DNA of 64,000 nucleotides from an uncultured Methanobrevibacter sp. GTDB taxonomy: Archaea; Methanobacteriota; Methanobacteria; Methanobacteriales; Methanobacteriaceae. Both the position numbers and the translations under genes were made by a program. The notes below the pieces were generated by a model. It did not search any database and was not told where the DNA came from. It worked only from the letters and a program-made list of their open reading frames with translations. The first letter of the stretch is position 1. Each line of letters begins with the position of its first letter. The DNA is taken from NCBI RefSeq assembly GCF_900317865.1, contig NZ_ONIK01000001.1; one strand, given 5' to 3'. Below, piece after piece: positions 1-64,000 of this stretch.

Positions 1-417
1 AAAAGTTTAGGTTATAGTGTTGAAGATATAGGAAAAGATAATTTAAAATTAGATAATTTAAATTTAGATGAAATATCAAACAGCTATGATATTGGTATTG
101 AAACTCTAAAAGATATTATTCATGAACTTAAAAAACCTGGCCGTGACCCCCGTGATGATATGCCAAAACCGAAATTAAGAAAAAATGTTTTATCTATTGA
201 AGATTTAGAGGAAGGTATGATTTTAGAAGGTACTGTTAGAAATATTGTTGATTTTGGTGCTTTTGTTGACATTGGAGTCCATCAGGATGGTTTAATCCAT
301 AAATCTCAACTAGCCAACAAATTTGTTAAACACCCATTGGATATTGTAAGCGTCGGTGAAATCGTTAATGTTAAAGTTTTGGATGTTGATATTTCTAGAA
401 AAAGAATACATACCATA
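1..417 (+). CDS. Tex-like transcription accessory protein, C-terminal end (S1 RNA-binding domain). The 5' part lies outside the window. No stop codon before the next gene.
   Basis: Frame 1 is open from base 1. Translation ...HELKKPGRDPRDDMPKPKLRKNVLSIEDLEEGMILEGTVRNIVDFGAFVDIGVHQDGLIHKSQLANKFVKHP...VNVKVLDVDISRKRI matches the canonical Tex C-terminus/S1 fold. Confidence 0.75.
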
Positions 418-1929
418 ATGAAAAAAACAAATTTAAACCTAAAAAATCAATATTATATATTAATTTATTTAGCTATTCTAGTTATATTTACATTGTGCTT
501 TTTAACAAAAAAAGATTATTCATCTCCTTTTTTTGAAATAGCTATGTTAATATTGGTTTTTATCATTGGGGCTTTTTGTTTATATTATTACATGAAAAAT
601 GAAGATAATCTTCATAAGGTTGCATTTATTATAATACTGCTTTTTGGAATTACCTGTGTTTTTATTTCTCCAATTAATGATATATCAGACGAACAGGAAC
701 ATTTCATCAGATCTGAGATAGTGTCAACAGGACAGATTTCAACTGATTATATTTTAATTCCAAATACAACTGCACACGGCTACCTAACAATAAAATCATT
801 AACTGATTTTTGTAATAGTTCAGGATTAAACGTTTTTAACACGAAAGTAGATGATGTAAAAATTGATTATACCCCATCGTATTTTAACTCAGCATTTTCC
901 CAAAATCCATTTTACTCTTATCTTCCACAGGCTATAGGAATATTTCTTGCAAAATTATTGGATTTGAATGCTATTTGGATGTTATGGCTTGGAAGATTAT
1001 TTAATTTAATATTATATGCAGGCATCATTTCTTTAGCAATACGCAAAACTCCTATATTGAAGTTTCCAATGCTGATAGTCTCCATTCTACCGTTAGCAAT
1101 ATATCAGGCCGCTTCATTAAGTGTCGATGGAATGTTTTCATCCCTGGCAATACTTGCATTTGCTTACTTTTTATATTTCTATAAAACTCCAAAAATCAAA
1201 TGGGGTGATTTGGCGATTTTTTATATTGCAATAATATTATCCGGACTATTGAAATCCCCATTCCTGGCTTTAAGTTTATTAATATTTTTAGTTCCAAACA
1301 ATCATTTTGAAAATAAAACTCAAAATATAATATCAAAACTAGCTATTTTACCTACATTTGCTATCGGATTTGCCTGGAGCAGTTATGCAACAAGTGTATT
1401 GGCGAATTCATGGAGAGGAGAATATTTTATAAATAGTCATGTTAATAGTACACAACAGGCTAACAATTTAATAAATCATCCGAAATTCGCTTTTGAAAGA
1501 TTTTTAAATGTGTTTACTCAATTTCCTATTATTGTGGATCGATTTTTCTACTTCTCAAATGATGTTCGTCAGTATTCATCAACTTTAATGGCTACACTTT
1601 ATGCAATATTTTTCATTGTATTTTCATTAATATATCCTTTAGATGAAAAATTTAATATAAAAACTAGAATTGAAGGATTTTTAATAGGATTTTTAATATA
1701 TATCGGTGTTATTGGTGTTCAATATTTAACATGGGCTAAAGTTGGTGCTGAAAGTGTTGTTAATGGAGTATTCGCAAGATATTTCATGCCATTATTAATC
1801 TTCGTTCCGTTTATTATAAATACGGATTTATTTGAATATGATAAAGAGAAATTATCCCTATTATTCCTAACAATAGCTATGGGATTTATTGGTGGAATGA
1901 TAATGCTTACTGCGATTGTGAAATACTAA
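418..1929 (+). CDS. Polytopic membrane protein, DUF2142/GT-C-like putative glycosyltransferase, paralog 1
   Basis: ATG at 418 gives an N-terminus like the paralogs. Many TM helices. First-loop motif DEQEHFIRSE. Conserved block FSQNPFYSYLPQAIGIFLAKLLDLNAIWMLWLGRLFNL shared with ORFs at 2016, 3516 and 5838. Confidence 0.7.
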   Translation: MKKTNLNLKNQYYILIYLAILVIFTLCFLTKKDYSSPFFEIAMLILVFIIGAFCLYYYMKNEDNLHKVAFIIILLFGITCVFISPINDISDEQEHFIRSEIVSTGQISTDYILIPNTTAHGYLTIKSLTDFCNSSGLNVFNTKVDDVKIDYTPSYFNSAFSQNPFYSYLPQAIGIFLAKLLDLNAIWMLWLGRLFNLILYAGIISLAIRKTPILKFPMLIVSILPLAIYQAASLSVDGMFSSLAILAFAYFLYFYKTPKIKWGDLAIFYIAIILSGLLKSPFLALSLLIFLVPNNHFENKTQNIISKLAILPTFAIGFAWSSYATSVLANSWRGEYFINSHVNSTQQANNLINHPKFAFERFLNVFTQFPIIVDRFFYFSNDVRQYSSTLMATLYAIFFIVFSLIYPLDEKFNIKTRIEGFLIGFLIYIGVIGVQYLTWAKVGAESVVNGVFARYFMPLLIFVPFIINTDLFEYDKEKLSLLFLTIAMGFIGGMIMLTAIVKY

Positions 1930-2015
1930 ACAAACCCACCTGCATTTAATTGAAAATTATTCTTTAATGTTATTAATTCCCATGTTCATTATTATTTGAC
2001 TTTTGATATGATAAT

Positions 2016-3449
2016 TTAGTAAAATAACACACCAACAAAGACTAAATTAAATATTAAAAAAATTATAACTGACATAATAGTTATCAAATCTATATTTCTG
2101 ATTTTTTTATCATTTATATTGAAAATCAATGGTAATAACACTAAAATTGGGAAATAATATATTATGTCGATTCCTGTTTCTAAATTAATTATTCCTTTTG
2201 ATAGGGATATGACATGCAATCCTATAATCGTTATTATCAATATTACTGCAATAAATATCTTTTTATTTCTGGTTAATTGTTCTTTAATTGGATAAAATAG
2301 AATAAATAATACAATAAAAATCAAATAGGAATAGTTGAATAACATTAATGGATGATTATCAATCACGGAAAATAAATTGATTTGCATAGCTATCTGATTA
2401 GGGATTTTTATTATTGAAATTAAGGATGGGTAATCTGTAATAACAAATTTCAACTGACTAAAGCCAATGTAACTACTAAATTTTGCCCATAATAAAAGAA
2501 CTATTAATGTTAATATAATTGAAGGGATTATTGAATGATATTTATTGTTTTTGAATTTATTATGAGGTATTATTAATAGCAATAGAATTAATGATACAAA
2601 AACAGGTTGTGCCAAGGCTAAAATCAATACCAATAATGTGTAAATTAATATTTCCTTTTTTGTTATTGAAAAATCTTTAGATTTATATAAATTTAGCAAA
2701 TATGCTATTACAACTAAAGTGAAGCTATAAACAAATGCATAACCGCTGCATGTTGATGCTAAAACAATTGATGCTGGAAAACACGCCATAACAACCATAG
2801 GCATTTTTAAACAAGGCGTTTTTCTAATGGCAATACATGATAATGCGGCATATAATAATAAATTGCAAATCCTTGCAAACCAAAGCATGAAAATATTATT
2901 TAAATTTAAAATTTTTGCCAATTCAATACCAATCGCCTGAGCGACATATGAATAAAAAATGTTATCTTTAAAATCCAGGTTATATGAAACTTTTGTGTAG
3001 TTTATACTTTCATTGCCCCAATTTGTAGTAAATATAGTTTTTTCTTTAGGTAAATTGGCAGCCGAAGCAATTGTTAGATATCCGGAAGCATTGTTTTGAC
3101 TATCAATATATCCTGGAAATAAGACACCCTGTGAAGTAATTTCAGAATGTACAAATTCGCTTTTTTCATGTGCAATACTGCCCATAGGGGATAAAAATAC
3201 AAACATCAATCCAAATAATAGAATGATTATTAATGCGGTTTTATATAATTTTTTGGTATTTATATAATATGTAAATGAAATTATGCCAATCATTAAAGAA
3301 ATAATAAGTATGACTATTTCATTTAATGGAGAATTATAATTGTCTGCAGAAAATAAAGCAAATGTAGCAATTAATGTGATTATGATTAATGCAACAAAGT
3401 ATCTTTTGTATTGTAAATATTTATTAAAATCTTTCAATTTTATCTCCAT
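2016..3449 (-). CDS. DUF2142/GT-C-like polytopic membrane protein, paralog 2 (divergent loop motif)
   Basis: Same architecture and the YSYVAQAIGIELAKILNLNNIFMLWFARICNLLLY block. The loop motif reads HEKSEFVHSE instead of DExEHFxRS. Confidence 0.65.
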   Translation of the reverse strand: MEIKLKDFNKYLQYKRYFVALIIITLIATFALFSADNYNSPLNEIVILIISLMIGIISFTYYINTKKLYKTALIIILLFGLMFVFLSPMGSIAHEKSEFVHSEITSQGVLFPGYIDSQNNASGYLTIASAANLPKEKTIFTTNWGNESINYTKVSYNLDFKDNIFYSYVAQAIGIELAKILNLNNIFMLWFARICNLLLYAALSCIAIRKTPCLKMPMVVMACFPASIVLASTCSGYAFVYSFTLVVIAYLLNLYKSKDFSITKKEILIYTLLVLILALAQPVFVSLILLLLIIPHNKFKNNKYHSIIPSIILTLIVLLLWAKFSSYIGFSQLKFVITDYPSLISIIKIPNQIAMQINLFSVIDNHPLMLFNYSYLIFIVLFILFYPIKEQLTRNKKIFIAVILIITIIGLHVISLSKGIINLETGIDIIYYFPILVLLPLIFNINDKKIRNIDLITIMSVIIFLIFNLVFVGVLFY

Positions 3450-3515
3450 TAATTCATATATTCTTTATTGTTTTTTAAATTTGCCATAAATTTAAATAAA
3501 AACCATTATAAATAT

Positions 3516-5030
3516 ATGATTATGGTAAATTTAAATGTTAGCATTATTAAAGATAAAAAAAATTATTTATTAGTTTATTTTATTTTTATAGCTATTTTTT
3601 ATGCTAGTTTTTCTAATTTAGAAAATTATATGAATTTTCATTTTGAATTGGCCATACTATTGATTTTATTAATTTCTGGAATTTTCATTTTATTATATTC
3701 ATCAAATATGGAACTGTATAAGGTTAGCTTTATCATTATTCTGATATTTGGGCTGATAATGACTTTAACTACTCCAGTATTAATCGTGTGTGATGAAAGT
3801 GAGCATTTTGCCAGAAGTGATTTGACTGCACAGGGTATATTAAATCCGGAATATGTTAATGGGGGATATGGTGTTACTCATCTTTGTGATCAGTTGTTTA
3901 GTCATAGTGGAGAAACATTTTTTGATAATAATTTAATTAACGAAAAGATTGATTCTTCAATCAGCTTTTATGATAGCTGTTTTGCTCATAATCCATTTTA
4001 TGCCTATTTGATTTCGGCATTTGGTATATTTTTAGCTAAATTATTGGATTTAAATGTTATTTGGGCAATGTGGTTAGGTAGATTTTTTAATTTATTATTT
4101 TATGCTGTAGTTTGTAGTTATTCCATTAAAAAAGCTCCTGTTTATAAAATTCCATTATTTATTGTGTCATGTATTCCATTAGCTATTTATCAGGCAGCAT
4201 CTTTCAGTGCTGATTGCTTTATAATTTCGGTTTCGATTTTTTCAATAGCGCAGTTTATTTATTTATACAAATCTTCTAAAATTACAGTCTATGATTTAAG
4301 CATATTTTTTGCAAGTGTTCTTCTCATATCACTTTTTAAAGTTCCATACGTGTTGTTTAGTTTTTTTATTTTATTAATTAAAAGAGACAGATTTGATTCA
4401 AAAAATATTTTTTTATTATCAAGAATAGTTCCATTTATTCTATTGGGTATAAGTTTGGCATACACATCTTATGCTTCAGCTTTACTTCTTAACTCTGCAA
4501 GAAGAGATTATTTTATAGGAAATAATGTTAATTCTTCATTACAATTGAATAATTTATTAGATTATCCATTTAAAACTATGTTGTTAGTTTCATCTATTTT
4601 TTCTTTTACGATTGGAATGATTACTGATCTTTTTAGATTTTCCCATGCATATTGGAGTTATGAATCTCCTCTGTTATACGGTTTATTTTTTATTTTCTTT
4701 ACATTTGTTTGTCTTACATATAAAGAAAAGAATTTTTCATTTAGTAAAAAAAATAGACTATTCTTTTTTATTATAACGTTTTTAATATATTCTGCCATCA
4801 TATTGATTCAGTATTTGAGCTGGGCTCCTGTTGGTTATGGAAAATTGGACATGATTATTGGGGTTTATAGTAGATATTATATTCCGTTATTAGTATTATT
4901 CCCATTAATTTTCAAATCCGATAGATTGTCTTCAGTGATTGATATTAAAAACTATGATTTAAAAGTTATTTTATGTTCTTTGATATTCTTATCTGGAAGT
5001 ATAATACTTACTATATCTAAATTCTATTAA
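3516..5030 (+). CDS. DUF2142/GT-C-like polytopic membrane protein, paralog 3
   Basis: The ORF track starts at TTG 3468; the first ATG at 3516 is the more plausible start. Motifs DESEHFARSD and FAHNPFYAYLISAFGIFLAKLLDLNVIWAMWLGRFFNL. Confidence 0.7.
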   Translation: MIMVNLNVSIIKDKKNYLLVYFIFIAIFYASFSNLENYMNFHFELAILLILLISGIFILLYSSNMELYKVSFIIILIFGLIMTLTTPVLIVCDESEHFARSDLTAQGILNPEYVNGGYGVTHLCDQLFSHSGETFFDNNLINEKIDSSISFYDSCFAHNPFYAYLISAFGIFLAKLLDLNVIWAMWLGRFFNLLFYAVVCSYSIKKAPVYKIPLFIVSCIPLAIYQAASFSADCFIISVSIFSIAQFIYLYKSSKITVYDLSIFFASVLLISLFKVPYVLFSFFILLIKRDRFDSKNIFLLSRIVPFILLGISLAYTSYASALLLNSARRDYFIGNNVNSSLQLNNLLDYPFKTMLLVSSIFSFTIGMITDLFRFSHAYWSYESPLLYGLFFIFFTFVCLTYKEKNFSFSKKNRLFFFIITFLIYSAIILIQYLSWAPVGYGKLDMIIGVYSRYYIPLLVLFPLIFKSDRLSSVIDIKNYDLKVILCSLIFLSGSIILTISKFY

Positions 5031-5216
5031 GGATTAGTTAATATTATAGAATCCAGTGTTGTTCAAAAATGCCTTTACCGACATTAGTTTTATTAGCATT
5101 AATATTCTAAATATAAATAATGAAGAAATTAAATTAATTATAGTAACTACAATTACAATATTTTATCAAGTTCTATAATCTTTATTGATACAATGTTATA
5201 TTAGGTGTGTGATTTA

Positions 5217-5645
5217 ATGAATGATTTAATCAGAAAACTATTCGTTGACAAAACTGACAATATTTTCTTACAATTTTTTAGATTCATTTTTGTTGGTGGA
5301 ACAGCATTTATTATTGATTTTTCTATTTACATTCTATTATGCTATCTTGGCATAAATTATCTAATTGCCGCTGCAGTAGCATTTTTCATATCAGTTATTG
5401 CAAATTACATTTTATCAACATCTTGGGTATTTAATCAAAGCCAAATTGAGAATAGAGCTGTAGAATTTAATATATTTCTAGGAATAAGTATTGTGGGTTG
5501 GGTATTTACAGAGATACTTCTTTACTTATTCGTGGATATTCTTAGCCTAGGCCTTATTTTGTCAAAAATTATTGCATCATTTTTAGTTCTATTCTGGAAC
5601 TTTGGAGCACGTCGCCTAATGTTTTATGGTAAAAAATTAAATTAA
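5217..5645 (+). CDS. GtrA-family small membrane protein (putative lipid-linked sugar translocation component)
   Basis: About 140 aa with 4 TM helices. N-terminal FFRFIFVGGTAFIIDFSIY and C-terminal FWNFGARRLMF are typical of GtrA-like proteins. Confidence 0.75.
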   Translation: MNDLIRKLFVDKTDNIFLQFFRFIFVGGTAFIIDFSIYILLCYLGINYLIAAAVAFFISVIANYILSTSWVFNQSQIENRAVEFNIFLGISIVGWVFTEILLYLFVDILSLGLILSKIIASFLVLFWNFGARRLMFYGKKLN

Positions 5646-5837
5646 AAGATTTAATAAATAAAATTATTGATAGCAATTTATTTTAAAAAAAATAGTCAAA
5701 ATATTCTTTAATGAGAAAAATAATAATATTAATAACCAATATACCCGAATAAAAATTACAATACCAGTTAAATTATTAACAGTCCAATTTAAGAATATTA
5801 ATCAATTATTTATATTTAAAAAAATAAATTATAATTA

Positions 5838-7340
5838 ATGATAGACAATGAAAAAATTAAAAAACATTTTTTTAAAAATAAATTGACTTTAATTTATTTA
5901 ATCAGTTTAATGTTATATACTTTAATTATTTTTTATTGTAATGGATTTAATTACTCAAAAATTAATTTAATTTTAATTACAATAACTTTCATTGTCGGAT
6001 TTATTATTTTAAAATTCTCTTTAAAATCCGAAAAAGATATCCACAAGATTGCTTTGTTATATTTGCTGATTTTTGGTTTGATAATAGCATTTACTTCACC
6101 AATTTTTGTAGTTCCTGATGAAGTTGAACACTTTGCAAGAAGTGATTTAACATCAGAAGGAGTACTGTTTCCGCAATATACGCCTAATCAAGGATATTAT
6201 ATGAATAATTACTTTTGGGATATGCTTTATAATGCGGGATTAACCATTTTCAATGCTAATTTAACACATTGGGATATATGGGATGCGCAGGCCTTTTTTG
6301 AATCGGCATTTTCGCAAAATCTTTTTTATGGATATATTGCTCAAGCAATTGGAATACTTCTAGCTAAAATTTTAGATTTATCTGTAATATGGACTTTATG
6401 GCTGGGTAGGGTTTTTAATTTAATTTTTTATTCATTAATTGTTTATGTTTCTATAAGAAATATTCCAAAATTTAAATATGAATTATTATTTTTAGCATGC
6501 CTGCCTTTAGCTATTTTTCAAGCGGCATCAATGAGTGTTGACGGGTTTATTTTTGCAATGGCTATTTTAAACTTTTCTTATTTTATTCGTTTATATTATA
6601 GTAAAAAAGAGTTCGATCCGAAAGACCTGGCAATCTTTTTTATCAGCGGTTTATTGATAGGTCTTTTAAAGATGCCTTATATTTTTATATTGCTATTAAT
6701 CTTCCTATTACCGAAAAACAAGTTTAAATCAAAAAATTATTGCTTACTGTTGAATTTAATTTCATTACTTTTGATTGGTATTGCAATGATTTATTCATAT
6801 AAATATGCTTCACCTGAACTATTAAAAAGTGGAAGAGCTTTAATAATGGCTCAAAATAATGTATCTGTATCAGGTCAAATAAATTATATGTTAAATAATC
6901 CATTAAATGCTACTTTAACACTTATTAAAAGTGTTGGAGGTTCTATTTACACAATATTTATTTATGAATTAAAGCTTTATAGCGAAAAATATGTAAATGG
7001 TTACATTTTATTTAATTTATTAATATTAATTATATTCTTTATTGTATCATTACTTTCACCATCTAAATTTAAGAAAAAAGAAAGATTATATATGTTTTTT
7101 GTTTTCATGGTAATATATGTCAGCATTTTCCTCATACAATTTTTGAGTTGGTCACCAGTTGGTGGTAATGAAATTTTAGGTATTCAAGCAAGATATTTCG
7201 TTCCAATTTTGCCATTAATTCCATTAATTATAGGAAAAGGGTACTGTAAAAAAATTAAAGACTATAATCATATTTTATTAATGTGTATTACATTAGTTTT
7301 ATCCGCAACATTAATATTAACATTTATTGGTTTTTATTAA
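5838..7340 (+). CDS. DUF2142/GT-C-like polytopic membrane protein, paralog 4
   Basis: Motifs DEVEHFARSD and FSQNLFYGYIAQAIGILLAKILDLSVIWTLWLGRVFNL. Many TM helices. Confidence 0.7.
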   Translation: MIDNEKIKKHFFKNKLTLIYLISLMLYTLIIFYCNGFNYSKINLILITITFIVGFIILKFSLKSEKDIHKIALLYLLIFGLIIAFTSPIFVVPDEVEHFARSDLTSEGVLFPQYTPNQGYYMNNYFWDMLYNAGLTIFNANLTHWDIWDAQAFFESAFSQNLFYGYIAQAIGILLAKILDLSVIWTLWLGRVFNLIFYSLIVYVSIRNIPKFKYELLFLACLPLAIFQAASMSVDGFIFAMAILNFSYFIRLYYSKKEFDPKDLAIFFISGLLIGLLKMPYIFILLLIFLLPKNKFKSKNYCLLLNLISLLLIGIAMIYSYKYASPELLKSGRALIMAQNNVSVSGQINYMLNNPLNATLTLIKSVGGSIYTIFIYELKLYSEKYVNGYILFNLLILIIFFIVSLLSPSKFKKKERLYMFFVFMVIYVSIFLIQFLSWSPVGGNEILGIQARYFVPILPLIPLIIGKGYCKKIKDYNHILLMCITLVLSATLILTFIGFY

Positions 7341-7402
7341 AACTATTAATATATAAAAAATCATATTATTAAGTAATATTAACTTGTGATGAAGGTATTT
7401 AA

Positions 7403-8419
7403 ATGGTTCCAAAAGTGATGATTATTTTAGGCAGTAGTTCTGATATTGCTATTGCTGAAAAAAGTATGGATATTTTTGAAAAATTAGAAATTCCCTATAG
7501 TTTAAAAATTGCATCAGCACATAGAACACCAAATCTTGTTCGTGAAATTGTTAAACAAGGTACTGATGCTGGAATTGAAGTTTTCATAGGTATTGCAGGT
7601 CTTGCAGCACATTTACCTGGAGCAATAGCCGCTTATACTCCAAGACCAGTAATTGGAGTTCCTGTCGATGTTAAAACAGGAGGTATTGATGCTCTCGATT
7701 CATGTGTTCAAATGCCATATCCCTCACCTATTGCAACTGTAGGTATTGACAGGGGAGACAATGGTGCAATTCTAGCTGCTCAATTTATGGCTTTACATGA
7801 TGAAGAAATTCGTGAAAAAGTTATTAAGTTAAGAAAAGAATATGAAAAGAAAGTTTTCGACAGCAATAAAATCGTTGATACTCTTGAAGACAAAAAATAC
7901 CTTGTTAAAGATTATCTGAATGTTGAAAATTTAAAAATTGAAAAAGAGGAACTTGATATTGAGGATTCAATTGATCCAGATGCAGAAGTTGCAATTTTAG
8001 TTGGTAGGCAATCTGATTTGTTAGTTGCTAAAAAAGTAAGTGCTACACTAGATAGACTTAAAATAACCTATAATATGAAAGTAATATGTCCAATCAGGTC
8101 AAATGGAAAATTCAAAAGTTATGTTGCTTCTGTCAAAAACTCCAAGGTATTTATTGGAATCAGCGCAAATTCATCACAGGTTACAGGTGCTTTGGTTGGC
8201 CTTACTGACAGACCTGTTATTGGTGTTCCATGTGAAAATGAACTTGGAAGAGAACATATTCTTACAACAGTGAATATGCCACCGGGAGTTCCTGTGGCTA
8301 CAGTAGGTATTAACAATGGAAGAAATGCAGGAGTTTTGGCTGGTGAAATACTTTCAATTAAAGATACTAATACTATTGAAATTTTAACTAAATTAAAAGA
8401 TAAAAAGATTAATTTGTAG
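7403..8419 (+). CDS. purE: Tandem two-module PurE (N5-CAIR mutase / AIR carboxylase family)
   Basis: Module 1: [11 protein letters not shown]...[10 protein letters not shown]...[11 protein letters not shown]...PVIGVP. Module 2 repeats the fold ([12 protein letters not shown]...[13 protein letters not shown]...PVIGVP) but lacks the SAHRTP motif. Confidence 0.85.
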
Positions 8420-8427
8420 GGATTAAA

Positions 8428-9684
8428 ATGAATATTGAAGATGAAAACATTATTGAAATTACGGAAGAATTATCATCCGAATTTGAAGTGGCTCGTGTTT
8501 TAAGGGATTATCCTAAAGATACAGTTATTATTAAAAACGTTAAAGGATATGATATACCTATTATTTCCGGTATTTGTAATACACGTGAAAAAATAGCTAA
8601 ATCAATTAACTGCGAAGTATCTGAAATTACTGAAAAAATTATCGAAGCTAGCGACAATCCTATTAAAGTTGACAAATTCAGTGACTTTAGTGAATATGAT
8701 AATTTAGAAATCGATTTAGATAAAATACCAATATTAACTCATTATAAAAGAGATGGTGGTAAATACATCACGGCTGGTGTCGTTTTTGCACGTGACCCTG
8801 TAAGCGGTATTCAAAATGCATCAATCCATAGAATGATGGTACTAGATAATAAAAGACTTGTTATCAGGATTGTTCCAAGAAACCTTTACACTTACTTCCA
8901 GAATGCTCAAAAAGAAGGAAAAGACTTGGATATAGCAATAGCTATTGGAATTGATCCTGCAATTTTGCTTGCAAGTACAACTTCAATCCCTATTGATTAT
9001 AATGAAATGGATGTTGCCAATGCATTTAAAGATGGCCAGTTAACATTGATTAAATGCGGTGATTTAGAAGTTCCAGAAGCAGATATTATTTTAGAAGGTA
9101 AAATTTCTGTAACGGAAACTGTTAGAGAAGGTCCATTTGTAGATTTAACTGACACTTATGATATTATTCGTGACCAGCCAGTAATTAACCTGGAAAAAAT
9201 GCATATTAAAAAGGATAATCCATGTTATCATGCAATTATTCCTGCAGGATTTGAACATAAGTTATTACAAGGTCTTCCTCAGGAACCTAGAATATTTAAA
9301 TCCGTTAAAAATGCAGTTCCTACAGTTGAAAATGTTGTTTTAACTGAAGGAGGATGCTGCTGGTTACATGCGGCTGTTTCCATTAAAAAACAAACTGAAG
9401 GAGATGGTAAAAATGCTATTATGGCCGCATTATCTGCTCACCCATCACTTAAACATTGTGTTGTTGTAGACACTGATGTTAACGTATTTGACGCTGAAGA
9501 TGTTGAGTATGCAATAGCTACCCGTGTAAAAGGTGACAGAGACATTATGATTGTTCCTAATGTACGTGGTTCATCCCTTGATCCTGTTGCTGAAAGTGAT
9601 GGTACTACAACCAAAATTGGTGTTGACGCAACAAAATCATTAAAAACATTAGAAAAATTCGAAAGAGTTAGTTTTGGGGAATAA
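8428..9684 (+). CDS. UbiD-family (prenylated-FMN-dependent) decarboxylase
   Basis: [30 protein letters not shown]...[11 protein letters not shown] and a C-terminal UbiD-like region. Confidence 0.8.
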
Positions 9685-9686
9685 AC

Positions 9687-10583
9687 TTAAATATTTCCCA
9701 AATAAACATTTTTTATTCCTTTTTTTATAGCAATTTCACGGGCTTCGTATAATATTTCCCTGTTTGTTGGTTCAATGTCTCTCATTTTATAGTATGGAAA
9801 TGCTCTTGAAAAGTGGAGCGGAACATCAGCAGACAATTCATCAACGACAAAATCACACAATTGTTCTATCTCTTCAATTGAATCATTATAATCATTAATT
9901 ATTAAATTTGTTACTTCCAAATGTTTACCTGCCAAATAAATGCTTCTTAAATTATCCAAAACTATGTCAAGGTCTGCACCGCATACTTTTTTATAGAATC
10001 TTTCAGACATGGATTTCAAGTCTATATTAAATGCATCAACAAAAGTTAAAATTTCATCAAGAGACTGACTTGACATGTAACCGTTACTTACATAAATCAC
10101 TTTCAGGTCTTTAGACTTTGCAAGCAAAGAAGTTTTTTTGTTGAAAGGTAAGTGTATCGTAGGTTCATTGTAGGTCCATGCAATTGACTTACAATTGTGT
10201 TTAAGTGCATTTTCTACAATCGTTTCTGGTTGTATTTTAATACCATTACCAAACTTTTCATATTCATGTGAAATAATATAGTTCTGGCAGTGCAAACATG
10301 TCATATTACACCCAAAACCCCCAATTGAATATGTAAAAGTGCCCGGCATGAAATGATTTAATGGCTTTTTTTCAATAGGGTCCGGACTTAAAGAAGAGAC
10401 AATACCATAACTCAAGTCAAAAAGCTCCCCATTTATATTTTTATGCTGTCTACAAACTCCAACATTACCTTCTGCTATTTTACAATAATTGGCACAAATC
10501 TCACATCTAATTTTTTGTGTTTTAGAGCTTTTTTTATATAAATCCTGACTAACTAACATAATGATTATAACCCCTGTTTTCAA
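9687..10583 (-). CDS. Radical SAM enzyme, AmmeMemoRadiSam-system / PFL-activase-like
   Basis: CNMTCLHCQN (CX3CX2C) cluster preceded by the N-terminal Cys motif CEICANYCKIAEGNVGVCR. The start may be the internal ATG (MLVSQD). Confidence 0.8.
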   Translation of the reverse strand: MKTGVIIIMLVSQDLYKKSSKTQKIRCEICANYCKIAEGNVGVCRQHKNINGELFDLSYGIVSSLSPDPIEKKPLNHFMPGTFTYSIGGFGCNMTCLHCQNYIISHEYEKFGNGIKIQPETIVENALKHNCKSIAWTYNEPTIHLPFNKKTSLLAKSKDLKVIYVSNGYMSSQSLDEILTFVDAFNIDLKSMSERFYKKVCGADLDIVLDNLRSIYLAGKHLEVTNLIINDYNDSIEEIEQLCDFVVDELSADVPLHFSRAFPYYKMRDIEPTNREILYEAREIAIKKGIKNVYLGNI

Positions 10584-11463
10584 TTTCTCTTACTTCACCA
10601 TTACTTAAAGTAATTTGGATTTTATTTGAATTGTTTACCTCACCAATTATAGTAAAGTCAATATTCAAGTCATTATCCTTATCAATAGTGAAAATCAATT
10701 CAAAATCCTCACCGACATGCAAAAGCAAATCCAAATAATTTAAACCCAATTTGGATGAAATATCCTTATATTCATGTGATATATTGAGTTTATCTTCATA
10801 AATCATAAATCCTAAAGAATCCGGCTTCATTTCATACAATTCAGATGCTAAACCATCCGTAATATCGGTTGCTGATGTTGCCCCAGAATCTTTAATAACC
10901 TTTCCCTCACCTAATCTGGCTATTGGTTTTAAAGCTTTCTTTGTATAAATATTATCTTCTTTCAGGTTAAAACCCAAGGCAGCAAGACCAATATCGCCCG
11001 TAAGACAAATCAAATCACCTGCATTTGAAGTGTTTTTCATCAATGGCTTATCACACAGACCTAAAGCTGTACCTGAAATAATAATTTCAGATGCCTCATT
11101 TGTATCTCCACCAATTAAAGGTATTTTATAATAATCGCAGGCATCAATGACTCCGCCTATGATCTCTTTAAAGTTATTAACCTCCAAATCCTTAGGCAAA
11201 GCTATTGAAAGTAAAAATCCAATAGGACTGGCTCCCATTGCTGCAAGATCACTGACATTAACAGTGACTGCTTTAAAACCCATTTGAAAATAAGACATTG
11301 CCCTGGGAAAATGCTTTGATTCTATAAGCATGTCACAAGTAGAAATAAGATTAGTATCTCTAAATTTAGTAATAGCTGTGTCATCTGGTATAATATCCTT
11401 AGATTTAGATAAAATATAGTTAATTAATTCTTTTTCACCAATATCTGAGACATTTAAAGCCAT
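10549..11463 (-). CDS. thiL: Thiamine-monophosphate kinase (AIR-synthase-related family)
   Basis: GEKELINYIL...DDTAI...DMLIESKHFP...GFKAVTVNVSDLAAMGASP...GGDTN pattern. Confidence 0.8.
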   Translation of the reverse strand: MALNVSDIGEKELINYILSKSKDIIPDDTAITKFRDTNLISTCDMLIESKHFPRAMSYFQMGFKAVTVNVSDLAAMGASPIGFLLSIALPKDLEVNNFKEIIGGVIDACDYYKIPLIGGDTNEASEIIISGTALGLCDKPLMKNTSNAGDLICLTGDIGLAALGFNLKEDNIYTKKALKPIARLGEGKVIKDSGATSATDITDGLASELYEMKPDSLGFMIYEDKLNISHEYKDISSKLGLNYLDLLLHVGEDFELIFTIDKDNDLNIDFTIIGEVNNSNKIQITLSNGEVREIENRGYNHYVS

Positions 11464-11547
11464 GTATATTAGTATTAATTTTAAAATAAATAAGTTTTAA
11501 GAAAAAAAGTTAAAAAAATTAATGTGAAAAAATCACATTAACTAAAT

Positions 11548-13077
11548 CTATTCAACAATTTCTATAGTATTACCTACCATTATTGAAGAATAATAGTTGT
11601 CATCCATCACAGCGAAGTAGAATAAATCTCTAAATCCTACAGGAAGGTTTTGACCAATACTTACAAGACCGTTTGCATCAGGTAAAGCTCCATAATAGGT
11701 ATTATTAAATAGAACAACACCATAGTGCTCACCAGTGATTGGATTACCTGAATTCTTCTCTTTTATATAAAATTGGATAGGTTGACCATATTTAACTTTA
11801 GTACTTACTACACTAATAGTAGGACTTATTCTTACTTTAATGAGGTTACTTGCAAGACATCCTTCAAAATTAGAAGTAATAACATAATTTCCAGGTATTA
11901 AATTAATAGTTAAATAAGCTGTTCCGTTTTCATCACTTGTTCTAGTATAAAATACACCATTAATATTAAAAGTTACATTCTTATTTTTAGCTATAGTACC
12001 ATCATCATTATAAAGAACTACAGTGTATTTAGCCTTGGTATTATATTCCATGGATATATTTCCACCAGTTTGAGAATTCTTAACTACAATTTTATTTAAA
12101 ACCTCAACAGTATTACCTTTTTGCTCAGTTGTAACAGGATTTGTTGCTGTTATAATATATTTGCCTGGATTTAAATTAATATTCAATCTTGCAGTACCAT
12201 TTTCATTAGTTGTTCTATTATAAAATACACCATTAATGTTAAATGATACAGTGGCATTAGCTAAAGGATTACCCTTACTGTCTGTGAAATTAGCATAATA
12301 TTGAGTTCCATTTCTGTAATATTTTTTAACATCGTTTGCAGTGATTGTTGGTAAAACTGTAATATTATTTGAAGTTACTTCCCCATTACCTTTATAAGCA
12401 GATATAACATAATTACCTGGATTTAAATTAATATTTAGTCTAGCAATACCGTATTCATTAGATTTACGCTCATACATTACCCCATTGATATTGAAAGTTA
12501 TGTCAGCATTAGGTAAAGCTTTACCTTGACCATCTAAAACCATTAAATAATATTGGGTTGCATTTTTAAAGGATTTGCGAACATCATTACCAATTAAAGT
12601 AGGTAAAACAGTGATATTATTTAAAGCAAATTCATTGGTTGCAGGGTTGGTAACTTTAATAACATAACCACCAGGGTTTAAATTGATTGACATCCTCATT
12701 AAACCATTTACATCGGTAGTTCTGTTATATTTCACACCGTTAATCTCAATAGGAATAGTTTTATTTGCTAACGGATTTCCACTAGCATCAAAAAAAGTCG
12801 CTTCATATTGTGTATCATTCTTATAATATTTCACTAAATCACTTGATACGATTGAAGATTGGGTACTATTTCCATCATCATCTGTATCAGTACCATTTTC
12901 CTGAATTAGACTTACATCACTACTAATATCAGTAGAAACAATATCAGCAGAGTCTAAATCACTACTAATAATATCTACACCATTATCATCAGCTATTTCT
13001 TCTGCACTAATAGCAGAAATTGAAAAAATAGCTAATAAAATAATTGTTATAAAAAATATATTTTTAAAGTTCATCAT
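11548..13077 (-). CDS. Adhesin-like protein (ALP1): signal peptide, acidic linker and repeated Ig-like modules
   Basis: N-terminal MMNFKNIFFITIILLAIFSISAISA. At least 4 copies of the module VKKYYxNxTQYxAxFxDxxGNPLANxxVxFNINGVFYNRTTNENGTARLNINLNPGxY. Confidence 0.85.
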   Translation of the reverse strand: MMNFKNIFFITIILLAIFSISAISAEEIADDNGVDIISSDLDSADIVSTDISSDVSLIQENGTDTDDDGNSTQSSIVSSDLVKYYKNDTQYEATFFDASGNPLANKTIPIEINGVKYNRTTDVNGLMRMSINLNPGGYVIKVTNPATNEFALNNITVLPTLIGNDVRKSFKNATQYYLMVLDGQGKALPNADITFNINGVMYERKSNEYGIARLNINLNPGNYVISAYKGNGEVTSNNITVLPTITANDVKKYYRNGTQYYANFTDSKGNPLANATVSFNINGVFYNRTTNENGTARLNINLNPGKYIITATNPVTTEQKGNTVEVLNKIVVKNSQTGGNISMEYNTKAKYTVVLYNDDGTIAKNKNVTFNINGVFYTRTSDENGTAYLTINLIPGNYVITSNFEGCLASNLIKVRISPTISVVSTKVKYGQPIQFYIKEKNSGNPITGEHYGVVLFNNTYYGALPDANGLVSIGQNLPVGFRDLFYFAVMDDNYYSSIMVGNTIEIVE

Positions 13078-13162
13078 ATCACATAATAAATTTTTATTAA
13101 TGTAATATAATTATAACTAATCTAATATATAAAAATTTTCAAAAAAAAGTTATCAGAACATC

Positions 13163-13645
13163 TTATAAATGTTCTGAAATTCTATCCTTAATAATATCAT
13201 ATAATCTTGTATCAATACCTAAAGGATCAGTTAAAATTATTTCACCATCAAATTCAAATTCTTCCTCATCTTCGTCATGATGGTGGTGATGATGATGTCC
13301 GTGATCATGGTCGTGGCCATGATGGTGGTGATGATGATGTCCGTGTGCATCCTCTTCTTTAAAATCACTTTCAATTCCAAGTAATGTAGGAATATCCCTT
13401 TTTGTGTGAAGTCCATGGGCAACAAATACAGGAACAACAATAATTCTTTCCAAATCATTATTTTCAGTTAATTTATTAATAGATTCAGGAATTCCTGGTT
13501 TTCTAATTTCCATAAATCCATATTCTACAGCAGTATTAGGAAATTCATCTTTAAACATATTAGTATAAGCTTCAATTACTTTTTTACCATCTTCTAATCT
13601 ACTACCATGGCTTAAAAGTAAAATTCCAGTTTTTTCGTCAATCAT
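13163..13645 (-). CDS. Small class II chelatase, CbiX(S)/CfbA type, with His-rich insert
   Basis: LLLSHGSR...VVPVFVAHGLHTKRDIP core. Insert HGHHHHHHHGHDHDHGHHHHHHHDEDEEE. Confidence 0.85.
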   Translation of the reverse strand: MIDEKTGILLLSHGSRLEDGKKVIEAYTNMFKDEFPNTAVEYGFMEIRKPGIPESINKLTENNDLERIIVVPVFVAHGLHTKRDIPTLLGIESDFKEEDAHGHHHHHHHGHDHDHGHHHHHHHDEDEEEFEFDGEIILTDPLGIDTRLYDIIKDRISEHL

Positions 13646-13876
13646 AATAACAACTCATTTTTTATTATTACTACTTTATAATTAAAAATATTTAAAGTTT
13701 AATTAATTAGATGATGGGACATGAACTCGTTAATTTTTAAATTTTTTTATTGATTTTTTCTTTTAATTTTATATAATATGAAGTATAATCTATTATTATA
13801 GATATAAATCTTTATAATTATTTTATTTATGGTTTTAATAGATTATACTATAATTATACTATGTTGATGCCCCATG

Positions 13877-14156
13877 AACTTGAGAAAATTGATTCCAAAA
13901 GACCATCCGTATTATTTTATTAAAAATGTAGCTGATTATATTGACTGTTGTGAAGCGAACCTTAAGTTTGCTGATATGCCTGACTAATTTGCTTATCCTC
14001 ATATTATTGTTTAGGTTAGTTTTGACGAGTGTTTTTATCCTCACATGAAATTGAGCGAATAACACCAACAGATGTTGGTTATATGTACTTAGCACATATA
14101 CAACATCCTAGTTATCTTACGATTTTGAGATTTAAGCGTGATTATTCTGTTGAATA
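13877..14156 (+). pseudogene. IS1182-like (DUF772-type) transposase N-terminal fragment, frameshifted and truncated
   Basis: Pieced translation NLRKLIPKDHPYYFIKNVADYID...(frameshifts)...ILLFRLVLTS...IERITPTDVGYMYLAHIQHPSYLTILRFKRDY matches the LIPxDHxxRFI...MLKLLLYGY...FMWL...PDHxTIxRFR pattern. Confidence 0.6.
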
Positions 14157-14211
14157 AACAAAATTTTTCTAAAAATAGAAATTAATTAAAAATTTTGCGT
14201 CCCTTCCTCAT
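14154..14211. repeat. 58-bp direct repeat, copy 1 (candidate IS terminal sequence)
   Basis: aataaacaaaatttttctaaaaatagaaattaattaaaaattttgcGtcccttcctca. 57/58 identical to 14716-14773. Confidence 0.9.
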
Positions 14212-14274
14212 TTTAAAAAAAAAGTTTTAAAGTATTAAAATACTTCATCAAATAATTAAATATTGTTTTGGATT

Positions 14275-14520
14275 TTAAGCTACCGGACCCGGATTTGCAC
14301 CTGAAGGTGAACATGGGTCAATTGGTCCGTTAAGACCCCAATTCGGAATTATTTTATGAATAAAAGATGGATCATATGGATCTGGAAAATCCCAATGTTT
14401 ATTTACGTTATTTGAAGCTGAATCAACATTCACACCATCAACATCAGAGGATGCTGAAACAAAACTCATACCAATTAAAGCAACTGACAAAACAAGTAAT
14501 GCAAAAATTATTTTTTTCAT
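14275..14520 (-). CDS. Small secreted protein (81 aa), unknown function
   Basis: Signal peptide MKKIIFALLVLSVALIGMSFVSA. Pro/Gly-rich C-terminus. Lies between the two 58-bp repeats. Confidence 0.5.
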   Translation of the reverse strand: MKKIIFALLVLSVALIGMSFVSASSDVDGVNVDSASNNVNKHWDFPDPYDPSFIHKIIPNWGLNGPIDPCSPSGANPGPVA

Positions 14521-14715
14521 GATTTATATCTCCCACAAATTTAATAAACAATACAGTAATTTTTATATTAATGCATGTTTTCTAATTATTAATTTAAATT
14601 CGACCATATATAAAGATTTGCGAATGCAAGTGGTTGCTTACATCGTATTTTAACAAAAAAAGATTACATTAGTATTATTTAGATAAAAAAATACAAAATA
14701 TCAACATAAATAAGA

Positions 14716-14773
14716 AATAAACAAAATTTTTCTAAAAATAGAAATTAATTAAAAATTTTGCATCCCTTCCTCA
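14716..14773. repeat. 58-bp direct repeat, copy 2
   Basis: Same sequence as 14154-14211 with one mismatch (A for G at 14762). Confidence 0.9.
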
Positions 14774-14802
14774 ATTAACACAAAAAAATAATAAGTTAAT
14801 AA

Positions 14803-15705
14803 TTATAAGGCATTATTAACTTTTTTAACTAAAATATCGATTAATATATCATCAGCCTTAATTGGCTCCGGATATAATATTTCACCATCAAAATCAATTG
14901 CTGTTAAATCATGATGGTGGTCATGGCCATGTTCATGGTCGTGGTCATGATGGTGATGATGTTCATGAGAGTGTCCTTCTTTTAAACCTAAAATTGTAGG
15001 AATATCATTAGTTGTGTGAACTCCAGGAGCAATAAATACCGGGATAACAATTAATCTCTCAATTTCATTTTCACTGAGTAAAGTATCAATAGCAGTAGGA
15101 ATATTAGGTTCTTCCAATTCCATAAATCCAAAATTACATGGATAATCAGTAGTTTTTTCAAATTTGGCAAATAATGCTGATGTAAATTCCTTATTGTATT
15201 TTAATCTGCTTCCATGTGAAACAAGTAAAACACCTGTTTTAGCATCCTCATCCAATTCAGATTCAGACAATACCTCTTCAATCCTTTTATCAATAAATTT
15301 AAGTAAATCGTCATCAGGGCCAATAGGTGGCAATAATTCAATTTCACCCTCAAAATCAACATCATCTGCAATTGATAAATAATGATCTTCAGGATAATTT
15401 CCATCAGGACATCTTGGATCTTCTTCCAATGGGTCTAAACCTAAAAGAATAGGAATATCAATATTTGTATGAATCCCAGGAGCTAAAAAAACAGGAAGCG
15501 CTATAATCTTATCTAATTCATCGACTTCATCTTTTAAAATATCAACAGCACCTGCAATGCTTGGTTCAGAAACTTTCATGTAACCGACTTCCGTTGCAAA
15601 TCCTGTTTTATCAATGAATTTATCTTTTATTTCTGTAAAAGTAACCTCACCATAAGGCAAACTGCTACCATGACTAATGAGTATAATTCCGTTATTACTA
15701 ATCAT
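14803..15705 (-). CDS. Tandem-fused double CbiX-type chelatase with His-rich tract in the second module
   Basis: Two modules, each with SHGS and P(V/I)F(L/I)APG(I/V)HTxxDIP. The second module carries HSHEHHHHHDHDHEHGHDHHHD. Confidence 0.85.
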   Translation of the reverse strand: MISNNGIILISHGSSLPYGEVTFTEIKDKFIDKTGFATEVGYMKVSEPSIAGAVDILKDEVDELDKIIALPVFLAPGIHTNIDIPILLGLDPLEEDPRCPDGNYPEDHYLSIADDVDFEGEIELLPPIGPDDDLLKFIDKRIEEVLSESELDEDAKTGVLLVSHGSRLKYNKEFTSALFAKFEKTTDYPCNFGFMELEEPNIPTAIDTLLSENEIERLIVIPVFIAPGVHTTNDIPTILGLKEGHSHEHHHHHDHDHEHGHDHHHDLTAIDFDGEILYPEPIKADDILIDILVKKVNNAL

Positions 15706-15790
15706 GATATTAATATTAATTAAATATATTATATAAAAGTAGTTATTAAAAAAAGTAGAAAAAAATTAAGGAAAGTATTAATTTCCAAAA

Positions 15791-16189
15791 TTAGTTTATC
15801 GGTTTAAATTTAAATCCGTAAGAAATAACACCATCAGGTCCATCTTCAGAAATTCTTCTAAAGACCATTTCTACAGGATCACCAATTTCAATATTATCAA
15901 TGTCACAATCAACAAGTTGTGAAGTTAATTTAGCACCTTCGTCTAATTCAATGACTGCAACAGCATATGGTGCCATCTTTTTGAAATCATCAGGAGGTGA
16001 TCTAATAACTGAATAAGTATAAATTTTACCTTTGCCGGAAAATTGGAATGGCTCTAATTTTCCTTTTCTTCTACAATTTGGGCAAACAACACGGGCTGGG
16101 AAAAATACATCCCCGCAGGTATTACATTTTGAACCAACGAGATTATATCTCTGTTGTATATGACGCCACATTCTAACAGTATCTGACAT
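15791..16189 (-). CDS. DUF35 Zn-ribbon/OB-fold protein
   Basis: CNTCGDVFFPARVVCPNCRR zinc ribbon followed by an OB-fold-like region YAVAVIELDEGAKLTSQLVD. Confidence 0.8.
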   Translation of the reverse strand: MSDTVRMWRHIQQRYNLVGSKCNTCGDVFFPARVVCPNCRRKGKLEPFQFSGKGKIYTYSVIRSPPDDFKKMAPYAVAVIELDEGAKLTSQLVDCDIDNIEIGDPVEMVFRRISEDGPDGVISYGFKFKPIN

Positions 16190-16393
16190 GTGTATCCTCC
16201 AAAAAAATTATTGATTATTAATAATTATTAATAGTGATGATATAAAAAATTAACTTAAAAAGTTTGAGCGATATGGATTGAACTAATATTTCAAAAAAAT
16301 AAGAAAAATTAACAACACCATATAAAGGATTGAAAAAATCACACAATCGCACTTCAAAAATTAATTTAAAAAAGATTATCCTAATTTTATTTC

Positions 16394-17338
16394 ATGTATT
16401 CTAAAGTAGATAACAAAGGAAATATAATTACTGGAACAACCATGATTTTAGTTGTTTCAATAATTTTAATGATAATTTTTGTTGTAAATAGCTTAAATTA
16501 TATGGAAAGTGAAAATGTCAATTCAGTATCAAGTGATAATTTCAAATACATAATTAAAGACTACAATAAAAATTTAGAACAATTAGGTAGAGATTCAATA
16601 GCTGAAGAGACTGATAAATTATATCATGCACATATAATTCATGACAGCAGAGGAGATATAAAAAAAATCTTAAATAATAAATTAAAAGCAGTTAACAAAG
16701 AATATAAAGAAAAATATGGTATTGACATTAGATCAGAAGTCATATCAGTAGAAAGTACGGATAGTCCATGGAAAGTATTATTTAAAGTTCGTGTAAAAGC
16801 AGATAAAGATACTGAAGAGTTTGATGGTATTTTAGAAAGCAATTCTTCAATTGAAGGTTTAAATGATCCTCTTCCTTATGCAAAATTACCTAAAATTCAA
16901 AGTAATATAAACCATCATGGAGACAAAATTTACTATTTTCAATCCTTGGCACAGTATTTGCGGATGCATAATGTAAAGGAATATAATGCATATCTTTTAG
17001 CCACGTCACCTTTAACAATTAAAAAATGTCCGTATGACCCATATTCTCATCATGGAGATGGAAATACACTAAGGGAATGTTTAAAACAAGGTTATTTTCA
17101 TGAAAGTGCAGACGGTAGCTGTTATTTATGCAGATTGGATGGAAAAGGAACCTGTCCCCACTATGGAATGGAAGTCTTTATTCAAACCCATACTACATCA
17201 AATGAAAGTGTATCATGTTCTGATCATGTAGTTTTCCATGATAGATACACCGGTGAAAAATTAAACAAATTAGACATTAACAGTTTAATTTTAGATGATT
17301 CTCATGCAAAAAAATATGGGTTGATTCGCAATGGATAA
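16394..17338 (+). CDS. Class III signal peptide (archaeal pilin-like) protein with a Cys/His-rich C-terminal region
   Basis: N-terminal VDNKG/NIITGTTMILVVSIILMIIFVV. Motif CPYDPYSHHGDG...C...GYFHESADGSCYLCRLDGKGTCPHYG. Confidence 0.55.
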   Translation: MYSKVDNKGNIITGTTMILVVSIILMIIFVVNSLNYMESENVNSVSSDNFKYIIKDYNKNLEQLGRDSIAEETDKLYHAHIIHDSRGDIKKILNNKLKAVNKEYKEKYGIDIRSEVISVESTDSPWKVLFKVRVKADKDTEEFDGILESNSSIEGLNDPLPYAKLPKIQSNINHHGDKIYYFQSLAQYLRMHNVKEYNAYLLATSPLTIKKCPYDPYSHHGDGNTLRECLKQGYFHESADGSCYLCRLDGKGTCPHYGMEVFIQTHTTSNESVSCSDHVVFHDRYTGEKLNKLDINSLILDDSHAKKYGLIRNG

Positions 17339-18206
17339 TAGGGGAAATTTTACACTTGAAATAGTGGTGGTCGGAATAATCATTTTAATGATTTTAGGTG
17401 TTGCTGCTCTTGCATCTGAAGTCTCACATGAAAAGATTTCAAAAAGTGTAGAAGACAATAACATTGAAAAGACAATTTCAGAAATAGCTGATACATTAAT
17501 AAATGATCCTGGGACTCCAATAGTATGGGAAGACTATAAACCTAAACGGGTAGGTCTTGCAATCATCAATGAAGAGGAAAATATAATCATGAACAGCGTT
17601 TCTTACTTCAAATTCCTAGAACTCGGCAGAGATTACGATAACCTGGTTACAAAAAAACTATTCAATAATAAGTTTCACTCAAATATGGAACTGAAAGCAT
17701 ATGACACATCTATTTCAAGTGTAAAAATAGGTTCTACTGAAACTGAAGATAACAATGTATTTAGTGTTACAAGAGTTGTAAAATGTGATTTTTTTAAAAA
17801 ATACGTAATCTGTGATTTTTTAAACGATGGAAAATGTAATCATAACCATAATCAAAAAGACCACAGCTGTAACTACTTTAAAATATTTCCAAAAAATTTA
17901 AAAAAAATGGACTATTATTTACTGATAGATGACAGCGAGAACTTACAATGTGAATATTCAATTGATACAACACACTTTAAAAGTTATAATGGAAAAAAAG
18001 TAACAAATACAGAAATTTATTTAAATAACGATTTAAAAAATTTATTTGAAGGAAATGATACGAGTTCTATCGTTTTTATTCACTTCAATAAGAAGGCTGC
18101 GAAAGCCGTGTTGGTTGCTGTTCCAAAGGAATTTGATAAAAATAAATTAAATTATAACTATTTTACTACACAAACATGTGATTTCACTATAAAAGCTTGG
18201 AGTTAA
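17331..18206 (+). CDS. Class III signal peptide (archaeal pilin-like) protein, Cys/His cluster
   Basis: N-terminal MDNRG/NFTLEIVVVGIIILMILGV. Overlaps the upstream gene by 8 nt (ATGGATAA). Motif CDFFKKYVICDFLNDGKCNHNHNQKDHSC. Confidence 0.55.
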   Translation: MDNRGNFTLEIVVVGIIILMILGVAALASEVSHEKISKSVEDNNIEKTISEIADTLINDPGTPIVWEDYKPKRVGLAIINEEENIIMNSVSYFKFLELGRDYDNLVTKKLFNNKFHSNMELKAYDTSISSVKIGSTETEDNNVFSVTRVVKCDFFKKYVICDFLNDGKCNHNHNQKDHSCNYFKIFPKNLKKMDYYLLIDDSENLQCEYSIDTTHFKSYNGKKVTNTEIYLNNDLKNLFEGNDTSSIVFIHFNKKAAKAVLVAVPKEFDKNKLNYNYFTTQTCDFTIKAWS

Positions 18207-19465
18207 ATTATTCCAAGCAATAAAAGTGATACTGAAATAAGTATTAAACTTGAAATGGCATCTGTTAAACTTGTTGAAATAGGAATAACAATATTATCAG
18301 GATCTAAATCATGGTTATATGAATTTATTGAAATGAAATAAACAACAAAAATCATTATTGTCAAAAGGATAATGCCTGAAATTAATGAAATAGCTATTAT
18401 ATTAACAAAACCTACACCAACCAAACCCAATATCTCAGTCGAATCCTCTGCCAAAAATCCAATGAAAGGAAACATCAAAAGTGCTAAAATATAACAAATT
18501 AAAAAGTTATGAATACTTTCACCCTGAGGTCTTGTTAAAGGTTCGATTAAACCATAGTGAAGACTAGATGATAATCTAGCGCTTAAAATACTAATTAAGC
18601 TTCCACAAAGACCGGAGAATAAAGGTAATAATGTAAGCAAAGAAGGATTGGTAAGCAATGTTTCAACAGAACTGTTCAATATTATACCGGCTGAAACACC
18701 TAAGGCGGAGCAAACCAGTAAAACCGGAATTGATTGGAAAATAATTTTTTTAGACTCATCAGACTTTTTAATTGCGTAAATAAAGGCTATGATAATTAAA
18801 ACAACTATAACTACAAAACAGATATTTTTAATAAATGCATTAGTATTTAAAAATGATAAAAATATTACTGAAACAATGATAGCTGGCAATGTGAGTAAAT
18901 CGCCTAAAGCAGCAATAATCGGTGTTGTAATATTGTCCGGATCCCAACCATGACGAAAACTCCTAAATGACACCACCATAGTGATTGGAAGCATAATCAA
19001 ATTAGAGATCATTCCCGCAATTACACTAACAAATATAAAATCAATTAATGATATTGATTCATAATGTAATAAAATACAGAATAATTTTGCTATAATAGCT
19101 AAAAATAAAGATAACACCAATGTTAAAACAAAAGATGAAATAATATTATTATTTAAATCATCTGAAAACTTAAATTTGGGAGATAATATACCAATATGTA
19201 AATTGGTCGATAACCTTGAAGCAAAAGTCCCAAAAATATTTCCTCTCATACCAATTGCACCAGGGATAATAACAAGTAATCCCGGAAATGTTTCTAAGAA
19301 AAAGGTCATGTTTCCCAGGATAATTCCGGCAAATAAATCTCCTAATGCACAAATTAAAAGAGCTATAAAACTTTCTTTTAGTATAGACTTATGTTCTGAA
19401 AAGAAGCCCTGAAATAAAGATAGTGAAGTGCGAATCTTCTTCTTGTTGGTTTTCATGCATATCAC
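18203..19465 (-). CDS. MgtE/SLC41-type divalent cation transporter (two MgtE membrane domains, no cytosolic domains)
   Basis: Duplicated GDLFAGIILG...PGAIGMRGNIFGTFASRLSTNLHIG / LPLFSGLCGSLISILSARLSSSLHYG motifs. About 10 TM helices. Confidence 0.7.
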   Translation of the reverse strand: MICMKTNKKKIRTSLSLFQGFFSEHKSILKESFIALLICALGDLFAGIILGNMTFFLETFPGLLVIIPGAIGMRGNIFGTFASRLSTNLHIGILSPKFKFSDDLNNNIISSFVLTLVLSLFLAIIAKLFCILLHYESISLIDFIFVSVIAGMISNLIMLPITMVVSFRSFRHGWDPDNITTPIIAALGDLLTLPAIIVSVIFLSFLNTNAFIKNICFVVIVVLIIIAFIYAIKKSDESKKIIFQSIPVLLVCSALGVSAGIILNSSVETLLTNPSLLTLLPLFSGLCGSLISILSARLSSSLHYGLIEPLTRPQGESIHNFLICYILALLMFPFIGFLAEDSTEILGLVGVGFVNIIAISLISGIILLTIMIFVVYFISINSYNHDLDPDNIVIPISTSLTDAISSLILISVSLLLLGII

Positions 19466-19495
19466 TACCCCTTATCATAATATCACTTCTTAAAT

Positions 19496-20095
19496 TTAAT
19501 CTTCGTCATCTAATTCTTCTGGAATATCTTCTAATGAACATGATGCTGATGCCAATTTTCTTAAAAGTTCTGCACCTTCATCTGTTCCTTTTAAAAGTAA
19601 AATATCATTTGCAAGAATCATAGTATTTTTATCAGGACCATAAATCCATGATTCCCCTCTTCTAATAGCTATAACTCTCATTCCTGTACGATTAACTAAT
19701 AATAATTCTCCTAAAGTTTTATTAGCTAAATCAGATTCATCTACCACACCAATCCTAGAAATCATCTTATCAGATTCTTCCATTACCATTTTAAATACAG
19801 GGTGTGGTTTAATACCTTTAATTACTAAATCGGCTAAATCTTTTGCTGCATTAGCCATACTTTCAGCAGCTTCAGCAATTTCAAGTAATGCAGTTAATCT
19901 CTCAGCATCTTCATATGTCCTTGCTGCAACTAATGATTCTTTTTTAATTTCATAATTCATTGCATTAACAGTGTTTTCCAATGCCAATACTTCTTCAGCC
20001 GCATCAACACTATTAAATAAAACAGCGGAATAAGCTAAATCAACCATTAGCTCCGACATATTTTTCATTTCAATTAAAAGATTTTTAATCGACAT
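19496..20095 (-). CDS. PhoU-like + TrkA-C (RCK_C) regulatory protein
   Basis: N-terminal helical PhoU-like repeat. C-terminal GKTLGEL-like [32 protein letters not shown]...[10 protein letters not shown]. Confidence 0.7.
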
Positions 20096-20105
20096 TTTTT
20101 CCCTC

Positions 20106-21179
20106 TTACAAATCTCTTGGATTATTTTTTAATAAGCATGCCCTTCTTAGTTTTAATAAAGTTTTTTTCTTAGATTTTAAATCATCAACTTCATCTAAAA
20201 TTTCTTCTATAGGTCCTCTTAAACATTCAACGGCTTCTTTTTGGTGAGGCCAGTTGCACTCTTTACAATTCCAAACATTTTTGCCTTTTATCCACTCTCC
20301 ACCAGTTGATGAATCACCACACGGGTAAAAAGGACAATAACAGAAATCACAATACTGGCCATCCCAGTGGCATGGATAATATTCGCATTCACGGTTAGGA
20401 CCATGGCCAATTTCTCCATTCAAGAATTTTTCATAATGATTTCTTGAAAGTTCATGAATTGGAGTTCTTATTACATAACCTCTTGGAGTTATTAACTTAT
20501 CATCCTGAATATAAGTTAAATCATTGCCAACAATTAATGTACAGGACATATTAACAATATCTTCTGATAAATCTTTAACTTTAACAATAGTTTCTTTTGC
20601 AGGTTCATAAGTACTATCTACAATACCAATTAAAGCATCTTCTCCTTTTATATCTAAAACACATTGTTTAAATCTTCTAAATGGCTCTTTACGTGTTTTA
20701 CTGATAGGGTTATAAATAGCCACGATTAAATTAGCTTCAAGAGCGTGCCTTAACTTTTTTTCTATTTCAGATAATGGAGTTAGGATATTGCTTAAACTAA
20801 TAGCTGCAAAATCATTTAAAGGAGCTCCCAATTTTGATGAAGTATAATTAAGAGCTGAAACACCAGGATAGACCTTTACATCAACATCATCATATTTGGA
20901 AAGTATTTGATATAATACATTTGCCATTCCAAATACACCAGGATCTCCAGAACTGATTAATGAAACAACCTGACCTTCCTTACTTTTTTGAATAGCAACT
21001 TCAGCTCTGGCTATTTCATCACCCATTCCTTTCTTTAAAATTTCCTTTCCTTCAATAAGGTCTTCAATTTGATCAATATATTTTTTATAACCTATAATAA
21101 CATCAGACTCTTCAATAGCATTTAAGGCGCCTAATGTCATGTTTTCTCTATTTTGACCAATTCCTATAACATTAATCAT
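20106..21179 (-). CDS. cbiH: Cobalt-factor III / precorrin-3B C17-methyltransferase with a C-terminal Cys-rich domain
   Basis: MINVIGIG...[10 protein letters not shown]...[11 protein letters not shown] tetrapyrrole methylase motifs. C-terminal [25 protein letters not shown]...CKECNWPH. Confidence 0.85.
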
Positions 21180-21186
21180 GATTTAC

Positions 21187-21690
21187 CTAAAATAATTTTA
21201 ATACAGAATTTACTTTCATTTGATTAGTGTCGACTATCAGTTCTCCATTCTTATATGAAGCAACAGATGTAACTATTACTTTATATGAAGGAGTTTGACT
21301 AATAACAATTTGTCCTGAAGTTGAATTTGGTGCAGCATAACCTAAAGCTTCAATAGTAATGTTAAATTCACCTTTACTGGTATCCTCATAGGTTGATGCA
21401 TTCATTGAATCAACGTTAACGCCGTCAACATTCGACAGCTGCTGCATCTTATTCGCTACATCCTTATGGTTAGTGAAATTAACCGGTGTTGGATCTTTAA
21501 CGAACACATCATTAACCTTTTGTGGACTAAAAAACCCTGTAATTTGGGTAACCTGCATATCAATTAATCCCTTAACATCCGGAACTTCAGCTGTGACAAT
21601 TGTATATGAACTAAATAATCCTACTTCAAAAAATATTATAAATAATACAATTACTAGTAAAATTCTAAGAAATTTTCCCATTATTATCAC
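21187..21690 (-). CDS. Membrane-anchored hypothetical protein
   Basis: A single N-terminal TM helix (FLRILLVIVLFIIFFEVGLF). 7 nt upstream of cbiH on the same strand. Confidence 0.5.
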   Translation of the reverse strand: MIIMGKFLRILLVIVLFIIFFEVGLFSSYTIVTAEVPDVKGLIDMQVTQITGFFSPQKVNDVFVKDPTPVNFTNHKDVANKMQQLSNVDGVNVDSMNASTYEDTSKGEFNITIEALGYAAPNSTSGQIVISQTPSYKVIVTSVASYKNGELIVDTNQMKVNSVLKLF

Positions 21691-21855
21691 ATCTTACTTT
21701 TAAAATTACCTATAATAAATTAGATTTTATTTTTAATATATAATAAATATAACTACAAATACATTATTTATTCCAAGTCTTAAAATTTTTTGATAAAATT
21801 ACAATGATTTAAATTTATTAAAGATAATAACAAAAAAAATTAATTAGGGGGTGAA

Positions 21856-23991
21856 ATTATTAAATTTAAATTTATATTTATATGTGTAATTCTATTTCTA
21901 TTTTCTCTGAATTGTATCTTTGCTATTGATTTAACGAACAATTCATCCTATCAAAGTGAAACAGAAGACGATGGAACATTTTCAACACTGCAAAATAGAA
22001 TAAACGAATTGGATGATAATCAAACTCTTTATCTAAATAATGATTACACTAATGATAATTTAAGTGATAACGGAATAATCATTTCTAAAAATATAAGAAT
22101 TGAAGGAAATGGATTTACATTAAATGGATTAAATGAATCTAGAATATTTACAATAACAAATTCAAGCAATTTAATTCTGAATAACATTAATTTTATTAAT
22201 GGTTATGGATTTTATGGAGGAGCAATTTACTCTGACAGCTTTTCAAACTGTACATTTACTAACTTAAACTTCACAAACAATTTTGCTGATATGCATGGTG
22301 GAGCAATATATATTGAAGGGGACTGCATCAGTAACAAATTCATTAACGTTACATTCAAAAACAACACTGCACTAAGAGGAGGAGCGGTTTATTTCAATGG
22401 AAATCTTATAGATAACATTATGAATATTGATGCCAGTTATAATACTGTAAATATTTTCTCAGGAGCTGTTTTTTTTGTAAATGGAACTACAGTGAACAAC
22501 AGACTCAACGGAAAGTACATTAACAATTCTGCTCCGGACCACTGTGGAGCTGTTATGTATTTAAAGGATAATGTTACAGGAAATATCATTGAAGGCTATT
22601 TTGAAAACAATACATGTACAAATACCGGTGGAGTAATGACTGCAATGTCAACTGCACTAAATAATACTTTCAAAGGAAGCTTTTATAAAAATTCAGCACG
22701 TATAGGTGGAGTCCTGTATTTCTATGTTCCTTCATACAACAACACAATAATTGGAGAATTTATAAATAATTCAGCTACAAGATATGGAAGTACAATCTAT
22801 TTCAGAGGTACTCCATTTAATAAAATAACAAATTCTTCATTCATAAATAATCAGATTCCATCCAAGAATCTAAACGTTAATGTAAGCGATTCAACCTTGA
22901 AAGTTATAATGACCGGTAATGATACTGTAATAAATGCAATTAATGCCAAAAATATAGGCAATTTAACATTTAGTAATGTTACTTATTGGGCGGAAAACGG
23001 ATTAGTAAACAGTGATGATGTCTTACCAATATGTAATGAGGGAGCATCTGGGCAAAACGTTACCTTGGAAATATATAAAAATGATGAAATTGTATATAAT
23101 GTCACTAAAGTAACAAATCAGACAGGATTTGCATCATTTGACTATTCCAGCTTAAATCCGGGATTTTATACCTATTTAATTTATCATGAAAATAACTTAT
23201 ATTATACCTATATTAACAAAACGGGAAATATTACTGTTGATGATAAAATCATTACCCATGATTTGGTAAAAATCTATAAAAACGAATCTAAATTTGAAGC
23301 CTTTATCGGAAAAGTAAATGAAACTGTATCTTTTAAAATAAACGGAGTAACTTACAATAGAACTACAGATGAAAATGGAACCGCTAAACTAGCTATTAAT
23401 TTAAACCCTGGCAATTATACCATTGAAACTATATTCAATGGAACAAGCGTTGAAAACAATATTGAAGTTTTACCAACACTAATCGCTCAGAACCTGGTTA
23501 AATATTTCAGAAATGAATCACAATTTTTAATTTCATTGATTGATGGTGAAATTAATCCTGTAGCTAATGTTAACATTACCATGAATATTAATGGAGTATT
23601 TTATAACCGTACAACAAATGAAAATGGAACTGCTAAGTTAAACATCAATTTGAATCCGGGCGAGTACATATTAACTGCTATTGATCCATTGACTGGACTG
23701 ATGGTATCCTATAATATAACGGTGCTACCTACTTTAACAGCAGATGATTTAAACATGACTTATTTAGATGGTTCTCAATTTAAAGCAAAACTTGTTGACG
23801 GTCAGGGAAAAGAACTAGAAAATGCTGGTATAACATTTAACATTAATGGTGTATTTTACACAAGATATACAAATTCATCTGGAATTGCAGCTTTAAACAT
23901 TAACTTAATTCCTGGTGAGTATATAATTACATCCATCTATGAAAGTGCTGTTACATCAAATAAAATAACTATTTTTTCTAAAGAGGATTAA
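21856..23991 (+). CDS. Adhesin-like protein (ALP2): beta-helix (GGAI/GGAV repeats) plus 3 C-terminal Ig-like modules. The start codon is apparently non-canonical.
   Basis: The frame is open from 21844. IIKFKFIFICVILFLFSLNCIFA/IDL is a clean signal peptide upstream of the tracked TTG at 22009. SD-like GGGGGTGA at 21847-21854. Confidence 0.8.
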   Translation: MIKFKFIFICVILFLFSLNCIFAIDLTNNSSYQSETEDDGTFSTLQNRINELDDNQTLYLNNDYTNDNLSDNGIIISKNIRIEGNGFTLNGLNESRIFTITNSSNLILNNINFINGYGFYGGAIYSDSFSNCTFTNLNFTNNFADMHGGAIYIEGDCISNKFINVTFKNNTALRGGAVYFNGNLIDNIMNIDASYNTVNIFSGAVFFVNGTTVNNRLNGKYINNSAPDHCGAVMYLKDNVTGNIIEGYFENNTCTNTGGVMTAMSTALNNTFKGSFYKNSARIGGVLYFYVPSYNNTIIGEFINNSATRYGSTIYFRGTPFNKITNSSFINNQIPSKNLNVNVSDSTLKVIMTGNDTVINAINAKNIGNLTFSNVTYWAENGLVNSDDVLPICNEGASGQNVTLEIYKNDEIVYNVTKVTNQTGFASFDYSSLNPGFYTYLIYHENNLYYTYINKTGNITVDDKIITHDLVKIYKNESKFEAFIGKVNETVSFKINGVTYNRTTDENGTAKLAINLNPGNYTIETIFNGTSVENNIEVLPTLIAQNLVKYFRNESQFLISLIDGEINPVANVNITMNINGVFYNRTTNENGTAKLNINLNPGEYILTAIDPLTGLMVSYNITVLPTLTADDLNMTYLDGSQFKAKLVDGQGKELENAGITFNINGVFYTRYTNSSGIAALNINLIPGEYIITSIYESAVTSNKITIFSKED

Positions 23992-24010
23992 AAGCCTCTT
24001 TATTTTTTAT
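23981..24010 (+). terminator. Hairpin plus T-tract after ALP2
   Basis: aagagg-attaaaag-cctctt followed by tatttttt. Confidence 0.45.
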
Positions 24011-24108
24011 TAATTTTTATCAGTTTTTTGAAAATTACCTTCTCAGGAAATATAACCTTTTCATATTCTCAAAGTTTATAAACATTGAAAATTAAAATTT
24101 TAACTAAT

Positions 24109-25773
24109 ATGTCAAATAATATTTTACTTAAATTTGCAAAAAAAGGAATTAATTTATCACCTGATGCTTATGCAAAAGTAATGCAGTCAGATAATCCTAC
24201 AAATTTTGCTTCTGAATTAATTGTAAAGCTTAAAAGTAGCGATTTTAAGGCTGTAGATTTAATAGCAGTTGATGGTAAAACAATTGATGTAATTACTGGC
24301 AATGTGGCTTCAAGTGAAGAAACTACAAGTGAAATTCAAAAAACAGAAGCTGAAGTAAAAACAGATGAAACAATTGAACCGACTCCAAATAAAGATAAAA
24401 AAGAAGAATCACAACCAAAAGTAAAAACAGATGAAGCAACTCCAAATGAAGATAAAAAAGAGGAGTCAAAATCCGAAGGTATAGTAAAGATTGAGGATTC
24501 TGAAAAAGTAGAAGATACAAAAATAGAATTTAAAAGGAATTTAGAGAAAATCGATGTTGAATATGACTTTGAAGTCCTGCAAGACAGTTCTAATAAATCT
24601 TATACAAGTGGAGAAATTGGAGACTTAATTACCTATTTCCAATCAAGATATGAAAAATTAAGTAAAATATTAAGGCAAAGACCTGATTTAAAAATGACCA
24701 CAAAAGTAGCTGATATTGAAGACGGTCAAACAACATTGAATTTAATTTTAATGGTTAAAGAAATAAGATCCACAAAAAATGGACATAAATTTGTTGAATT
24801 TGAAGATGATACTGGATCTATATCAATATTATTTTCTAATAAAAATGAAGAGTTATTTGCTGAAGCTGAAAAACTCGTTAGAGATGAAGTTGTTGGAGTA
24901 ATTGCAAATAAAGATAATGACTTCGTTATAGCTAATCAGTTAATTTATCCTGGTGTTTTAAGAATTCAAGAAAAGAAAATGGATTTTGGAGTGGTATTTT
25001 TATCTGATGTTCACATTGGAAGTTTAACTTTCCTTGAAGATGCATTTCAAAAGTTCATTGACTGGATTAACTGTGAATTTGGTAATGAAGAACAAAGAAA
25101 AATCGCCGAAGATATTAAATATTTGATTATCGCAGGAGATATTGTTGACGGTATTGGTGTCTATCCTAATCAGGACAAAGAATTGTCCATTAAAGATATT
25201 CGCCAACAATATGATGAAGCTGCCAGATTTTTGGGAAATATTAGAAGTGACATTAAAATCATTATTACTCCAGGAAACCACGATGCTTCAAGACTTGCTG
25301 AACCACAGCCTGCTGTTCCTGAAGAGTATGCCAAATCACTATACCAATTAAATAACGTTGAATTTGTAAGTAATCCGGCTGTAGTGTCTCTGGATGGTAT
25401 TAATGTGTTAATTTATCACGGAGAAAGTTTCAATGAACTGCCAATGGCTATTAAAGGTTTAAGTTATGAGAAAAATGAAGAAATGATGGTTGAACTTTTA
25501 AGAAAAAGACATTTAGCTCCTATTTATGGTGAAAGAACTCCTTTAGCTTCTGAATTAGAAGATTATTTAGTTATAGAACATGTTCCTGATATTTTCCATA
25601 CAGGACACATTCACATTAATTCTTATAAAAAATACAATGGAATACATTTAATTAACTCAGGTACCTTCCAGACTCAAACGGAATACCAGAAAATTAAAAA
25701 CATCGAGCCTACTCCTGCTCAGGTTCCTGTAATACACAAAGGAGAATATAAACTATTTAGATTTATTGATTAG
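24109..25773 (+). CDS. polB: DNA polymerase D (PolD/Pol II) small subunit DP1
   Basis: C-terminal calcineurin-like phosphoesterase motifs [31 protein letters not shown]. First ATG at 24109 ([13 protein letters not shown]). Confidence 0.85.
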
Positions 25774-25780
25774 TGATATT

Positions 25781-26353
25781 ATGTATGATGATGTTTCAAA
25801 ATTAATAGAAGTATGCAACAATCTTTACGACAAGCAATTAGTTTCAGGAAAATCAGGTAATGTAAGCATTAGACTTGGAGATTATATTGCTATTACACCT
25901 ACTTTAACAGCCATTAATGAATTAAATGAAGAAGATATAGTTTTGGTTGATATGCAATCCAATATATTGACTAAAGGTAGACCTTCATCAGAAGTTGGAA
26001 TGCATTTAGGAATTTATAATAAAAGAAAAGATGTTAATGCAATTATTCATACTCATTCCCCTTATACAACCGGATTTGCTTTTAGCAATAAAAAAATCAA
26101 AAGATTAGAAGGCTTTGGTGAAATTAAAAATCAATATTTATCAAGTATTGAATATGAAAAACCAGGAAGTAAAGATCTTGCTGAAAAAGCATCCGAGGGC
26201 ATTAAAAATGAAGACGTGCTTATTTTAAAAAATCATGGTTTTATATGTGTTGGTAAAAATCTAAAAGAAACTGAATCCCTTGCTGTATTCATTGAAGAAT
26301 CTGCAAAGACTCAATTCGTAACTTATATGTTAAATTCAGTGAAAGATATTTAA
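25781..26353 (+). CDS. Class II aldolase/adducin-family protein (fuculose-1-phosphate aldolase-like)
   Basis: SGKSGNVSIRL...PSSEVGMH...IIHTHSPYTT motifs. ATG at 25781 is preferred over TTG at 25766. Confidence 0.8.
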   Translation: MYDDVSKLIEVCNNLYDKQLVSGKSGNVSIRLGDYIAITPTLTAINELNEEDIVLVDMQSNILTKGRPSSEVGMHLGIYNKRKDVNAIIHTHSPYTTGFAFSNKKIKRLEGFGEIKNQYLSSIEYEKPGSKDLAEKASEGIKNEDVLILKNHGFICVGKNLKETESLAVFIEESAKTQFVTYMLNSVKDI

Positions 26354-26355
26354 TA

Positions 26356-26511
26356 TCATTCAACTGAATCTTTTGTTCTGGCTTCATATCCTTCATTAAT
26401 CATTTTTAATATTAATCCGGATAATGAAGTATCTTCGCGAATAGCCATAATTTTAAGTTCTTTTTTCAAATCACTTGGTAAATTTATTGTAGTTTTGCTT
26501 ACATCTGACAT
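26356..26511 (-). CDS. Ribbon-helix-helix (CopG/Arc/MetJ-like) small protein, 51 aa (not in the ORF track)
   Basis: Translation MSDVSKTTINLPSDLKKELKIMAIREDTSLSGLILKMINEGYEARTKDSVE has the typical beta-strand/helix/helix RHH pattern. Confidence 0.55.
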   Translation of the reverse strand: MSDVSKTTINLPSDLKKELKIMAIREDTSLSGLILKMINEGYEARTKDSVE

Positions 26512-26654
26512 ATTATATAGGTTATTTTTTAACTTAATATATATTTTTCTATAAAATAAATATTCGAAATACTACAAACAATTAAATATTAGATTTTACA
26601 TATTATTTTATAATATTTAAAAACTAATTTTTATTTATTTATAGGAGGAGTTAT

Positions 26655-26903
26655 ATGAGCAATCAAAATATCGACGAAGTATGTGAAATACTAGAATATA
26701 TTACAAATGAAAATAGTGTTCCACGTAATATTAGAGAAGCAGCTAACGAATCAAGTAAACTCTTAAAAGATGAAGAAAAAGACCAATCCGTAAGAATAAG
26801 TACTGTTTTAGGAAAATTAGATGAAATAAGTAACGACCCAAATATTCCAGTTCATGCAAGAACCTTAATCTGGGAAGTATTATCTAAATTAGAAGCAATC
26901 TAA
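26655..26903 (+). CDS. UPF0147-family small helical protein
   Basis: VPRNIREAANES...DPNIPVHARTLIWEVLSKLE pattern. SD aggagg upstream. Confidence 0.7.
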   Translation: MSNQNIDEVCEILEYITNENSVPRNIREAANESSKLLKDEEKDQSVRISTVLGKLDEISNDPNIPVHARTLIWEVLSKLEAI

Positions 26904-26904
26904 T

Positions 26905-27933
26905 TTATTTAATTATTTTTTTATTTGACAACGCCACTGAGACTGTAACACCATCAAAAGCCGTTTTTTTATATATTAATTTTGAATCATATCCTGCCGT
27001 AATCAATGCTGAAGGTTCACATACGCCAGGAATTCCAAATTTTGACATGACGAAGTCTGATTTTTGAATATCATCTGATTTGAATAATTTTAGTTTGTCT
27101 ATTTCTACAAAATTAACAGGAATATTCAATTCTTTTGATAAATCAAGAATGCCTTTTTCATCTTTTTTAATTTCAGCTGATGAAAACATGTTAATTCTAG
27201 AAATATCCATATTTAAATCATTTAATACTTTATTAATTGCTTTTCTTATTTCAATAGATGATTTACCACGTTTACATCCTATTCCAAAGACAATTTTGCG
27301 AGGTCTTAATATAATTTTATGATTGTCGCATTCTGCTTCAATTTCATTATCATTTATCCTGCTTGAAAAATAAATTGAAACATCCATTTCAAGTGTATTA
27401 TTATTCAAATATTCAAATAAATAATCATGATTTCCATTACTATTAACTGTAAAAAAAACTTCTTTACCTTCCAAAATTGATTTATTAAAATGTAAAATCT
27501 CTTTTGTATTATCAATAGATAAATACAAATCTTTTGCCAAAACATCAATTCCTAATTTTTTATTAACATCAGTAGAAGTTGTTATAACAGGTGTTGCATT
27601 AATTAAAGTAGAAATTTTAGATGTCAATTGATTTGCTCCACCAAGATGACCTGAAAGCATACTGATGACAAAATTTCCATTGTCATCTATGTTTAAAATA
27701 GCCGGATCTGTTGTTTTGGATTCAAGTAAATGTGAAATGCTTCTTATTAATATACCGGAAGCCATAATGGCAATAATAGCATCATATTCATAGAATAACA
27801 AGTTAAAAGTGTTTTTTACATCTTTGTGATAAATATCACATTTAATTATTGTAGAATCTTTATCTAATAATTCTTTTATTTTAAAGGACAAATCCAAACC
27901 TTTTTTTGAAACAGATAAAATAGCTATTTTCAT
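26905..27933 (-). CDS. cbiG: Cobalt-precorrin-5A hydrolase
   Basis: N-terminal MKIAILSVSKKG...AIMASGILIR plus the C-terminal CbiG domain (GIGCKRG...SSAEIKKDE...PGVCEPSAL). Confidence 0.8.
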   Translation of the reverse strand: MKIAILSVSKKGLDLSFKIKELLDKDSTIIKCDIYHKDVKNTFNLLFYEYDAIIAIMASGILIRSISHLLESKTTDPAILNIDDNGNFVISMLSGHLGGANQLTSKISTLINATPVITTSTDVNKKLGIDVLAKDLYLSIDNTKEILHFNKSILEGKEVFFTVNSNGNHDYLFEYLNNNTLEMDVSIYFSSRINDNEIEAECDNHKIILRPRKIVFGIGCKRGKSSIEIRKAINKVLNDLNMDISRINMFSSAEIKKDEKGILDLSKELNIPVNFVEIDKLKLFKSDDIQKSDFVMSKFGIPGVCEPSALITAGYDSKLIYKKTAFDGVTVSVALSNKKIIK

Positions 27934-28213
27934 AATATCACAAAATATATCAATTAATTATACTTTATCTCCACAAACATTCTATAGTAAAATATTTATC
28001 ATTTTACTAATTAACATTTATGGATACAATCAGACTCTTTCAAGTCCAAAGGAATTAATAATTGCTGATCAATTTAATTCTCTCTCAAAATCGTGAAAAT
28101 ATCAATTAAAAAGTTAATTAACAATAATAATAAATTATACCTCTTAGAATAAAATAAACAAGCAATTTATAATAAGTATACTCCACCATATTGCATTTCA
28201 TCTCTAACCTAAG

Positions 28214-28244
28214 AGGTCAGGGCATTCTTGCACATCATAGATAA
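28214..28244 (-). repeat. 31-bp repeat element, copy A (inverted relative to copy B at 58970-59000)
   Basis: The reverse complement ttatctatgatgtgcaagaatGccctgaCct matches 58970-59000 at 29/31 positions. Confidence 0.85.
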
Positions 28245-28280
28245 AGTTCAAAACAACAACATTTTTGAAAGAGTATAATT

Positions 28281-29255
28281 TCATATTATAACATAAATTA
28301 TAGTTAATATTAATATTACAAATATTGTAAATAATCTTATTGTCAGAGATGTTAATCTAATTGCTTTTGAAATATCCAAAACACTGATTTCATGATTGTT
28401 ATCTCCTAAAACATAGGTACCTTTTTTTATTAACTGAATATCAAGTGCACCTGCTGCTGTTGCCATTGTATAACCTGAATTTGGACTGGGACAATTTCTT
28501 GCATCTCGTTTCATTATTTTATACGCATTTTTTCCATTATATTTTAATAAATAAGCAGATATTATAACAAAGATGCCTGATATTCTAGCAGGAATATAAT
28601 TTAAAATATCATCCAATATTGCCGGAACAAAACCTATTTTAATCAGCTCATCTGTCTTGTATCCAAGCATTGCATCAAGAGTATTTGATATTCTATAGAT
28701 AAATGGAACCAATAATAAAATAATATAATAATCAATGTTATAAAACAAAAATATTATTGAAACAATAGAAAAATAAAAAATTGGAGCAATATAAGAATCA
28801 GTTATGTTTTCTGTCATACTTTCAATTGTTGCGGAAACAATAAAACTTTCCGTTAACTCATCAGTATCACGACTTACCAGGTACGATACAGATTTTCTTG
28901 CTTTGTCAAGATCTTCTTTCAGGTCCTTTTCAATGTCTTTAGCTGTTGACAATAGCATTTTAATTGAAAATGTAGATGACAATATAATAGAATAAATTAT
29001 AATAAATAAATAATAATTAAATGAAAATAAAATCATTATTAATACTAAAATTGAACATGAAACAAAAATAGTAAATATTGTTGTAAAAAAGCCAGACCAT
29101 CTGCTATTTAATCCAATAAATATATTCTTGAAAAAATCAATGATTTTTCCTATTATGACAACAGGATGAATTTTAGTTGGAAGTTCACCAAAAATTGCAT
29201 CGATTAATAAGCTGAAAATTAATGATATAATAATAAACTCGTAAACTTCTAACAT
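28281..29255 (-). CDS. cbiB: Adenosylcobinamide-phosphate synthase (CobD/CbiB)
   Basis: Membrane protein with HPVVIIGKIIDF near the N-terminus and C-terminal SPNSGYTMATAAGAL. Confidence 0.85.
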   Translation of the reverse strand: MLEVYEFIIISLIFSLLIDAIFGELPTKIHPVVIIGKIIDFFKNIFIGLNSRWSGFFTTIFTIFVSCSILVLIMILFSFNYYLFIIIYSIILSSTFSIKMLLSTAKDIEKDLKEDLDKARKSVSYLVSRDTDELTESFIVSATIESMTENITDSYIAPIFYFSIVSIIFLFYNIDYYIILLLVPFIYRISNTLDAMLGYKTDELIKIGFVPAILDDILNYIPARISGIFVIISAYLLKYNGKNAYKIMKRDARNCPSPNSGYTMATAAGALDIQLIKKGTYVLGDNNHEISVLDISKAIRLTSLTIRLFTIFVILILTIIYVII

Positions 29256-29324
29256 AATATAAACTATTTATAATAAAAAAATAAATATTTTATTATTTAA
29301 TTTAATAATAAAATAGTGATAAAT

Positions 29325-29819
29325 ATGATAGATGAAGAAAAAATAAAAAATTGGATAGTAGATGAAGGATTATTCAGAGAAAAAAAATTTGATGATAATG
29401 CTGATTTTCATTACATTATTGAGTTTCCAAAAGATAATATAATGGATGTTGTTAAACCAAAAGGAAAAGATTTTATTGTAATGGCTTGTGCAACACAAGT
29501 TTCACCACAACATTTAGAATTAATGAACACCAGTTCTCCTAAAGAAAGAACTGAGTTTTTATTAGATTTAAACATGTCAATCAATCAATTTTTAGTTGAC
29601 TGTCAATTAGCTGTTGATCAAAATACTAACTTATTACAACAGTATGTTATTACTTATCAGATTTTTGAAGATGGAATATCTAAAAATGCTTTATTTGATG
29701 CACTTAAAAGAGTTTTCAAAGCAAAAATTCAATGTGTATGGATGATTGAAAAAACTTTCGGTACTGTAGGTACCCCTACAACAACAGAACCTTCAAATGA
29801 AAATTCAATGTTCATCTAG
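29325..29819 (+). CDS. Hypothetical cytosolic protein (possibly DUF2299/YbjN-like)
   Basis: No TM helix or signal peptide. The family assignment is from memory only. Confidence 0.4.
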   Translation: MIDEEKIKNWIVDEGLFREKKFDDNADFHYIIEFPKDNIMDVVKPKGKDFIVMACATQVSPQHLELMNTSSPKERTEFLLDLNMSINQFLVDCQLAVDQNTNLLQQYVITYQIFEDGISKNALFDALKRVFKAKIQCVWMIEKTFGTVGTPTTTEPSNENSMFI

Positions 29820-29820
29820 A

Positions 29821-30077
29821 GAGAGGGACATATATTTCAAGTGAAAGTTAAACGAAGGTATATTTTGAATGAAGAGGTATATTTCAAGTGAAAAATACAC
29901 TTGAAAAACACCTTAATTTTTTTTGCTCTAATTTTAATATAAAGACTTCATTTTTATTTATTTTTAATTTAAACATGTTTTAAAAAACTTAATTTTTTGT
30001 TTACACTTGAAATACATGTCATGATTTTGTTTTTTTACAAAATTTAGTTACACTTGAAATGCTCCTCTCACTCTCTC
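29821..30077. other. Replication origin core (oriC): inverted ORB/mini-ORB boxes flanking an AT-rich segment
   Basis: gagagggacatatATTTCAAGTGAAA (29821-46), gaagaggtatATTTCAAGTGAAA (29871-93), TACACTTGAAA (29896-906), TTACACTTGAAAT (30001-13), TTACACTTGAAATgctcctctcactctctc (30048-77). orc1 lies 1.3 kb downstream. Confidence 0.8.
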
Positions 30078-30391
30078 AAAAATTACAGTAATTCAATAAT
30101 TTTTTTAAAAAGAATATTTGTAAAATTCTTAAATAGGAATAATTTGCATTAAATTATAAAATTATAATTAATCAACAATTGATATCTTTTATACTGTATT
30201 TATAATTGATTTTTGGATAATACTTTAAATTTAAGATAATTTATTTATGTGTACTTTTTTTATTTTTGAATTTATAATTTATATTTTGTATACTTTTTTT
30301 AATTATGAATACAAACATTTATATACTATGACATGCCATTAATAATTAGGTACACAAATTCTAAAAAAGTATACATCAAGGAGTTTTTAAA

Positions 30392-30910
30392 ATGTTTGGA
30401 AAATATAATATTGAATTAAAAAATGGAGATCAAAAATTTGCTGTTAAATATACCCCTGCTAAAGTAGATATAGTCGCAGACGGTGAAATTTCTGAAGAAC
30501 TTGAAGAAATGGTTAGGGGAGGTATAGGATCTCTCTATGAATTAGGTTCTGAACTTATACAATATGGTGAAAGGTTCACTTCAAATGAATTAAAACCTTT
30601 AACTGTTTTTGTTAAAGCACAGACAAAAGAATTCTTTAAAAACAGCTCCATTTTAAGTGCTGATGAAGTACTGGAGGCATATGAAAATATAAACCATGAT
30701 GCTGATGCATTAATAAATTCCCTTTTAAAGGAAGAAAGGAATTTAGAACATGAATTATTTAAAGTCCGAGAAAAAATTAAAAATGCTAAATCATTTAAAG
30801 ATGAACTCAATAATATGGATTTAGAAAATGAGACTAAAGATGATAATGAAATAGTTTCATCATTAAATGAAAATTCTGAAGATTCAAGAGTTAAAGTAGA
30901 TGTAATGTAA
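30392..30910 (+). CDS. Acidic coiled-coil hypothetical protein embedded in the origin region
   Basis: Good SD (aaggag, 7 nt spacer). 172 aa with an acidic C-terminus. Confidence 0.5.
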   Translation: MFGKYNIELKNGDQKFAVKYTPAKVDIVADGEISEELEEMVRGGIGSLYELGSELIQYGERFTSNELKPLTVFVKAQTKEFFKNSSILSADEVLEAYENINHDADALINSLLKEERNLEHELFKVREKIKNAKSFKDELNNMDLENETKDDNEIVSSLNENSEDSRVKVDVM

Positions 30911-31363
30911 CGTTTAAGCTTATAATTATGTTATATGCTTATTTTGTTAAATCTACTTTCATCTATTTTTTCATGAAAATATATTGTGTGAAATATTTCT
31001 TTGCTAAATTTTTTCTATACAAAAGTTAGACAACAATTTTCTCCTGTTATCATTAATTTTTACATTTGAAATACTACTTTTATAATTGAAATGGTACTCT
31101 ATTTTTCTAAAAATCATAAATTAATAATTAAGCATTATATTAAAAATAAAGAATTATTATTTAATTTTTCTAATGAAATAATACTTATCGTTAGTTTTAT
31201 ATTTAAAAAAATAATTAATATGTATTTAATTTTTTACATCATATAAAATTTTAAAAGTTTTTCAATGAAAAAGTTTATTTAATACCTTGTTTAAATATTA
31301 ACACTGGAAATTATACTTATGTAATTTTTTCTATTTTTCATAATTTTTTATATGGGTGAGGAA

Positions 31364-32518
31364 ATGGCGAATATTTTTGAAAACATTCAGAAGGAAAATG
31401 TAATTTTCAAGGATAAACAACCTTTGGATCATAGGTTTTTACCTGAAAAATTATTGCACAGAGAAGATCAGGTGACGCAAATAGCGCGATATTGGGTTGA
31501 TGCCCTAAATGATGTAACACCATCAAATATTACCATTTATGGTAAAACAGGTACAGGTAAAACTGCTGCTGCAAAATTTGCACGTTCACAATTATTGGAA
31601 TTTTCAGCAGATCAGGATGTCTTTATCAAGATTGAATATATCAGATGTACTGATTATACAACAGAGTATCAGGTTTTAGCCCAATTATGTCAAAAACTTG
31701 GTCGTGATGTCCCCCACAGGGGATGGACAAAAGCGGAAGTTGTAAACACTTTCCGAGATATATTTAGAACAAATGCATTTGGAAAAAAACTTATTTTAAT
31801 TGTTATTTTGGACGAAATCGATATTTTACTTAATAAGGATGGAGATGGAATATTATACACATTAACAAGAACAGATAATGTTTCCATTTTATCAATCAGT
31901 AATTTCCTGGACTTTAAAGGATTAATTAAATCAAGAGTTACAAGCAGTTTAAATGATAAGGAGATTGTATTTCCACCATATGGTGCTAATCAGTTAACTG
32001 ATATTTTAAACGAAAGGGCTAAATTGGCTTTTAATGAAGGAGTTGTTGAAAGCGACGTAATACCATTGTGTTCTGCAATGGCTGCTAAAGAGGAAGGGGA
32101 TGCAAGATTTGCTCTGGACTTATTGAAAACATCTGGTTTTATTGCTGAAGAAGAAGGTTCTCAATCCATTAAAAGCAGTCATGTCAGAATGGCTAAAGAC
32201 AGAATAGAACATGATAAATTTGTGGATGTCGTTAAAACACTTCCAACTCAACAGCAAAGAGTTTTAGAAGCTATTTTAAGATTAACTAATGAAAATGAAG
32301 AGATTACTTCAGGTAAGCTATATGAAACTTATTCAGAAGTATCCAAAAAAGATGCTGTTACTTATAGAAGAATATTTGATTTTATAAATGAACTTGAAAT
32401 GTTAGGTATTATTTCAACCAATACTGTTTCACGAGGTCGTGGAAAAGGCAGAACCAATATCATTAAGCTTCAATGTGATGAAGATTTACTGGAATCAAGT
32501 TTATATTCTCCTATTTAG
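31364..32518 (+). CDS. cdc6: Orc1/Cdc6 replication initiator
   Basis: LHREDQ...[17 protein letters not shown] (Walker A), LDEID (Walker B) and a C-terminal winged helix ([11 protein letters not shown]). ATG at 31364 preceded by ggtgagg. Confidence 0.9.
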
Positions 32519-33458
32519 GGTTGTTTTTAATTAATGTTTTTAAGATAGCCATTCTCACAGGAACAGCATTAGCTGCTTGGGTGAAATACTTGTTATATTT
32601 AGTATCATCCACATCACCATCTATTTCATCTATTCTAGGTAAAGGATGCATAACTATTAAATCTTTACCTTCCAACATTTTTTTATTAATGATGTAAGCG
32701 CCTTTTATTTTTAAATAATCATCAATATCCCCAAAGCGTTCCTTTTGAATTCTTGTAACGTATAAAACATTTACTTTATCAATAATATCGGAAATATTTG
32801 AAACTTCAGTATATGACATTCCAACTTTATCCAGATCATGAAGAATTTCTTGAGGCATTTTTAGTTCGGGTGGTGATACAAAATAAAGCTCCACATTATC
32901 ATATAAAGTTAAAGCATTGGCTAATGAATGGACTGTACGGCCGTATTTTAAGTCACCAATTAATGCTATTTTTATGTTATCGATATCGCCCATTTCTTTT
33001 TTGATGGTGTATAAATCTAACAATGTTTGGGTTGGGTGTTGGCCTGCACCGTCACCTGCATTAATTACGGGAACATCTACCACATCAGATATAAATTTGG
33101 ATACTCCTTCCATTTCATGCCTTATTACTAATGCATCACAGTATCCTTCATACATTTTTGCGGTGTCTGCTATGCTTTCGCCTTTGGACACACTTGAAGA
33201 ACCGGTATTTTCAAAACCTATACATTGTCCGCTTAGACGTTTCATAGCTGTTTCAAAAGACATTTTTGTTCTTGTGGATGGTTCAAAAAACATTAATCCC
33301 AAGATTTTCCCTTTTAATTCTTCTGAAATTTCTTTAGATTGGGCAACATTTTCTAATGTAGATGCTTCATTTAAAATATAATCAATATTTGATCTTTTAA
33401 AATCTTTAATTGATATTATGTTTTTTAGCTCAAAAATTTTAATCAACCCTTTTTTCAA
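32511..33458 (-). CDS. pyrB: Aspartate carbamoyltransferase catalytic subunit
   Basis: [30 protein letters not shown] motifs. Confidence 0.9.
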
Positions 33459-33930
33459 TTAACTCATTAATTATTTTTGCAAATTCTTCTATTTTATCTT
33501 TGTTCAATGAAGGTATTGTTTCATTATTTTCAATAATTTTTTTAGATTTTCTTCTTTGAATGAAGTTTCCTATATCTGTGCTGATATTATAACCGAAGTT
33601 TGAACATACAATTGAAGATTCTATAATTTCTGTGGAATATACTTTATTCAAATTTGTAACTATGTCTAAATTTTCATCACTATTTACATATAATGCATAT
33701 GGTTTCTCAAGCAGTGTTTTGATATTTCTTGAAATGAATTTTTTAAAAGATCCCTGAACTTTATAATAGGTTGATGCACCTAATATTATAAAGTTGTATT
33801 TTAAAAGGCAGATGTCTTTCACATTATCTATTGAAATTAACACTACCTCTGTATTAATCAACTCTTTCAGTATTTTAGCTGATTTTTTACTATCATCTGT
33901 CAATGTTGTATGAATAATCGCAATTTTCAT
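33439..33930 (-). CDS. Flavodoxin-domain protein
   Basis: MKIAIIHTT...[10 protein letters not shown]...FKKFI pattern. Overlaps pyrB and hisG, consistent with an operon. Confidence 0.55.
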
Positions 33931-34787
33931 ATTATTCTTTCAATCGGTACAACAAGAATGTCTTTAGCACCGGCTTTTCTTAAATTATTAACAAGTTCAA
34001 ATACTTCTTCTTCATCAACAACAGCCTGAATAGCAACTGTTTTTTCTTTTGATAAAACTTCAGAAACTGTAGGTCCATCCATTGAAGGCATTAATTTTCT
34101 TACTGCATCTAAATCTTTGGTTTTAACATTCATCATTATAAGTTTTTTACCCACTGCGTCAATAACTCCTTTAACACTACTGCTTACAGCTTCTACAAGA
34201 GGTTTTTTATTTTCAAATGATTCTTTATTTGTGATTAAAACTATTGTACTTTCTAAAATTGTATCAATAATCTTTAAATGGTTCATTTTTAGTGTAGTTC
34301 CTGTACTGGTTAAATCAGTAATCAAGTCAGCAACACCAATAAATGGTGCTATTTCAGTTGAACCACTTAATTTAACGATTTTTGGTTCTAAACCATGATT
34401 TTTAAAGTATTTTTTTGTTAATGTAGGAAATTCAGTAGCTATAGTCATTTCTGAGGTTACATCATTGATTGAATTTATTTTTGAATCTTCGGGAGATGCT
34501 AAAACGAGTCTTGTTTTGCCGAAGTTTAAATCAGTTAATTCAATTACTTCACTTTCACTTTCTTTTATTAAATCAATACCTGATATTCCCATGTCAACGA
34601 TTCCATCAGATACAAATTCCGGTATATCTGATGCTCTTGCAAACATTACATCAATATTTTCATTATGAGTTTTTGAGACTAATTTTCGATTATTATTATA
34701 CTTTAACCCTAATCCGGCTTTTTCTAAAATATTTATTGATGGATTACTTATTCTTCCTTTTGATGGAACTGCAATTTTTAATTTCAT
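33927..34787 (-). CDS. hisG: ATP phosphoribosyltransferase (long form)
   Basis: MKLKIAVPSKGR...DIPEFVSDGIVDMGISG...DLTSTGTTLK. Internal ATG at 34787 preferred. Confidence 0.85.
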   Translation of the reverse strand: MKLKIAVPSKGRISNPSINILEKAGLGLKYNNNRKLVSKTHNENIDVMFARASDIPEFVSDGIVDMGISGIDLIKESESEVIELTDLNFGKTRLVLASPEDSKINSINDVTSEMTIATEFPTLTKKYFKNHGLEPKIVKLSGSTEIAPFIGVADLITDLTSTGTTLKMNHLKIIDTILESTIVLITNKESFENKKPLVEAVSSSVKGVIDAVGKKLIMMNVKTKDLDAVRKLMPSMDGPTVSEVLSKEKTVAIQAVVDEEEVFELVNNLRKAGAKDILVVPIERII

Positions 34788-34968
34788 CTCAACACCATAT
34801 ATTTTTTTATATATTATATTTAAAATACTTTTTTTAATCAAAATTTTTTTAGGTAATCCTTAAAATTCCAAAATATTTAAATATTTAATCAGTTAATACA
34901 TTACAATAACTTATGATAAATGAATTATGCTCATAAGTTAATGATTCAATATTAGTGAGGTGAAAATT

Positions 34969-35181
34969 ATGTCTGAAATCCCAAAAGCTCCTATTGCTAG
35001 AATTATTAAAGATACTGGTGCAGAAAGAGTAAGTGAAGATGCAAAAACTGAATTAGCTGATGCATTAGAAGAAATCGCACGTAACATTGCTATTAAAGCT
35101 AACGAAGCTGCAAGATTAGCAAAACGTAAAACTATTAAAGCAGAAGATATTAAATTCGCAGTAAACGAATTAGGCTTATAA
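34969..35181 (+). CDS. Archaeal histone (HMf family)
   Basis: MSEIPKAPIARIIKDTGAERVSEDAKTELADALEEIARNIAIKANEAARLAKRKTIKAEDIKFA. SD gaggtga precedes ATG 34969. Confidence 0.9.
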   Translation: MSEIPKAPIARIIKDTGAERVSEDAKTELADALEEIARNIAIKANEAARLAKRKTIKAEDIKFAVNELGL

Positions 35182-35228
35182 TTTTTATAAGTCATACTTT
35201 TTTTTATTTTTATTTTTAAGGTGTTATT

Positions 35229-36533
35229 ATGGTAGATAATACAATATTGATTAAAAATGCATCTATTTTAAATCCTGTAAAAGAATTTAAAGGAAAAAAA
35301 GATGTATTAATTAAAAATGATTTAATTTTTGAAATAAATGATGAAATTTCAGATAATAATGTGGATAAGGTCATCGATGCGACTGATAAAATTTTACTTC
35401 CTGGTTTTGTAAATACCCATACTCATTTATCAATGACATTATTTAGGGGTCTTGCAGATGATTTGGCTCTTGATGAATGGTTAAATGATAATATATGGCC
35501 TATGGAAGCTAATCTTAATGAAAATTATTGTTATATTGGTGCTCTTTTAGGAGCAGTTGAATTAATTAAATCCGGAACTACAACATTTTCAGACATGTAC
35601 TTTTACATGGAGGATGTTGCAAAGGCTGTAGAAGAATCAGGAATAAGGGCAGCTTTATCATATGGAATGATAGATTTCGCTGATGAAGAAAAAAGAAAAG
35701 CTGAAATCGAAAAAAATATGAGATTATTTAAGAACTGTCATAATTCAGCTGACGGAAGAATTAAAGTATTTTTCGGACCACATTCACCATACACAGCTTC
35801 TGAAGAACTATTAAAAGAAGTTAGAAAACTGGCTGATGAAAATGATATAAAAATTCACATACATGTCAGTGAAACTCAAAAGGAAATTAATGATATTAGC
35901 TCTGAAAAAGGTCTAAGACCATTTGAATATCTTGATTCCATAGGATTTTTAGGTCCTGATGTTGTATGTGCTCACAGTGTATGGCTAAGTGATGAGGAAA
36001 TCGAAATTATCAAAAAACATGATGTTAAAATTTCACACAATCCATGCAGTAATATGAAATTGGCATCAGGAATAGCTCCTGTATCAAAATTACTTGAAAA
36101 TGATATTTGTGTTGCTATTGGAACTGATGGTGCTTCATCAAATAATAATTTGGATATTATTGAAGAGTTGAAAACTGCCAGTTTATTACAAAAGGTATCA
36201 ACTCTTGATCCAAAGGTTTTAACATCCGATGAAGCAATAGCCATGGGAACTATCAACGGTGCAAAGGCACTTGGTTTGGATGATGAAATTGGAAGCATTG
36301 AAGTTGGTAAAAAAGCAGATTTAATATTGATTGATACCAATAATGCTAATATGGTTCCAGACAGTTCTAAATTAAGTTCAAATGTTATCTATTCTGCAAA
36401 CGGGTCTAATGTAGATACCACTATTTGTAATGGTGTAATATTAATGGAAAATAAGAAATTAACTACATTAGATGAAGATGAAATTTATCAAAAAGCAAAA
36501 GAAGCAATAGATCAGCTTAAAAAAGCTATCTAG
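35229..36533 (+). CDS. mtaD: Amidohydrolase, 5-methylthioadenosine/S-adenosylhomocysteine (5'-deoxyadenosine) deaminase family
   Basis: LLPGFVNTHTHLSMTLFRGLADDLALDEWL, HVSET, GTDGASSNN motifs. Confidence 0.8.
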   Translation: MVDNTILIKNASILNPVKEFKGKKDVLIKNDLIFEINDEISDNNVDKVIDATDKILLPGFVNTHTHLSMTLFRGLADDLALDEWLNDNIWPMEANLNENYCYIGALLGAVELIKSGTTTFSDMYFYMEDVAKAVEESGIRAALSYGMIDFADEEKRKAEIEKNMRLFKNCHNSADGRIKVFFGPHSPYTASEELLKEVRKLADENDIKIHIHVSETQKEINDISSEKGLRPFEYLDSIGFLGPDVVCAHSVWLSDEEIEIIKKHDVKISHNPCSNMKLASGIAPVSKLLENDICVAIGTDGASSNNNLDIIEELKTASLLQKVSTLDPKVLTSDEAIAMGTINGAKALGLDDEIGSIEVGKKADLILIDTNNANMVPDSSKLSSNVIYSANGSNVDTTICNGVILMENKKLTTLDEDEIYQKAKEAIDQLKKAI

Positions 36534-38169
36534 CTTCAAATTTTATTTTATTTTTATTTATTATAATGCTTCTTTTCCAAGCATCTATAGTTTCTGGGAA
36601 ATCGCTTCTAAAGTGCGCTCCTCTACTTTCACGACGTAATATAGCTGATTTTACAATTAATATACAGATTTCAACCATATTAATTACTTCAAGAGCAGTT
36701 AACAATTCAGTATTATATTGATTTTCATCACATACATCCAACTTATCCAAGTCTTTCTGCATTTGCTGTAATTCCCGTAAAGCTTCATTCAATGTTTTTT
36801 CTTCACGTACGATAGCTACTTTTTCCCACATTAATTTTTTGATGTTTTCTTTAAATTCAGAAGCTTTAATTGAACCCGGCTTTATAATACCTTCAATTCT
36901 TTCTTTTTCAGCTAAAAACATTTCATCATTTGTTTTTAGAGAAGTTTCTTTTGCTTTTTTGGCTGCACTTGCACCGGCGATTTTTCCGAATACCTGAGTG
37001 TCAGCAAGAGCATTTCCACCTAGACGGTTGGCTCCATGAACTCCACCACATACTTCTCCACAAGCGAATAAATTCGGAAGTGATGTAGATGCATCAGTAT
37101 TTATTTTAATACCACCCATAAAGTGATGTGCTGTTGGAGCTACTTCTATAGGTTCATTTTTAATGTCAACACCGACATTTCCAAATTGTAGAACCATAGT
37201 CTCTAATTTTTCATCAATCAAATCATCATCCAAGTGAGAAATGTCGAGATATACTCCCCCATGTTCGCTTCCTCTACCTTCAATGATTTCCTGATAAATT
37301 GATCTTGCAACGACATCCCGTGTTGCTAGCTCCATTTTTTCCGGTGAATATTTTTTCATGAAACGTTCACCTTCTTTGTTCAGTAGAATTCCACCTTCGG
37401 CTCTTACAGCCTCAGTCACTAAAACTCCTCTTTTAGATTTTGGACTTACCATTCCTGTAGGGTGAAATTGTACCTGTTCCATATCCACCAGATTTGCACC
37501 TGCTCTGTAAGCTATTGCAAAGCCGTCTCCATTCTTTTGAAAGGTATTGGAAGTTACAGGATATAACTGACCGGCTCCACCGCTTGCGAATATGACAGCT
37601 TTAGCCTTAAAGTAAATTAGACTGGAATCTTTTAGGTCAAACCCTACTGCTCCAATTACTTGAAGACCATCTTGAATGAGTGAAGTTATCATAACTTCTT
37701 CGATACATTCAATATCTCTTTTAATGATTTCTTCCTTTAGTGCATTTAGTAATTCAGCACCAGTACGGTCTCCTTGAAAGCAGGTTCTTCTATAGGTCTG
37801 ACCGCCGAATGGTCTTTGAGCAATTTTGCCGTTTTCCTGTCTGTCAAACAATGCACCATAGTTTTCCAAGTCTATTAGTCTTTTGGGGGATTCTTTGACT
37901 AAAATATCGACTAACTTTTTGTCATTAAGGTAACTTCCACCTTTTAACGTATCTTTGATATGTGCATCAATTGAATCTTCTTTATCGACAGCTTTGAAAA
38001 CAGCATTGTATCCACCTTCTGCCATTCCAGTACAGCCTGACCTAAATGACAGTCCTTTTGATACAATTGTAGCTTTAACTCCAGCATTATCTACTTCAAT
38101 AGCTGCTCTTGAACCAGCCCCTCCTGATCCGACAATCAAAACATCTGTCTCAATTTTCTTTACTTCCAT
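36526..38169 (-). CDS. tfrA: Fumarate reductase/succinate dehydrogenase flavoprotein family; likely thiol:fumarate reductase subunit A
   Basis: DVLIVGSGGAGSRAA, QFHPTG, HFMGGI, RESRGAHFR motifs. The TfrA assignment is inferred from the methanogen context. Confidence 0.7.
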   Translation of the reverse strand: MEVKKIETDVLIVGSGGAGSRAAIEVDNAGVKATIVSKGLSFRSGCTGMAEGGYNAVFKAVDKEDSIDAHIKDTLKGGSYLNDKKLVDILVKESPKRLIDLENYGALFDRQENGKIAQRPFGGQTYRRTCFQGDRTGAELLNALKEEIIKRDIECIEEVMITSLIQDGLQVIGAVGFDLKDSSLIYFKAKAVIFASGGAGQLYPVTSNTFQKNGDGFAIAYRAGANLVDMEQVQFHPTGMVSPKSKRGVLVTEAVRAEGGILLNKEGERFMKKYSPEKMELATRDVVARSIYQEIIEGRGSEHGGVYLDISHLDDDLIDEKLETMVLQFGNVGVDIKNEPIEVAPTAHHFMGGIKINTDASTSLPNLFACGEVCGGVHGANRLGGNALADTQVFGKIAGASAAKKAKETSLKTNDEMFLAEKERIEGIIKPGSIKASEFKENIKKLMWEKVAIVREEKTLNEALRELQQMQKDLDKLDVCDENQYNTELLTALEVINMVEICILIVKSAILRRESRGAHFRSDFPETIDAWKRSIIINKNKIKFEAR

Positions 38170-38263
38170 TTTTATACCTTTCAAAATTTATGTAATTATT
38201 TTTGTTTTTAATAATTAATATAAATATGTAAATAATATAATATCATTATTAAGAGGTAATTTG

Positions 38264-38638
38264 ATGAAACTTTATGGTGAAGTTACAACTGGTTTAGGAA
38301 AAGCGGCTTATTTCCTTTCACAGGATTTTTATGTTGATAATTTTATTAAAAACTGTGGTTTTAAGCCATATCCAGGAACTCTGAATGTTATTGTTCCCGA
38401 TAAACATTTAGACCAAATTAATGAAGTTAAAAATAGTTGTGAAAATATTATCAAACCTGAAGAGGGTTTCGGTGCTGTAAAATATATTAAGGCTACTTTA
38501 AATAATGAAGTTAATGGAGCTATTGTTTTTCCAGCAAAAACTGAACATACTGAAAATTATTTGGAATTTATCGCTGAAAAAAAACTAAGAGATGAACTAA
38601 ATTTAAAAGACGGCGATATTGTAAGTTTAGAATTTTAA
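38264..38638 (+). CDS. ribK: Archaeal CTP-dependent riboflavin kinase
   Basis: GEVTTGLGKAAYFLSQ...YPGTLNV...GAIVFPAKTEH pattern of the MJ0056 family. SD aagaggt. Confidence 0.8.
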   Translation: MKLYGEVTTGLGKAAYFLSQDFYVDNFIKNCGFKPYPGTLNVIVPDKHLDQINEVKNSCENIIKPEEGFGAVKYIKATLNNEVNGAIVFPAKTEHTENYLEFIAEKKLRDELNLKDGDIVSLEF

Positions 38639-38681
38639 ATCAAAAGTATTTTATATAATAATTGATATATTTTTTTATACG

Positions 38682-38800
38682 TTCTCAGGGCGGAGTGAAA
38701 TTCTCCACCGGTGGTGATTTTTATATAAGTCCACGAGCACAAAAAAGTGTTGATTTGGTGAGATTCCAAAACCGACGGTGATAGTCCGGATGGAAGAGAA
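38682..38800 (+). promoter_or_regulatory. FMN riboswitch (RFN element) aptamer
   Basis: uucucAGGGCGGAGUGAAAUUCUCCACCGGUGGU...AGUCCACGAGC...GAUUUGGUGAGAUUCCAAAACCGACGGUGAUAGUCCGGAUGGAAGAGAA reproduces the conserved RFN core, with P1 formed by uucuc/gagaa. Confidence 0.9.
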
Positions 38801-38852
38801 TAAGTAGATTATTTTTTTTAGCCCTGGTTCTAGTACACAAGGAGACATTACT

Positions 38853-39539
38853 ATGAATCAAGAAACAAATTTAGATAAAGCTTTAGAAGCTATTAAAAAT
38901 GGTGAATTCGTTCTAGTTTTTGACGATGATGATAGGGAAGGAGAAGTTGATATGATTATCGCTTCTGAATTTGTAACCCCGAAATCCATTGCTACTATGA
39001 GAAATGATGCCGGTGGTTTAATCTGTAATTGTTTACATGCAGATTTCTGTGATGCTATTCATTTACCATTCATGGTGGATATTATGAAAGCAGCAACTGA
39101 AAAATATCCTGAATTAGCAGAATTGGCACCTACTGACATTCCTTATGATGAAAGATCTTCATTTTCCATATGGACTAACCATAGAAAATCTTTCACAGGT
39201 GTTACAGACCACGACAGAGCAATGACAATTAGTGAAATGGCTAAAATGATGAAAGACGAAAGATTTGATGAATTTGGTGCAACATTTAGATCACCAGGTC
39301 ATGTTTGTCTTTTAAGAGGAGCAGATGGTCTTGTAAAAAACAGAAGAGGACACACTGAAATCGGTCTTGCATTATGTGAGATGGCAGGTGTTACTCCGGT
39401 TTGTGTAGTTTGTGAAATGATGGATGGTGAAACTGGACAAGCTACTTCAATTGCTGATGCTCGTAAATATGCTGAAGAAAATGGATTAGTCTTGCTTAGA
39501 GGCGAAGACATCATAAATAAATATTTAGATGAATACTAA
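38853..39539 (+). CDS. ribB: 3,4-dihydroxy-2-butanone-4-phosphate synthase (archaeal type)
   Basis: FVLVFDDDDREGEVDMIIASEFVTPKSIATMRNDAGGLICNCL...GHTE. SD aaggaga 7 nt upstream. Confidence 0.9.
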   Translation: MNQETNLDKALEAIKNGEFVLVFDDDDREGEVDMIIASEFVTPKSIATMRNDAGGLICNCLHADFCDAIHLPFMVDIMKAATEKYPELAELAPTDIPYDERSSFSIWTNHRKSFTGVTDHDRAMTISEMAKMMKDERFDEFGATFRSPGHVCLLRGADGLVKNRRGHTEIGLALCEMAGVTPVCVVCEMMDGETGQATSIADARKYAEENGLVLLRGEDIINKYLDEY

Positions 39540-39961
39540 CTATACATGTTAGTATTATCCATCCTTTTATTTTGAATATAGTTAATTATAAATTGAGTAA
39601 TCTGTTGTATCTTGTATGAATTATAAATGCTGAATACAACATATTTTCCGTCATGCATTCCTATTTTTAAACCGTCACGTATTTCTTTTGTAGGTTCTAC
39701 TTGAGATATTTTGTCCCATGTAATTCTCAATGTTTTACTTTTAAGGGCTTTTTCAAAATGGATTCCATCATCCATTATTTTAACTTTTTTAACTACACGG
39801 CGGTTTTTTGGAGAAGCTATTTGAATATCTCCATTTTCATCAAATACATAATCAGGAATTAAACAAGTTGCTTTCCAGCCCTGTTTTATTTTTTTTGCTA
39901 CCTGATGCCTATCTTTTTTTGTTAATTTAACACCTTGTTCCGGGCTTAAGTTAAGAGCCAT
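39536..39961 (-). CDS. Hypothetical basic protein (141 aa), translationally coupled to the upstream amidotransferase-like gene
   Basis: Its start overlaps the stop of the 39961-41451 gene. No recognisable motif. Confidence 0.45.
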   Translation of the reverse strand: MALNLSPEQGVKLTKKDRHQVAKKIKQGWKATCLIPDYVFDENGDIQIASPKNRRVVKKVKIMDDGIHFEKALKSKTLRITWDKISQVEPTKEIRDGLKIGMHDGKYVVFSIYNSYKIQQITQFIINYIQNKRMDNTNMYS

Positions 39962-41451
39962 TATATCACCTTATCTTTAATTTCTTTAAATGGAATTATA
40001 CGATTAAATTCAACTTCACTTGCCATATTGGCTATTTTTTCTACATCTATGGATTCCTCTACTAAGTCTAGTGCAGCTTTTGTAAATAAGTCATATCTGA
40101 TTTCTATTTCCGGTGTAAAACCTCTTGTTTCCAATTTAAGCTTTCCCACACTCAATATATCATCAACTTTTGTATTGTTTCTAATATAAGGAACTACGTT
40201 ATCGAATATATCTTGGTTATATATCTTATTTAATAGTATTGCCTTAACGTTCACACCAAACTTTTCCAACATATTTGCATGTGCTGTCAAATCAACTGCG
40301 GCGGATTCTATTCCGCCTTTGTTAACGCCTGAAATTAACAGCATCGGAATGTTTGATGACATTGCAATTTCAGCAGCTGAAAATGGAACTTTTTCATTTA
40401 ATAAACCAGTAAAGACACTCATAACACCTTCAATTAACACAATATCATAATCTGATGAGTTTAATTTATCTATTGTAGATTCAATATCCATCCAGCCTAA
40501 ATGTCCGATTTTAATGGAACTGAATTCGTTCATATAATCTTTTGTCAAGTATAATCCGGGAATAATGTCTCTAACATCAGGACCAACTTTTAAAAGAGCT
40601 ACTTTATAGCCTCTTTTTCTAAGTGCACCTGCCAGACCCGTTAAAATAAATGTTTTTCCTGAATCAGATCCGTTACTTCCAATCATTAAAAATTTAGGTT
40701 TATTGTTAATCTTTTTTTGAGGTATTTTTATATTTGTTCCAATTCCAACTTCACTTTGAATATATTCTTTAACATCTTTGTTTCTATTGTAAATATCATC
40801 AATATCATTTGCATCTATCTGATTTAGGAGATTTTCTACCAATATTGGGTTTTCATCCAATATATTATGAATCATTGTTCCGATAACATTTCCGTCATCG
40901 CTGCATGCTCCAGAGAAAATATTATAATCTCCAGCTTCATTAGTATCTCCATAATTCATTCTTTGGACTTTTGAGTAGAATAATGGTTTGGCATCACCGA
41001 CTACCTTTCCGTAGGTATGTGTGTGAAAACCGTTTATGTCTTCAGTTTGGTTTTTGGTTAAAAATGAGTTGTCATATACTTTAGCTATTACTCTGTCACT
41101 TGTAATCAAAGGTGAAAAATCAACATCAATCAATCCAAGACCCTCTTTTACAATAGGAACTTCTGATTTTCTTCCGATGTCTATTTGATTTGAAAGCAGC
41201 TGAAATCCGGCACAGATTCCAATAATAGGCTTTCCCATTTTGGCCATTTTCAGGATTTCCTTATTCAAATCCATATTAATGTCATTTGATTCGATTAAGG
41301 TTCCCCCAGGAATAATTAATGCATCAAGCTCTTCACTTGCTTTATTTCCATTAACCAAACCGTTTTCCTTTACTATGTCTGTTGGCAATTTTCCAAACTC
41401 TTCAAATCCGGGAACAGCACCTTTTACATATGCAAGTCCAATTTTTGTCAT
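39961..41451 (-). CDS. CbiA/CobQ-family amidotransferase homolog with permuted domain order (GATase first, P-loop domain second)
   Basis: N-terminus: DALIIPGGT...GKPIIGICAGFQLLS (CobQ/CobB-type GATase). C-terminus: GSNGSDSGKTFILTGLAGALRKRGYKVALLKVGPDVRD...IEGVMS (CbiA/dethiobiotin-synthase-like P-loop). Confidence 0.7.
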   Translation of the reverse strand: MTKIGLAYVKGAVPGFEEFGKLPTDIVKENGLVNGNKASEELDALIIPGGTLIESNDINMDLNKEILKMAKMGKPIIGICAGFQLLSNQIDIGRKSEVPIVKEGLGLIDVDFSPLITSDRVIAKVYDNSFLTKNQTEDINGFHTHTYGKVVGDAKPLFYSKVQRMNYGDTNEAGDYNIFSGACSDDGNVIGTMIHNILDENPILVENLLNQIDANDIDDIYNRNKDVKEYIQSEVGIGTNIKIPQKKINNKPKFLMIGSNGSDSGKTFILTGLAGALRKRGYKVALLKVGPDVRDIIPGLYLTKDYMNEFSSIKIGHLGWMDIESTIDKLNSSDYDIVLIEGVMSVFTGLLNEKVPFSAAEIAMSSNIPMLLISGVNKGGIESAAVDLTAHANMLEKFGVNVKAILLNKIYNQDIFDNVVPYIRNNTKVDDILSVGKLKLETRGFTPEIEIRYDLFTKAALDLVEESIDVEKIANMASEVEFNRIIPFKEIKDKVI

Positions 41452-41728
41452 AAAAATAACCTCACTAATATTATGATTTTAATAATTTTTAAACTTTTTT
41501 TGACATGTATTTCAAGTGTAAAATTTTGCCACTAACTCATAAAATAATCATGTTAATTAATATTAATAATTATTAAAATTGTGGGTCACACTCTGATTTA
41601 GAAAAAAATAGAAAAGTTAGTTAAAAGTGAAAAAAACCATTGAGTATATAATAATTTACATATAAATATTATATTATACATTTATTAACAAATATTTAAA
41701 TATATTGTGCATATAATCTGGTGTTTAC

Positions 41729-44700
41729 ATGAAATTTAAAAGAATAATTTTAATTTCATTGATTCTGTGTGTTTTATCAATTGCTTGTGTGTCAGCTAGT
41801 GACAATCAAACATCCGCAGATAATCTGCAAATCAATGATATAAATGCTAATGTAATTAATGATGAAATAAATGAGTATACTAATGATACGAATGATATAA
41901 AAGGAAATACCTCTGATGAAAGGAGTGTTGTCTTTGATGAAGTACTTTCTAGCAGCAATTCTGATGATAAGTTATCCGCTCCAAAAGAAGGAACACGTGA
42001 TGAATTGAATAATTTGATTATTGCTGCAAAACCAGGCTCAACTGTAACCTTGGATAAGGATTATAGTTTTGAAAGTGATGTGAAAAGTGTTGAGATAACA
42101 AAAAATATTGTAATTGACGGTAAGGGACATACTATTTATCCAGGATATAATCCTGTTTTTGATTTTAAGCATAACACCCCTAGTGGAAAGATAGAAATAA
42201 AAAATATCACTTTTGTACGTGGAATTGGCAGTGCAATTCATTTTAATGAAGAATCTTGTCCTTTTATAATTTCCAATTGTAGATTTATAAACTGTTCTTC
42301 CCAAATTGGAGGCGCAATCGCAGGGGCGGCAAAATATACCTCAAATATTATTAATTGCAGTTTTAAAGGATGCCATGGTATGGGTGAATCCAAGGTTGTT
42401 AGAAAGGAAACATTTAACAGTGCTTCATCTAGCGCATTCAGTAACGGCGGTGCAATATACATGTCCGGTTCCGTTAATGTTAAATCCTGTAGATTTGAAG
42501 GCTGTTCTGCTGGAAACGGCGGTGCGATAGAGGCATATGGCAACTTTCAAATAATAGATTGTGTTTTTGTTAAAAATAAGGCCGGAAGAATTGATTCTTT
42601 TAACTCTTTAGAACATGGAGGTGCCATTCGTATTCATGGTGGATCTGGCGCTTTAATTAAGGGATGTACATTCAATGAAAATCATGCCGGACATTATGGG
42701 GGTGCAATATCATCATACGGCAATAATGTCAGAATTGAAGATAATGTTTTTAATTCCAATTACATAGATAATAGCATAAGAAGAGAAGGGGGAGCAATAT
42801 TTGTAGGTAGGGACTCCAAGATTGGTGACACACCTATTCAAATAACCCGTTGTGTATTCAATAATAATGGATATAACAACAATAACCATTACTGTAAATA
42901 TGGTGGAGCAATATATTTCAGTGATGGAATTATTTCAGGAACTGTTTCATATTGTAATTTTACAGGTAATGGTGCATCAAAAGAGGGTGGTGCAATATAT
43001 GCCTCATCCGATTGTAAATTCATTACTTTTAAAGGATGTGCGTTCACCAAAAATCAGGTTGAGAAATATGGCGGAGCCATATATCTTGATTCTAAATCTT
43101 CAACCATAGTGGATTGTGCATTTGTCGAACAGCCGAATGCAATATATTGTGATAATAAGGGATGCAGTGTTAAATTCTCCGCATTTTTAAATAACGGAAA
43201 TTATAATGTCTGGTCTACTAAAGAGATAAATATTGCAAACAATTGGTTTGGAAATACTATGGATAACAGGTTTTACGATTTTTCTAAACTCAAAGGCAAA
43301 GCAGTCAACCTTAATAATGCGGAAAATCTATATCTAGTTGCCACATCCATGGATAAAAACTACCACAATGGACAGGAATCTACCGTTAATTTAAACTTTA
43401 GATATATGCGTGACGAACCTACATCCTACAACAAATTACCTCCATTCAACAATCCTGCGATTAGTTATACTGTCAGTGGAGTAAATGCAGCTGTAACTTC
43501 CAAAAATAATTATCTGGCTAACGGCAAATCAAGTTTTAAATTCGTAGCAGATGCTTCTAAAAGCTCATCCTCTCTTACAGTAAATTGTCATGGTGCAAAA
43601 CTGACTTTAAAGTTTAAGATAAAACCAAATTCGTTCACTGCACTTCAAGCAGCGATTGACAGCTGTCAAAATGGAGTTTTAAATCTGACTCATAATTATA
43701 CTCGTGACAAATCTATCGACGGTGACATGACCGTAACTATTTCAAAAGACCTTGTGATTAATGGTAACGGTTTTACTTTGGATTCAAAAAATAGTGGCGG
43801 AGTATTTTTTATGAGTAGCCGTCCTAATGTGGACATAAATAATTTGAACATTGTTAATAGTAAATCAAAGTGGGGTTCGGCCATTTGGGGTTATATAAAT
43901 AATATGTCAATCAATAACTGCAGGTTCATTAATTGTTCAGCAAAATTTGAGGGAGGTGCGATTAACCTGGTTGGAAAAGTGCTTACAATAACCAATTCCA
44001 CTTTCATTAACAATACTGCTGATGAAAATGGGGGCTCTTTGATTGTAACGGGTATCAATACTGTAATTAGGGATTGCATTTTCATTAATTCCAATTCTGG
44101 TATGGAAGGATGTTTCATTTATCTTCACGCTAGCAGCAGATTAAATCTCACAGATTCCATATTGTTAACCAATTCAACATCAAAATATATTTCTAAACCA
44201 GAGGGTGAATCACTACGGTGGAATATTTCAGCTAACATTGAGAACAATTGGTTTAGCGGTACAAATGACGATATCTTAAAGAATTATGACAGAATCAATG
44301 ATTTCAAAGTCAAAAGTCTGCTTTATCTAAATGTCGCACCATCTTTGTATGATATTCCTATGGGAAACACATCAAAAATCAGCCTTAAATTTTATTCATA
44401 TGATGTGAACTCAAGACGTAGCACTGCCTTAACCAGCTTCAGAAACATGAAATTTAACGTCAAATTGTTGAAGGAGGGAGGAAGACTCAGTTCCAATTCA
44501 ATAATATTAAACAATAATGAAGGAAATGTGGTTTATATTTCAAGCTCTAATGGCATAATGCCTGTTGAATTTAACTATGAATTATTCAGCCATAGAATTT
44601 ATCTTAATCAGTACGGTGATAATTCTTTCACCGCCCTTCAATATTTGATTAATAATTCAGGAAATGTCATAAACCTCACTAAGGATTATACTTTTTCAAA

Positions 44701-47700
44701 TATTTCCGATTATAAACTGTTTGATGGCGTTTATATTAATAAAGATTTAACAATTAATGGTAAGGGCCATATTCTCAGCGGTAGTGGACAGGCCAGAATC
44801 TTTAATATAGGCGGACATACAGTTGTTTTAAACAATATCACATTCATTAAGGGTAAAGCTGATGATGGTGGTGCAATTTTCGCTTCCCCTACATCTTCCT
44901 TGTCTATCGATTCATGCAGATTCGAAAACAATACTGCCAAAAACGGCGGTGCGATTTATCTTAAATATTTCAAAAGCATAATCATGGAGTCATCTTTCTT
45001 CAAAAACAATTCCGCCACTGCAACAGGCGGCGCAATCTATTATTATGGAAACTATGGAAATAAGGAATTGTTCGACATAACAGGCACTTTCATAAATAAC
45101 CGAGCCGGTGTGGATGGAGGTGCGATATATGAACATGATATTGCGAATTATCGCCTAAAAGGTAATTTCACAAACAATACTGCCGGAAGAAATGGTGGTG
45201 CGGTCTGTTCAGATTCAGTTTTTGTCATTGGAACGATTTCCATTGACGGCATTTTCGATTCAAATGCGGCTGCTTTTGGTGGTGCTGTTTATAGTTTCAA
45301 TCCATTCGGAAACTTCACAGGCATCTACCAGAATAACAGGGCATCTCAGGATGGAGGTGCAATTTACATGGTCAGAAGTTCTGTAAGATATGGAATGCCT
45401 AACACCATCAGCGGCGAATTCTATTCCAACACTGCAAAAGGCCAAGGAAGTGCAGTCTGTGCAATGAATCTCAGTGATAAGGATGTGGATTTACATGATT
45501 CCATTTTCATGAAAAATAGTGGAAAATCCACGCTATATTCATCAGGTTATGCCTATCTTAATGTTCATGACTCCATTTTTGTTGAAAATCATGATGATAA
45601 AGTACTCGACACATCTAAGGATTATGCTGTTGACGGTCGTCTGAAAGCTTATAATAACTGGTTCGGCCATACGGTTGATAATTTTGATAAAAAGCCTTCT
45701 GTCGGTGAAAGAGTAATATTGAATGACTGGCTGTATGTAGATGTGGATTACGGTAAAACAGAAACCGATCTTAAATCTAAAAATAACATTATTTTTACAT
45801 TGAAATCATATGACGCTAAAAAAGAAAAAGTTTCAGATTATACTGGCAACTTTAAACTTAATTTAAGCTTAAAATCAGATAGCGGCAACTTCAGTACCAA
45901 TTCCTTTATTTTAGACAATGCCCCTGTTAAAGTTACATATGTTCCAAACAAATATGATGAAAATACTGTTGTTGTTTGGGCAAATCTATCAAAATATTCC
46001 CATAAGACATACGAAATTAAATATAATGTAGTTGAGCATCCTAGCGATTCATTTTATGCATTACAATATGAAATAGATCATATGAAAGGAAATGTCCTTA
46101 ACTTAACTAATAATTATGAGTTCTATCCGGAAAGTGATACTCCAAATGGAGTAAAAGTAAATAAATCCATAACCATCAACGGGAATGGATTTGCCATTGA
46201 CGGTAAAGGAAGCTCCAACATATTCAATATTTCAGCTGACAATGTTGTTTTGGAAAATATCTCCCTAATCAACGGTAATGACATTAACGGCAGCGCAATA
46301 TACGCTGAAGGAAACAATATCATAATAAGGAATTCCATTTTATTGAATAACACTGATGTGGTTATCTATGCCACAAAATCATTAACTGCAAATTACAACT
46401 GGTGGGGAAATACTGCAGACACTTTCAATAAAAAAGCCAATGTCAGCAGCAATGTTATTTTAGATAATGCACTCTTTGCAACATTCAATGCCAAATCAAC
46501 TGTTATCGGTGCCGGAAATAACACAACAGTTGTTTTAAACTTAACCAATTTATACAACTTCTCTACAAAAACAAATTCAACATATGATGGACTTAACTTA
46601 TTTACATTTGACTTCAATGCTGAAGATGGAAAGGTTAATAAAACTTCAGATAAACTCAATAAAGGAATAATTAACGTTTCATTTGAAGTAATAGGTCCAC
46701 TTTACGCTGATATTTATGCCAAATATAAAAATGTGGTGTTAAACTATACATTTGAAGTAGTTTATGATGATGATTCATTCACCGCATTATATGCTTTGAT
46801 TAACAAAACAGCACCTAATGGCATTCTTAATCTGGAACATGACTATAAATTTTATTACTATGATGCGGATTATATTGAAGGCATTCCAATAGATAAGGCA
46901 ATTACCATTAATGGAAATGGATTTAATGTTAATGGAACAGGTGAATCCTGTGTATTTGTTGTATCTGCAGACAATGTCTTTCTGAGAAATATTAATATTT
47001 ATGATTCATTAGATGCTATCGAATGGCTTGGAAACAATGGATTAATAAACAATATCACAGTCAATAACAGTAACAGTTCATTAAATGCCTTTGGTTCAAA
47101 TCTGGTTATAAGGAATTCAAATTTCACTCATGCCAGCAGATATTCACTATATCTTGAAGGTTCAAATAATGTTGTTGACAACTGCAGATTTGTGGACAAT
47201 TCAGGTCCTTCAATAATTGGACTCAGCATGAACAATTTAACAATTGAAAATTCAACATTTAAAAATATTAACAGTCCAATTTCAGGAATCGTTGAAATAA
47301 TAGATTGTAAAGATGCAAATATCTCCAGCTGCATATTCAATAATCAAAATAACCAATCCATAATGATTTTAGAAGGTTCAACCGTTTATTTAAACAATAA
47401 TACTCTCTCAAAATCAGATTACATCTATAACTATGGTACTATTCTTTCAAAGACATATGCTCGCATGAACAAACTTAATTCAAGTTACATGGTCGACACC
47501 GAAATTTTATTAAACGCAACAATATACGACGATAACAATAATATCATATTAGTTGATGAGTTTTATTTCAAAATTGGAGAAAAACCCGCTAAGGCCAAAC
47601 TGAATAATACTGCATATGAATATAAATGGACATCAACAAATGGAACTTGGATTGTTATGCCCGACATAAACAAAACATCATTTAAAAACTGCGAGGTTGA

Positions 47701-50700
47701 TTCCGCAACAGTTAACGTGCTGAAATATAATTCATCCGTTATAATTACAGGCATTAGAGACATAATTTATGGTGAAGATGCAAACATAGAATTCGAGTTT
47801 AAAAACAGTACTGCAGTTTTAGTTACAGTGCTTCTTAACTCTGATGTGGTATTCAATGAAACCACAAATAAGACTAACATTATCATTCATGATTTGAAAA
47901 CCGGATTATATACTGTAATAATCAGCACTTTAGAAACTGGACGTTATCAATCCAGTAACGCTACTTCCGATTTAAGAGTCAACAGAGCAGGATCTTCATT
48001 GACTCTTGAAGCAATAGTTGATACCTATTACGGAAAAGATTTAATCATAAACTTCACTGTTGAAAATAGAACTGTCGTTACTGCTACAATTTATGATATT
48101 AATACCGGAAAATATGTTTTCAACGATATTGTTGAAGGCAATTTATTAGTCTTGAATAATTTGACTGTAGGTTCATACTCAATAACATTAAATAATCTCA
48201 TTAACCCAAATTACAATCCTAGCGGAGATTATTCTACATTCAATGTTTTAAAAGTCAATTCCACAATCAATATGGATGATGAAACAGAATATGTTTATGA
48301 CAATGTTACAATCAAGTATAATGTTGATAATTTAACCGATATCCTGGTTGCTGTCATTGATTTGGAAAGTGGTGACATATATAATTTCACAACCACAAAC
48401 TCAAGCATTAATCTTGATTTGGATGCAGGATCATACCAAATCACATTAGTCAATATGGAAACCGAAAACGTTTTCTCAAGCGAAGATTCAAAAACAATCA
48501 CTGTCCTACCTGCAAACACCTCAGTTAAAATAGATGACATAGACAATGTCCATTATGGAGAAGATGTTGAAATCATTTTTGATGTAATCAATGCTACAAA
48601 TGTCACAGTCATAGTAAAAAATGAAAAGAATGTCATTATTTATCAAAACAATACAAATGAAAGCTACATATATCTTTCAGATTTAAATGTAGGCAAATAT
48701 AGCGTGGAAGTTTATAATTCAGCGACCAATAATTTCAAGCCTAGCAATGACACAAAAACATTTAACGTATTAAAAGCAGGATCATTTATTGAAATCGAGT
48801 ATGATAATTTAACAACCTACGGAATACCATTCAAATTGGACTATGATGTGGAAAACGAAACACTTTTAAACATCCGCATTTATGATTCCAAAGGAAATAT
48901 CGTTTATGACAAAAATTTCGATGAAATTAGTGAACTTCCAGATGATATGAGTAATCTGACCGAAGAAGCTTATTTAGGTTACTATTTCTTTATTCATAGA
49001 AACTTAACAGTCGGAAAATATACATTTGAATTAAGAAATTTAGATACATCCAATGTAATCGGATATCTGGTTAACGGCAGTTTTGAAATTATAAAAACCA
49101 CATCCGAAATTGAAGTCTATGTAGAAGATATTGTATACGGTGAAGATTTAGAAATCCATATCGGCGTTATCAATACCACAATCGTCAATATTAAAATAAA
49201 AGACTATAAAGGCAGCATTGTTTATAATGATAATGTTACCAGTTCCCCAATCATAATCAGAAATTGGATTCCGGGCAATTATACTGTTATCGTTACAAAC
49301 CTTGATACAGAAAACATTATTGGAAATTCATCATCACAGGACTTCCAAGTCTTTAAAATCAATTCCACCATCAAATTAAACGACATATCAGACATTTATT
49401 ATGAAGATAATATTTCAATTAGTTTTGATGTTGAAAATAAAACTATTGTAAATATCAGGATTCAAAATCAGGATGGTGAAGTAGTTTATGACAATAACGT
49501 CACATCAGACACGATTATAGTTCCTAATTTGGATGCTGGAAACTACACAGTAACCGTTACAAATCTAGAAACATTCAATATTACCAAAAGCAGCGATTCC
49601 AAATCATTCAGAGTTTTAAAAAGAAACATCAACATTACAGTAACCGTTGAAAATAACATATATGGTGAGCCAACTGTCATTAATGTATACTCCGATATTG
49701 ACGGCACATTCCCGGTTATTATAGGCACACAACAAGTCCTTGTTAGTGTAAAAAATGGTTACGGAAAAAACACAACCAAACTTGATGCAGGAAATTACAT
49801 TGCTTATGTCAATTATACAAACGACAATTATAATATCAACATGACCAACAGCTCATTTATTGTATCTAAAGCAGACATTTCTTTAAGAATTGAAGTTTCA
49901 GATAAAGTATACACAGCTGATGTAACAGGCAAGGTATTTGCAAGTGTTGACGGTGAATATAGCGTTGTCATTAACGGCAATACAATTCCAGTAACTGTTA
50001 AAAACGGCTCAGGAGAATTTAATTTAGGCATATTAAAAACCGGAAATTACACAATTACAGTGATTTATAACGGAACTGACAATTATAAAGCCAATACCAA
50101 CAAAACTACATTTAAAGTTAGTAAAAGCGAAACTAACTTCAACATAAAAACGGATGCCAACAACATAACTTACGGAGACTCCTTAAAAATCACCCAAACA
50201 CTCCCAGGTGATGCAACAGGTACCATAACCTACACATACGCCAATGGAACCATAATAAAAGTTATCAAAGTTGGTGAATCATTTGTTTTATCCAACTTGG
50301 ATGCAGGATCTTATGTAATTTATGGATATTACTCCGGTGATTCCAATTACAAATCCGCCAGAGATAGTCTGACAATAACTGTCAATAAAGCCATGAACAA
50401 TATAATCGTATCTGGTGAAAATACAGTATATCCAGAAAACTCAACAATCAAAGTCATAGCAGATATTGATGGAGAATATACCGTTATTATTTCAGCTAAT
50501 AAAATCATTGTAAATGTAATTAATGGTGTTGGAATCGGTTCAATTTCTTTAGATGCAGGAAAATACATCGCAAATATCAAATACACAAACAAAAATTATG
50601 AAAACAATATCAAAAGCATAGCATTCAATGTTGCCAAGGCCAATATTACCTTAAGCGTTGAAGTCTTAGATAAGGTTTACACAGAGGATGTAGATGGTAA

Positions 50701-53224
50701 TGTATTTGCAAGTGTTGACGGGGACTATATTGTTGTCATCGGAGATACTTCAAAACTTGTCTCTGTTAAAAACGGTATTGGTGAATTTAATTTAGGCATA
50801 TTAAAAACCGGAAATTATAAGATTTCTGTGATTTTTAATGGAAATGAGAACTATAACAGTAATTTCAAAACAACATCATTTAAAGTAACAGAAACAGGTA
50901 CTAACTTCAATATAATTGCTAACAACACACACATCACTTACGGTGAAGACGTTAAAATAACACAAAAACTCCCAAGTGATGCAACAGGTACTATAACATA
51001 TATATTTGCCAATGGGACTGTTATTAATATTATCAAAGTTGGTGAATCATTTGTTTTATCCAACTTGGATGCAGGATCTTATGTAATTTATGGATATTAC
51101 TCTGGTGATTCCAATTACAAATCCGCCAGAGATAGTCTCACAATAACTGTCAATAAAGCTATAAATAACATAATAGTCTCTAGTGAAAATACTGTATATC
51201 CAGAAAAATCAACAATCAAAGTTAAAGCAGATATTGATGGAGAATATACCGTTATTATTTCAGGTAAAAAAATTATTGTCAATGTAATAAATGGTATCGG
51301 AACCAGCTCAATTTCTTTAGATGCAGGAAAATACATTGCAAATATTGAATACACAAACAAAAATTATGAAAACAACATCAAAAGCATAGCATTCAATGTA
51401 GCTAAAGCAGATGTTGTATTAAGCGTTGAAGTTTTAGATAAAGTATATACAGAAGATGTAGGCGGTAACGTATTTGCAAGTGTTGATGGTGAATATAACA
51501 TCATCATTAATGGCAATACAATTCTAGTAACTGTTAAAAATGGTATCGGCGAATTTAATTTAGGTATATTAAAAGCCGGAGATTATAGCATTTCTGTTAT
51601 TTATTACGGAAATAAAAACTACAATAGTAATTACAATACAACATCATTTAAAGTAACAGAAACAGGTACTAACTTCAATATAATTGCTAACAACACACAC
51701 ATCACTTACGGCGAAGACGTTAAAATAACACAAAAACTCCCAAGTGATGCAACAGGTACTATAACATATATATTTGCCAATGGAACTGTTATTAAAGTTA
51801 TTAAAGTTGGTGAATCATTTGTTTTATCCAACTTGGATGCAGGATCTTATGTAATTTATGGATATTACTCCGGTGATTCCAATTATAAATCCGCCAAAGA
51901 TAGTTTAACCATTGTTGTTAATCCTAAAGGCAAAGAAAATGCTACAATTAGCATTGATGCTCCTAAAGTAACGGAAGGTGAAAATGTTACAATTACTGTA
52001 AATTTACCTGCTGATGCAACAGGCAGTGTAATTGCCACTGTCAACGGCAAAACATATGTTGCTCCTGTAGAAAAGGGTACTGCCATAATTACAATACCAG
52101 AATTAGATGCGGGCAACTATGTAATACCTGTATACTACTCTGGTGACGACAAATACAATTCACAAAGCAAAAATGCAAATGTTACTGTTGAAGAAGATAA
52201 ATCAGACATTATCTCTGCTCCGGACGTAACAAAATACTTCCACGGACCAGAAAGATTTATCATAACTGTAACAGATTATAAAGGTAATCCTTTAGCAAAC
52301 AAAACAGTTAAACTCACTATAAACGGTGTTGAATACACTAGAACAACAAATGCGCATGGAATTACAAGTATTGCAATAAACTTACAAAGTAACCACTATG
52401 ATGCAATCGTAACAGTCGATAATAAAACTATTAAGTCAGTTATCATTGTTTTACCTACTGTAAAAGGAACTGATCTTGTTAAAGTATTCAGAAATGCTAC
52501 CCAATACTATGCAACATTCCTTGACAGTCAAGGAAATTACCTTAGAGAAGGAAGTGTTGTCAGATTCAACATTAATGGTGTAATGTATGAGCGTATTGTA
52601 TCCGGCGATAAAGGTCTTGCAAAATTAAACATCAATCTCGAGCAAGGTGAATATATAATCACTGCAATGAATCTTGAAACTGGTGAAATGGCATCAAATA
52701 AGATTACCGTTATTCCAAGAATCATAGAAAATAATGATTTAATCAAATATTATAGAAATGCTTCACAATACACTGTTAAATTAATTGGTGACGACGGTAA
52801 TCCTGTAGGTGCGGGTGAAGAAGTAACATTCAACATCAATGGAGTGTTCTACACACGCACAACTAACGAATTTGGTATTGCAAAATTAAACATCAACTTA
52901 GAACCAGGACAATACATAATTACAGCAGAATACAACGGATGTAAAGTTTCAAACTTAATTACAGTATTGCCAGTATTAACTGCCCAAGACCTTTCAATGA
53001 AATATCATGATGGAAGCAAATTCTTTGCAACACTTGTTGATGGCCAGGGAAAACCTTATGCGAATCAAAAAATACAATACAACATAAATGGTGTCTTTTA
53101 TAATCGTCCAACTGATAATAATGGTCAAAGCGCATTAAATATCAATTTAAAGCCTGGAGAATACATCATAACTTCAAGCTATGATGAATGCTATATTTCA
53201 AACAAAATAACTATTTCAAGTTGA
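41729..53224 (+). CDS. Giant adhesin-like protein (ALP3, 3831 aa): signal peptide, five beta-helix supermodules, a long Ig-like repeat region, 4 C-terminal conserved modules
   Basis: MKFKRIILISLILCVLSIACVSA. Recurrent SFTALQ..I....G.LNLT.(N/D)Y...ING(N/K)G and GGAI(Y/F) beta-helix motifs. Uninterrupted 11.5-kb ORF. Confidence 0.9.
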   Translation: MKFKRIILISLILCVLSIACVSASDNQTSADNLQINDINANVINDEINEYTNDTNDIKGNTSDERSVVFDEVLSSSNSDDKLSAPKEGTRDELNNLIIAAKPGSTVTLDKDYSFESDVKSVEITKNIVIDGKGHTIYPGYNPVFDFKHNTPSGKIEIKNITFVRGIGSAIHFNEESCPFIISNCRFINCSSQIGGAIAGAAKYTSNIINCSFKGCHGMGESKVVRKETFNSASSSAFSNGGAIYMSGSVNVKSCRFEGCSAGNGGAIEAYGNFQIIDCVFVKNKAGRIDSFNSLEHGGAIRIHGGSGALIKGCTFNENHAGHYGGAISSYGNNVRIEDNVFNSNYIDNSIRREGGAIFVGRDSKIGDTPIQITRCVFNNNGYNNNNHYCKYGGAIYFSDGIISGTVSYCNFTGNGASKEGGAIYASSDCKFITFKGCAFTKNQVEKYGGAIYLDSKSSTIVDCAFVEQPNAIYCDNKGCSVKFSAFLNNGNYNVWSTKEINIANNWFGNTMDNRFYDFSKLKGKAVNLNNAENLYLVATSMDKNYHNGQESTVNLNFRYMRDEPTSYNKLPPFNNPAISYTVSGVNAAVTSKNNYLANGKSSFKFVADASKSSSSLTVNCHGAKLTLKFKIKPNSFTALQAAIDSCQNGVLNLTHNYTRDKSIDGDMTVTISKDLVINGNGFTLDSKNSGGVFFMSSRPNVDINNLNIVNSKSKWGSAIWGYINNMSINNCRFINCSAKFEGGAINLVGKVLTITNSTFINNTADENGGSLIVTGINTVIRDCIFINSNSGMEGCFIYLHASSRLNLTDSILLTNSTSKYISKPEGESLRWNISANIENNWFSGTNDDILKNYDRINDFKVKSLLYLNVAPSLYDIPMGNTSKISLKFYSYDVNSRRSTALTSFRNMKFNVKLLKEGGRLSSNSIILNNNEGNVVYISSSNGIMPVEFNYELFSHRIYLNQYGDNSFTALQYLINNSGNVINLTKDYTFSNISDYKLFDGVYINKDLTINGKGHILSGSGQARIFNIGGHTVVLNNITFIKGKADDGGAIFASPTSSLSIDSCRFENNTAKNGGAIYLKYFKSIIMESSFFKNNSATATGGAIYYYGNYGNKELFDITGTFINNRAGVDGGAIYEHDIANYRLKGNFTNNTAGRNGGAVCSDSVFVIGTISIDGIFDSNAAAFGGAVYSFNPFGNFTGIYQNNRASQDGGAIYMVRSSVRYGMPNTISGEFYSNTAKGQGSAVCAMNLSDKDVDLHDSIFMKNSGKSTLYSSGYAYLNVHDSIFVENHDDKVLDTSKDYAVDGRLKAYNNWFGHTVDNFDKKPSVGERVILNDWLYVDVDYGKTETDLKSKNNIIFTLKSYDAKKEKVSDYTGNFKLNLSLKSDSGNFSTNSFILDNAPVKVTYVPNKYDENTVVVWANLSKYSHKTYEIKYNVVEHPSDSFYALQYEIDHMKGNVLNLTNNYEFYPESDTPNGVKVNKSITINGNGFAIDGKGSSNIFNISADNVVLENISLINGNDINGSAIYAEGNNIIIRNSILLNNTDVVIYATKSLTANYNWWGNTADTFNKKANVSSNVILDNALFATFNAKSTVIGAGNNTTVVLNLTNLYNFSTKTNSTYDGLNLFTFDFNAEDGKVNKTSDKLNKGIINVSFEVIGPLYADIYAKYKNVVLNYTFEVVYDDDSFTALYALINKTAPNGILNLEHDYKFYYYDADYIEGIPIDKAITINGNGFNVNGTGESCVFVVSADNVFLRNINIYDSLDAIEWLGNNGLINNITVNNSNSSLNAFGSNLVIRNSNFTHASRYSLYLEGSNNVVDNCRFVDNSGPSIIGLSMNNLTIENSTFKNINSPISGIVEIIDCKDANISSCIFNNQNNQSIMILEGSTVYLNNNTLSKSDYIYNYGTILSKTYARMNKLNSSYMVDTEILLNATIYDDNNNIILVDEFYFKIGEKPAKAKLNNTAYEYKWTSTNGTWIVMPDINKTSFKNCEVDSATVNVLKYNSSVIITGIRDIIYGEDANIEFEFKNSTAVLVTVLLNSDVVFNETTNKTNIIIHDLKTGLYTVIISTLETGRYQSSNATSDLRVNRAGSSLTLEAIVDTYYGKDLIINFTVENRTVVTATIYDINTGKYVFNDIVEGNLLVLNNLTVGSYSITLNNLINPNYNPSGDYSTFNVLKVNSTINMDDETEYVYDNVTIKYNVDNLTDILVAVIDLESGDIYNFTTTNSSINLDLDAGSYQITLVNMETENVFSSEDSKTITVLPANTSVKIDDIDNVHYGEDVEIIFDVINATNVTVIVKNEKNVIIYQNNTNESYIYLSDLNVGKYSVEVYNSATNNFKPSNDTKTFNVLKAGSFIEIEYDNLTTYGIPFKLDYDVENETLLNIRIYDSKGNIVYDKNFDEISELPDDMSNLTEEAYLGYYFFIHRNLTVGKYTFELRNLDTSNVIGYLVNGSFEIIKTTSEIEVYVEDIVYGEDLEIHIGVINTTIVNIKIKDYKGSIVYNDNVTSSPIIIRNWIPGNYTVIVTNLDTENIIGNSSSQDFQVFKINSTIKLNDISDIYYEDNISISFDVENKTIVNIRIQNQDGEVVYDNNVTSDTIIVPNLDAGNYTVTVTNLETFNITKSSDSKSFRVLKRNINITVTVENNIYGEPTVINVYSDIDGTFPVIIGTQQVLVSVKNGYGKNTTKLDAGNYIAYVNYTNDNYNINMTNSSFIVSKADISLRIEVSDKVYTADVTGKVFASVDGEYSVVINGNTIPVTVKNGSGEFNLGILKTGNYTITVIYNGTDNYKANTNKTTFKVSKSETNFNIKTDANNITYGDSLKITQTLPGDATGTITYTYANGTIIKVIKVGESFVLSNLDAGSYVIYGYYSGDSNYKSARDSLTITVNKAMNNIIVSGENTVYPENSTIKVIADIDGEYTVIISANKIIVNVINGVGIGSISLDAGKYIANIKYTNKNYENNIKSIAFNVAKANITLSVEVLDKVYTEDVDGNVFASVDGDYIVVIGDTSKLVSVKNGIGEFNLGILKTGNYKISVIFNGNENYNSNFKTTSFKVTETGTNFNIIANNTHITYGEDVKITQKLPSDATGTITYIFANGTVINIIKVGESFVLSNLDAGSYVIYGYYSGDSNYKSARDSLTITVNKAINNIIVSSENTVYPEKSTIKVKADIDGEYTVIISGKKIIVNVINGIGTSSISLDAGKYIANIEYTNKNYENNIKSIAFNVAKADVVLSVEVLDKVYTEDVGGNVFASVDGEYNIIINGNTILVTVKNGIGEFNLGILKAGDYSISVIYYGNKNYNSNYNTTSFKVTETGTNFNIIANNTHITYGEDVKITQKLPSDATGTITYIFANGTVIKVIKVGESFVLSNLDAGSYVIYGYYSGDSNYKSAKDSLTIVVNPKGKENATISIDAPKVTEGENVTITVNLPADATGSVIATVNGKTYVAPVEKGTAIITIPELDAGNYVIPVYYSGDDKYNSQSKNANVTVEEDKSDIISAPDVTKYFHGPERFIITVTDYKGNPLANKTVKLTINGVEYTRTTNAHGITSIAINLQSNHYDAIVTVDNKTIKSVIIVLPTVKGTDLVKVFRNATQYYATFLDSQGNYLREGSVVRFNINGVMYERIVSGDKGLAKLNINLEQGEYIITAMNLETGEMASNKITVIPRIIENNDLIKYYRNASQYTVKLIGDDGNPVGAGEEVTFNINGVFYTRTTNEFGIAKLNINLEPGQYIITAEYNGCKVSNLITVLPVLTAQDLSMKYHDGSKFFATLVDGQGKPYANQKIQYNINGVFYNRPTDNNGQSALNINLKPGEYIITSSYDECYISNKITISS
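49868..51925 (+). repeat. Near-identical 768-bp (256-aa) tandem array, about 2.7 copies, inside ALP3
   Basis: Unit starts at 49868, 50636 and 51404. Long stretches are identical between units (for example ggtgaatcatttgttttatccaacttggatgcaggatcttatgtaatttatggatattac). The shadow ORFs at 50347, 51115 and 51883 are also spaced 768 bp. Confidence 0.9.
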
Positions 53225-53250
53225 GATTAATTATATCTCAACTCTTTTTT
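53221..53250 (+). terminator. Hairpin plus T-tract at the end of ALP3
   Basis: ttgagat-taattat-atctcaa, then ctctttttt. The stop codon lies within the stem. Confidence 0.5.
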
Positions 53251-53404
53251 CTATTTTAGAGCATTAACAGAAATTTTTGACTTTTAATAAAACTTCACTT
53301 TTAACCAAATAACTAACTTTTGGCATATCTTATTATTGTTAAATTTATAACTAAATTGTTAATTATTTGATGCTTCTTTTTTTGAATCTCTAAAACTAGA
53401 TGAT

Positions 53405-54508
53405 GAGTGTTGGCAGAAATTATTTAATTTTGAACATTTTTCATACCTCCATTTTTTATTGTACTAGTTTTATGTTAATGATATGAACTTTATTAAACTA
53501 ATAACTGAATATAAATCCATATTTTTTTCTTTAATGATATTAAATAATCTTATTAAATTATATGATGCCACAATGGAGAATATCAGGTTCTGGACTCTTT
53601 TTAATCCAGTTATGGGAATGTTATCATAATGATATATTCTTTTAAAAGTCCCATTATGTTCTTCTACAGTTTTTTAATTTCTTCTATTGTTAATTTTTAC
53701 ACCATATAATGCTTTATCAATAAGATAAGATTTTTTCCTTTAATTATATTGAACTGTGAATTATATGCTTTTTTTATTGTACCGTCAATTACAATATGTT
53801 CATAATCAGTTAAACCAATTCTATTTGCTACAATCAATATGGAAACTCATTATTAATTGGTAAATTGATTGGAAATACTTGCAATAATCTCAAATGGTCC
53901 AATCACTTGGTTCTAAGCCATGTGAAATAATATTGTACAACACATTGTATCTGGCATTATACGATAATGTCACAGTACTTGTTATTTTATTAATATATTC
54001 ATAAAAAATCAGTTTCATCATATCTTTGAGGTCAAATGGTGGTCTTTCAATATTTGACACTTTTCATTCTATTTTAAAGAAATCAAAAGTACCATCAAAA
54101 ATTGCTGATGCAAAATACATAAGCTGGAATTCATCCTCCATTTTGCCAATTTCCATACTAAAATCTCTTAAAATTTTACAATCTGAAATCATAGTAATCA
54201 AAACCCAATATATTTATCTAAACAAATGTAAAATTAATTACAATTGATTATATATATGTAATTACTAATATAATAGATTTTAATAACTTATAGTAATAAT
54301 AAATACTAATAAGTTAGAATTATAAAATATTAACAAATATGAACATAGTATACTTAAATTTACATTAATTTCGATTGCAAAACTAAAAAACAAGGGGAAA
54401 ATTTAACTTTAAAAAATAGGATTATCTGATTTGAACAAAATTTAAAAAAGTCGTAAAATTAATAAAAAAATGAACGGCATCTAAAAATTAAAAATTTCTC
54501 CAACACTC
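53405..54508 (-). mobile_element. Decayed IS1182-like insertion sequence with imperfect terminal inverted repeats
   Basis: Left end gagtgttggcagaaattatttaatttt. Reverse complement of the right end gagtgttggagaaatttttaattttt. The interior carries a broken transposase. Confidence 0.7.
53475..54192 (-). pseudogene. IS1182-like transposase pseudogene (multiple stops and frameshifts, internally deleted)
   Basis: Fragments ...ERPPFDLKDMMKLIFYEYINKI...HGLEPSDWTI*, ...LTDYEHIVIDGTIKKAY..., ...GLKRVQNLIFSIVASYNLIRLFNI. Confidence 0.65.
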
Positions 54509-54550
54509 TTAATGTAAAAAAAAGAAAAAAGTAGTTATAAAAAATAACTA

Positions 54551-57364
54551 CTAAAGTGTTGTTAAATCATTAAAGTTCAAAAAGTTTGTCATTCCCCATC
54601 TAAATGGAATAATTCCGTTTGCATTTGAATTTAATGCAGTTTGCGCATCATTGAATAGTTCATCATAGCTCAATAGAGTTTCATCATAATCTGAAACATA
54701 TCCTTGAAGGCCTGTCCAAACCGGAGCTCCATTAGACATTTCTACAAATTTTTGTGTTATTTCTCCAATCCAAGCAGTGTCTTTGTTGTAATTTCCTTTA
54801 TAAACCATTGGTATAATGGCATCCAAATATTTACTTAATGTTGGAACATCCTGTCCGTCAATGTATAACATTCTATCAGGTTCAGGCATTAGTGCAGCCG
54901 TCAATATAATATCTGGATTAATTTTTTTAACTTCTGTCATAGCTCTGTAAACAAAGTAGTTTAGGGATTCAGCTGCTGATGCAAATCGGTATGCAGTTCC
55001 ACCATATCTTAAGTAATCAAAATGTATACCTGCAACACCACTGATATTCGCATAAGATTTTGCTTCATCAACTATAGACTCTATTAAATCATATTTGAAT
55101 GTTCCATTTAAATATTCAAGAGCATTCCAGACCCCATCTTTATAAATTACCTGCATCCAGACATGAACTCTGATATTATATTCACATGCTTGTTTAACCC
55201 ATGCAGTAAAGTTTTCAAGGCCATAAAGAGTTATTGCATAGTAATTTATTAAAATGTCAGTTGTGCCTTTTGAGGCTAAGCTGGATAAGTTAATATCATT
55301 CATACTATATCCTCTTGCCCAGTATCCATATCCGTTACCAATTGGGGCATTGATTTTGAGTTCAGATTCAGCTTTAGATTCACCGTACAGTTCATCTCCA
55401 TGGAATCTGGTTAAAATTGTGTAATTTCCCATATCTAAATCTTTTATGATATTAAATTCCGCAATACCATCATTTTTTGTAAAGCTAGTGTATTGATATG
55501 ATCCCATTGTCAATGTAATTTCTTTAGCATTGATTGGAGCGCCACTTTCGCTAGACAACAGTACTTTATAATAGACTTTACTGCCTTTGTAAATGTTTTC
55601 TTTTGTAAGAGGAGTTATTTTTGTTGGCAAAACTTTGTAAATATTTAATGTTGAGGAATTTGTGCAATTATTTAGTCTGCTGTCTCCTTTAAATAGATAA
55701 GAGATATCATATTTGTTAGCAGGTAAATTAATGGTAATATTTGCAATACCTTCACTATTTGTTGTTTTTTTGTATTCTTTACCGTTAATTGTTAATATAA
55801 TTGTTTTGTTTGATAGTGTTATATAACCACAGCTTAATTTAACGAATAATTTTTCCTTTTCACCTTCAATCACTTCAAAAGTTAAAGGAGTTATTTTTGT
55901 GTTATTAACTCGTATAACTGATAAATGGGATAATTCTTTAGAATATTTGTAGCCACTTTCATTAAAGTAATATTTAATATCATAATCACCAGTATAGTCT
56001 GAAACATGAAAACTTGCAATTCCCTTTTCATCGGTTTTTTCAGATAATGTATCTGAGTCGATTTCGAAGTAAACAGTTTTATTAACTAATGGATTACCTT
56101 TTTCATCTTTTAAAGTAATGTTAAATAACTCATCTCTGAACAATGTTTTACTGTTTGAAGTTATTTCAGTTTTTATTCCATCAAAAATCTCTAAGCTGTT
56201 TTCAGTTGATGAAACACCATAATTTTCATCCCCTGAGAAAGCATATTTCAGTGTGTAATTTCCTTGGGCTAAATCTATGTTGAATTTTGCTTCACCATTT
56301 TCATCTGTCAATGTTTTGTATTCATTATTTCCAATATTTAAAGTAACATTTTTATTTGGAACGGCAAGATCAAATCTGTTTGTTAATGTAGCTTTAATTA
56401 TAACCTCTTCATTTTCCTTAAATACTTTATTTTCACTTGTTAATTTTGTATCTGAGAAATCATAAACCTGTATATTATTTGAATGAGCTTCATTGTTTAT
56501 TGGATTATAAGCTGTAATTATGTATTTTCCAGGATTTAGGTTAATATTTAATTTTGCATTTCCGTTGTCGTTTGTTTTACGAGTGTATGTAACGCCATTT
56601 ATGTTAAATGTGACATTTGTATTTTTTAAAAGCTCTCCATTTTCATAGAAAAATGTAGCCCAATATTGATTGTTATCTTTATAGATTTTTGATAAATCAG
56701 AAGCATTGATTGAAGACCGGACTCTTACATTATAAGATTTTAATAGTCCATCATTCGGATTTAATGCTGTTATAATATATTCACCCGGATTTAGGTTTAT
56801 ATTTAATTTTGCAATACCATTTTGATTGGTTGTACGATTATAAAAAACCCCATTAATATTGAAAGTAACATTTTCATTTGTTAATGGATTGCCCTTGCCA
56901 TCTAAAATTTTAGCTTCAAATTGTGAATTACTTTTGTAGTATTTCGTTAAGTTATTTGCTATTATTGTAGATAAAACATCTATATTTGCCGTTGTATTGG
57001 CATTTAAGTATTTGTCATTTCCTAAAAAAGTTATATTAGCTAAATATTTTCCAGGATTTAAATTTATTGCTAATGATGTTTTACCATCTGAATCAGTTGT
57101 TTTTGTATAATTTTTTCCATTAATATTTATTGTAACATTATTATTGGAAATTGGATTATTATCTCTGTCAGACAGCTCAACATTAAGTCGTGAATCATTT
57201 TTATAATACATTGTAATATCTTGTGTTTCAATGTTTATATTATCTGCATTTTTATTATTATCAGTTATTGTTACATTTTCAGCTGAAACATATGTCATGC
57301 TTAAAAATAGTGCAATAATTGACAATAGAATTATATATTTTATTGATTTTTTAATTTTAACCAC
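54551..57364 (-). CDS. Adhesin-like protein (ALP4): signal peptide, about 8 Ig-like modules, C-terminal glycoside-hydrolase-like TIM barrel (GHL10/DUF4015-like)
   Basis: GTG start. KKSIKYIILLSIIALFLSMTYVSA. C-terminus: GYWARGY...IRVHVWMQV...GVAGIHFDYLRYGG...LTAALMPE...IPMVYKGNY. Confidence 0.85.
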   Translation of the reverse strand: MVKIKKSIKYIILLSIIALFLSMTYVSAENVTITDNNKNADNINIETQDITMYYKNDSRLNVELSDRDNNPISNNNVTININGKNYTKTTDSDGKTSLAINLNPGKYLANITFLGNDKYLNANTTANIDVLSTIIANNLTKYYKSNSQFEAKILDGKGNPLTNENVTFNINGVFYNRTTNQNGIAKLNINLNPGEYIITALNPNDGLLKSYNVRVRSSINASDLSKIYKDNNQYWATFFYENGELLKNTNVTFNINGVTYTRKTNDNGNAKLNINLNPGKYIITAYNPINNEAHSNNIQVYDFSDTKLTSENKVFKENEEVIIKATLTNRFDLAVPNKNVTLNIGNNEYKTLTDENGEAKFNIDLAQGNYTLKYAFSGDENYGVSSTENSLEIFDGIKTEITSNSKTLFRDELFNITLKDEKGNPLVNKTVYFEIDSDTLSEKTDEKGIASFHVSDYTGDYDIKYYFNESGYKYSKELSHLSVIRVNNTKITPLTFEVIEGEKEKLFVKLSCGYITLSNKTIILTINGKEYKKTTNSEGIANITINLPANKYDISYLFKGDSRLNNCTNSSTLNIYKVLPTKITPLTKENIYKGSKVYYKVLLSSESGAPINAKEITLTMGSYQYTSFTKNDGIAEFNIIKDLDMGNYTILTRFHGDELYGESKAESELKINAPIGNGYGYWARGYSMNDINLSSLASKGTTDILINYYAITLYGLENFTAWVKQACEYNIRVHVWMQVIYKDGVWNALEYLNGTFKYDLIESIVDEAKSYANISGVAGIHFDYLRYGGTAYRFASAAESLNYFVYRAMTEVKKINPDIILTAALMPEPDRMLYIDGQDVPTLSKYLDAIIPMVYKGNYNKDTAWIGEITQKFVEMSNGAPVWTGLQGYVSDYDETLLSYDELFNDAQTALNSNANGIIPFRWGMTNFLNFNDLTTL

Positions 57365-57456
57365 CAGGGAACTTTTATTGTTTAAATCTATAAAAATTAT
57401 TATTTAATATTTATTATTATGGTTACTTTTTTGGTCTCTAAACTAGATAATTAATT

Positions 57457-57489
57457 AAAAAAATAAGTGGTTAGGGTTAAAATAACCCT
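57457..57489 (-). terminator. Hairpin plus T-tract downstream of gatA
   Basis: On the minus strand, agggtt-atttt-aaccct followed by ...ttattttttt. Confidence 0.45.
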
Positions 57490-57492
57490 TAT

Positions 57493-58863
57493 TTATTGAG
57501 TATTTTCAAATACACTCATAGCTTTGATGATTTTTTCATCATCTAAAGGTTTGGCTTGTATTTGAAGACCTACTGGAATATCGTTAACTGTTCCTGCTGG
57601 AATGCTTCCTGCCGGAATACCTGCAAGGTTTGCAATAACGGTTAAAACGTCATAGGCATACATTTCCATAGGGTCCAATTCTTCACCAATTTCGTGAGGA
57701 AGTTTAGGAACGGTAGGACCTACAATCAGGTCAACATTTTCAAGCATTGAGTTGATTTCGTCACGAATAAGTGATCTTGCTCTAAGAGCTTTTTTATAGT
57801 ATTTTCCACTGAATTCAGCTTGTGCAATGTGAGAACCGATTTTAATTCTTCTTAAAACCTCGTCTCCGCAAACTTCTTCAATTCTGTAACCGTAATCTCT
57901 TCCGTCATATTTTCTTGTAGCTGAGAAGAATTCAACATAGTTAATCAAGTAATATGTAGGTAAACATAAGTCAATGTGATTAAATGAAACTTCTACAAGT
58001 TCAGCACCGGCATCAACTAATTTATTAATAGCTTTATTTACAGTTTTGTTAATTTCATCATCTGTTACTTCAATGAAATCATTACAGATAGCTATTTTCA
58101 TTCCTTCAAGGGATTTTTCTTCCAAACATTCAGTGAAGTCCGGTTCGTCCCAGTTTAATGTGGTACATTCGGTTTCATCATAGTCAACAATTGTATTTAA
58201 TGCAAGTGCAATTCCACTAACATCTTCTGCAAAAGGACCAATCTGGTCTAAACTCATGGATAAATCAAGTAAACCTTGTCTAGATACTGCACCATAAGTT
58301 GGCTTAAATCCAATAACACCACAGTGTGATGCAGGGTTTCTAATGGATCCACCAGTGTCTGAACCCAATGCTATATCACACATTTGAGCTGCAACAGCTG
58401 CAGCACTACCGCCTGATGATCCACCAGGGATTCTGCCTAAAGCATTAGGGTTTTGGGTTGGTCCATAATAAGAAGTTTCAGTTGAACTGCCTGCTGCAAA
58501 TTCGTCCATATTTGCAATACCAATAATTATCCCATCTTCTGCTAATATATTATCCACTACGGTTGCATTGTAACTTCCTAAATAATTTTCCAATGTTTTT
58601 GAAGCTGCAGAAATAATCAAGTCTTCTACATTAATATTTGCCTTAATACCAAATACTAAACCTGCTAAGCTTCCAACTTCTTCTCCATTAGCTATTTTTG
58701 CATCAATCGCTTCAGCTTGTTTCAATGCATTTTCTTCGTTTAATTCTATAAAAGCATTAATGGAGTCATTTTTTTCTTCAATAACTTTAAGGAAGTGTTC
58801 AACATTTTCCTTAGCGGTTAATTCTCCATTTTTGATGGAATTTAATTTTTCAATAACCTTCAT
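57493..58863 (-). CDS. gatA: Glutamyl-/aspartyl-tRNA amidotransferase subunit A
   Basis: Amidase signature GGSSGGSAAAVAA...GSDTGGSIRNPASHCG. Confidence 0.9.
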   Translation of the reverse strand: MKVIEKLNSIKNGELTAKENVEHFLKVIEEKNDSINAFIELNEENALKQAEAIDAKIANGEEVGSLAGLVFGIKANINVEDLIISAASKTLENYLGSYNATVVDNILAEDGIIIGIANMDEFAAGSSTETSYYGPTQNPNALGRIPGGSSGGSAAAVAAQMCDIALGSDTGGSIRNPASHCGVIGFKPTYGAVSRQGLLDLSMSLDQIGPFAEDVSGIALALNTIVDYDETECTTLNWDEPDFTECLEEKSLEGMKIAICNDFIEVTDDEINKTVNKAINKLVDAGAELVEVSFNHIDLCLPTYYLINYVEFFSATRKYDGRDYGYRIEEVCGDEVLRRIKIGSHIAQAEFSGKYYKKALRARSLIRDEINSMLENVDLIVGPTVPKLPHEIGEELDPMEMYAYDVLTVIANLAGIPAGSIPAGTVNDIPVGLQIQAKPLDDEKIIKAMSVFENTQ

Positions 58864-58969
58864 TAAAACACCTTAGATAAATATAATAGATATAATTATA
58901 TTTTTTAATGTTTATATAAGTTAGTTTTTTTAAAATGTGTTTAGTTCATTAATGCTATCTGAAATTATT

Positions 58970-59000
58970 TTATCTATGATGTGCAAGAATACCCTGATCT
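58970..59000 (+). repeat. 31-bp repeat element, copy B
   Basis: ttatctatgatgtgcaagaatAccctgaTct. See copy A at 28214-28244. Confidence 0.85.
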
Positions 59001-59240
59001 GTTGGGGATGAATTGCACAAAAAAGTAAGGGGATGATTACTTGTCAAATTCTCTCTTACTATTCCTTTTATATATTTTTCAAGGTATAAATTATTATATC
59101 TATTTTTCAATTTATTTTTTTGTTTAAAAATAATGGATATTAATAATAAAGTGTGAATAGTGGTTGATTTTTCATGTGCTCTGATGTTAATGTTGTTAAT
59201 AAAGGTGTAAAGGTTAAATTATTATGATGATATGATATAA

Positions 59241-59402
59241 TGTATTCATCAAAATATTGGTAACGCTAGATTTGTAAGGAACAAATTATTAAAAGAATAT
59301 CAAGATACTTTTGCTTTGTTTAAACAATACGGTTATCATAAATTACAGTACAATTATAGAACTTTCAACACAATGCTCAGCATATTGAAATCGATGAAAT
59401 AA
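59241..59402 (+). pseudogene. C-terminal remnant of an AAA+ (SpoVK/CbbX-like) ATPase gene
   Basis: Short ORF ...HQNIGNARFVRNKLLKEYQDTFALFKQYGY.... GNARFVRN is the sensor-2 region motif of that family. No upstream part is present. Confidence 0.35.
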
Positions 59403-59405
59403 TGA

Positions 59406-59498
59406 ACCTCTGGAGCGGGGGGGATAGCACGGTAATTCTATTCTCAATAGAGAGTACTAGCCCGTGAAGTAATAATCTCGACTTCTACAAATTGAGGT
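59406..59498 (+). ncRNA. GC-rich island, candidate structured RNA of unknown class
   Basis: Nested pairings acctc/gaggt (59406-10 / 59494-98), cacgg/ccgtg (59428-32 / 59462-66) and tctatt/aataga (59437-42 / 59446-51). A G7 run sits in otherwise AT-rich intergenic DNA. Confidence 0.25.
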
Positions 59499-59542
59499 AG
59501 TTCAATAAAGGAATATATTTAATTTTTTTTAAAATAATGTAC

Positions 59543-59597
59543 TTATAACTTATAACTTATAATTATAATTTTTCTTGTATAACTTATAACTTATAAC
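59543..59597. repeat. Two blocks of tandem TTATAAC heptamers upstream of the 59641 gene
   Basis: ttataac ttataac ttataat (59543-63) and gtataac ttataac ttataac (59577-97). Confidence 0.85.
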
Positions 59598-59640
59598 TAT
59601 CTCAAAACTTTTAAATATTAACAAGATTTTATTATTAAAC

Positions 59641-60435
59641 ATGAAAAAGGCTGTTGTATTTGATAATTCTGGGACATTGATTGAGCGTTATAGGGTTATT
59701 AAGGATGTTATGTCAGGAAATATTTTCACGGATATTAATTCACTTGATTTAATTGACCAAAATGACTCTTTAGCATTGGTTGTGCTTCAATATAATACAA
59801 ATAAATTGCTGGACTTAGATTCCAATACTTTGATTTCGGATGTTATTAAAGAATATGATATAGACTTTGATGTAAGTTTTACTAACTTTGAAACTACCAA
59901 AGATGAGATTAGGGAAATACTGTTAAATGAAAAATCAGCTGTTGTATCAGATATTACCGACGGCTTTCCAATTTTGAGAAAAAAAGTTCCTCAGATGGAG
60001 TTATGCAACGGATCAGCAGTTATAATTGATATGGATATTGGAATTATAGCTTATACGATTACTTCTGCAGGCAAGTTATTTGAAGGTGTTGTTGATACAG
60101 TAGACAATTTAAAATCAAAAGGTTATGAAATATTTTTAGCTTCCGGAGATAGAAAAGGAGCTATTAACCGACTAGCTGATATGCTGGATATTAGTAAGGA
60201 TAATGCCCATGGCAGTGTTTCTACTCGCGGTAAATGTAAGGTTGTAAAATCTCTCCAAGATGATGGCTATAAAGTAATGATGGTTGGAGACGGTTTAAAT
60301 GATGTTTTAGCATTTAAACAGGCTGACGTTAGTGTATTGACTGTTGAACAGCAGGAAGAAGTCTCACCTAAACTAATGGATAAAACTGACTATATCATTG
60401 AAAGCATTCGTGAAGTTAAAGATATTGATTTTTAA
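59641..60435 (+). CDS. HAD-superfamily, soluble P-type-ATPase-like hydrolase
   Basis: VVFDNSGTL (motif I), LASGDRK, MVGDGLNDVLAFKQADVS (P-type ATPase hinge-like). Confidence 0.7.
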   Translation: MKKAVVFDNSGTLIERYRVIKDVMSGNIFTDINSLDLIDQNDSLALVVLQYNTNKLLDLDSNTLISDVIKEYDIDFDVSFTNFETTKDEIREILLNEKSAVVSDITDGFPILRKKVPQMELCNGSAVIIDMDIGIIAYTITSAGKLFEGVVDTVDNLKSKGYEIFLASGDRKGAINRLADMLDISKDNAHGSVSTRGKCKVVKSLQDDGYKVMMVGDGLNDVLAFKQADVSVLTVEQQEEVSPKLMDKTDYIIESIREVKDIDF

Positions 60436-61154
60436 ATAATGTTTTCAATTACCTTTTTGCTTTTTAAGATGTTATCAAAATTATTCAGCTCTATAATTCC
60501 TTTTTTGACTTTTTTCAATAACTCTAAATCTAGAGTACCTTCACCTAATGTAATATGCTGGTCTTTTATTCCGTCATTATCGTTTAAATGGCAATAGGTT
60601 ATGTCTTTTAGGTTAAGCAATTCCTCCGTATTTCCTGTTGTATTTCCATGTCCCACATCTATGGTCAAATTACATCCGCATTCGCTTTTAATCATTTCAA
60701 GTTCTTCTATTTTGTTTCCAAGAAATGCCTGACGAACTGGCAGATTTTCAACAGAAATTATCACATTATCAGCATAGTCAACTAAATCGGAAATGCTTTC
60801 ACATGCAAGTTCCAGTGCTGCTTTTCTTAGTGGCGGATCGTTTCTGCCGATTTTACCTGCATGAAGGGTTATTGCATGAGCATTAATTTTTTCTGCATAA
60901 TCTATACATTCCTTCATTTGTTTTACACTTTCAGCCCTAATGCCCTCATTTAAACTGGCTATGTTGATATCAACAGTCGGAGCATGAATTGACACTTCCA
61001 GACCACAGTCTTTAAATGCCATAGTGTTTTCCTTTTTAAAAAATGGTGATTCTCCAAGTATTTCTATCATATCAAAATTATATTTATGTGCTTTTCTGAT
61101 AATTTCTAAGTTGTCGTCCATAAACATGGACAGTGTTGTGAAGCCTACTTTCAT
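60432..61154 (-). CDS. Xylose-isomerase-like TIM-barrel protein (sugar phosphate isomerase/epimerase family)
   Basis: IEILGE...HAPT.DINIAS...ITLHAG...VENL...DVGH pattern. Confidence 0.65.
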   Translation of the reverse strand: MKVGFTTLSMFMDDNLEIIRKAHKYNFDMIEILGESPFFKKENTMAFKDCGLEVSIHAPTVDINIASLNEGIRAESVKQMKECIDYAEKINAHAITLHAGKIGRNDPPLRKAALELACESISDLVDYADNVIISVENLPVRQAFLGNKIEELEMIKSECGCNLTIDVGHGNTTGNTEELLNLKDITYCHLNDNDGIKDQHITLGEGTLDLELLKKVKKGIIELNNFDNILKSKKVIENII

Positions 61155-61223
61155 ATTTATATATTAGATTATCATATATAATAAATGTTGATATATGTCA
61201 AAATTTTACATAAGTGATAAGTT

Positions 61224-61613
61224 ATGAAAGAATTAAATGAAAGTCATATAAAGATTTTAAAGCATTTTTCCAATGGTATAACTCATAATTTAATCTTATG
61301 GATTATTTCCAAAGGATCCATTCATGGATATGGAATCATGAAAAAATTAGATGATTTTTTTGACTTTGGAAATGATAATTGTGAGTTAAAATCCTCCTCC
61401 AGTAAGGTTTATCCGATTTTGAGAAAAATGGAAAGCAATGGTCTTATCCTTGGTGAATGGCAAACCGTCAATAACAAAAGGGTAAAGTATTATTCTATTA
61501 CTGAAGATGGAGAAATTGTTTTAAATCATATTAAAAGTAATATGATAAATGTATTGGAAAATCCATCATGGTTATCCTTTATTGAAGATATGACTGGAAG
61601 AAAAGTTAAATAG
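61224..61613 (+). CDS. PadR-family transcriptional regulator
   Basis: GYGIMKKL...SKVYPILRKMESNGLILGEWQTVNNKRVKYYSITEDG. Confidence 0.8.
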   Translation: MKELNESHIKILKHFSNGITHNLILWIISKGSIHGYGIMKKLDDFFDFGNDNCELKSSSSKVYPILRKMESNGLILGEWQTVNNKRVKYYSITEDGEIVLNHIKSNMINVLENPSWLSFIEDMTGRKVK

Positions 61614-61623
61614 GAGAATTTAT

Positions 61624-62667
61624 ATGAACGCAATTGAAACAAAAAACCTTACAAAAGTTTATAAAAATTTCACTGCAGTAAATTCCCTAAATTTAGAGGT
61701 TCCTGATAATACCATTTTCGGAATGTTAGGTCCGAATGGTGCCGGTAAAACTACAACAATCAAAATGTTAACTTGTTTAATCCAACCAACTTCTGGTGAA
61801 GCTACTGTTGGAGGTTACGATATTAAGAATAATCCTGATGAAGTTAGAAGACTTTTAGGTATGGTGCCTCAACAGGTTAGTTTATACAAGGATTTAACAG
61901 TTATGGAAAACTCTCAACTATGCGCTGACTACTATGGAATTGATCCTAATGAAAGGGATTCTCGTATTGAAGATTTAATGGAACTTGTAGATATTAAATA
62001 TGCAAAAGATAAATTAGTTTCCCAGCTGTCCGGAGGCCAAAAGCAAAAAGCTTCTCTTGTAGCTAGTCTGGTTCACAGACCCAAGATATTATTTTTGGAT
62101 GAACCGACTATCGGACTTGATCCTACAACTAAAAGAACATTGTGGGATTTAATCCGGGAATTGAATGATAATGGCCATACCATTATTTTATGTTCTCATG
62201 ATATGCATGAAGTTGATATGTTATGTGATAATGTTGGAATCATTAATACAGGTAATTTGGTGGCTTATGATACGCCACAAGGCCTTAAAGATGCACTTTT
62301 GGAGTCAAACAAAAAAGAAATTTCAGATACGTTATCTCAGATTTCAGCTGAAAGTGATGTTAGCACTTCAACAAAAGAGGATGTTGATAATTTATCTTTA
62401 AGGAAAATGTCTTTTTTACTTAAAAGCAATGATGATGATATTATCAATTCATTAAAACATAATTCTCATGTTAAAAGTATTGAAATAGCTCATAATGGTC
62501 GTGTTAATTTAAGAATTGATTATTTTGATGATGATGCTGTTAACAGTGTTTTGGATAGTGTAATTAATTCAAATGGTGTAATTAAATCAATTACAACTGA
62601 AGAACCGTCCCTTGAGGATGTTTTTATTAAATCCACATCTGAGGTGAATGAAGATGATAGAGTTTAA
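61624..62667 (+). CDS. ABC transporter ATP-binding protein (ABC-2/DrrA-like) with a C-terminal extension
   Basis: GPNGAGKTT, LSGGQKQK, ILFLDEPT, H-loop CSHDM. Confidence 0.9.
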   Translation: MNAIETKNLTKVYKNFTAVNSLNLEVPDNTIFGMLGPNGAGKTTTIKMLTCLIQPTSGEATVGGYDIKNNPDEVRRLLGMVPQQVSLYKDLTVMENSQLCADYYGIDPNERDSRIEDLMELVDIKYAKDKLVSQLSGGQKQKASLVASLVHRPKILFLDEPTIGLDPTTKRTLWDLIRELNDNGHTIILCSHDMHEVDMLCDNVGIINTGNLVAYDTPQGLKDALLESNKKEISDTLSQISAESDVSTSTKEDVDNLSLRKMSFLLKSNDDDIINSLKHNSHVKSIEIAHNGRVNLRIDYFDDDAVNSVLDSVINSNGVIKSITTEEPSLEDVFIKSTSEVNEDDRV

Positions 62668-63814
62668 AAAATTTGGATGGATGATAAAAAAAGAGTTGAT
62701 TTCACTTAAAAGACACCCTGTTCGTCTGGTTTCCATTATTGCATTCCCGATAATCATGATTTTACTTTTTGGTTATGGTATGGGTGGAGACATGACGGAT
62801 TTACCTATTGTTGTTGTAAGTCAGTCTCATGGTGATTTGACAGATTTAACATTGGATACAATTAAATCAACAGAGACGTATCATGTTGTTAAAGTAATGG
62901 ATGACCAGCAAAAAGCAGAAAAAATGGTGGATAATGGTGAAGTTAAAGCTGCTATTATAATGCCTAAGGATTATGATGATACAAACTCGTCGAATCAAAA
63001 AGCGGTAACGCTGTATCTGGATTCCTCAGATCAGATGGCTTCACAAATTTTGGATTCATCAACTCAGTCAATATTTTATAGATTATCCAATATGGCAGCC
63101 TCAGGCTCTGTTACTGCAGTTAGTGAAAATTCAACAGCTGCTCCAACTTTATCCCATCAGTTAAATAATTTTAAAGACGATATTAGTCTTCATATTAATA
63201 GAATCTATGGAAATATTAAATATATTGACTTTTTGGTGCCTGCAATCTTGGGTATGACTATTATGATGAGTTGTATGATGGGTATGGGTGCAACTATTGC
63301 TGGTGAAAGAGAAACCGGTGAACTGGCACGTTTATTCATGACACCAACATCTGTAGCTACTGTTATTGGTGGAAAAATTGCTGCAAAATTACTTATTGAG
63401 CTTGTAAGAGCATTAATATTAATTTTCATGGCAATACTGTTATTCCATGTAAGTATTAAGGGTGGTGTATTGCAGACATTCATTGTTTTAGTATTTGGAG
63501 CTCTGTGTTTTGTTGGTTTTGGTATAATGTTGTCTGCAAGAACCCAAACTCAGGAAGATTATGCCCAAATTGTCATGCCTTTTTCAATGCCTATGATGTT
63601 TGTTTCAGGAGTGTTTTATCCGATTGAAACAATGCCTTGGATTTTACAAAAATTGGCTTATATTTTCCCATTAACTTATTTAAATGATGCAATGAGAGGA
63701 ATAATGCTTAAAGGTCAATCATTAGGTGATGTTTGGTTTGATTTAGTTATTCTTTTAGGTTATACTTTAGTATTCTTTATAATTGGAGTAAAAAGATTTA
63801 ACAGAGATGTTTAG
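62648..63814 (+). CDS. ABC-2-type transporter permease
   Basis: An N-terminal TM helix, a large extracytoplasmic loop and 5 C-terminal TM helices. Overlaps the ATPase gene by 20 nt. Confidence 0.85.
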   Translation: MKMIEFKKFGWMIKKELISLKRHPVRLVSIIAFPIIMILLFGYGMGGDMTDLPIVVVSQSHGDLTDLTLDTIKSTETYHVVKVMDDQQKAEKMVDNGEVKAAIIMPKDYDDTNSSNQKAVTLYLDSSDQMASQILDSSTQSIFYRLSNMAASGSVTAVSENSTAAPTLSHQLNNFKDDISLHINRIYGNIKYIDFLVPAILGMTIMMSCMMGMGATIAGERETGELARLFMTPTSVATVIGGKIAAKLLIELVRALILIFMAILLFHVSIKGGVLQTFIVLVFGALCFVGFGIMLSARTQTQEDYAQIVMPFSMPMMFVSGVFYPIETMPWILQKLAYIFPLTYLNDAMRGIMLKGQSLGDVWFDLVILLGYTLVFFIIGVKRFNRDV

Positions 63815-63825
63815 GAGGTTTAATA

Positions 63826-64000
63826 ATGTATAAAAAATTTAGTATAGCTATTGTTATTGTATTAATTTGTTTAACTCCAATTGCCGGTGCAGATTGGATT
63901 TCTTTTGGTCATGATTATACACATGCAGGATTTGTTAAAGATGAGTCTGACTTTGTTACTAACATATGGAATTTTAATTTTGGCTCACCAATTTTTTCAT
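63826..64000 (+). CDS. Secreted protein, probable PQQ-like beta-propeller repeat protein (3' part outside the window)
   Basis: SD aggagg. MYKKFSIAIVIVLICLTPIAGADWISFGHDYTHAGFV resembles the start of PQQ-like repeat proteins. Confidence 0.55.
   Translation, partial: MYKKFSIAIVIVLICLTPIAGADWISFGHDYTHAGFVKDESDFVTNIWNFNFGSPIFS

Follow-up and report, generated by a model that had tools for sequence, protein, structure and literature searches.

A bacterial-type FMN riboswitch leader upstream of an archaeal-type ribB in a rumen Methanobrevibacter

The window, by which we mean the whole 64-kb stretch of DNA analysed, comes from a rumen Methanobrevibacter in which a complete E. coli-type FMN switch stands ahead of a native archaeal ribB. 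Two riboflavin genes on the plus strand frame the element. The first, ribK (38261..38638), encodes the CTP-dependent riboflavin kinase that makes the ligand FMN (PF01982 spans residues 8-124 of 125); a wHTH domain was not found in this 125-aa protein, as the wHTH-kinase model NF010762 aligns to the kinase half alone (model positions 91-215). The second, ribB (38853..39539), is the regulated gene and encodes an archaeal-type DHBP synthase (PF00926, TIGR00506) whose best solved relative is M. jannaschii 1PVW, at 300 bits against at most 86 bits for bacterial RibB, and whose nearest homologues belong to Methanobrevibacter and then to Methanocaldococcus. An earlier note on this DNA, made from the letters alone, had called an archaeal-lineage ribB beside an archaeal CTP-dependent ribK, and both calls hold. 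The ribB product catalyses the flavin-specific step, the pyrimidine branch being common to F420 synthesis, which provides a physiological rationale for control at ribB. RbkR (Rodionova et al., 2017) also adjusts archaeal riboflavin genes to FMN status by feedback, with a ribK homologue adjacent; it is, however, a wHTH DNA-binding protein, whereas here RibK consists of the kinase domain alone and the regulatory role would fall to RNA.

The 214-nt spacer between the ribK stop codon (ending at 38638) and the ribB ATG (38853) contains an FMN (RFN) riboswitch aptamer with helices P1-P6 (38677..38805, plus strand), whose 3′-end lies 47 nt upstream of the ATG on the same strand. In a cmscan search with Rfam 15 it matched the full RF00050 model (1-138) at 113.1 bits (gathering score 66.2, E 1.5e-25), well past the family threshold that the earlier identification had to reach, and it was the sole gathering-level match in the window, which was the DNA surveyed for further switches. 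All helices of the six-helix junction are present together with the conserved junction and loop nucleotides; identity holds at 61 of the 66 strongly conserved consensus positions, with four of the five mismatches falling into two compensatory pairs, and at 35 of the 36 conserved unpaired positions. Such agreement greatly exceeds what chance would give. The element is thus confirmed by family membership as a genuine FMN riboswitch, and homology to the E. coli switch together with folding suggests that it binds FMN. A shift of specificity towards a flavin-like ligand of methanogens, such as an F420/Fo-related deazaflavin, would find its case in context alone, namely the high F420 pools of methanogens and the place of ribB at the flavin/deazaflavin branch point as known from the pathway, and variant FMN riboswitches of altered specificity do exist in bacteria (PMC5473149). 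However, the unpaired positions counted above are those of the FMN consensus, and the aptamer is 91-94% identical to aptamers that precede bacterial-type ribB and resembles ordinary gut-bacterial FMN aptamers, so that we regard such a shift as highly improbable.

Of 80 related species representatives, about 75 have the aptamer ahead of ribB, and every archaeal-type match in our genome and metagenome scans that reached a downstream gene precedes a ribB. Across 75 species, 93% of the aptamer pair cells are canonical, against 36-50% when the partners are slid; one P2 pair is G-C in 48 species and A-U in 27, and one P4 pair is A-U in 70 and U-A in 2. Many aptamer pairs are invariant among the 75 species and so are uninformative on covariation. 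Such wide retention, together with the compensatory pair changes, shows that the aptamer is under selection. Loss does occur in the clade: one leader (L079) carries a decayed copy, below cmscan reporting at E <= 0.01, which reads as neutral decay, another (L017) has a clean internal deletion of P3-P6, and from their sequences the two indicate what aptamer loss looks like. Such losses would suit the view that the aptamer is an evolutionary relic in a constitutive 5′ UTR, without regulation, but the window copy retains its 113 bits and its 61 intact conserved positions, across 75 species the linkers vary but the junction nucleotides do not, the helices are preserved by compensatory changes, and the downstream platform elements are conserved as strongly as the aptamer itself; we therefore consider this view very improbable. 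An assembly or binning artefact, in which a bacterial fragment was joined to archaeal DNA, might be suspected from a related contig (L071) labelled Bacteroidaceae, yet that contig itself carries Methanobrevibacter genes and the same arrangement recurs in about 75 independent assemblies with archaeal genes on both sides of the riboswitch (histone, TfrA, CTP-dependent RibK and archaeal RibB), so that an artefact has next to no probability and is effectively refuted by the data in hand.

Upstream of the aptamer, the segment 38641..38657 on the plus strand (caaaagtATTTTATATA) is a putative archaeal BRE/TATA promoter, apparently dedicated to the ribB leader, as judged from the known archaeal promoter consensus. 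The block AAAGTATTTTATA(T/C), about 24-28 nt upstream of the aptamer start, is near-invariant across 75 leaders, even where the upstream gene differs. The remaining elements, all on the plus strand, begin within the aptamer. The P1 5′ strand (38681-86 in the cmscan structure line) and J1/2 (AGGGC) occupy 38681..38692 and can pair with 38821-27, this being the segment that anti-P1 would capture in the FMN-free fold; the purine-rich J6/1 and P1 3′ strand (GAAGAGAAUAA, 38793..38803) have, in MFE folds, either the P1 5′ strand or the U-run as partner. That U-run (UUAUUUUUUUU, 38809..38819, with T8 at 38812-19) supplies the 3′ strand of an anti*-P1-like hairpin and is a possible archaeal pause or termination signal. 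It is followed by the GCCCUGG anti-P1 (anti-aptamer) strand (38821..38827), complementary to 38685-38691, and by the 5′ arm of a sequestering stem (UGGUUCUAGUA, 38825..38835), homologous to E. coli CUGAUUCUGGUAA, which pairs with 38849-38860. The Shine-Dalgarno AAGGAGA (38839..38845), whose GGAG is kept in 75 leaders, lies in the loop of this stem, and the 3′ arm (UACUAUGAAUCA, 38849..38860) includes the start codon 38853-55, with the U of AUG bulged as in E. coli. The coding sequence opens with what appear to be grafted codons, ATG AAT CAA GAA ACA AAT (MNQETN, 38853..38870), as a comparison of start codons with other ribB genes suggests. The landmarks that the earlier note had listed all lie where it placed them, namely the P1 strands uucuc (38682-86) and gagaa (38796-800), cagggc (38686-91), the T8 run, gccctg (38821-26), the Shine-Dalgarno, the ATG and the length of the spacer. 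Its interpretation is supported, and the alternative pairing of cagggc with gccctg is upheld, but the output module, the sequestering stem that pairs the AUG, had been missed.

Conservation of the platform pairings was assessed in the same 75 species. The anti-P1 helix UCAGGGC/GCCCUGG is 97.7% paired, with covariation at two pairs (C-G in 56, U-G in 9 and U-A in 3; A-U in 60 and G-U in 13), and RNAalifold found it independently as the closing helix. The hairpin of the U-run with the P1 3′ strand has at least 6 bp in 64 of 75 free-state MFEs, with a median pairing probability of 0.79 per nt, but it consists of A-U and G-U pairs alone, hence covariation is uninformative, and its sequence shows no homology to the partner in E. 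coli. Immediately 5′ of GCCCUG, 73 of 75 leaders have at least five consecutive U, the exceptions being L072 (T4) and L076 (none). To a purely translational model this conserved run is superfluous. The sequestering stem 38825-35/38849-60 is 98% paired and is predicted in 71 of 75 folds, and its duplex is worth -9.9 kcal/mol against -3.1 +/- 1.8 in shuffles; being almost invariant in the 75 species, it owes its covariation signal chiefly to the E. coli comparison. Further afield, the sequestor complementarity is significant in 10 of 14 divergent lineages, with GCCCUG-to-AUG spacers of 26-55 nt, and is weak in the M. smithii-like leader L070, in L106, which has a local hairpin in place of the sequestor pairing, and in L145 and L097, two of three Methanosphaera leaders examined.

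The closest studied counterpart of this arrangement is the E. coli ribB FMN riboswitch, with which the leader shares the aptamer family, the GCCCUG anti-P1 strand, an FMN-free helix, here a predicted one, that engages the P1 3′ strand (anti*-P1), the ATG-AAT-CAR start and the restriction of regulation to ribB alone within the pathway. In the E. coli model, in which sensing is co-transcriptional, the OFF state combines P1 with the sequestering stem and the ON state anti-P1 with anti*-P1; FMN also lowers ribB mRNA through Rho (PMC11571811; for the effect on mRNA see also PMC5499598). The homology extends through the sequestering stem, where E. coli GCCCUGAUUCUGGUAAC...UUACCAUGAAUCAG faces archaeal GCCCUGAUUCUAGUAAC...UUACUAUGAAUCA: 16 of 17 and 12 of 13 nt are identical between E. 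coli and one archaeal leader (L104), slightly fewer in the window leader; a single compensatory change turns a G-C pair into A-U, and the bulged U is shared. The differences are the archaeal host, the BRE/TATA promoter, an archaeal-type DHBP synthase after about five grafted codons, a linker of 21 nt in the window leader against 66 in E. coli, and the partner of the P1 3′ strand, which in the archaeal leader is an oligo-U run 5′ of GCCCUG where E. coli has no such run. The B. subtilis ribD-type RFN element shares the aptamer, the OFF logic, a U-rich tract after the aptamer and an expected kinetic, co-transcriptional sensing, but has a GC-rich terminator hairpin before its U-run, which the Methanobrevibacter leader lacks; a human-gut bacterial relative (L088) shows this classical terminator form, GCCCUGUAGC...GCUAUGGGGCUUUUUU. 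Archaeal fluoride and TPP riboswitches are likewise bacterial-type classes in Archaea, with other ligands, and their platform mechanisms are poorly known (PMC5473149; PMC4247193), whereas the platform of the FMN leader is traceable to an experimentally studied bacterial homologue.

The sequence comparisons establish family membership, conservation, the complementarities and the homology with the E. coli leader. From that homology to the studied E. coli ribB switch and from our folding calculations we infer FMN binding, the direction of regulation and a translational output, and the element most likely works like its E. coli counterpart, with FMN switching translation off. In this mechanism FMN bound during transcription would close P1 (38681-86/38796-801), leaving the downstream strand (U-run, GCCCUGG and UGGUUCUAGUA) free; the 3′ part of the freed strand would then form the sequestering stem with UACUAUGAAUCA, pairing the start codon and turning ribB translation off. 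Without FMN, the downstream strand would invade the aptamer, with GCCCUGG and UCAGGGC (part of the P1 5′ strand plus J1/2) forming the anti-P1 helix and the U-run and purine-rich P1 3′ strand forming the anti*-P1-like helix, and this invasion would dismantle the binding pocket and shorten the sequestering stem, so that ribB could be translated.

Folding calculations are consistent with the translational OFF switch. With the aptamer locked in silico, the ribosome-binding site becomes harder to open, by a mean of 3.45 kcal/mol and by 1 kcal/mol or more in 71 of 75 leaders; shuffled platforms gave a shift in opening cost of -0.26 +/- 1.7, and 0.5% of them reached the native value. This opening energy, with its shuffled-platform control, was adopted in place of the per-nucleotide accessibility of SD and AUG, as in thermodynamic ensembles it alone separates the states: accessibility of the AUG hardly does so (0.36 vs 0.34), because the AUG hairpin persists in both, a 9-bp version of it being retained without FMN. 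Nearest-neighbour energies favour the alternative fold over the aptamer fold by about 19 kcal/mol, so that a switch of this design would have to be kinetically controlled. Two further pairings were considered and set aside as unsupported, first a pseudoknot in which platform GUUCU replaces the P1 5′ strand, and second a masking of the SD by GCCCUG, for which the window lineage offers 3 bp at most; direct reading of the sequences indicates that such masking is possible in L206 and L208 (CCUGA with UCAGG).

To our knowledge Rho is absent from Archaea, and thus the mRNA-level arm of the E. coli switch must here be absent or replaced. The earlier note had offered the T8 run as an oligo-T platform for termination; pairing with the P1 3′ strand when FMN is absent accounts for the run better, and pausing or termination may be a further role. 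Tentatively, then, the U-run may be an archaeal replacement of the Rho arm, FMN leaving the tract single-stranded as an intrinsic or aCPSF1/FttA-dependent terminator or pause and the FMN-free fold hiding it. A stronger proposal, which we think rather unlikely, is that the main output is transcriptional, the U5-U8 after the aptamer acting as an archaeal terminator or pause, through intrinsic oligo-T termination or via aCPSF1/FttA: in the FMN-bound state a single-stranded run would bring premature termination or cleavage, and in the FMN-free state its pairing with the P1 3′ strand would permit read-through, in place of the Rho-dependent arm of E. coli and conceivably beside translational control. 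The retention of the run, always adjoining GCCCUG, in both genera as well as in those 73 leaders accords with this proposal, as does its calculated unpaired probability of 0.44 per nt with the aptamer locked vs 0.20 free. Similarly, T-runs are about 3-fold rarer than A-runs in coding sense strands, runs of at least 8 occur just twice in the 56 kb of coding sense strand of the window, runs of at least 6 follow 11 of 44 stop codons, and aCPSF1 binds terminator U-tracts specifically (PMC8716108).

Other observations count against a transcriptional output. Most relatives have T5 alone, a run found inside genes at 2.6 per kb, and the two leaders with T4 or no run lack even this. In bacterial-type ribB leaders the run lies 65-130 nt from the aptamer yet still touches GCCCUG, which fits a structural role in the invading strand; moreover, GCCCUG and the sequestor are transcribed after the run and are thus needless for an intrinsic termination decision, and we know of no mechanism that couples an upstream helix to hairpin-independent archaeal termination. 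A terminator scan found no bacterial-type intrinsic terminator in 38200-39700, where the only hairpin ending in the U-run is composed of A-U and G-U pairs and has the run as one of its strands. Should the U-run nevertheless act as a terminator under FMN control, Archaea would have their first natural case of transcription termination governed by a ligand, and the locus would be a template for the rewiring of bacterial riboswitches that cross domains.

The origin of the leader may be read from its relatives. Methanosphaera and other Methanobrevibacter lineages carry a homologous leader, with aptamers 81-94% identical, ahead of a bacterial-type ribB whose product is enterobacterial-like (302-311 bits to Salmonella/E. 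coli structures). In these leaders the U-run and GCCCUG are present, TTACTATGAATCAAGAA is identical and the gene starts with AUGAAUCA; the linkers of the Methanobrevibacter versions (65-130 nt) are longer than that of the window leader. The E. coli ribB start, ATGAATCAG, is the counterpart of the grafted archaeal codons, and riboswitch-less Methanobrevibacter RibB starts with ML(K/N/D)KAL. As the leader is shared with bacterial-type ribB, and as the Methanobrevibacter bacterial-type ribB has the same neighbourhood (cbiA, ribK, tfrA, amidohydrolase), the leader and about five codons were probably placed between ribK and the native archaeal ribB as an in-frame graft. The earlier note had asked whether the RNA alone was transferred from gut bacteria; most likely it arrived in gut Methanobacteriaceae with a bacterial-type ribB, and the graft onto the archaeal gene came later. 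With its E. coli counterpart the aptamer shares only 76% identity, and E. coli itself is therefore not the donor. Gut bacteria carry very similar aptamers in a metagenome pattern scan that is biased by a pattern fixed at P5-P6; the scan was accordingly rejected for identifying a donor, E. coli not being the closest aptamer. Taken as one reading, an FMN riboswitch that is a xenologue of the enterobacterial-type ribB leader, has its own BRE/TATA promoter, works as an FMN-dependent translational OFF switch and was grafted with its leader onto an archaeal ribB seems to us reasonably probable.

RefSeq/PGAP annotates an 'FMN riboswitch' in E. coli and presumably does so in archaeal genomes too, and an FMN match is, we take it, listed for the M. 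ruminantium genome in the Infernal tutorial. In the literature, FMN riboswitches have been described both as restricted to Bacteria (Rodionova et al., 2017; PMC5397151) and as occurring occasionally in Archaea (McCown et al., 2017; PMC5473149), so that the earlier note's view of RFN as 'essentially bacterial' overstated the novelty of the class. No dedicated description of the Methanobrevibacter/Methanosphaera FMN riboswitch was found in the literature searched, although the survey 'Riboswitches in Archaea' (Gupta & Swati, 2019) may list one. What is new, as we read the alignments, is that the whole leader, and not the aptamer alone, is homologous to the enterobacterial ribB leader.

Very little is known of how natural riboswitches work in Archaea, and this locus is unusually tractable. 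Its platform can be aligned, one element at a time, with the experimentally dissected E. coli ribB switch, which yields clear mutational predictions for a bacterial RNA switch that has to work with the promoter, RNA polymerase and ribosome of an archaeon, Rho being absent. It also documents a route by which a regulatory RNA probably came with a bacterial gene and was then grafted, with its sequestering-stem codons, onto the resident archaeal isozyme. Finally, Methanobrevibacter dominates methanogenesis in the rumen and the human gut, and a flavin-sensing RNA in these organisms is a conceivable target for roseoflavin-type compounds.

The spacer between ribK (38261–38638, + strand), which encodes a CTP-dependent riboflavin kinase consisting of the kinase domain only, and ribB (DHBP synthase; ORF 38853–39539, +, with its ATG at 38853) was described exactly in the earlier note. 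It is 214 nt long and contains, all on the + strand and as read in the sequence, the two P1 strands (uucuc, 38682–86; gagaa, 38796–800), cagggc (38686–91), a T8 run (38812–19), gccctg (38821–26) and the Shine–Dalgarno (SD) sequence AAGGAGA (38839–45). The FMN aptamer proposed there was recovered by the RF00050 covariance model as a full-model match at 38677–38805 (+; 113.1 bits, gathering score 66.2; E = 1.5e-25), the single gathering-level match of the whole 64-kb window to Rfam 15. Among strongly conserved consensus positions, 61 of 66 are identical in the window aptamer and four of the five that differ form two compensatory pairs, while agreement at conserved unpaired positions is 35 of 36. 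The FMN riboswitch at 38677–38805 is a real feature, and its family assignment is in itself routine annotation. That the family is essentially bacterial, as also claimed, holds in part: FMN riboswitches have been described as restricted to Bacteria (Rodionova et al., 2017; PMC5397151), but one sentence elsewhere records them as occasional in Archaea (McCown et al., 2017; PMC5473149). No dedicated description of a Methanobrevibacter or Methanosphaera FMN riboswitch was found in the literature searched.

RibB is archaeal in type, scoring 300 bits to the M. jannaschii enzyme (1PVW) but no more than 86 to bacterial RibB, and its nearest homologues come from Methanobrevibacter and then Methanocaldococcus (57–59%). 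Genes for an archaeal histone, TfrA and a CbiA-like amidotransferase lie around ribK and ribB. RibK lacks the wHTH domain and so is not RbkR, the archaeal riboflavin kinase/regulator. The closest genomes are rumen Methanobrevibacter MAGs (RibB 98–99% identical), and MAGs labelled M. thaueri and M. millerae are among the fetched relatives. Between ribB and cbiA, a 141-aa ORF (39536–39961, −) has no Pfam or NCBIfam match and is kept at the same position in most related loci (59–100% identity). Elsewhere in the window, the convergent amidohydrolase ORF (35229–36533, +) and tfrA (36526–38184, −) share 8 nt at their 3′ ends (36526–36533), and a 3831-aa ORF (41729–53224, +), which has long internal repeats and a signal-like segment at its N terminus, is similar to the giant adhesin-like surface proteins that characterise Methanobrevibacter.

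The aptamer is widespread 5′ of ribB, being present in 74 of 80 species-representative loci fetched around this gene (nhmmer; divergent copies confirmed by cmscan at 107–118 bits), with two further loci (L019 and L051) truncated where their contigs end. Across the 75 sequences of an alignment (A2), canonical pairs fill 93% of the aptamer pair cells, compared with 36–50% when partners are slid, and one P2 pair is G–C in 48 sequences and A–U in 27. The aptamer is absent from L078, L080 and a Methanobinarius locus (L085), where ribK and ribB abut or overlap, as well as from M. cuticularis, M. curvatus and two Methanobrevibacter loci from bioreactor and other metagenomes (L083 and L084). The ribK–ribB spacer of the latter two (L083, 2198–2500) is about 300 nt long and extremely AT-rich, includes tandem TTAGATATTAAAA-like units and gives no Rfam match. 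A rabbit-gut Methanobrevibacter MAG (L079, 2840–2945) carries a decayed copy in which many conserved G/C positions have become A/T and which gives no cmscan match at E ≤ 0.01; since the promoter block (see below) and the MNQ start are retained there, mutation has removed the riboswitch from at least one lineage. A second locus (L017, MAG RUG11674, 2898–2950) shows a clean internal deletion of P3–P6 between two CCGG repeats (ACCGG|GATGG) and retains the promoter, P1/P2, U-run, GCCCUG and sequestor; the deletion reflects either a natural allele that has lost sensing or a mistake in assembly. Set against these two examples of how loss appears, the window copy points to maintenance by selection. 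One contig deposited as ‘Bacteroidaceae bacterium’ (L071, CAVDAS010000003.1) bears M. smithii-like ribK, riboswitch, archaeal-type ribB, cbiA and tfrA, and is probably mis-binned.

The leader appears to have its own promoter. A block, AAAGTATTTTATA(T/C) (window 38643–56, +), located ~24–28 nt before the aptamer, is nearly invariant in all 75 leaders, even where other genes are inserted between ribK and the leader, and because it fits the known archaeal BRE/TATA consensus it is a putative dedicated ribB promoter, with a predicted start at ~38677–81. A T7 run (38670–38676) lies between the putative TATA box and the aptamer, 32 nt past the ribK stop; it may end ribK transcription shortly ahead of the ribB leader, and is missing in most relatives. 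Following P1, the 75 leaders share a variable linker of 9–20 nt, a U-run (at least five U in 73; T5 in 58, T8 in the window) and a nearly invariant AGCCCUGGUUCUAG, together forming a conserved platform with three complementarities. The first, anti-P1, joins UCAGGGC (38685–91) to GCCCUGG (38821–27); it is 97.7% paired, varies at one position as CG 56/UG 9/UA 3 and at another as AU 60/GU 13, and independently emerges from RNAalifold as the helix that closes the consensus fold. In the second, the P1 3′ strand GAAGAGAAUAA pairs with the U-run (64 of 75 free-state MFEs; median pairing probability 0.79 per nt). The third is a sequestering stem of UGGUUCUAGUA (38825–35) with UACUAUGAAUCA (38849–60), in which the A and G of the AUG are paired and the SD lies in the loop; it is 98% paired yet almost invariant, and the one-sided changes that do occur still pair (e.g. 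L008, L074).

This platform corresponds to that of the leader preceding ribB in E. coli, an annotated FMN riboswitch in RefSeq. When aligned, the E. coli leader reads GCCCUGAUUCUGGUAAC, 17 nt, UUUUUUACCAUGAAUCAG; an archaeal leader (L104) reads GCCCUGAUUCUAGUAAC .. UUUACUAUGAAUCAUG; and the window leader reads GCCCUGGUUCUAGUACA .. CAUUACUAUGAAUCAAG. E. coli and the archaea have in common the anti-P1 strand, the two arms of the sequestering stem, an AUG whose U is bulged, and the opening codons ATG AAT CAR (MNQ). The sole difference within the stem is compensatory (E. coli G–C, cuGGuaa/uuaCCau; archaea A–U, cuAGuaa/uuaCUau). The U-run before GCCCUG, present in all archaeal versions, is lacking in E. 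coli.

RNase H probing of nascent E. coli ribB transcripts yielded a model in which the OFF state consists of P1 plus the sequestering stem and the ON state of anti-P1 plus an anti*-P1 stem using the P1 3′ strand, with FMN sensed during transcription, in an interval flanked by pause sites, and mRNA further lowered by Rho-dependent termination (PMC11571811). The helices predicted for the archaeal leader, independently of that model, correspond to these one to one. Opening the ribosome-binding site is calculated to cost 8.9 kcal/mol with the aptamer fold imposed (locked) and 5.5 without constraint (free); the difference averages 3.45 kcal/mol and is at least 1 in 71 of 75 leaders, compared with −0.26 ± 1.7 for shuffled platforms, 0.5% of which reach the native value. 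Sequestor complementarity is significantly better than in shuffles in 10 of 14 divergent lineages, across GCCCUG–AUG spacers of 26–55 nt. On the weaker side, the AUG is paired, nucleotide by nucleotide, to almost the same degree in the locked and free states, and strong start-codon complementarity is missing from L106, the M. smithii-like leader and two of three tested Methanosphaera leaders (L145 and L097). A further weak point is stability: nearest-neighbour energies put the aptamer fold at a disadvantage of ~19 kcal/mol to its alternative, so control must be kinetic, as in E. coli. The folding calculations agree with the E. coli model, and by analogy the window leader would act as an FMN-dependent translational OFF switch upstream of ribB.

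The U-run can be read in two ways. Because its contact with GCCCUG is constant, even 65–130 nt from the aptamer, it fits as part of the strand invading P1, resembling anti*-P1. Just as well, it could serve as a signal for pausing or termination in archaea: T-runs are ~3-fold rarer than A-runs in coding sense strands, and among 56 kb of coding sequence only two reach eight or more; terminator U-tracts are bound by aCPSF1 (PMC8716108); and locking the aptamer exposes the run further (0.44 versus 0.20 unpaired per nt). On this second reading the U-tract might take the place of Rho. No bacterial-type GC hairpin terminator was detected in the leader region by a terminator scan.

Similar leaders also precede bacterial-type ribB genes in archaea. 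In Methanosphaera, a like leader with U-run, GCCCUG and AUGAAUCA start lies 5′ of a bacterial RibB (311 bits to Salmonella/E. coli RibB structures, 88 to that of M. jannaschii); in one such locus (L145, 9672–10951) the fluoride channel gene crcB follows directly on the same strand, an odd pairing. Other Methanobrevibacter lineages (L206–L210, L104, L118, L141) carry the same leader 5′ of the same bacterial-type RibB, and in L206–L210 the neighbourhood is that of the window (cbiA, ribK, then riboswitch–ribB, tfrA, amidohydrolase), with the archaeal ribB missing between ribK and cbiA. Methanobrevibacter aptamers preceding archaeal-type and bacterial-type ribB are 91–94% identical, as close as those of archaeal-type ribB are among themselves. 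A metagenome pattern scan returned both archaeal and bacterial leaders; identity to the window aptamer is 81–87% for Methanosphaera and 79–86% for pattern-selected bacteria. The scan's L088 locus and ~40 similar ones represent a very common human-gut bacterium whose FMN riboswitch core equals the archaeal core over the 36 nt of the search pattern; its leader has a classical terminator, GCCCTGTAGC...GCTATGGGGCTTTTTT, with GCCCUG as the 5′ arm, and its downstream gene starts MEAINNV...

Riboswitch-less Methanobrevibacter RibB begins ML(K/N/D)KAL, whereas in the window RibB the start reads MNQETN-LDKAL; TTACTATGAATCAAGAA is shared without change by the window and the L141 leader, which precedes a bacterial-type ribB, and E. 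coli ribB starts ATGAATCAG. The simplest reading is a two-step origin, in which a bacterial ribB would have entered gut Methanobacteriaceae with its own leader, and the leader plus ~5 codons, supplying the 3′ arm of the sequestering stem, would then have been grafted in frame onto the native ribB 3′ of ribK. Grafting in the opposite direction is less likely, given that the bacterial enzyme natively starts with MNQ.

As far as can be told, three points are new: that the platform is homologous to the enterobacterial ribB leader, that the leader was probably grafted onto an enzyme of archaeal type, and that the U-run is specific to the archaea. SD-dependent initiation is common to Bacteria and methanogens, and for this reason a translational OFF switch would be portable across domains.
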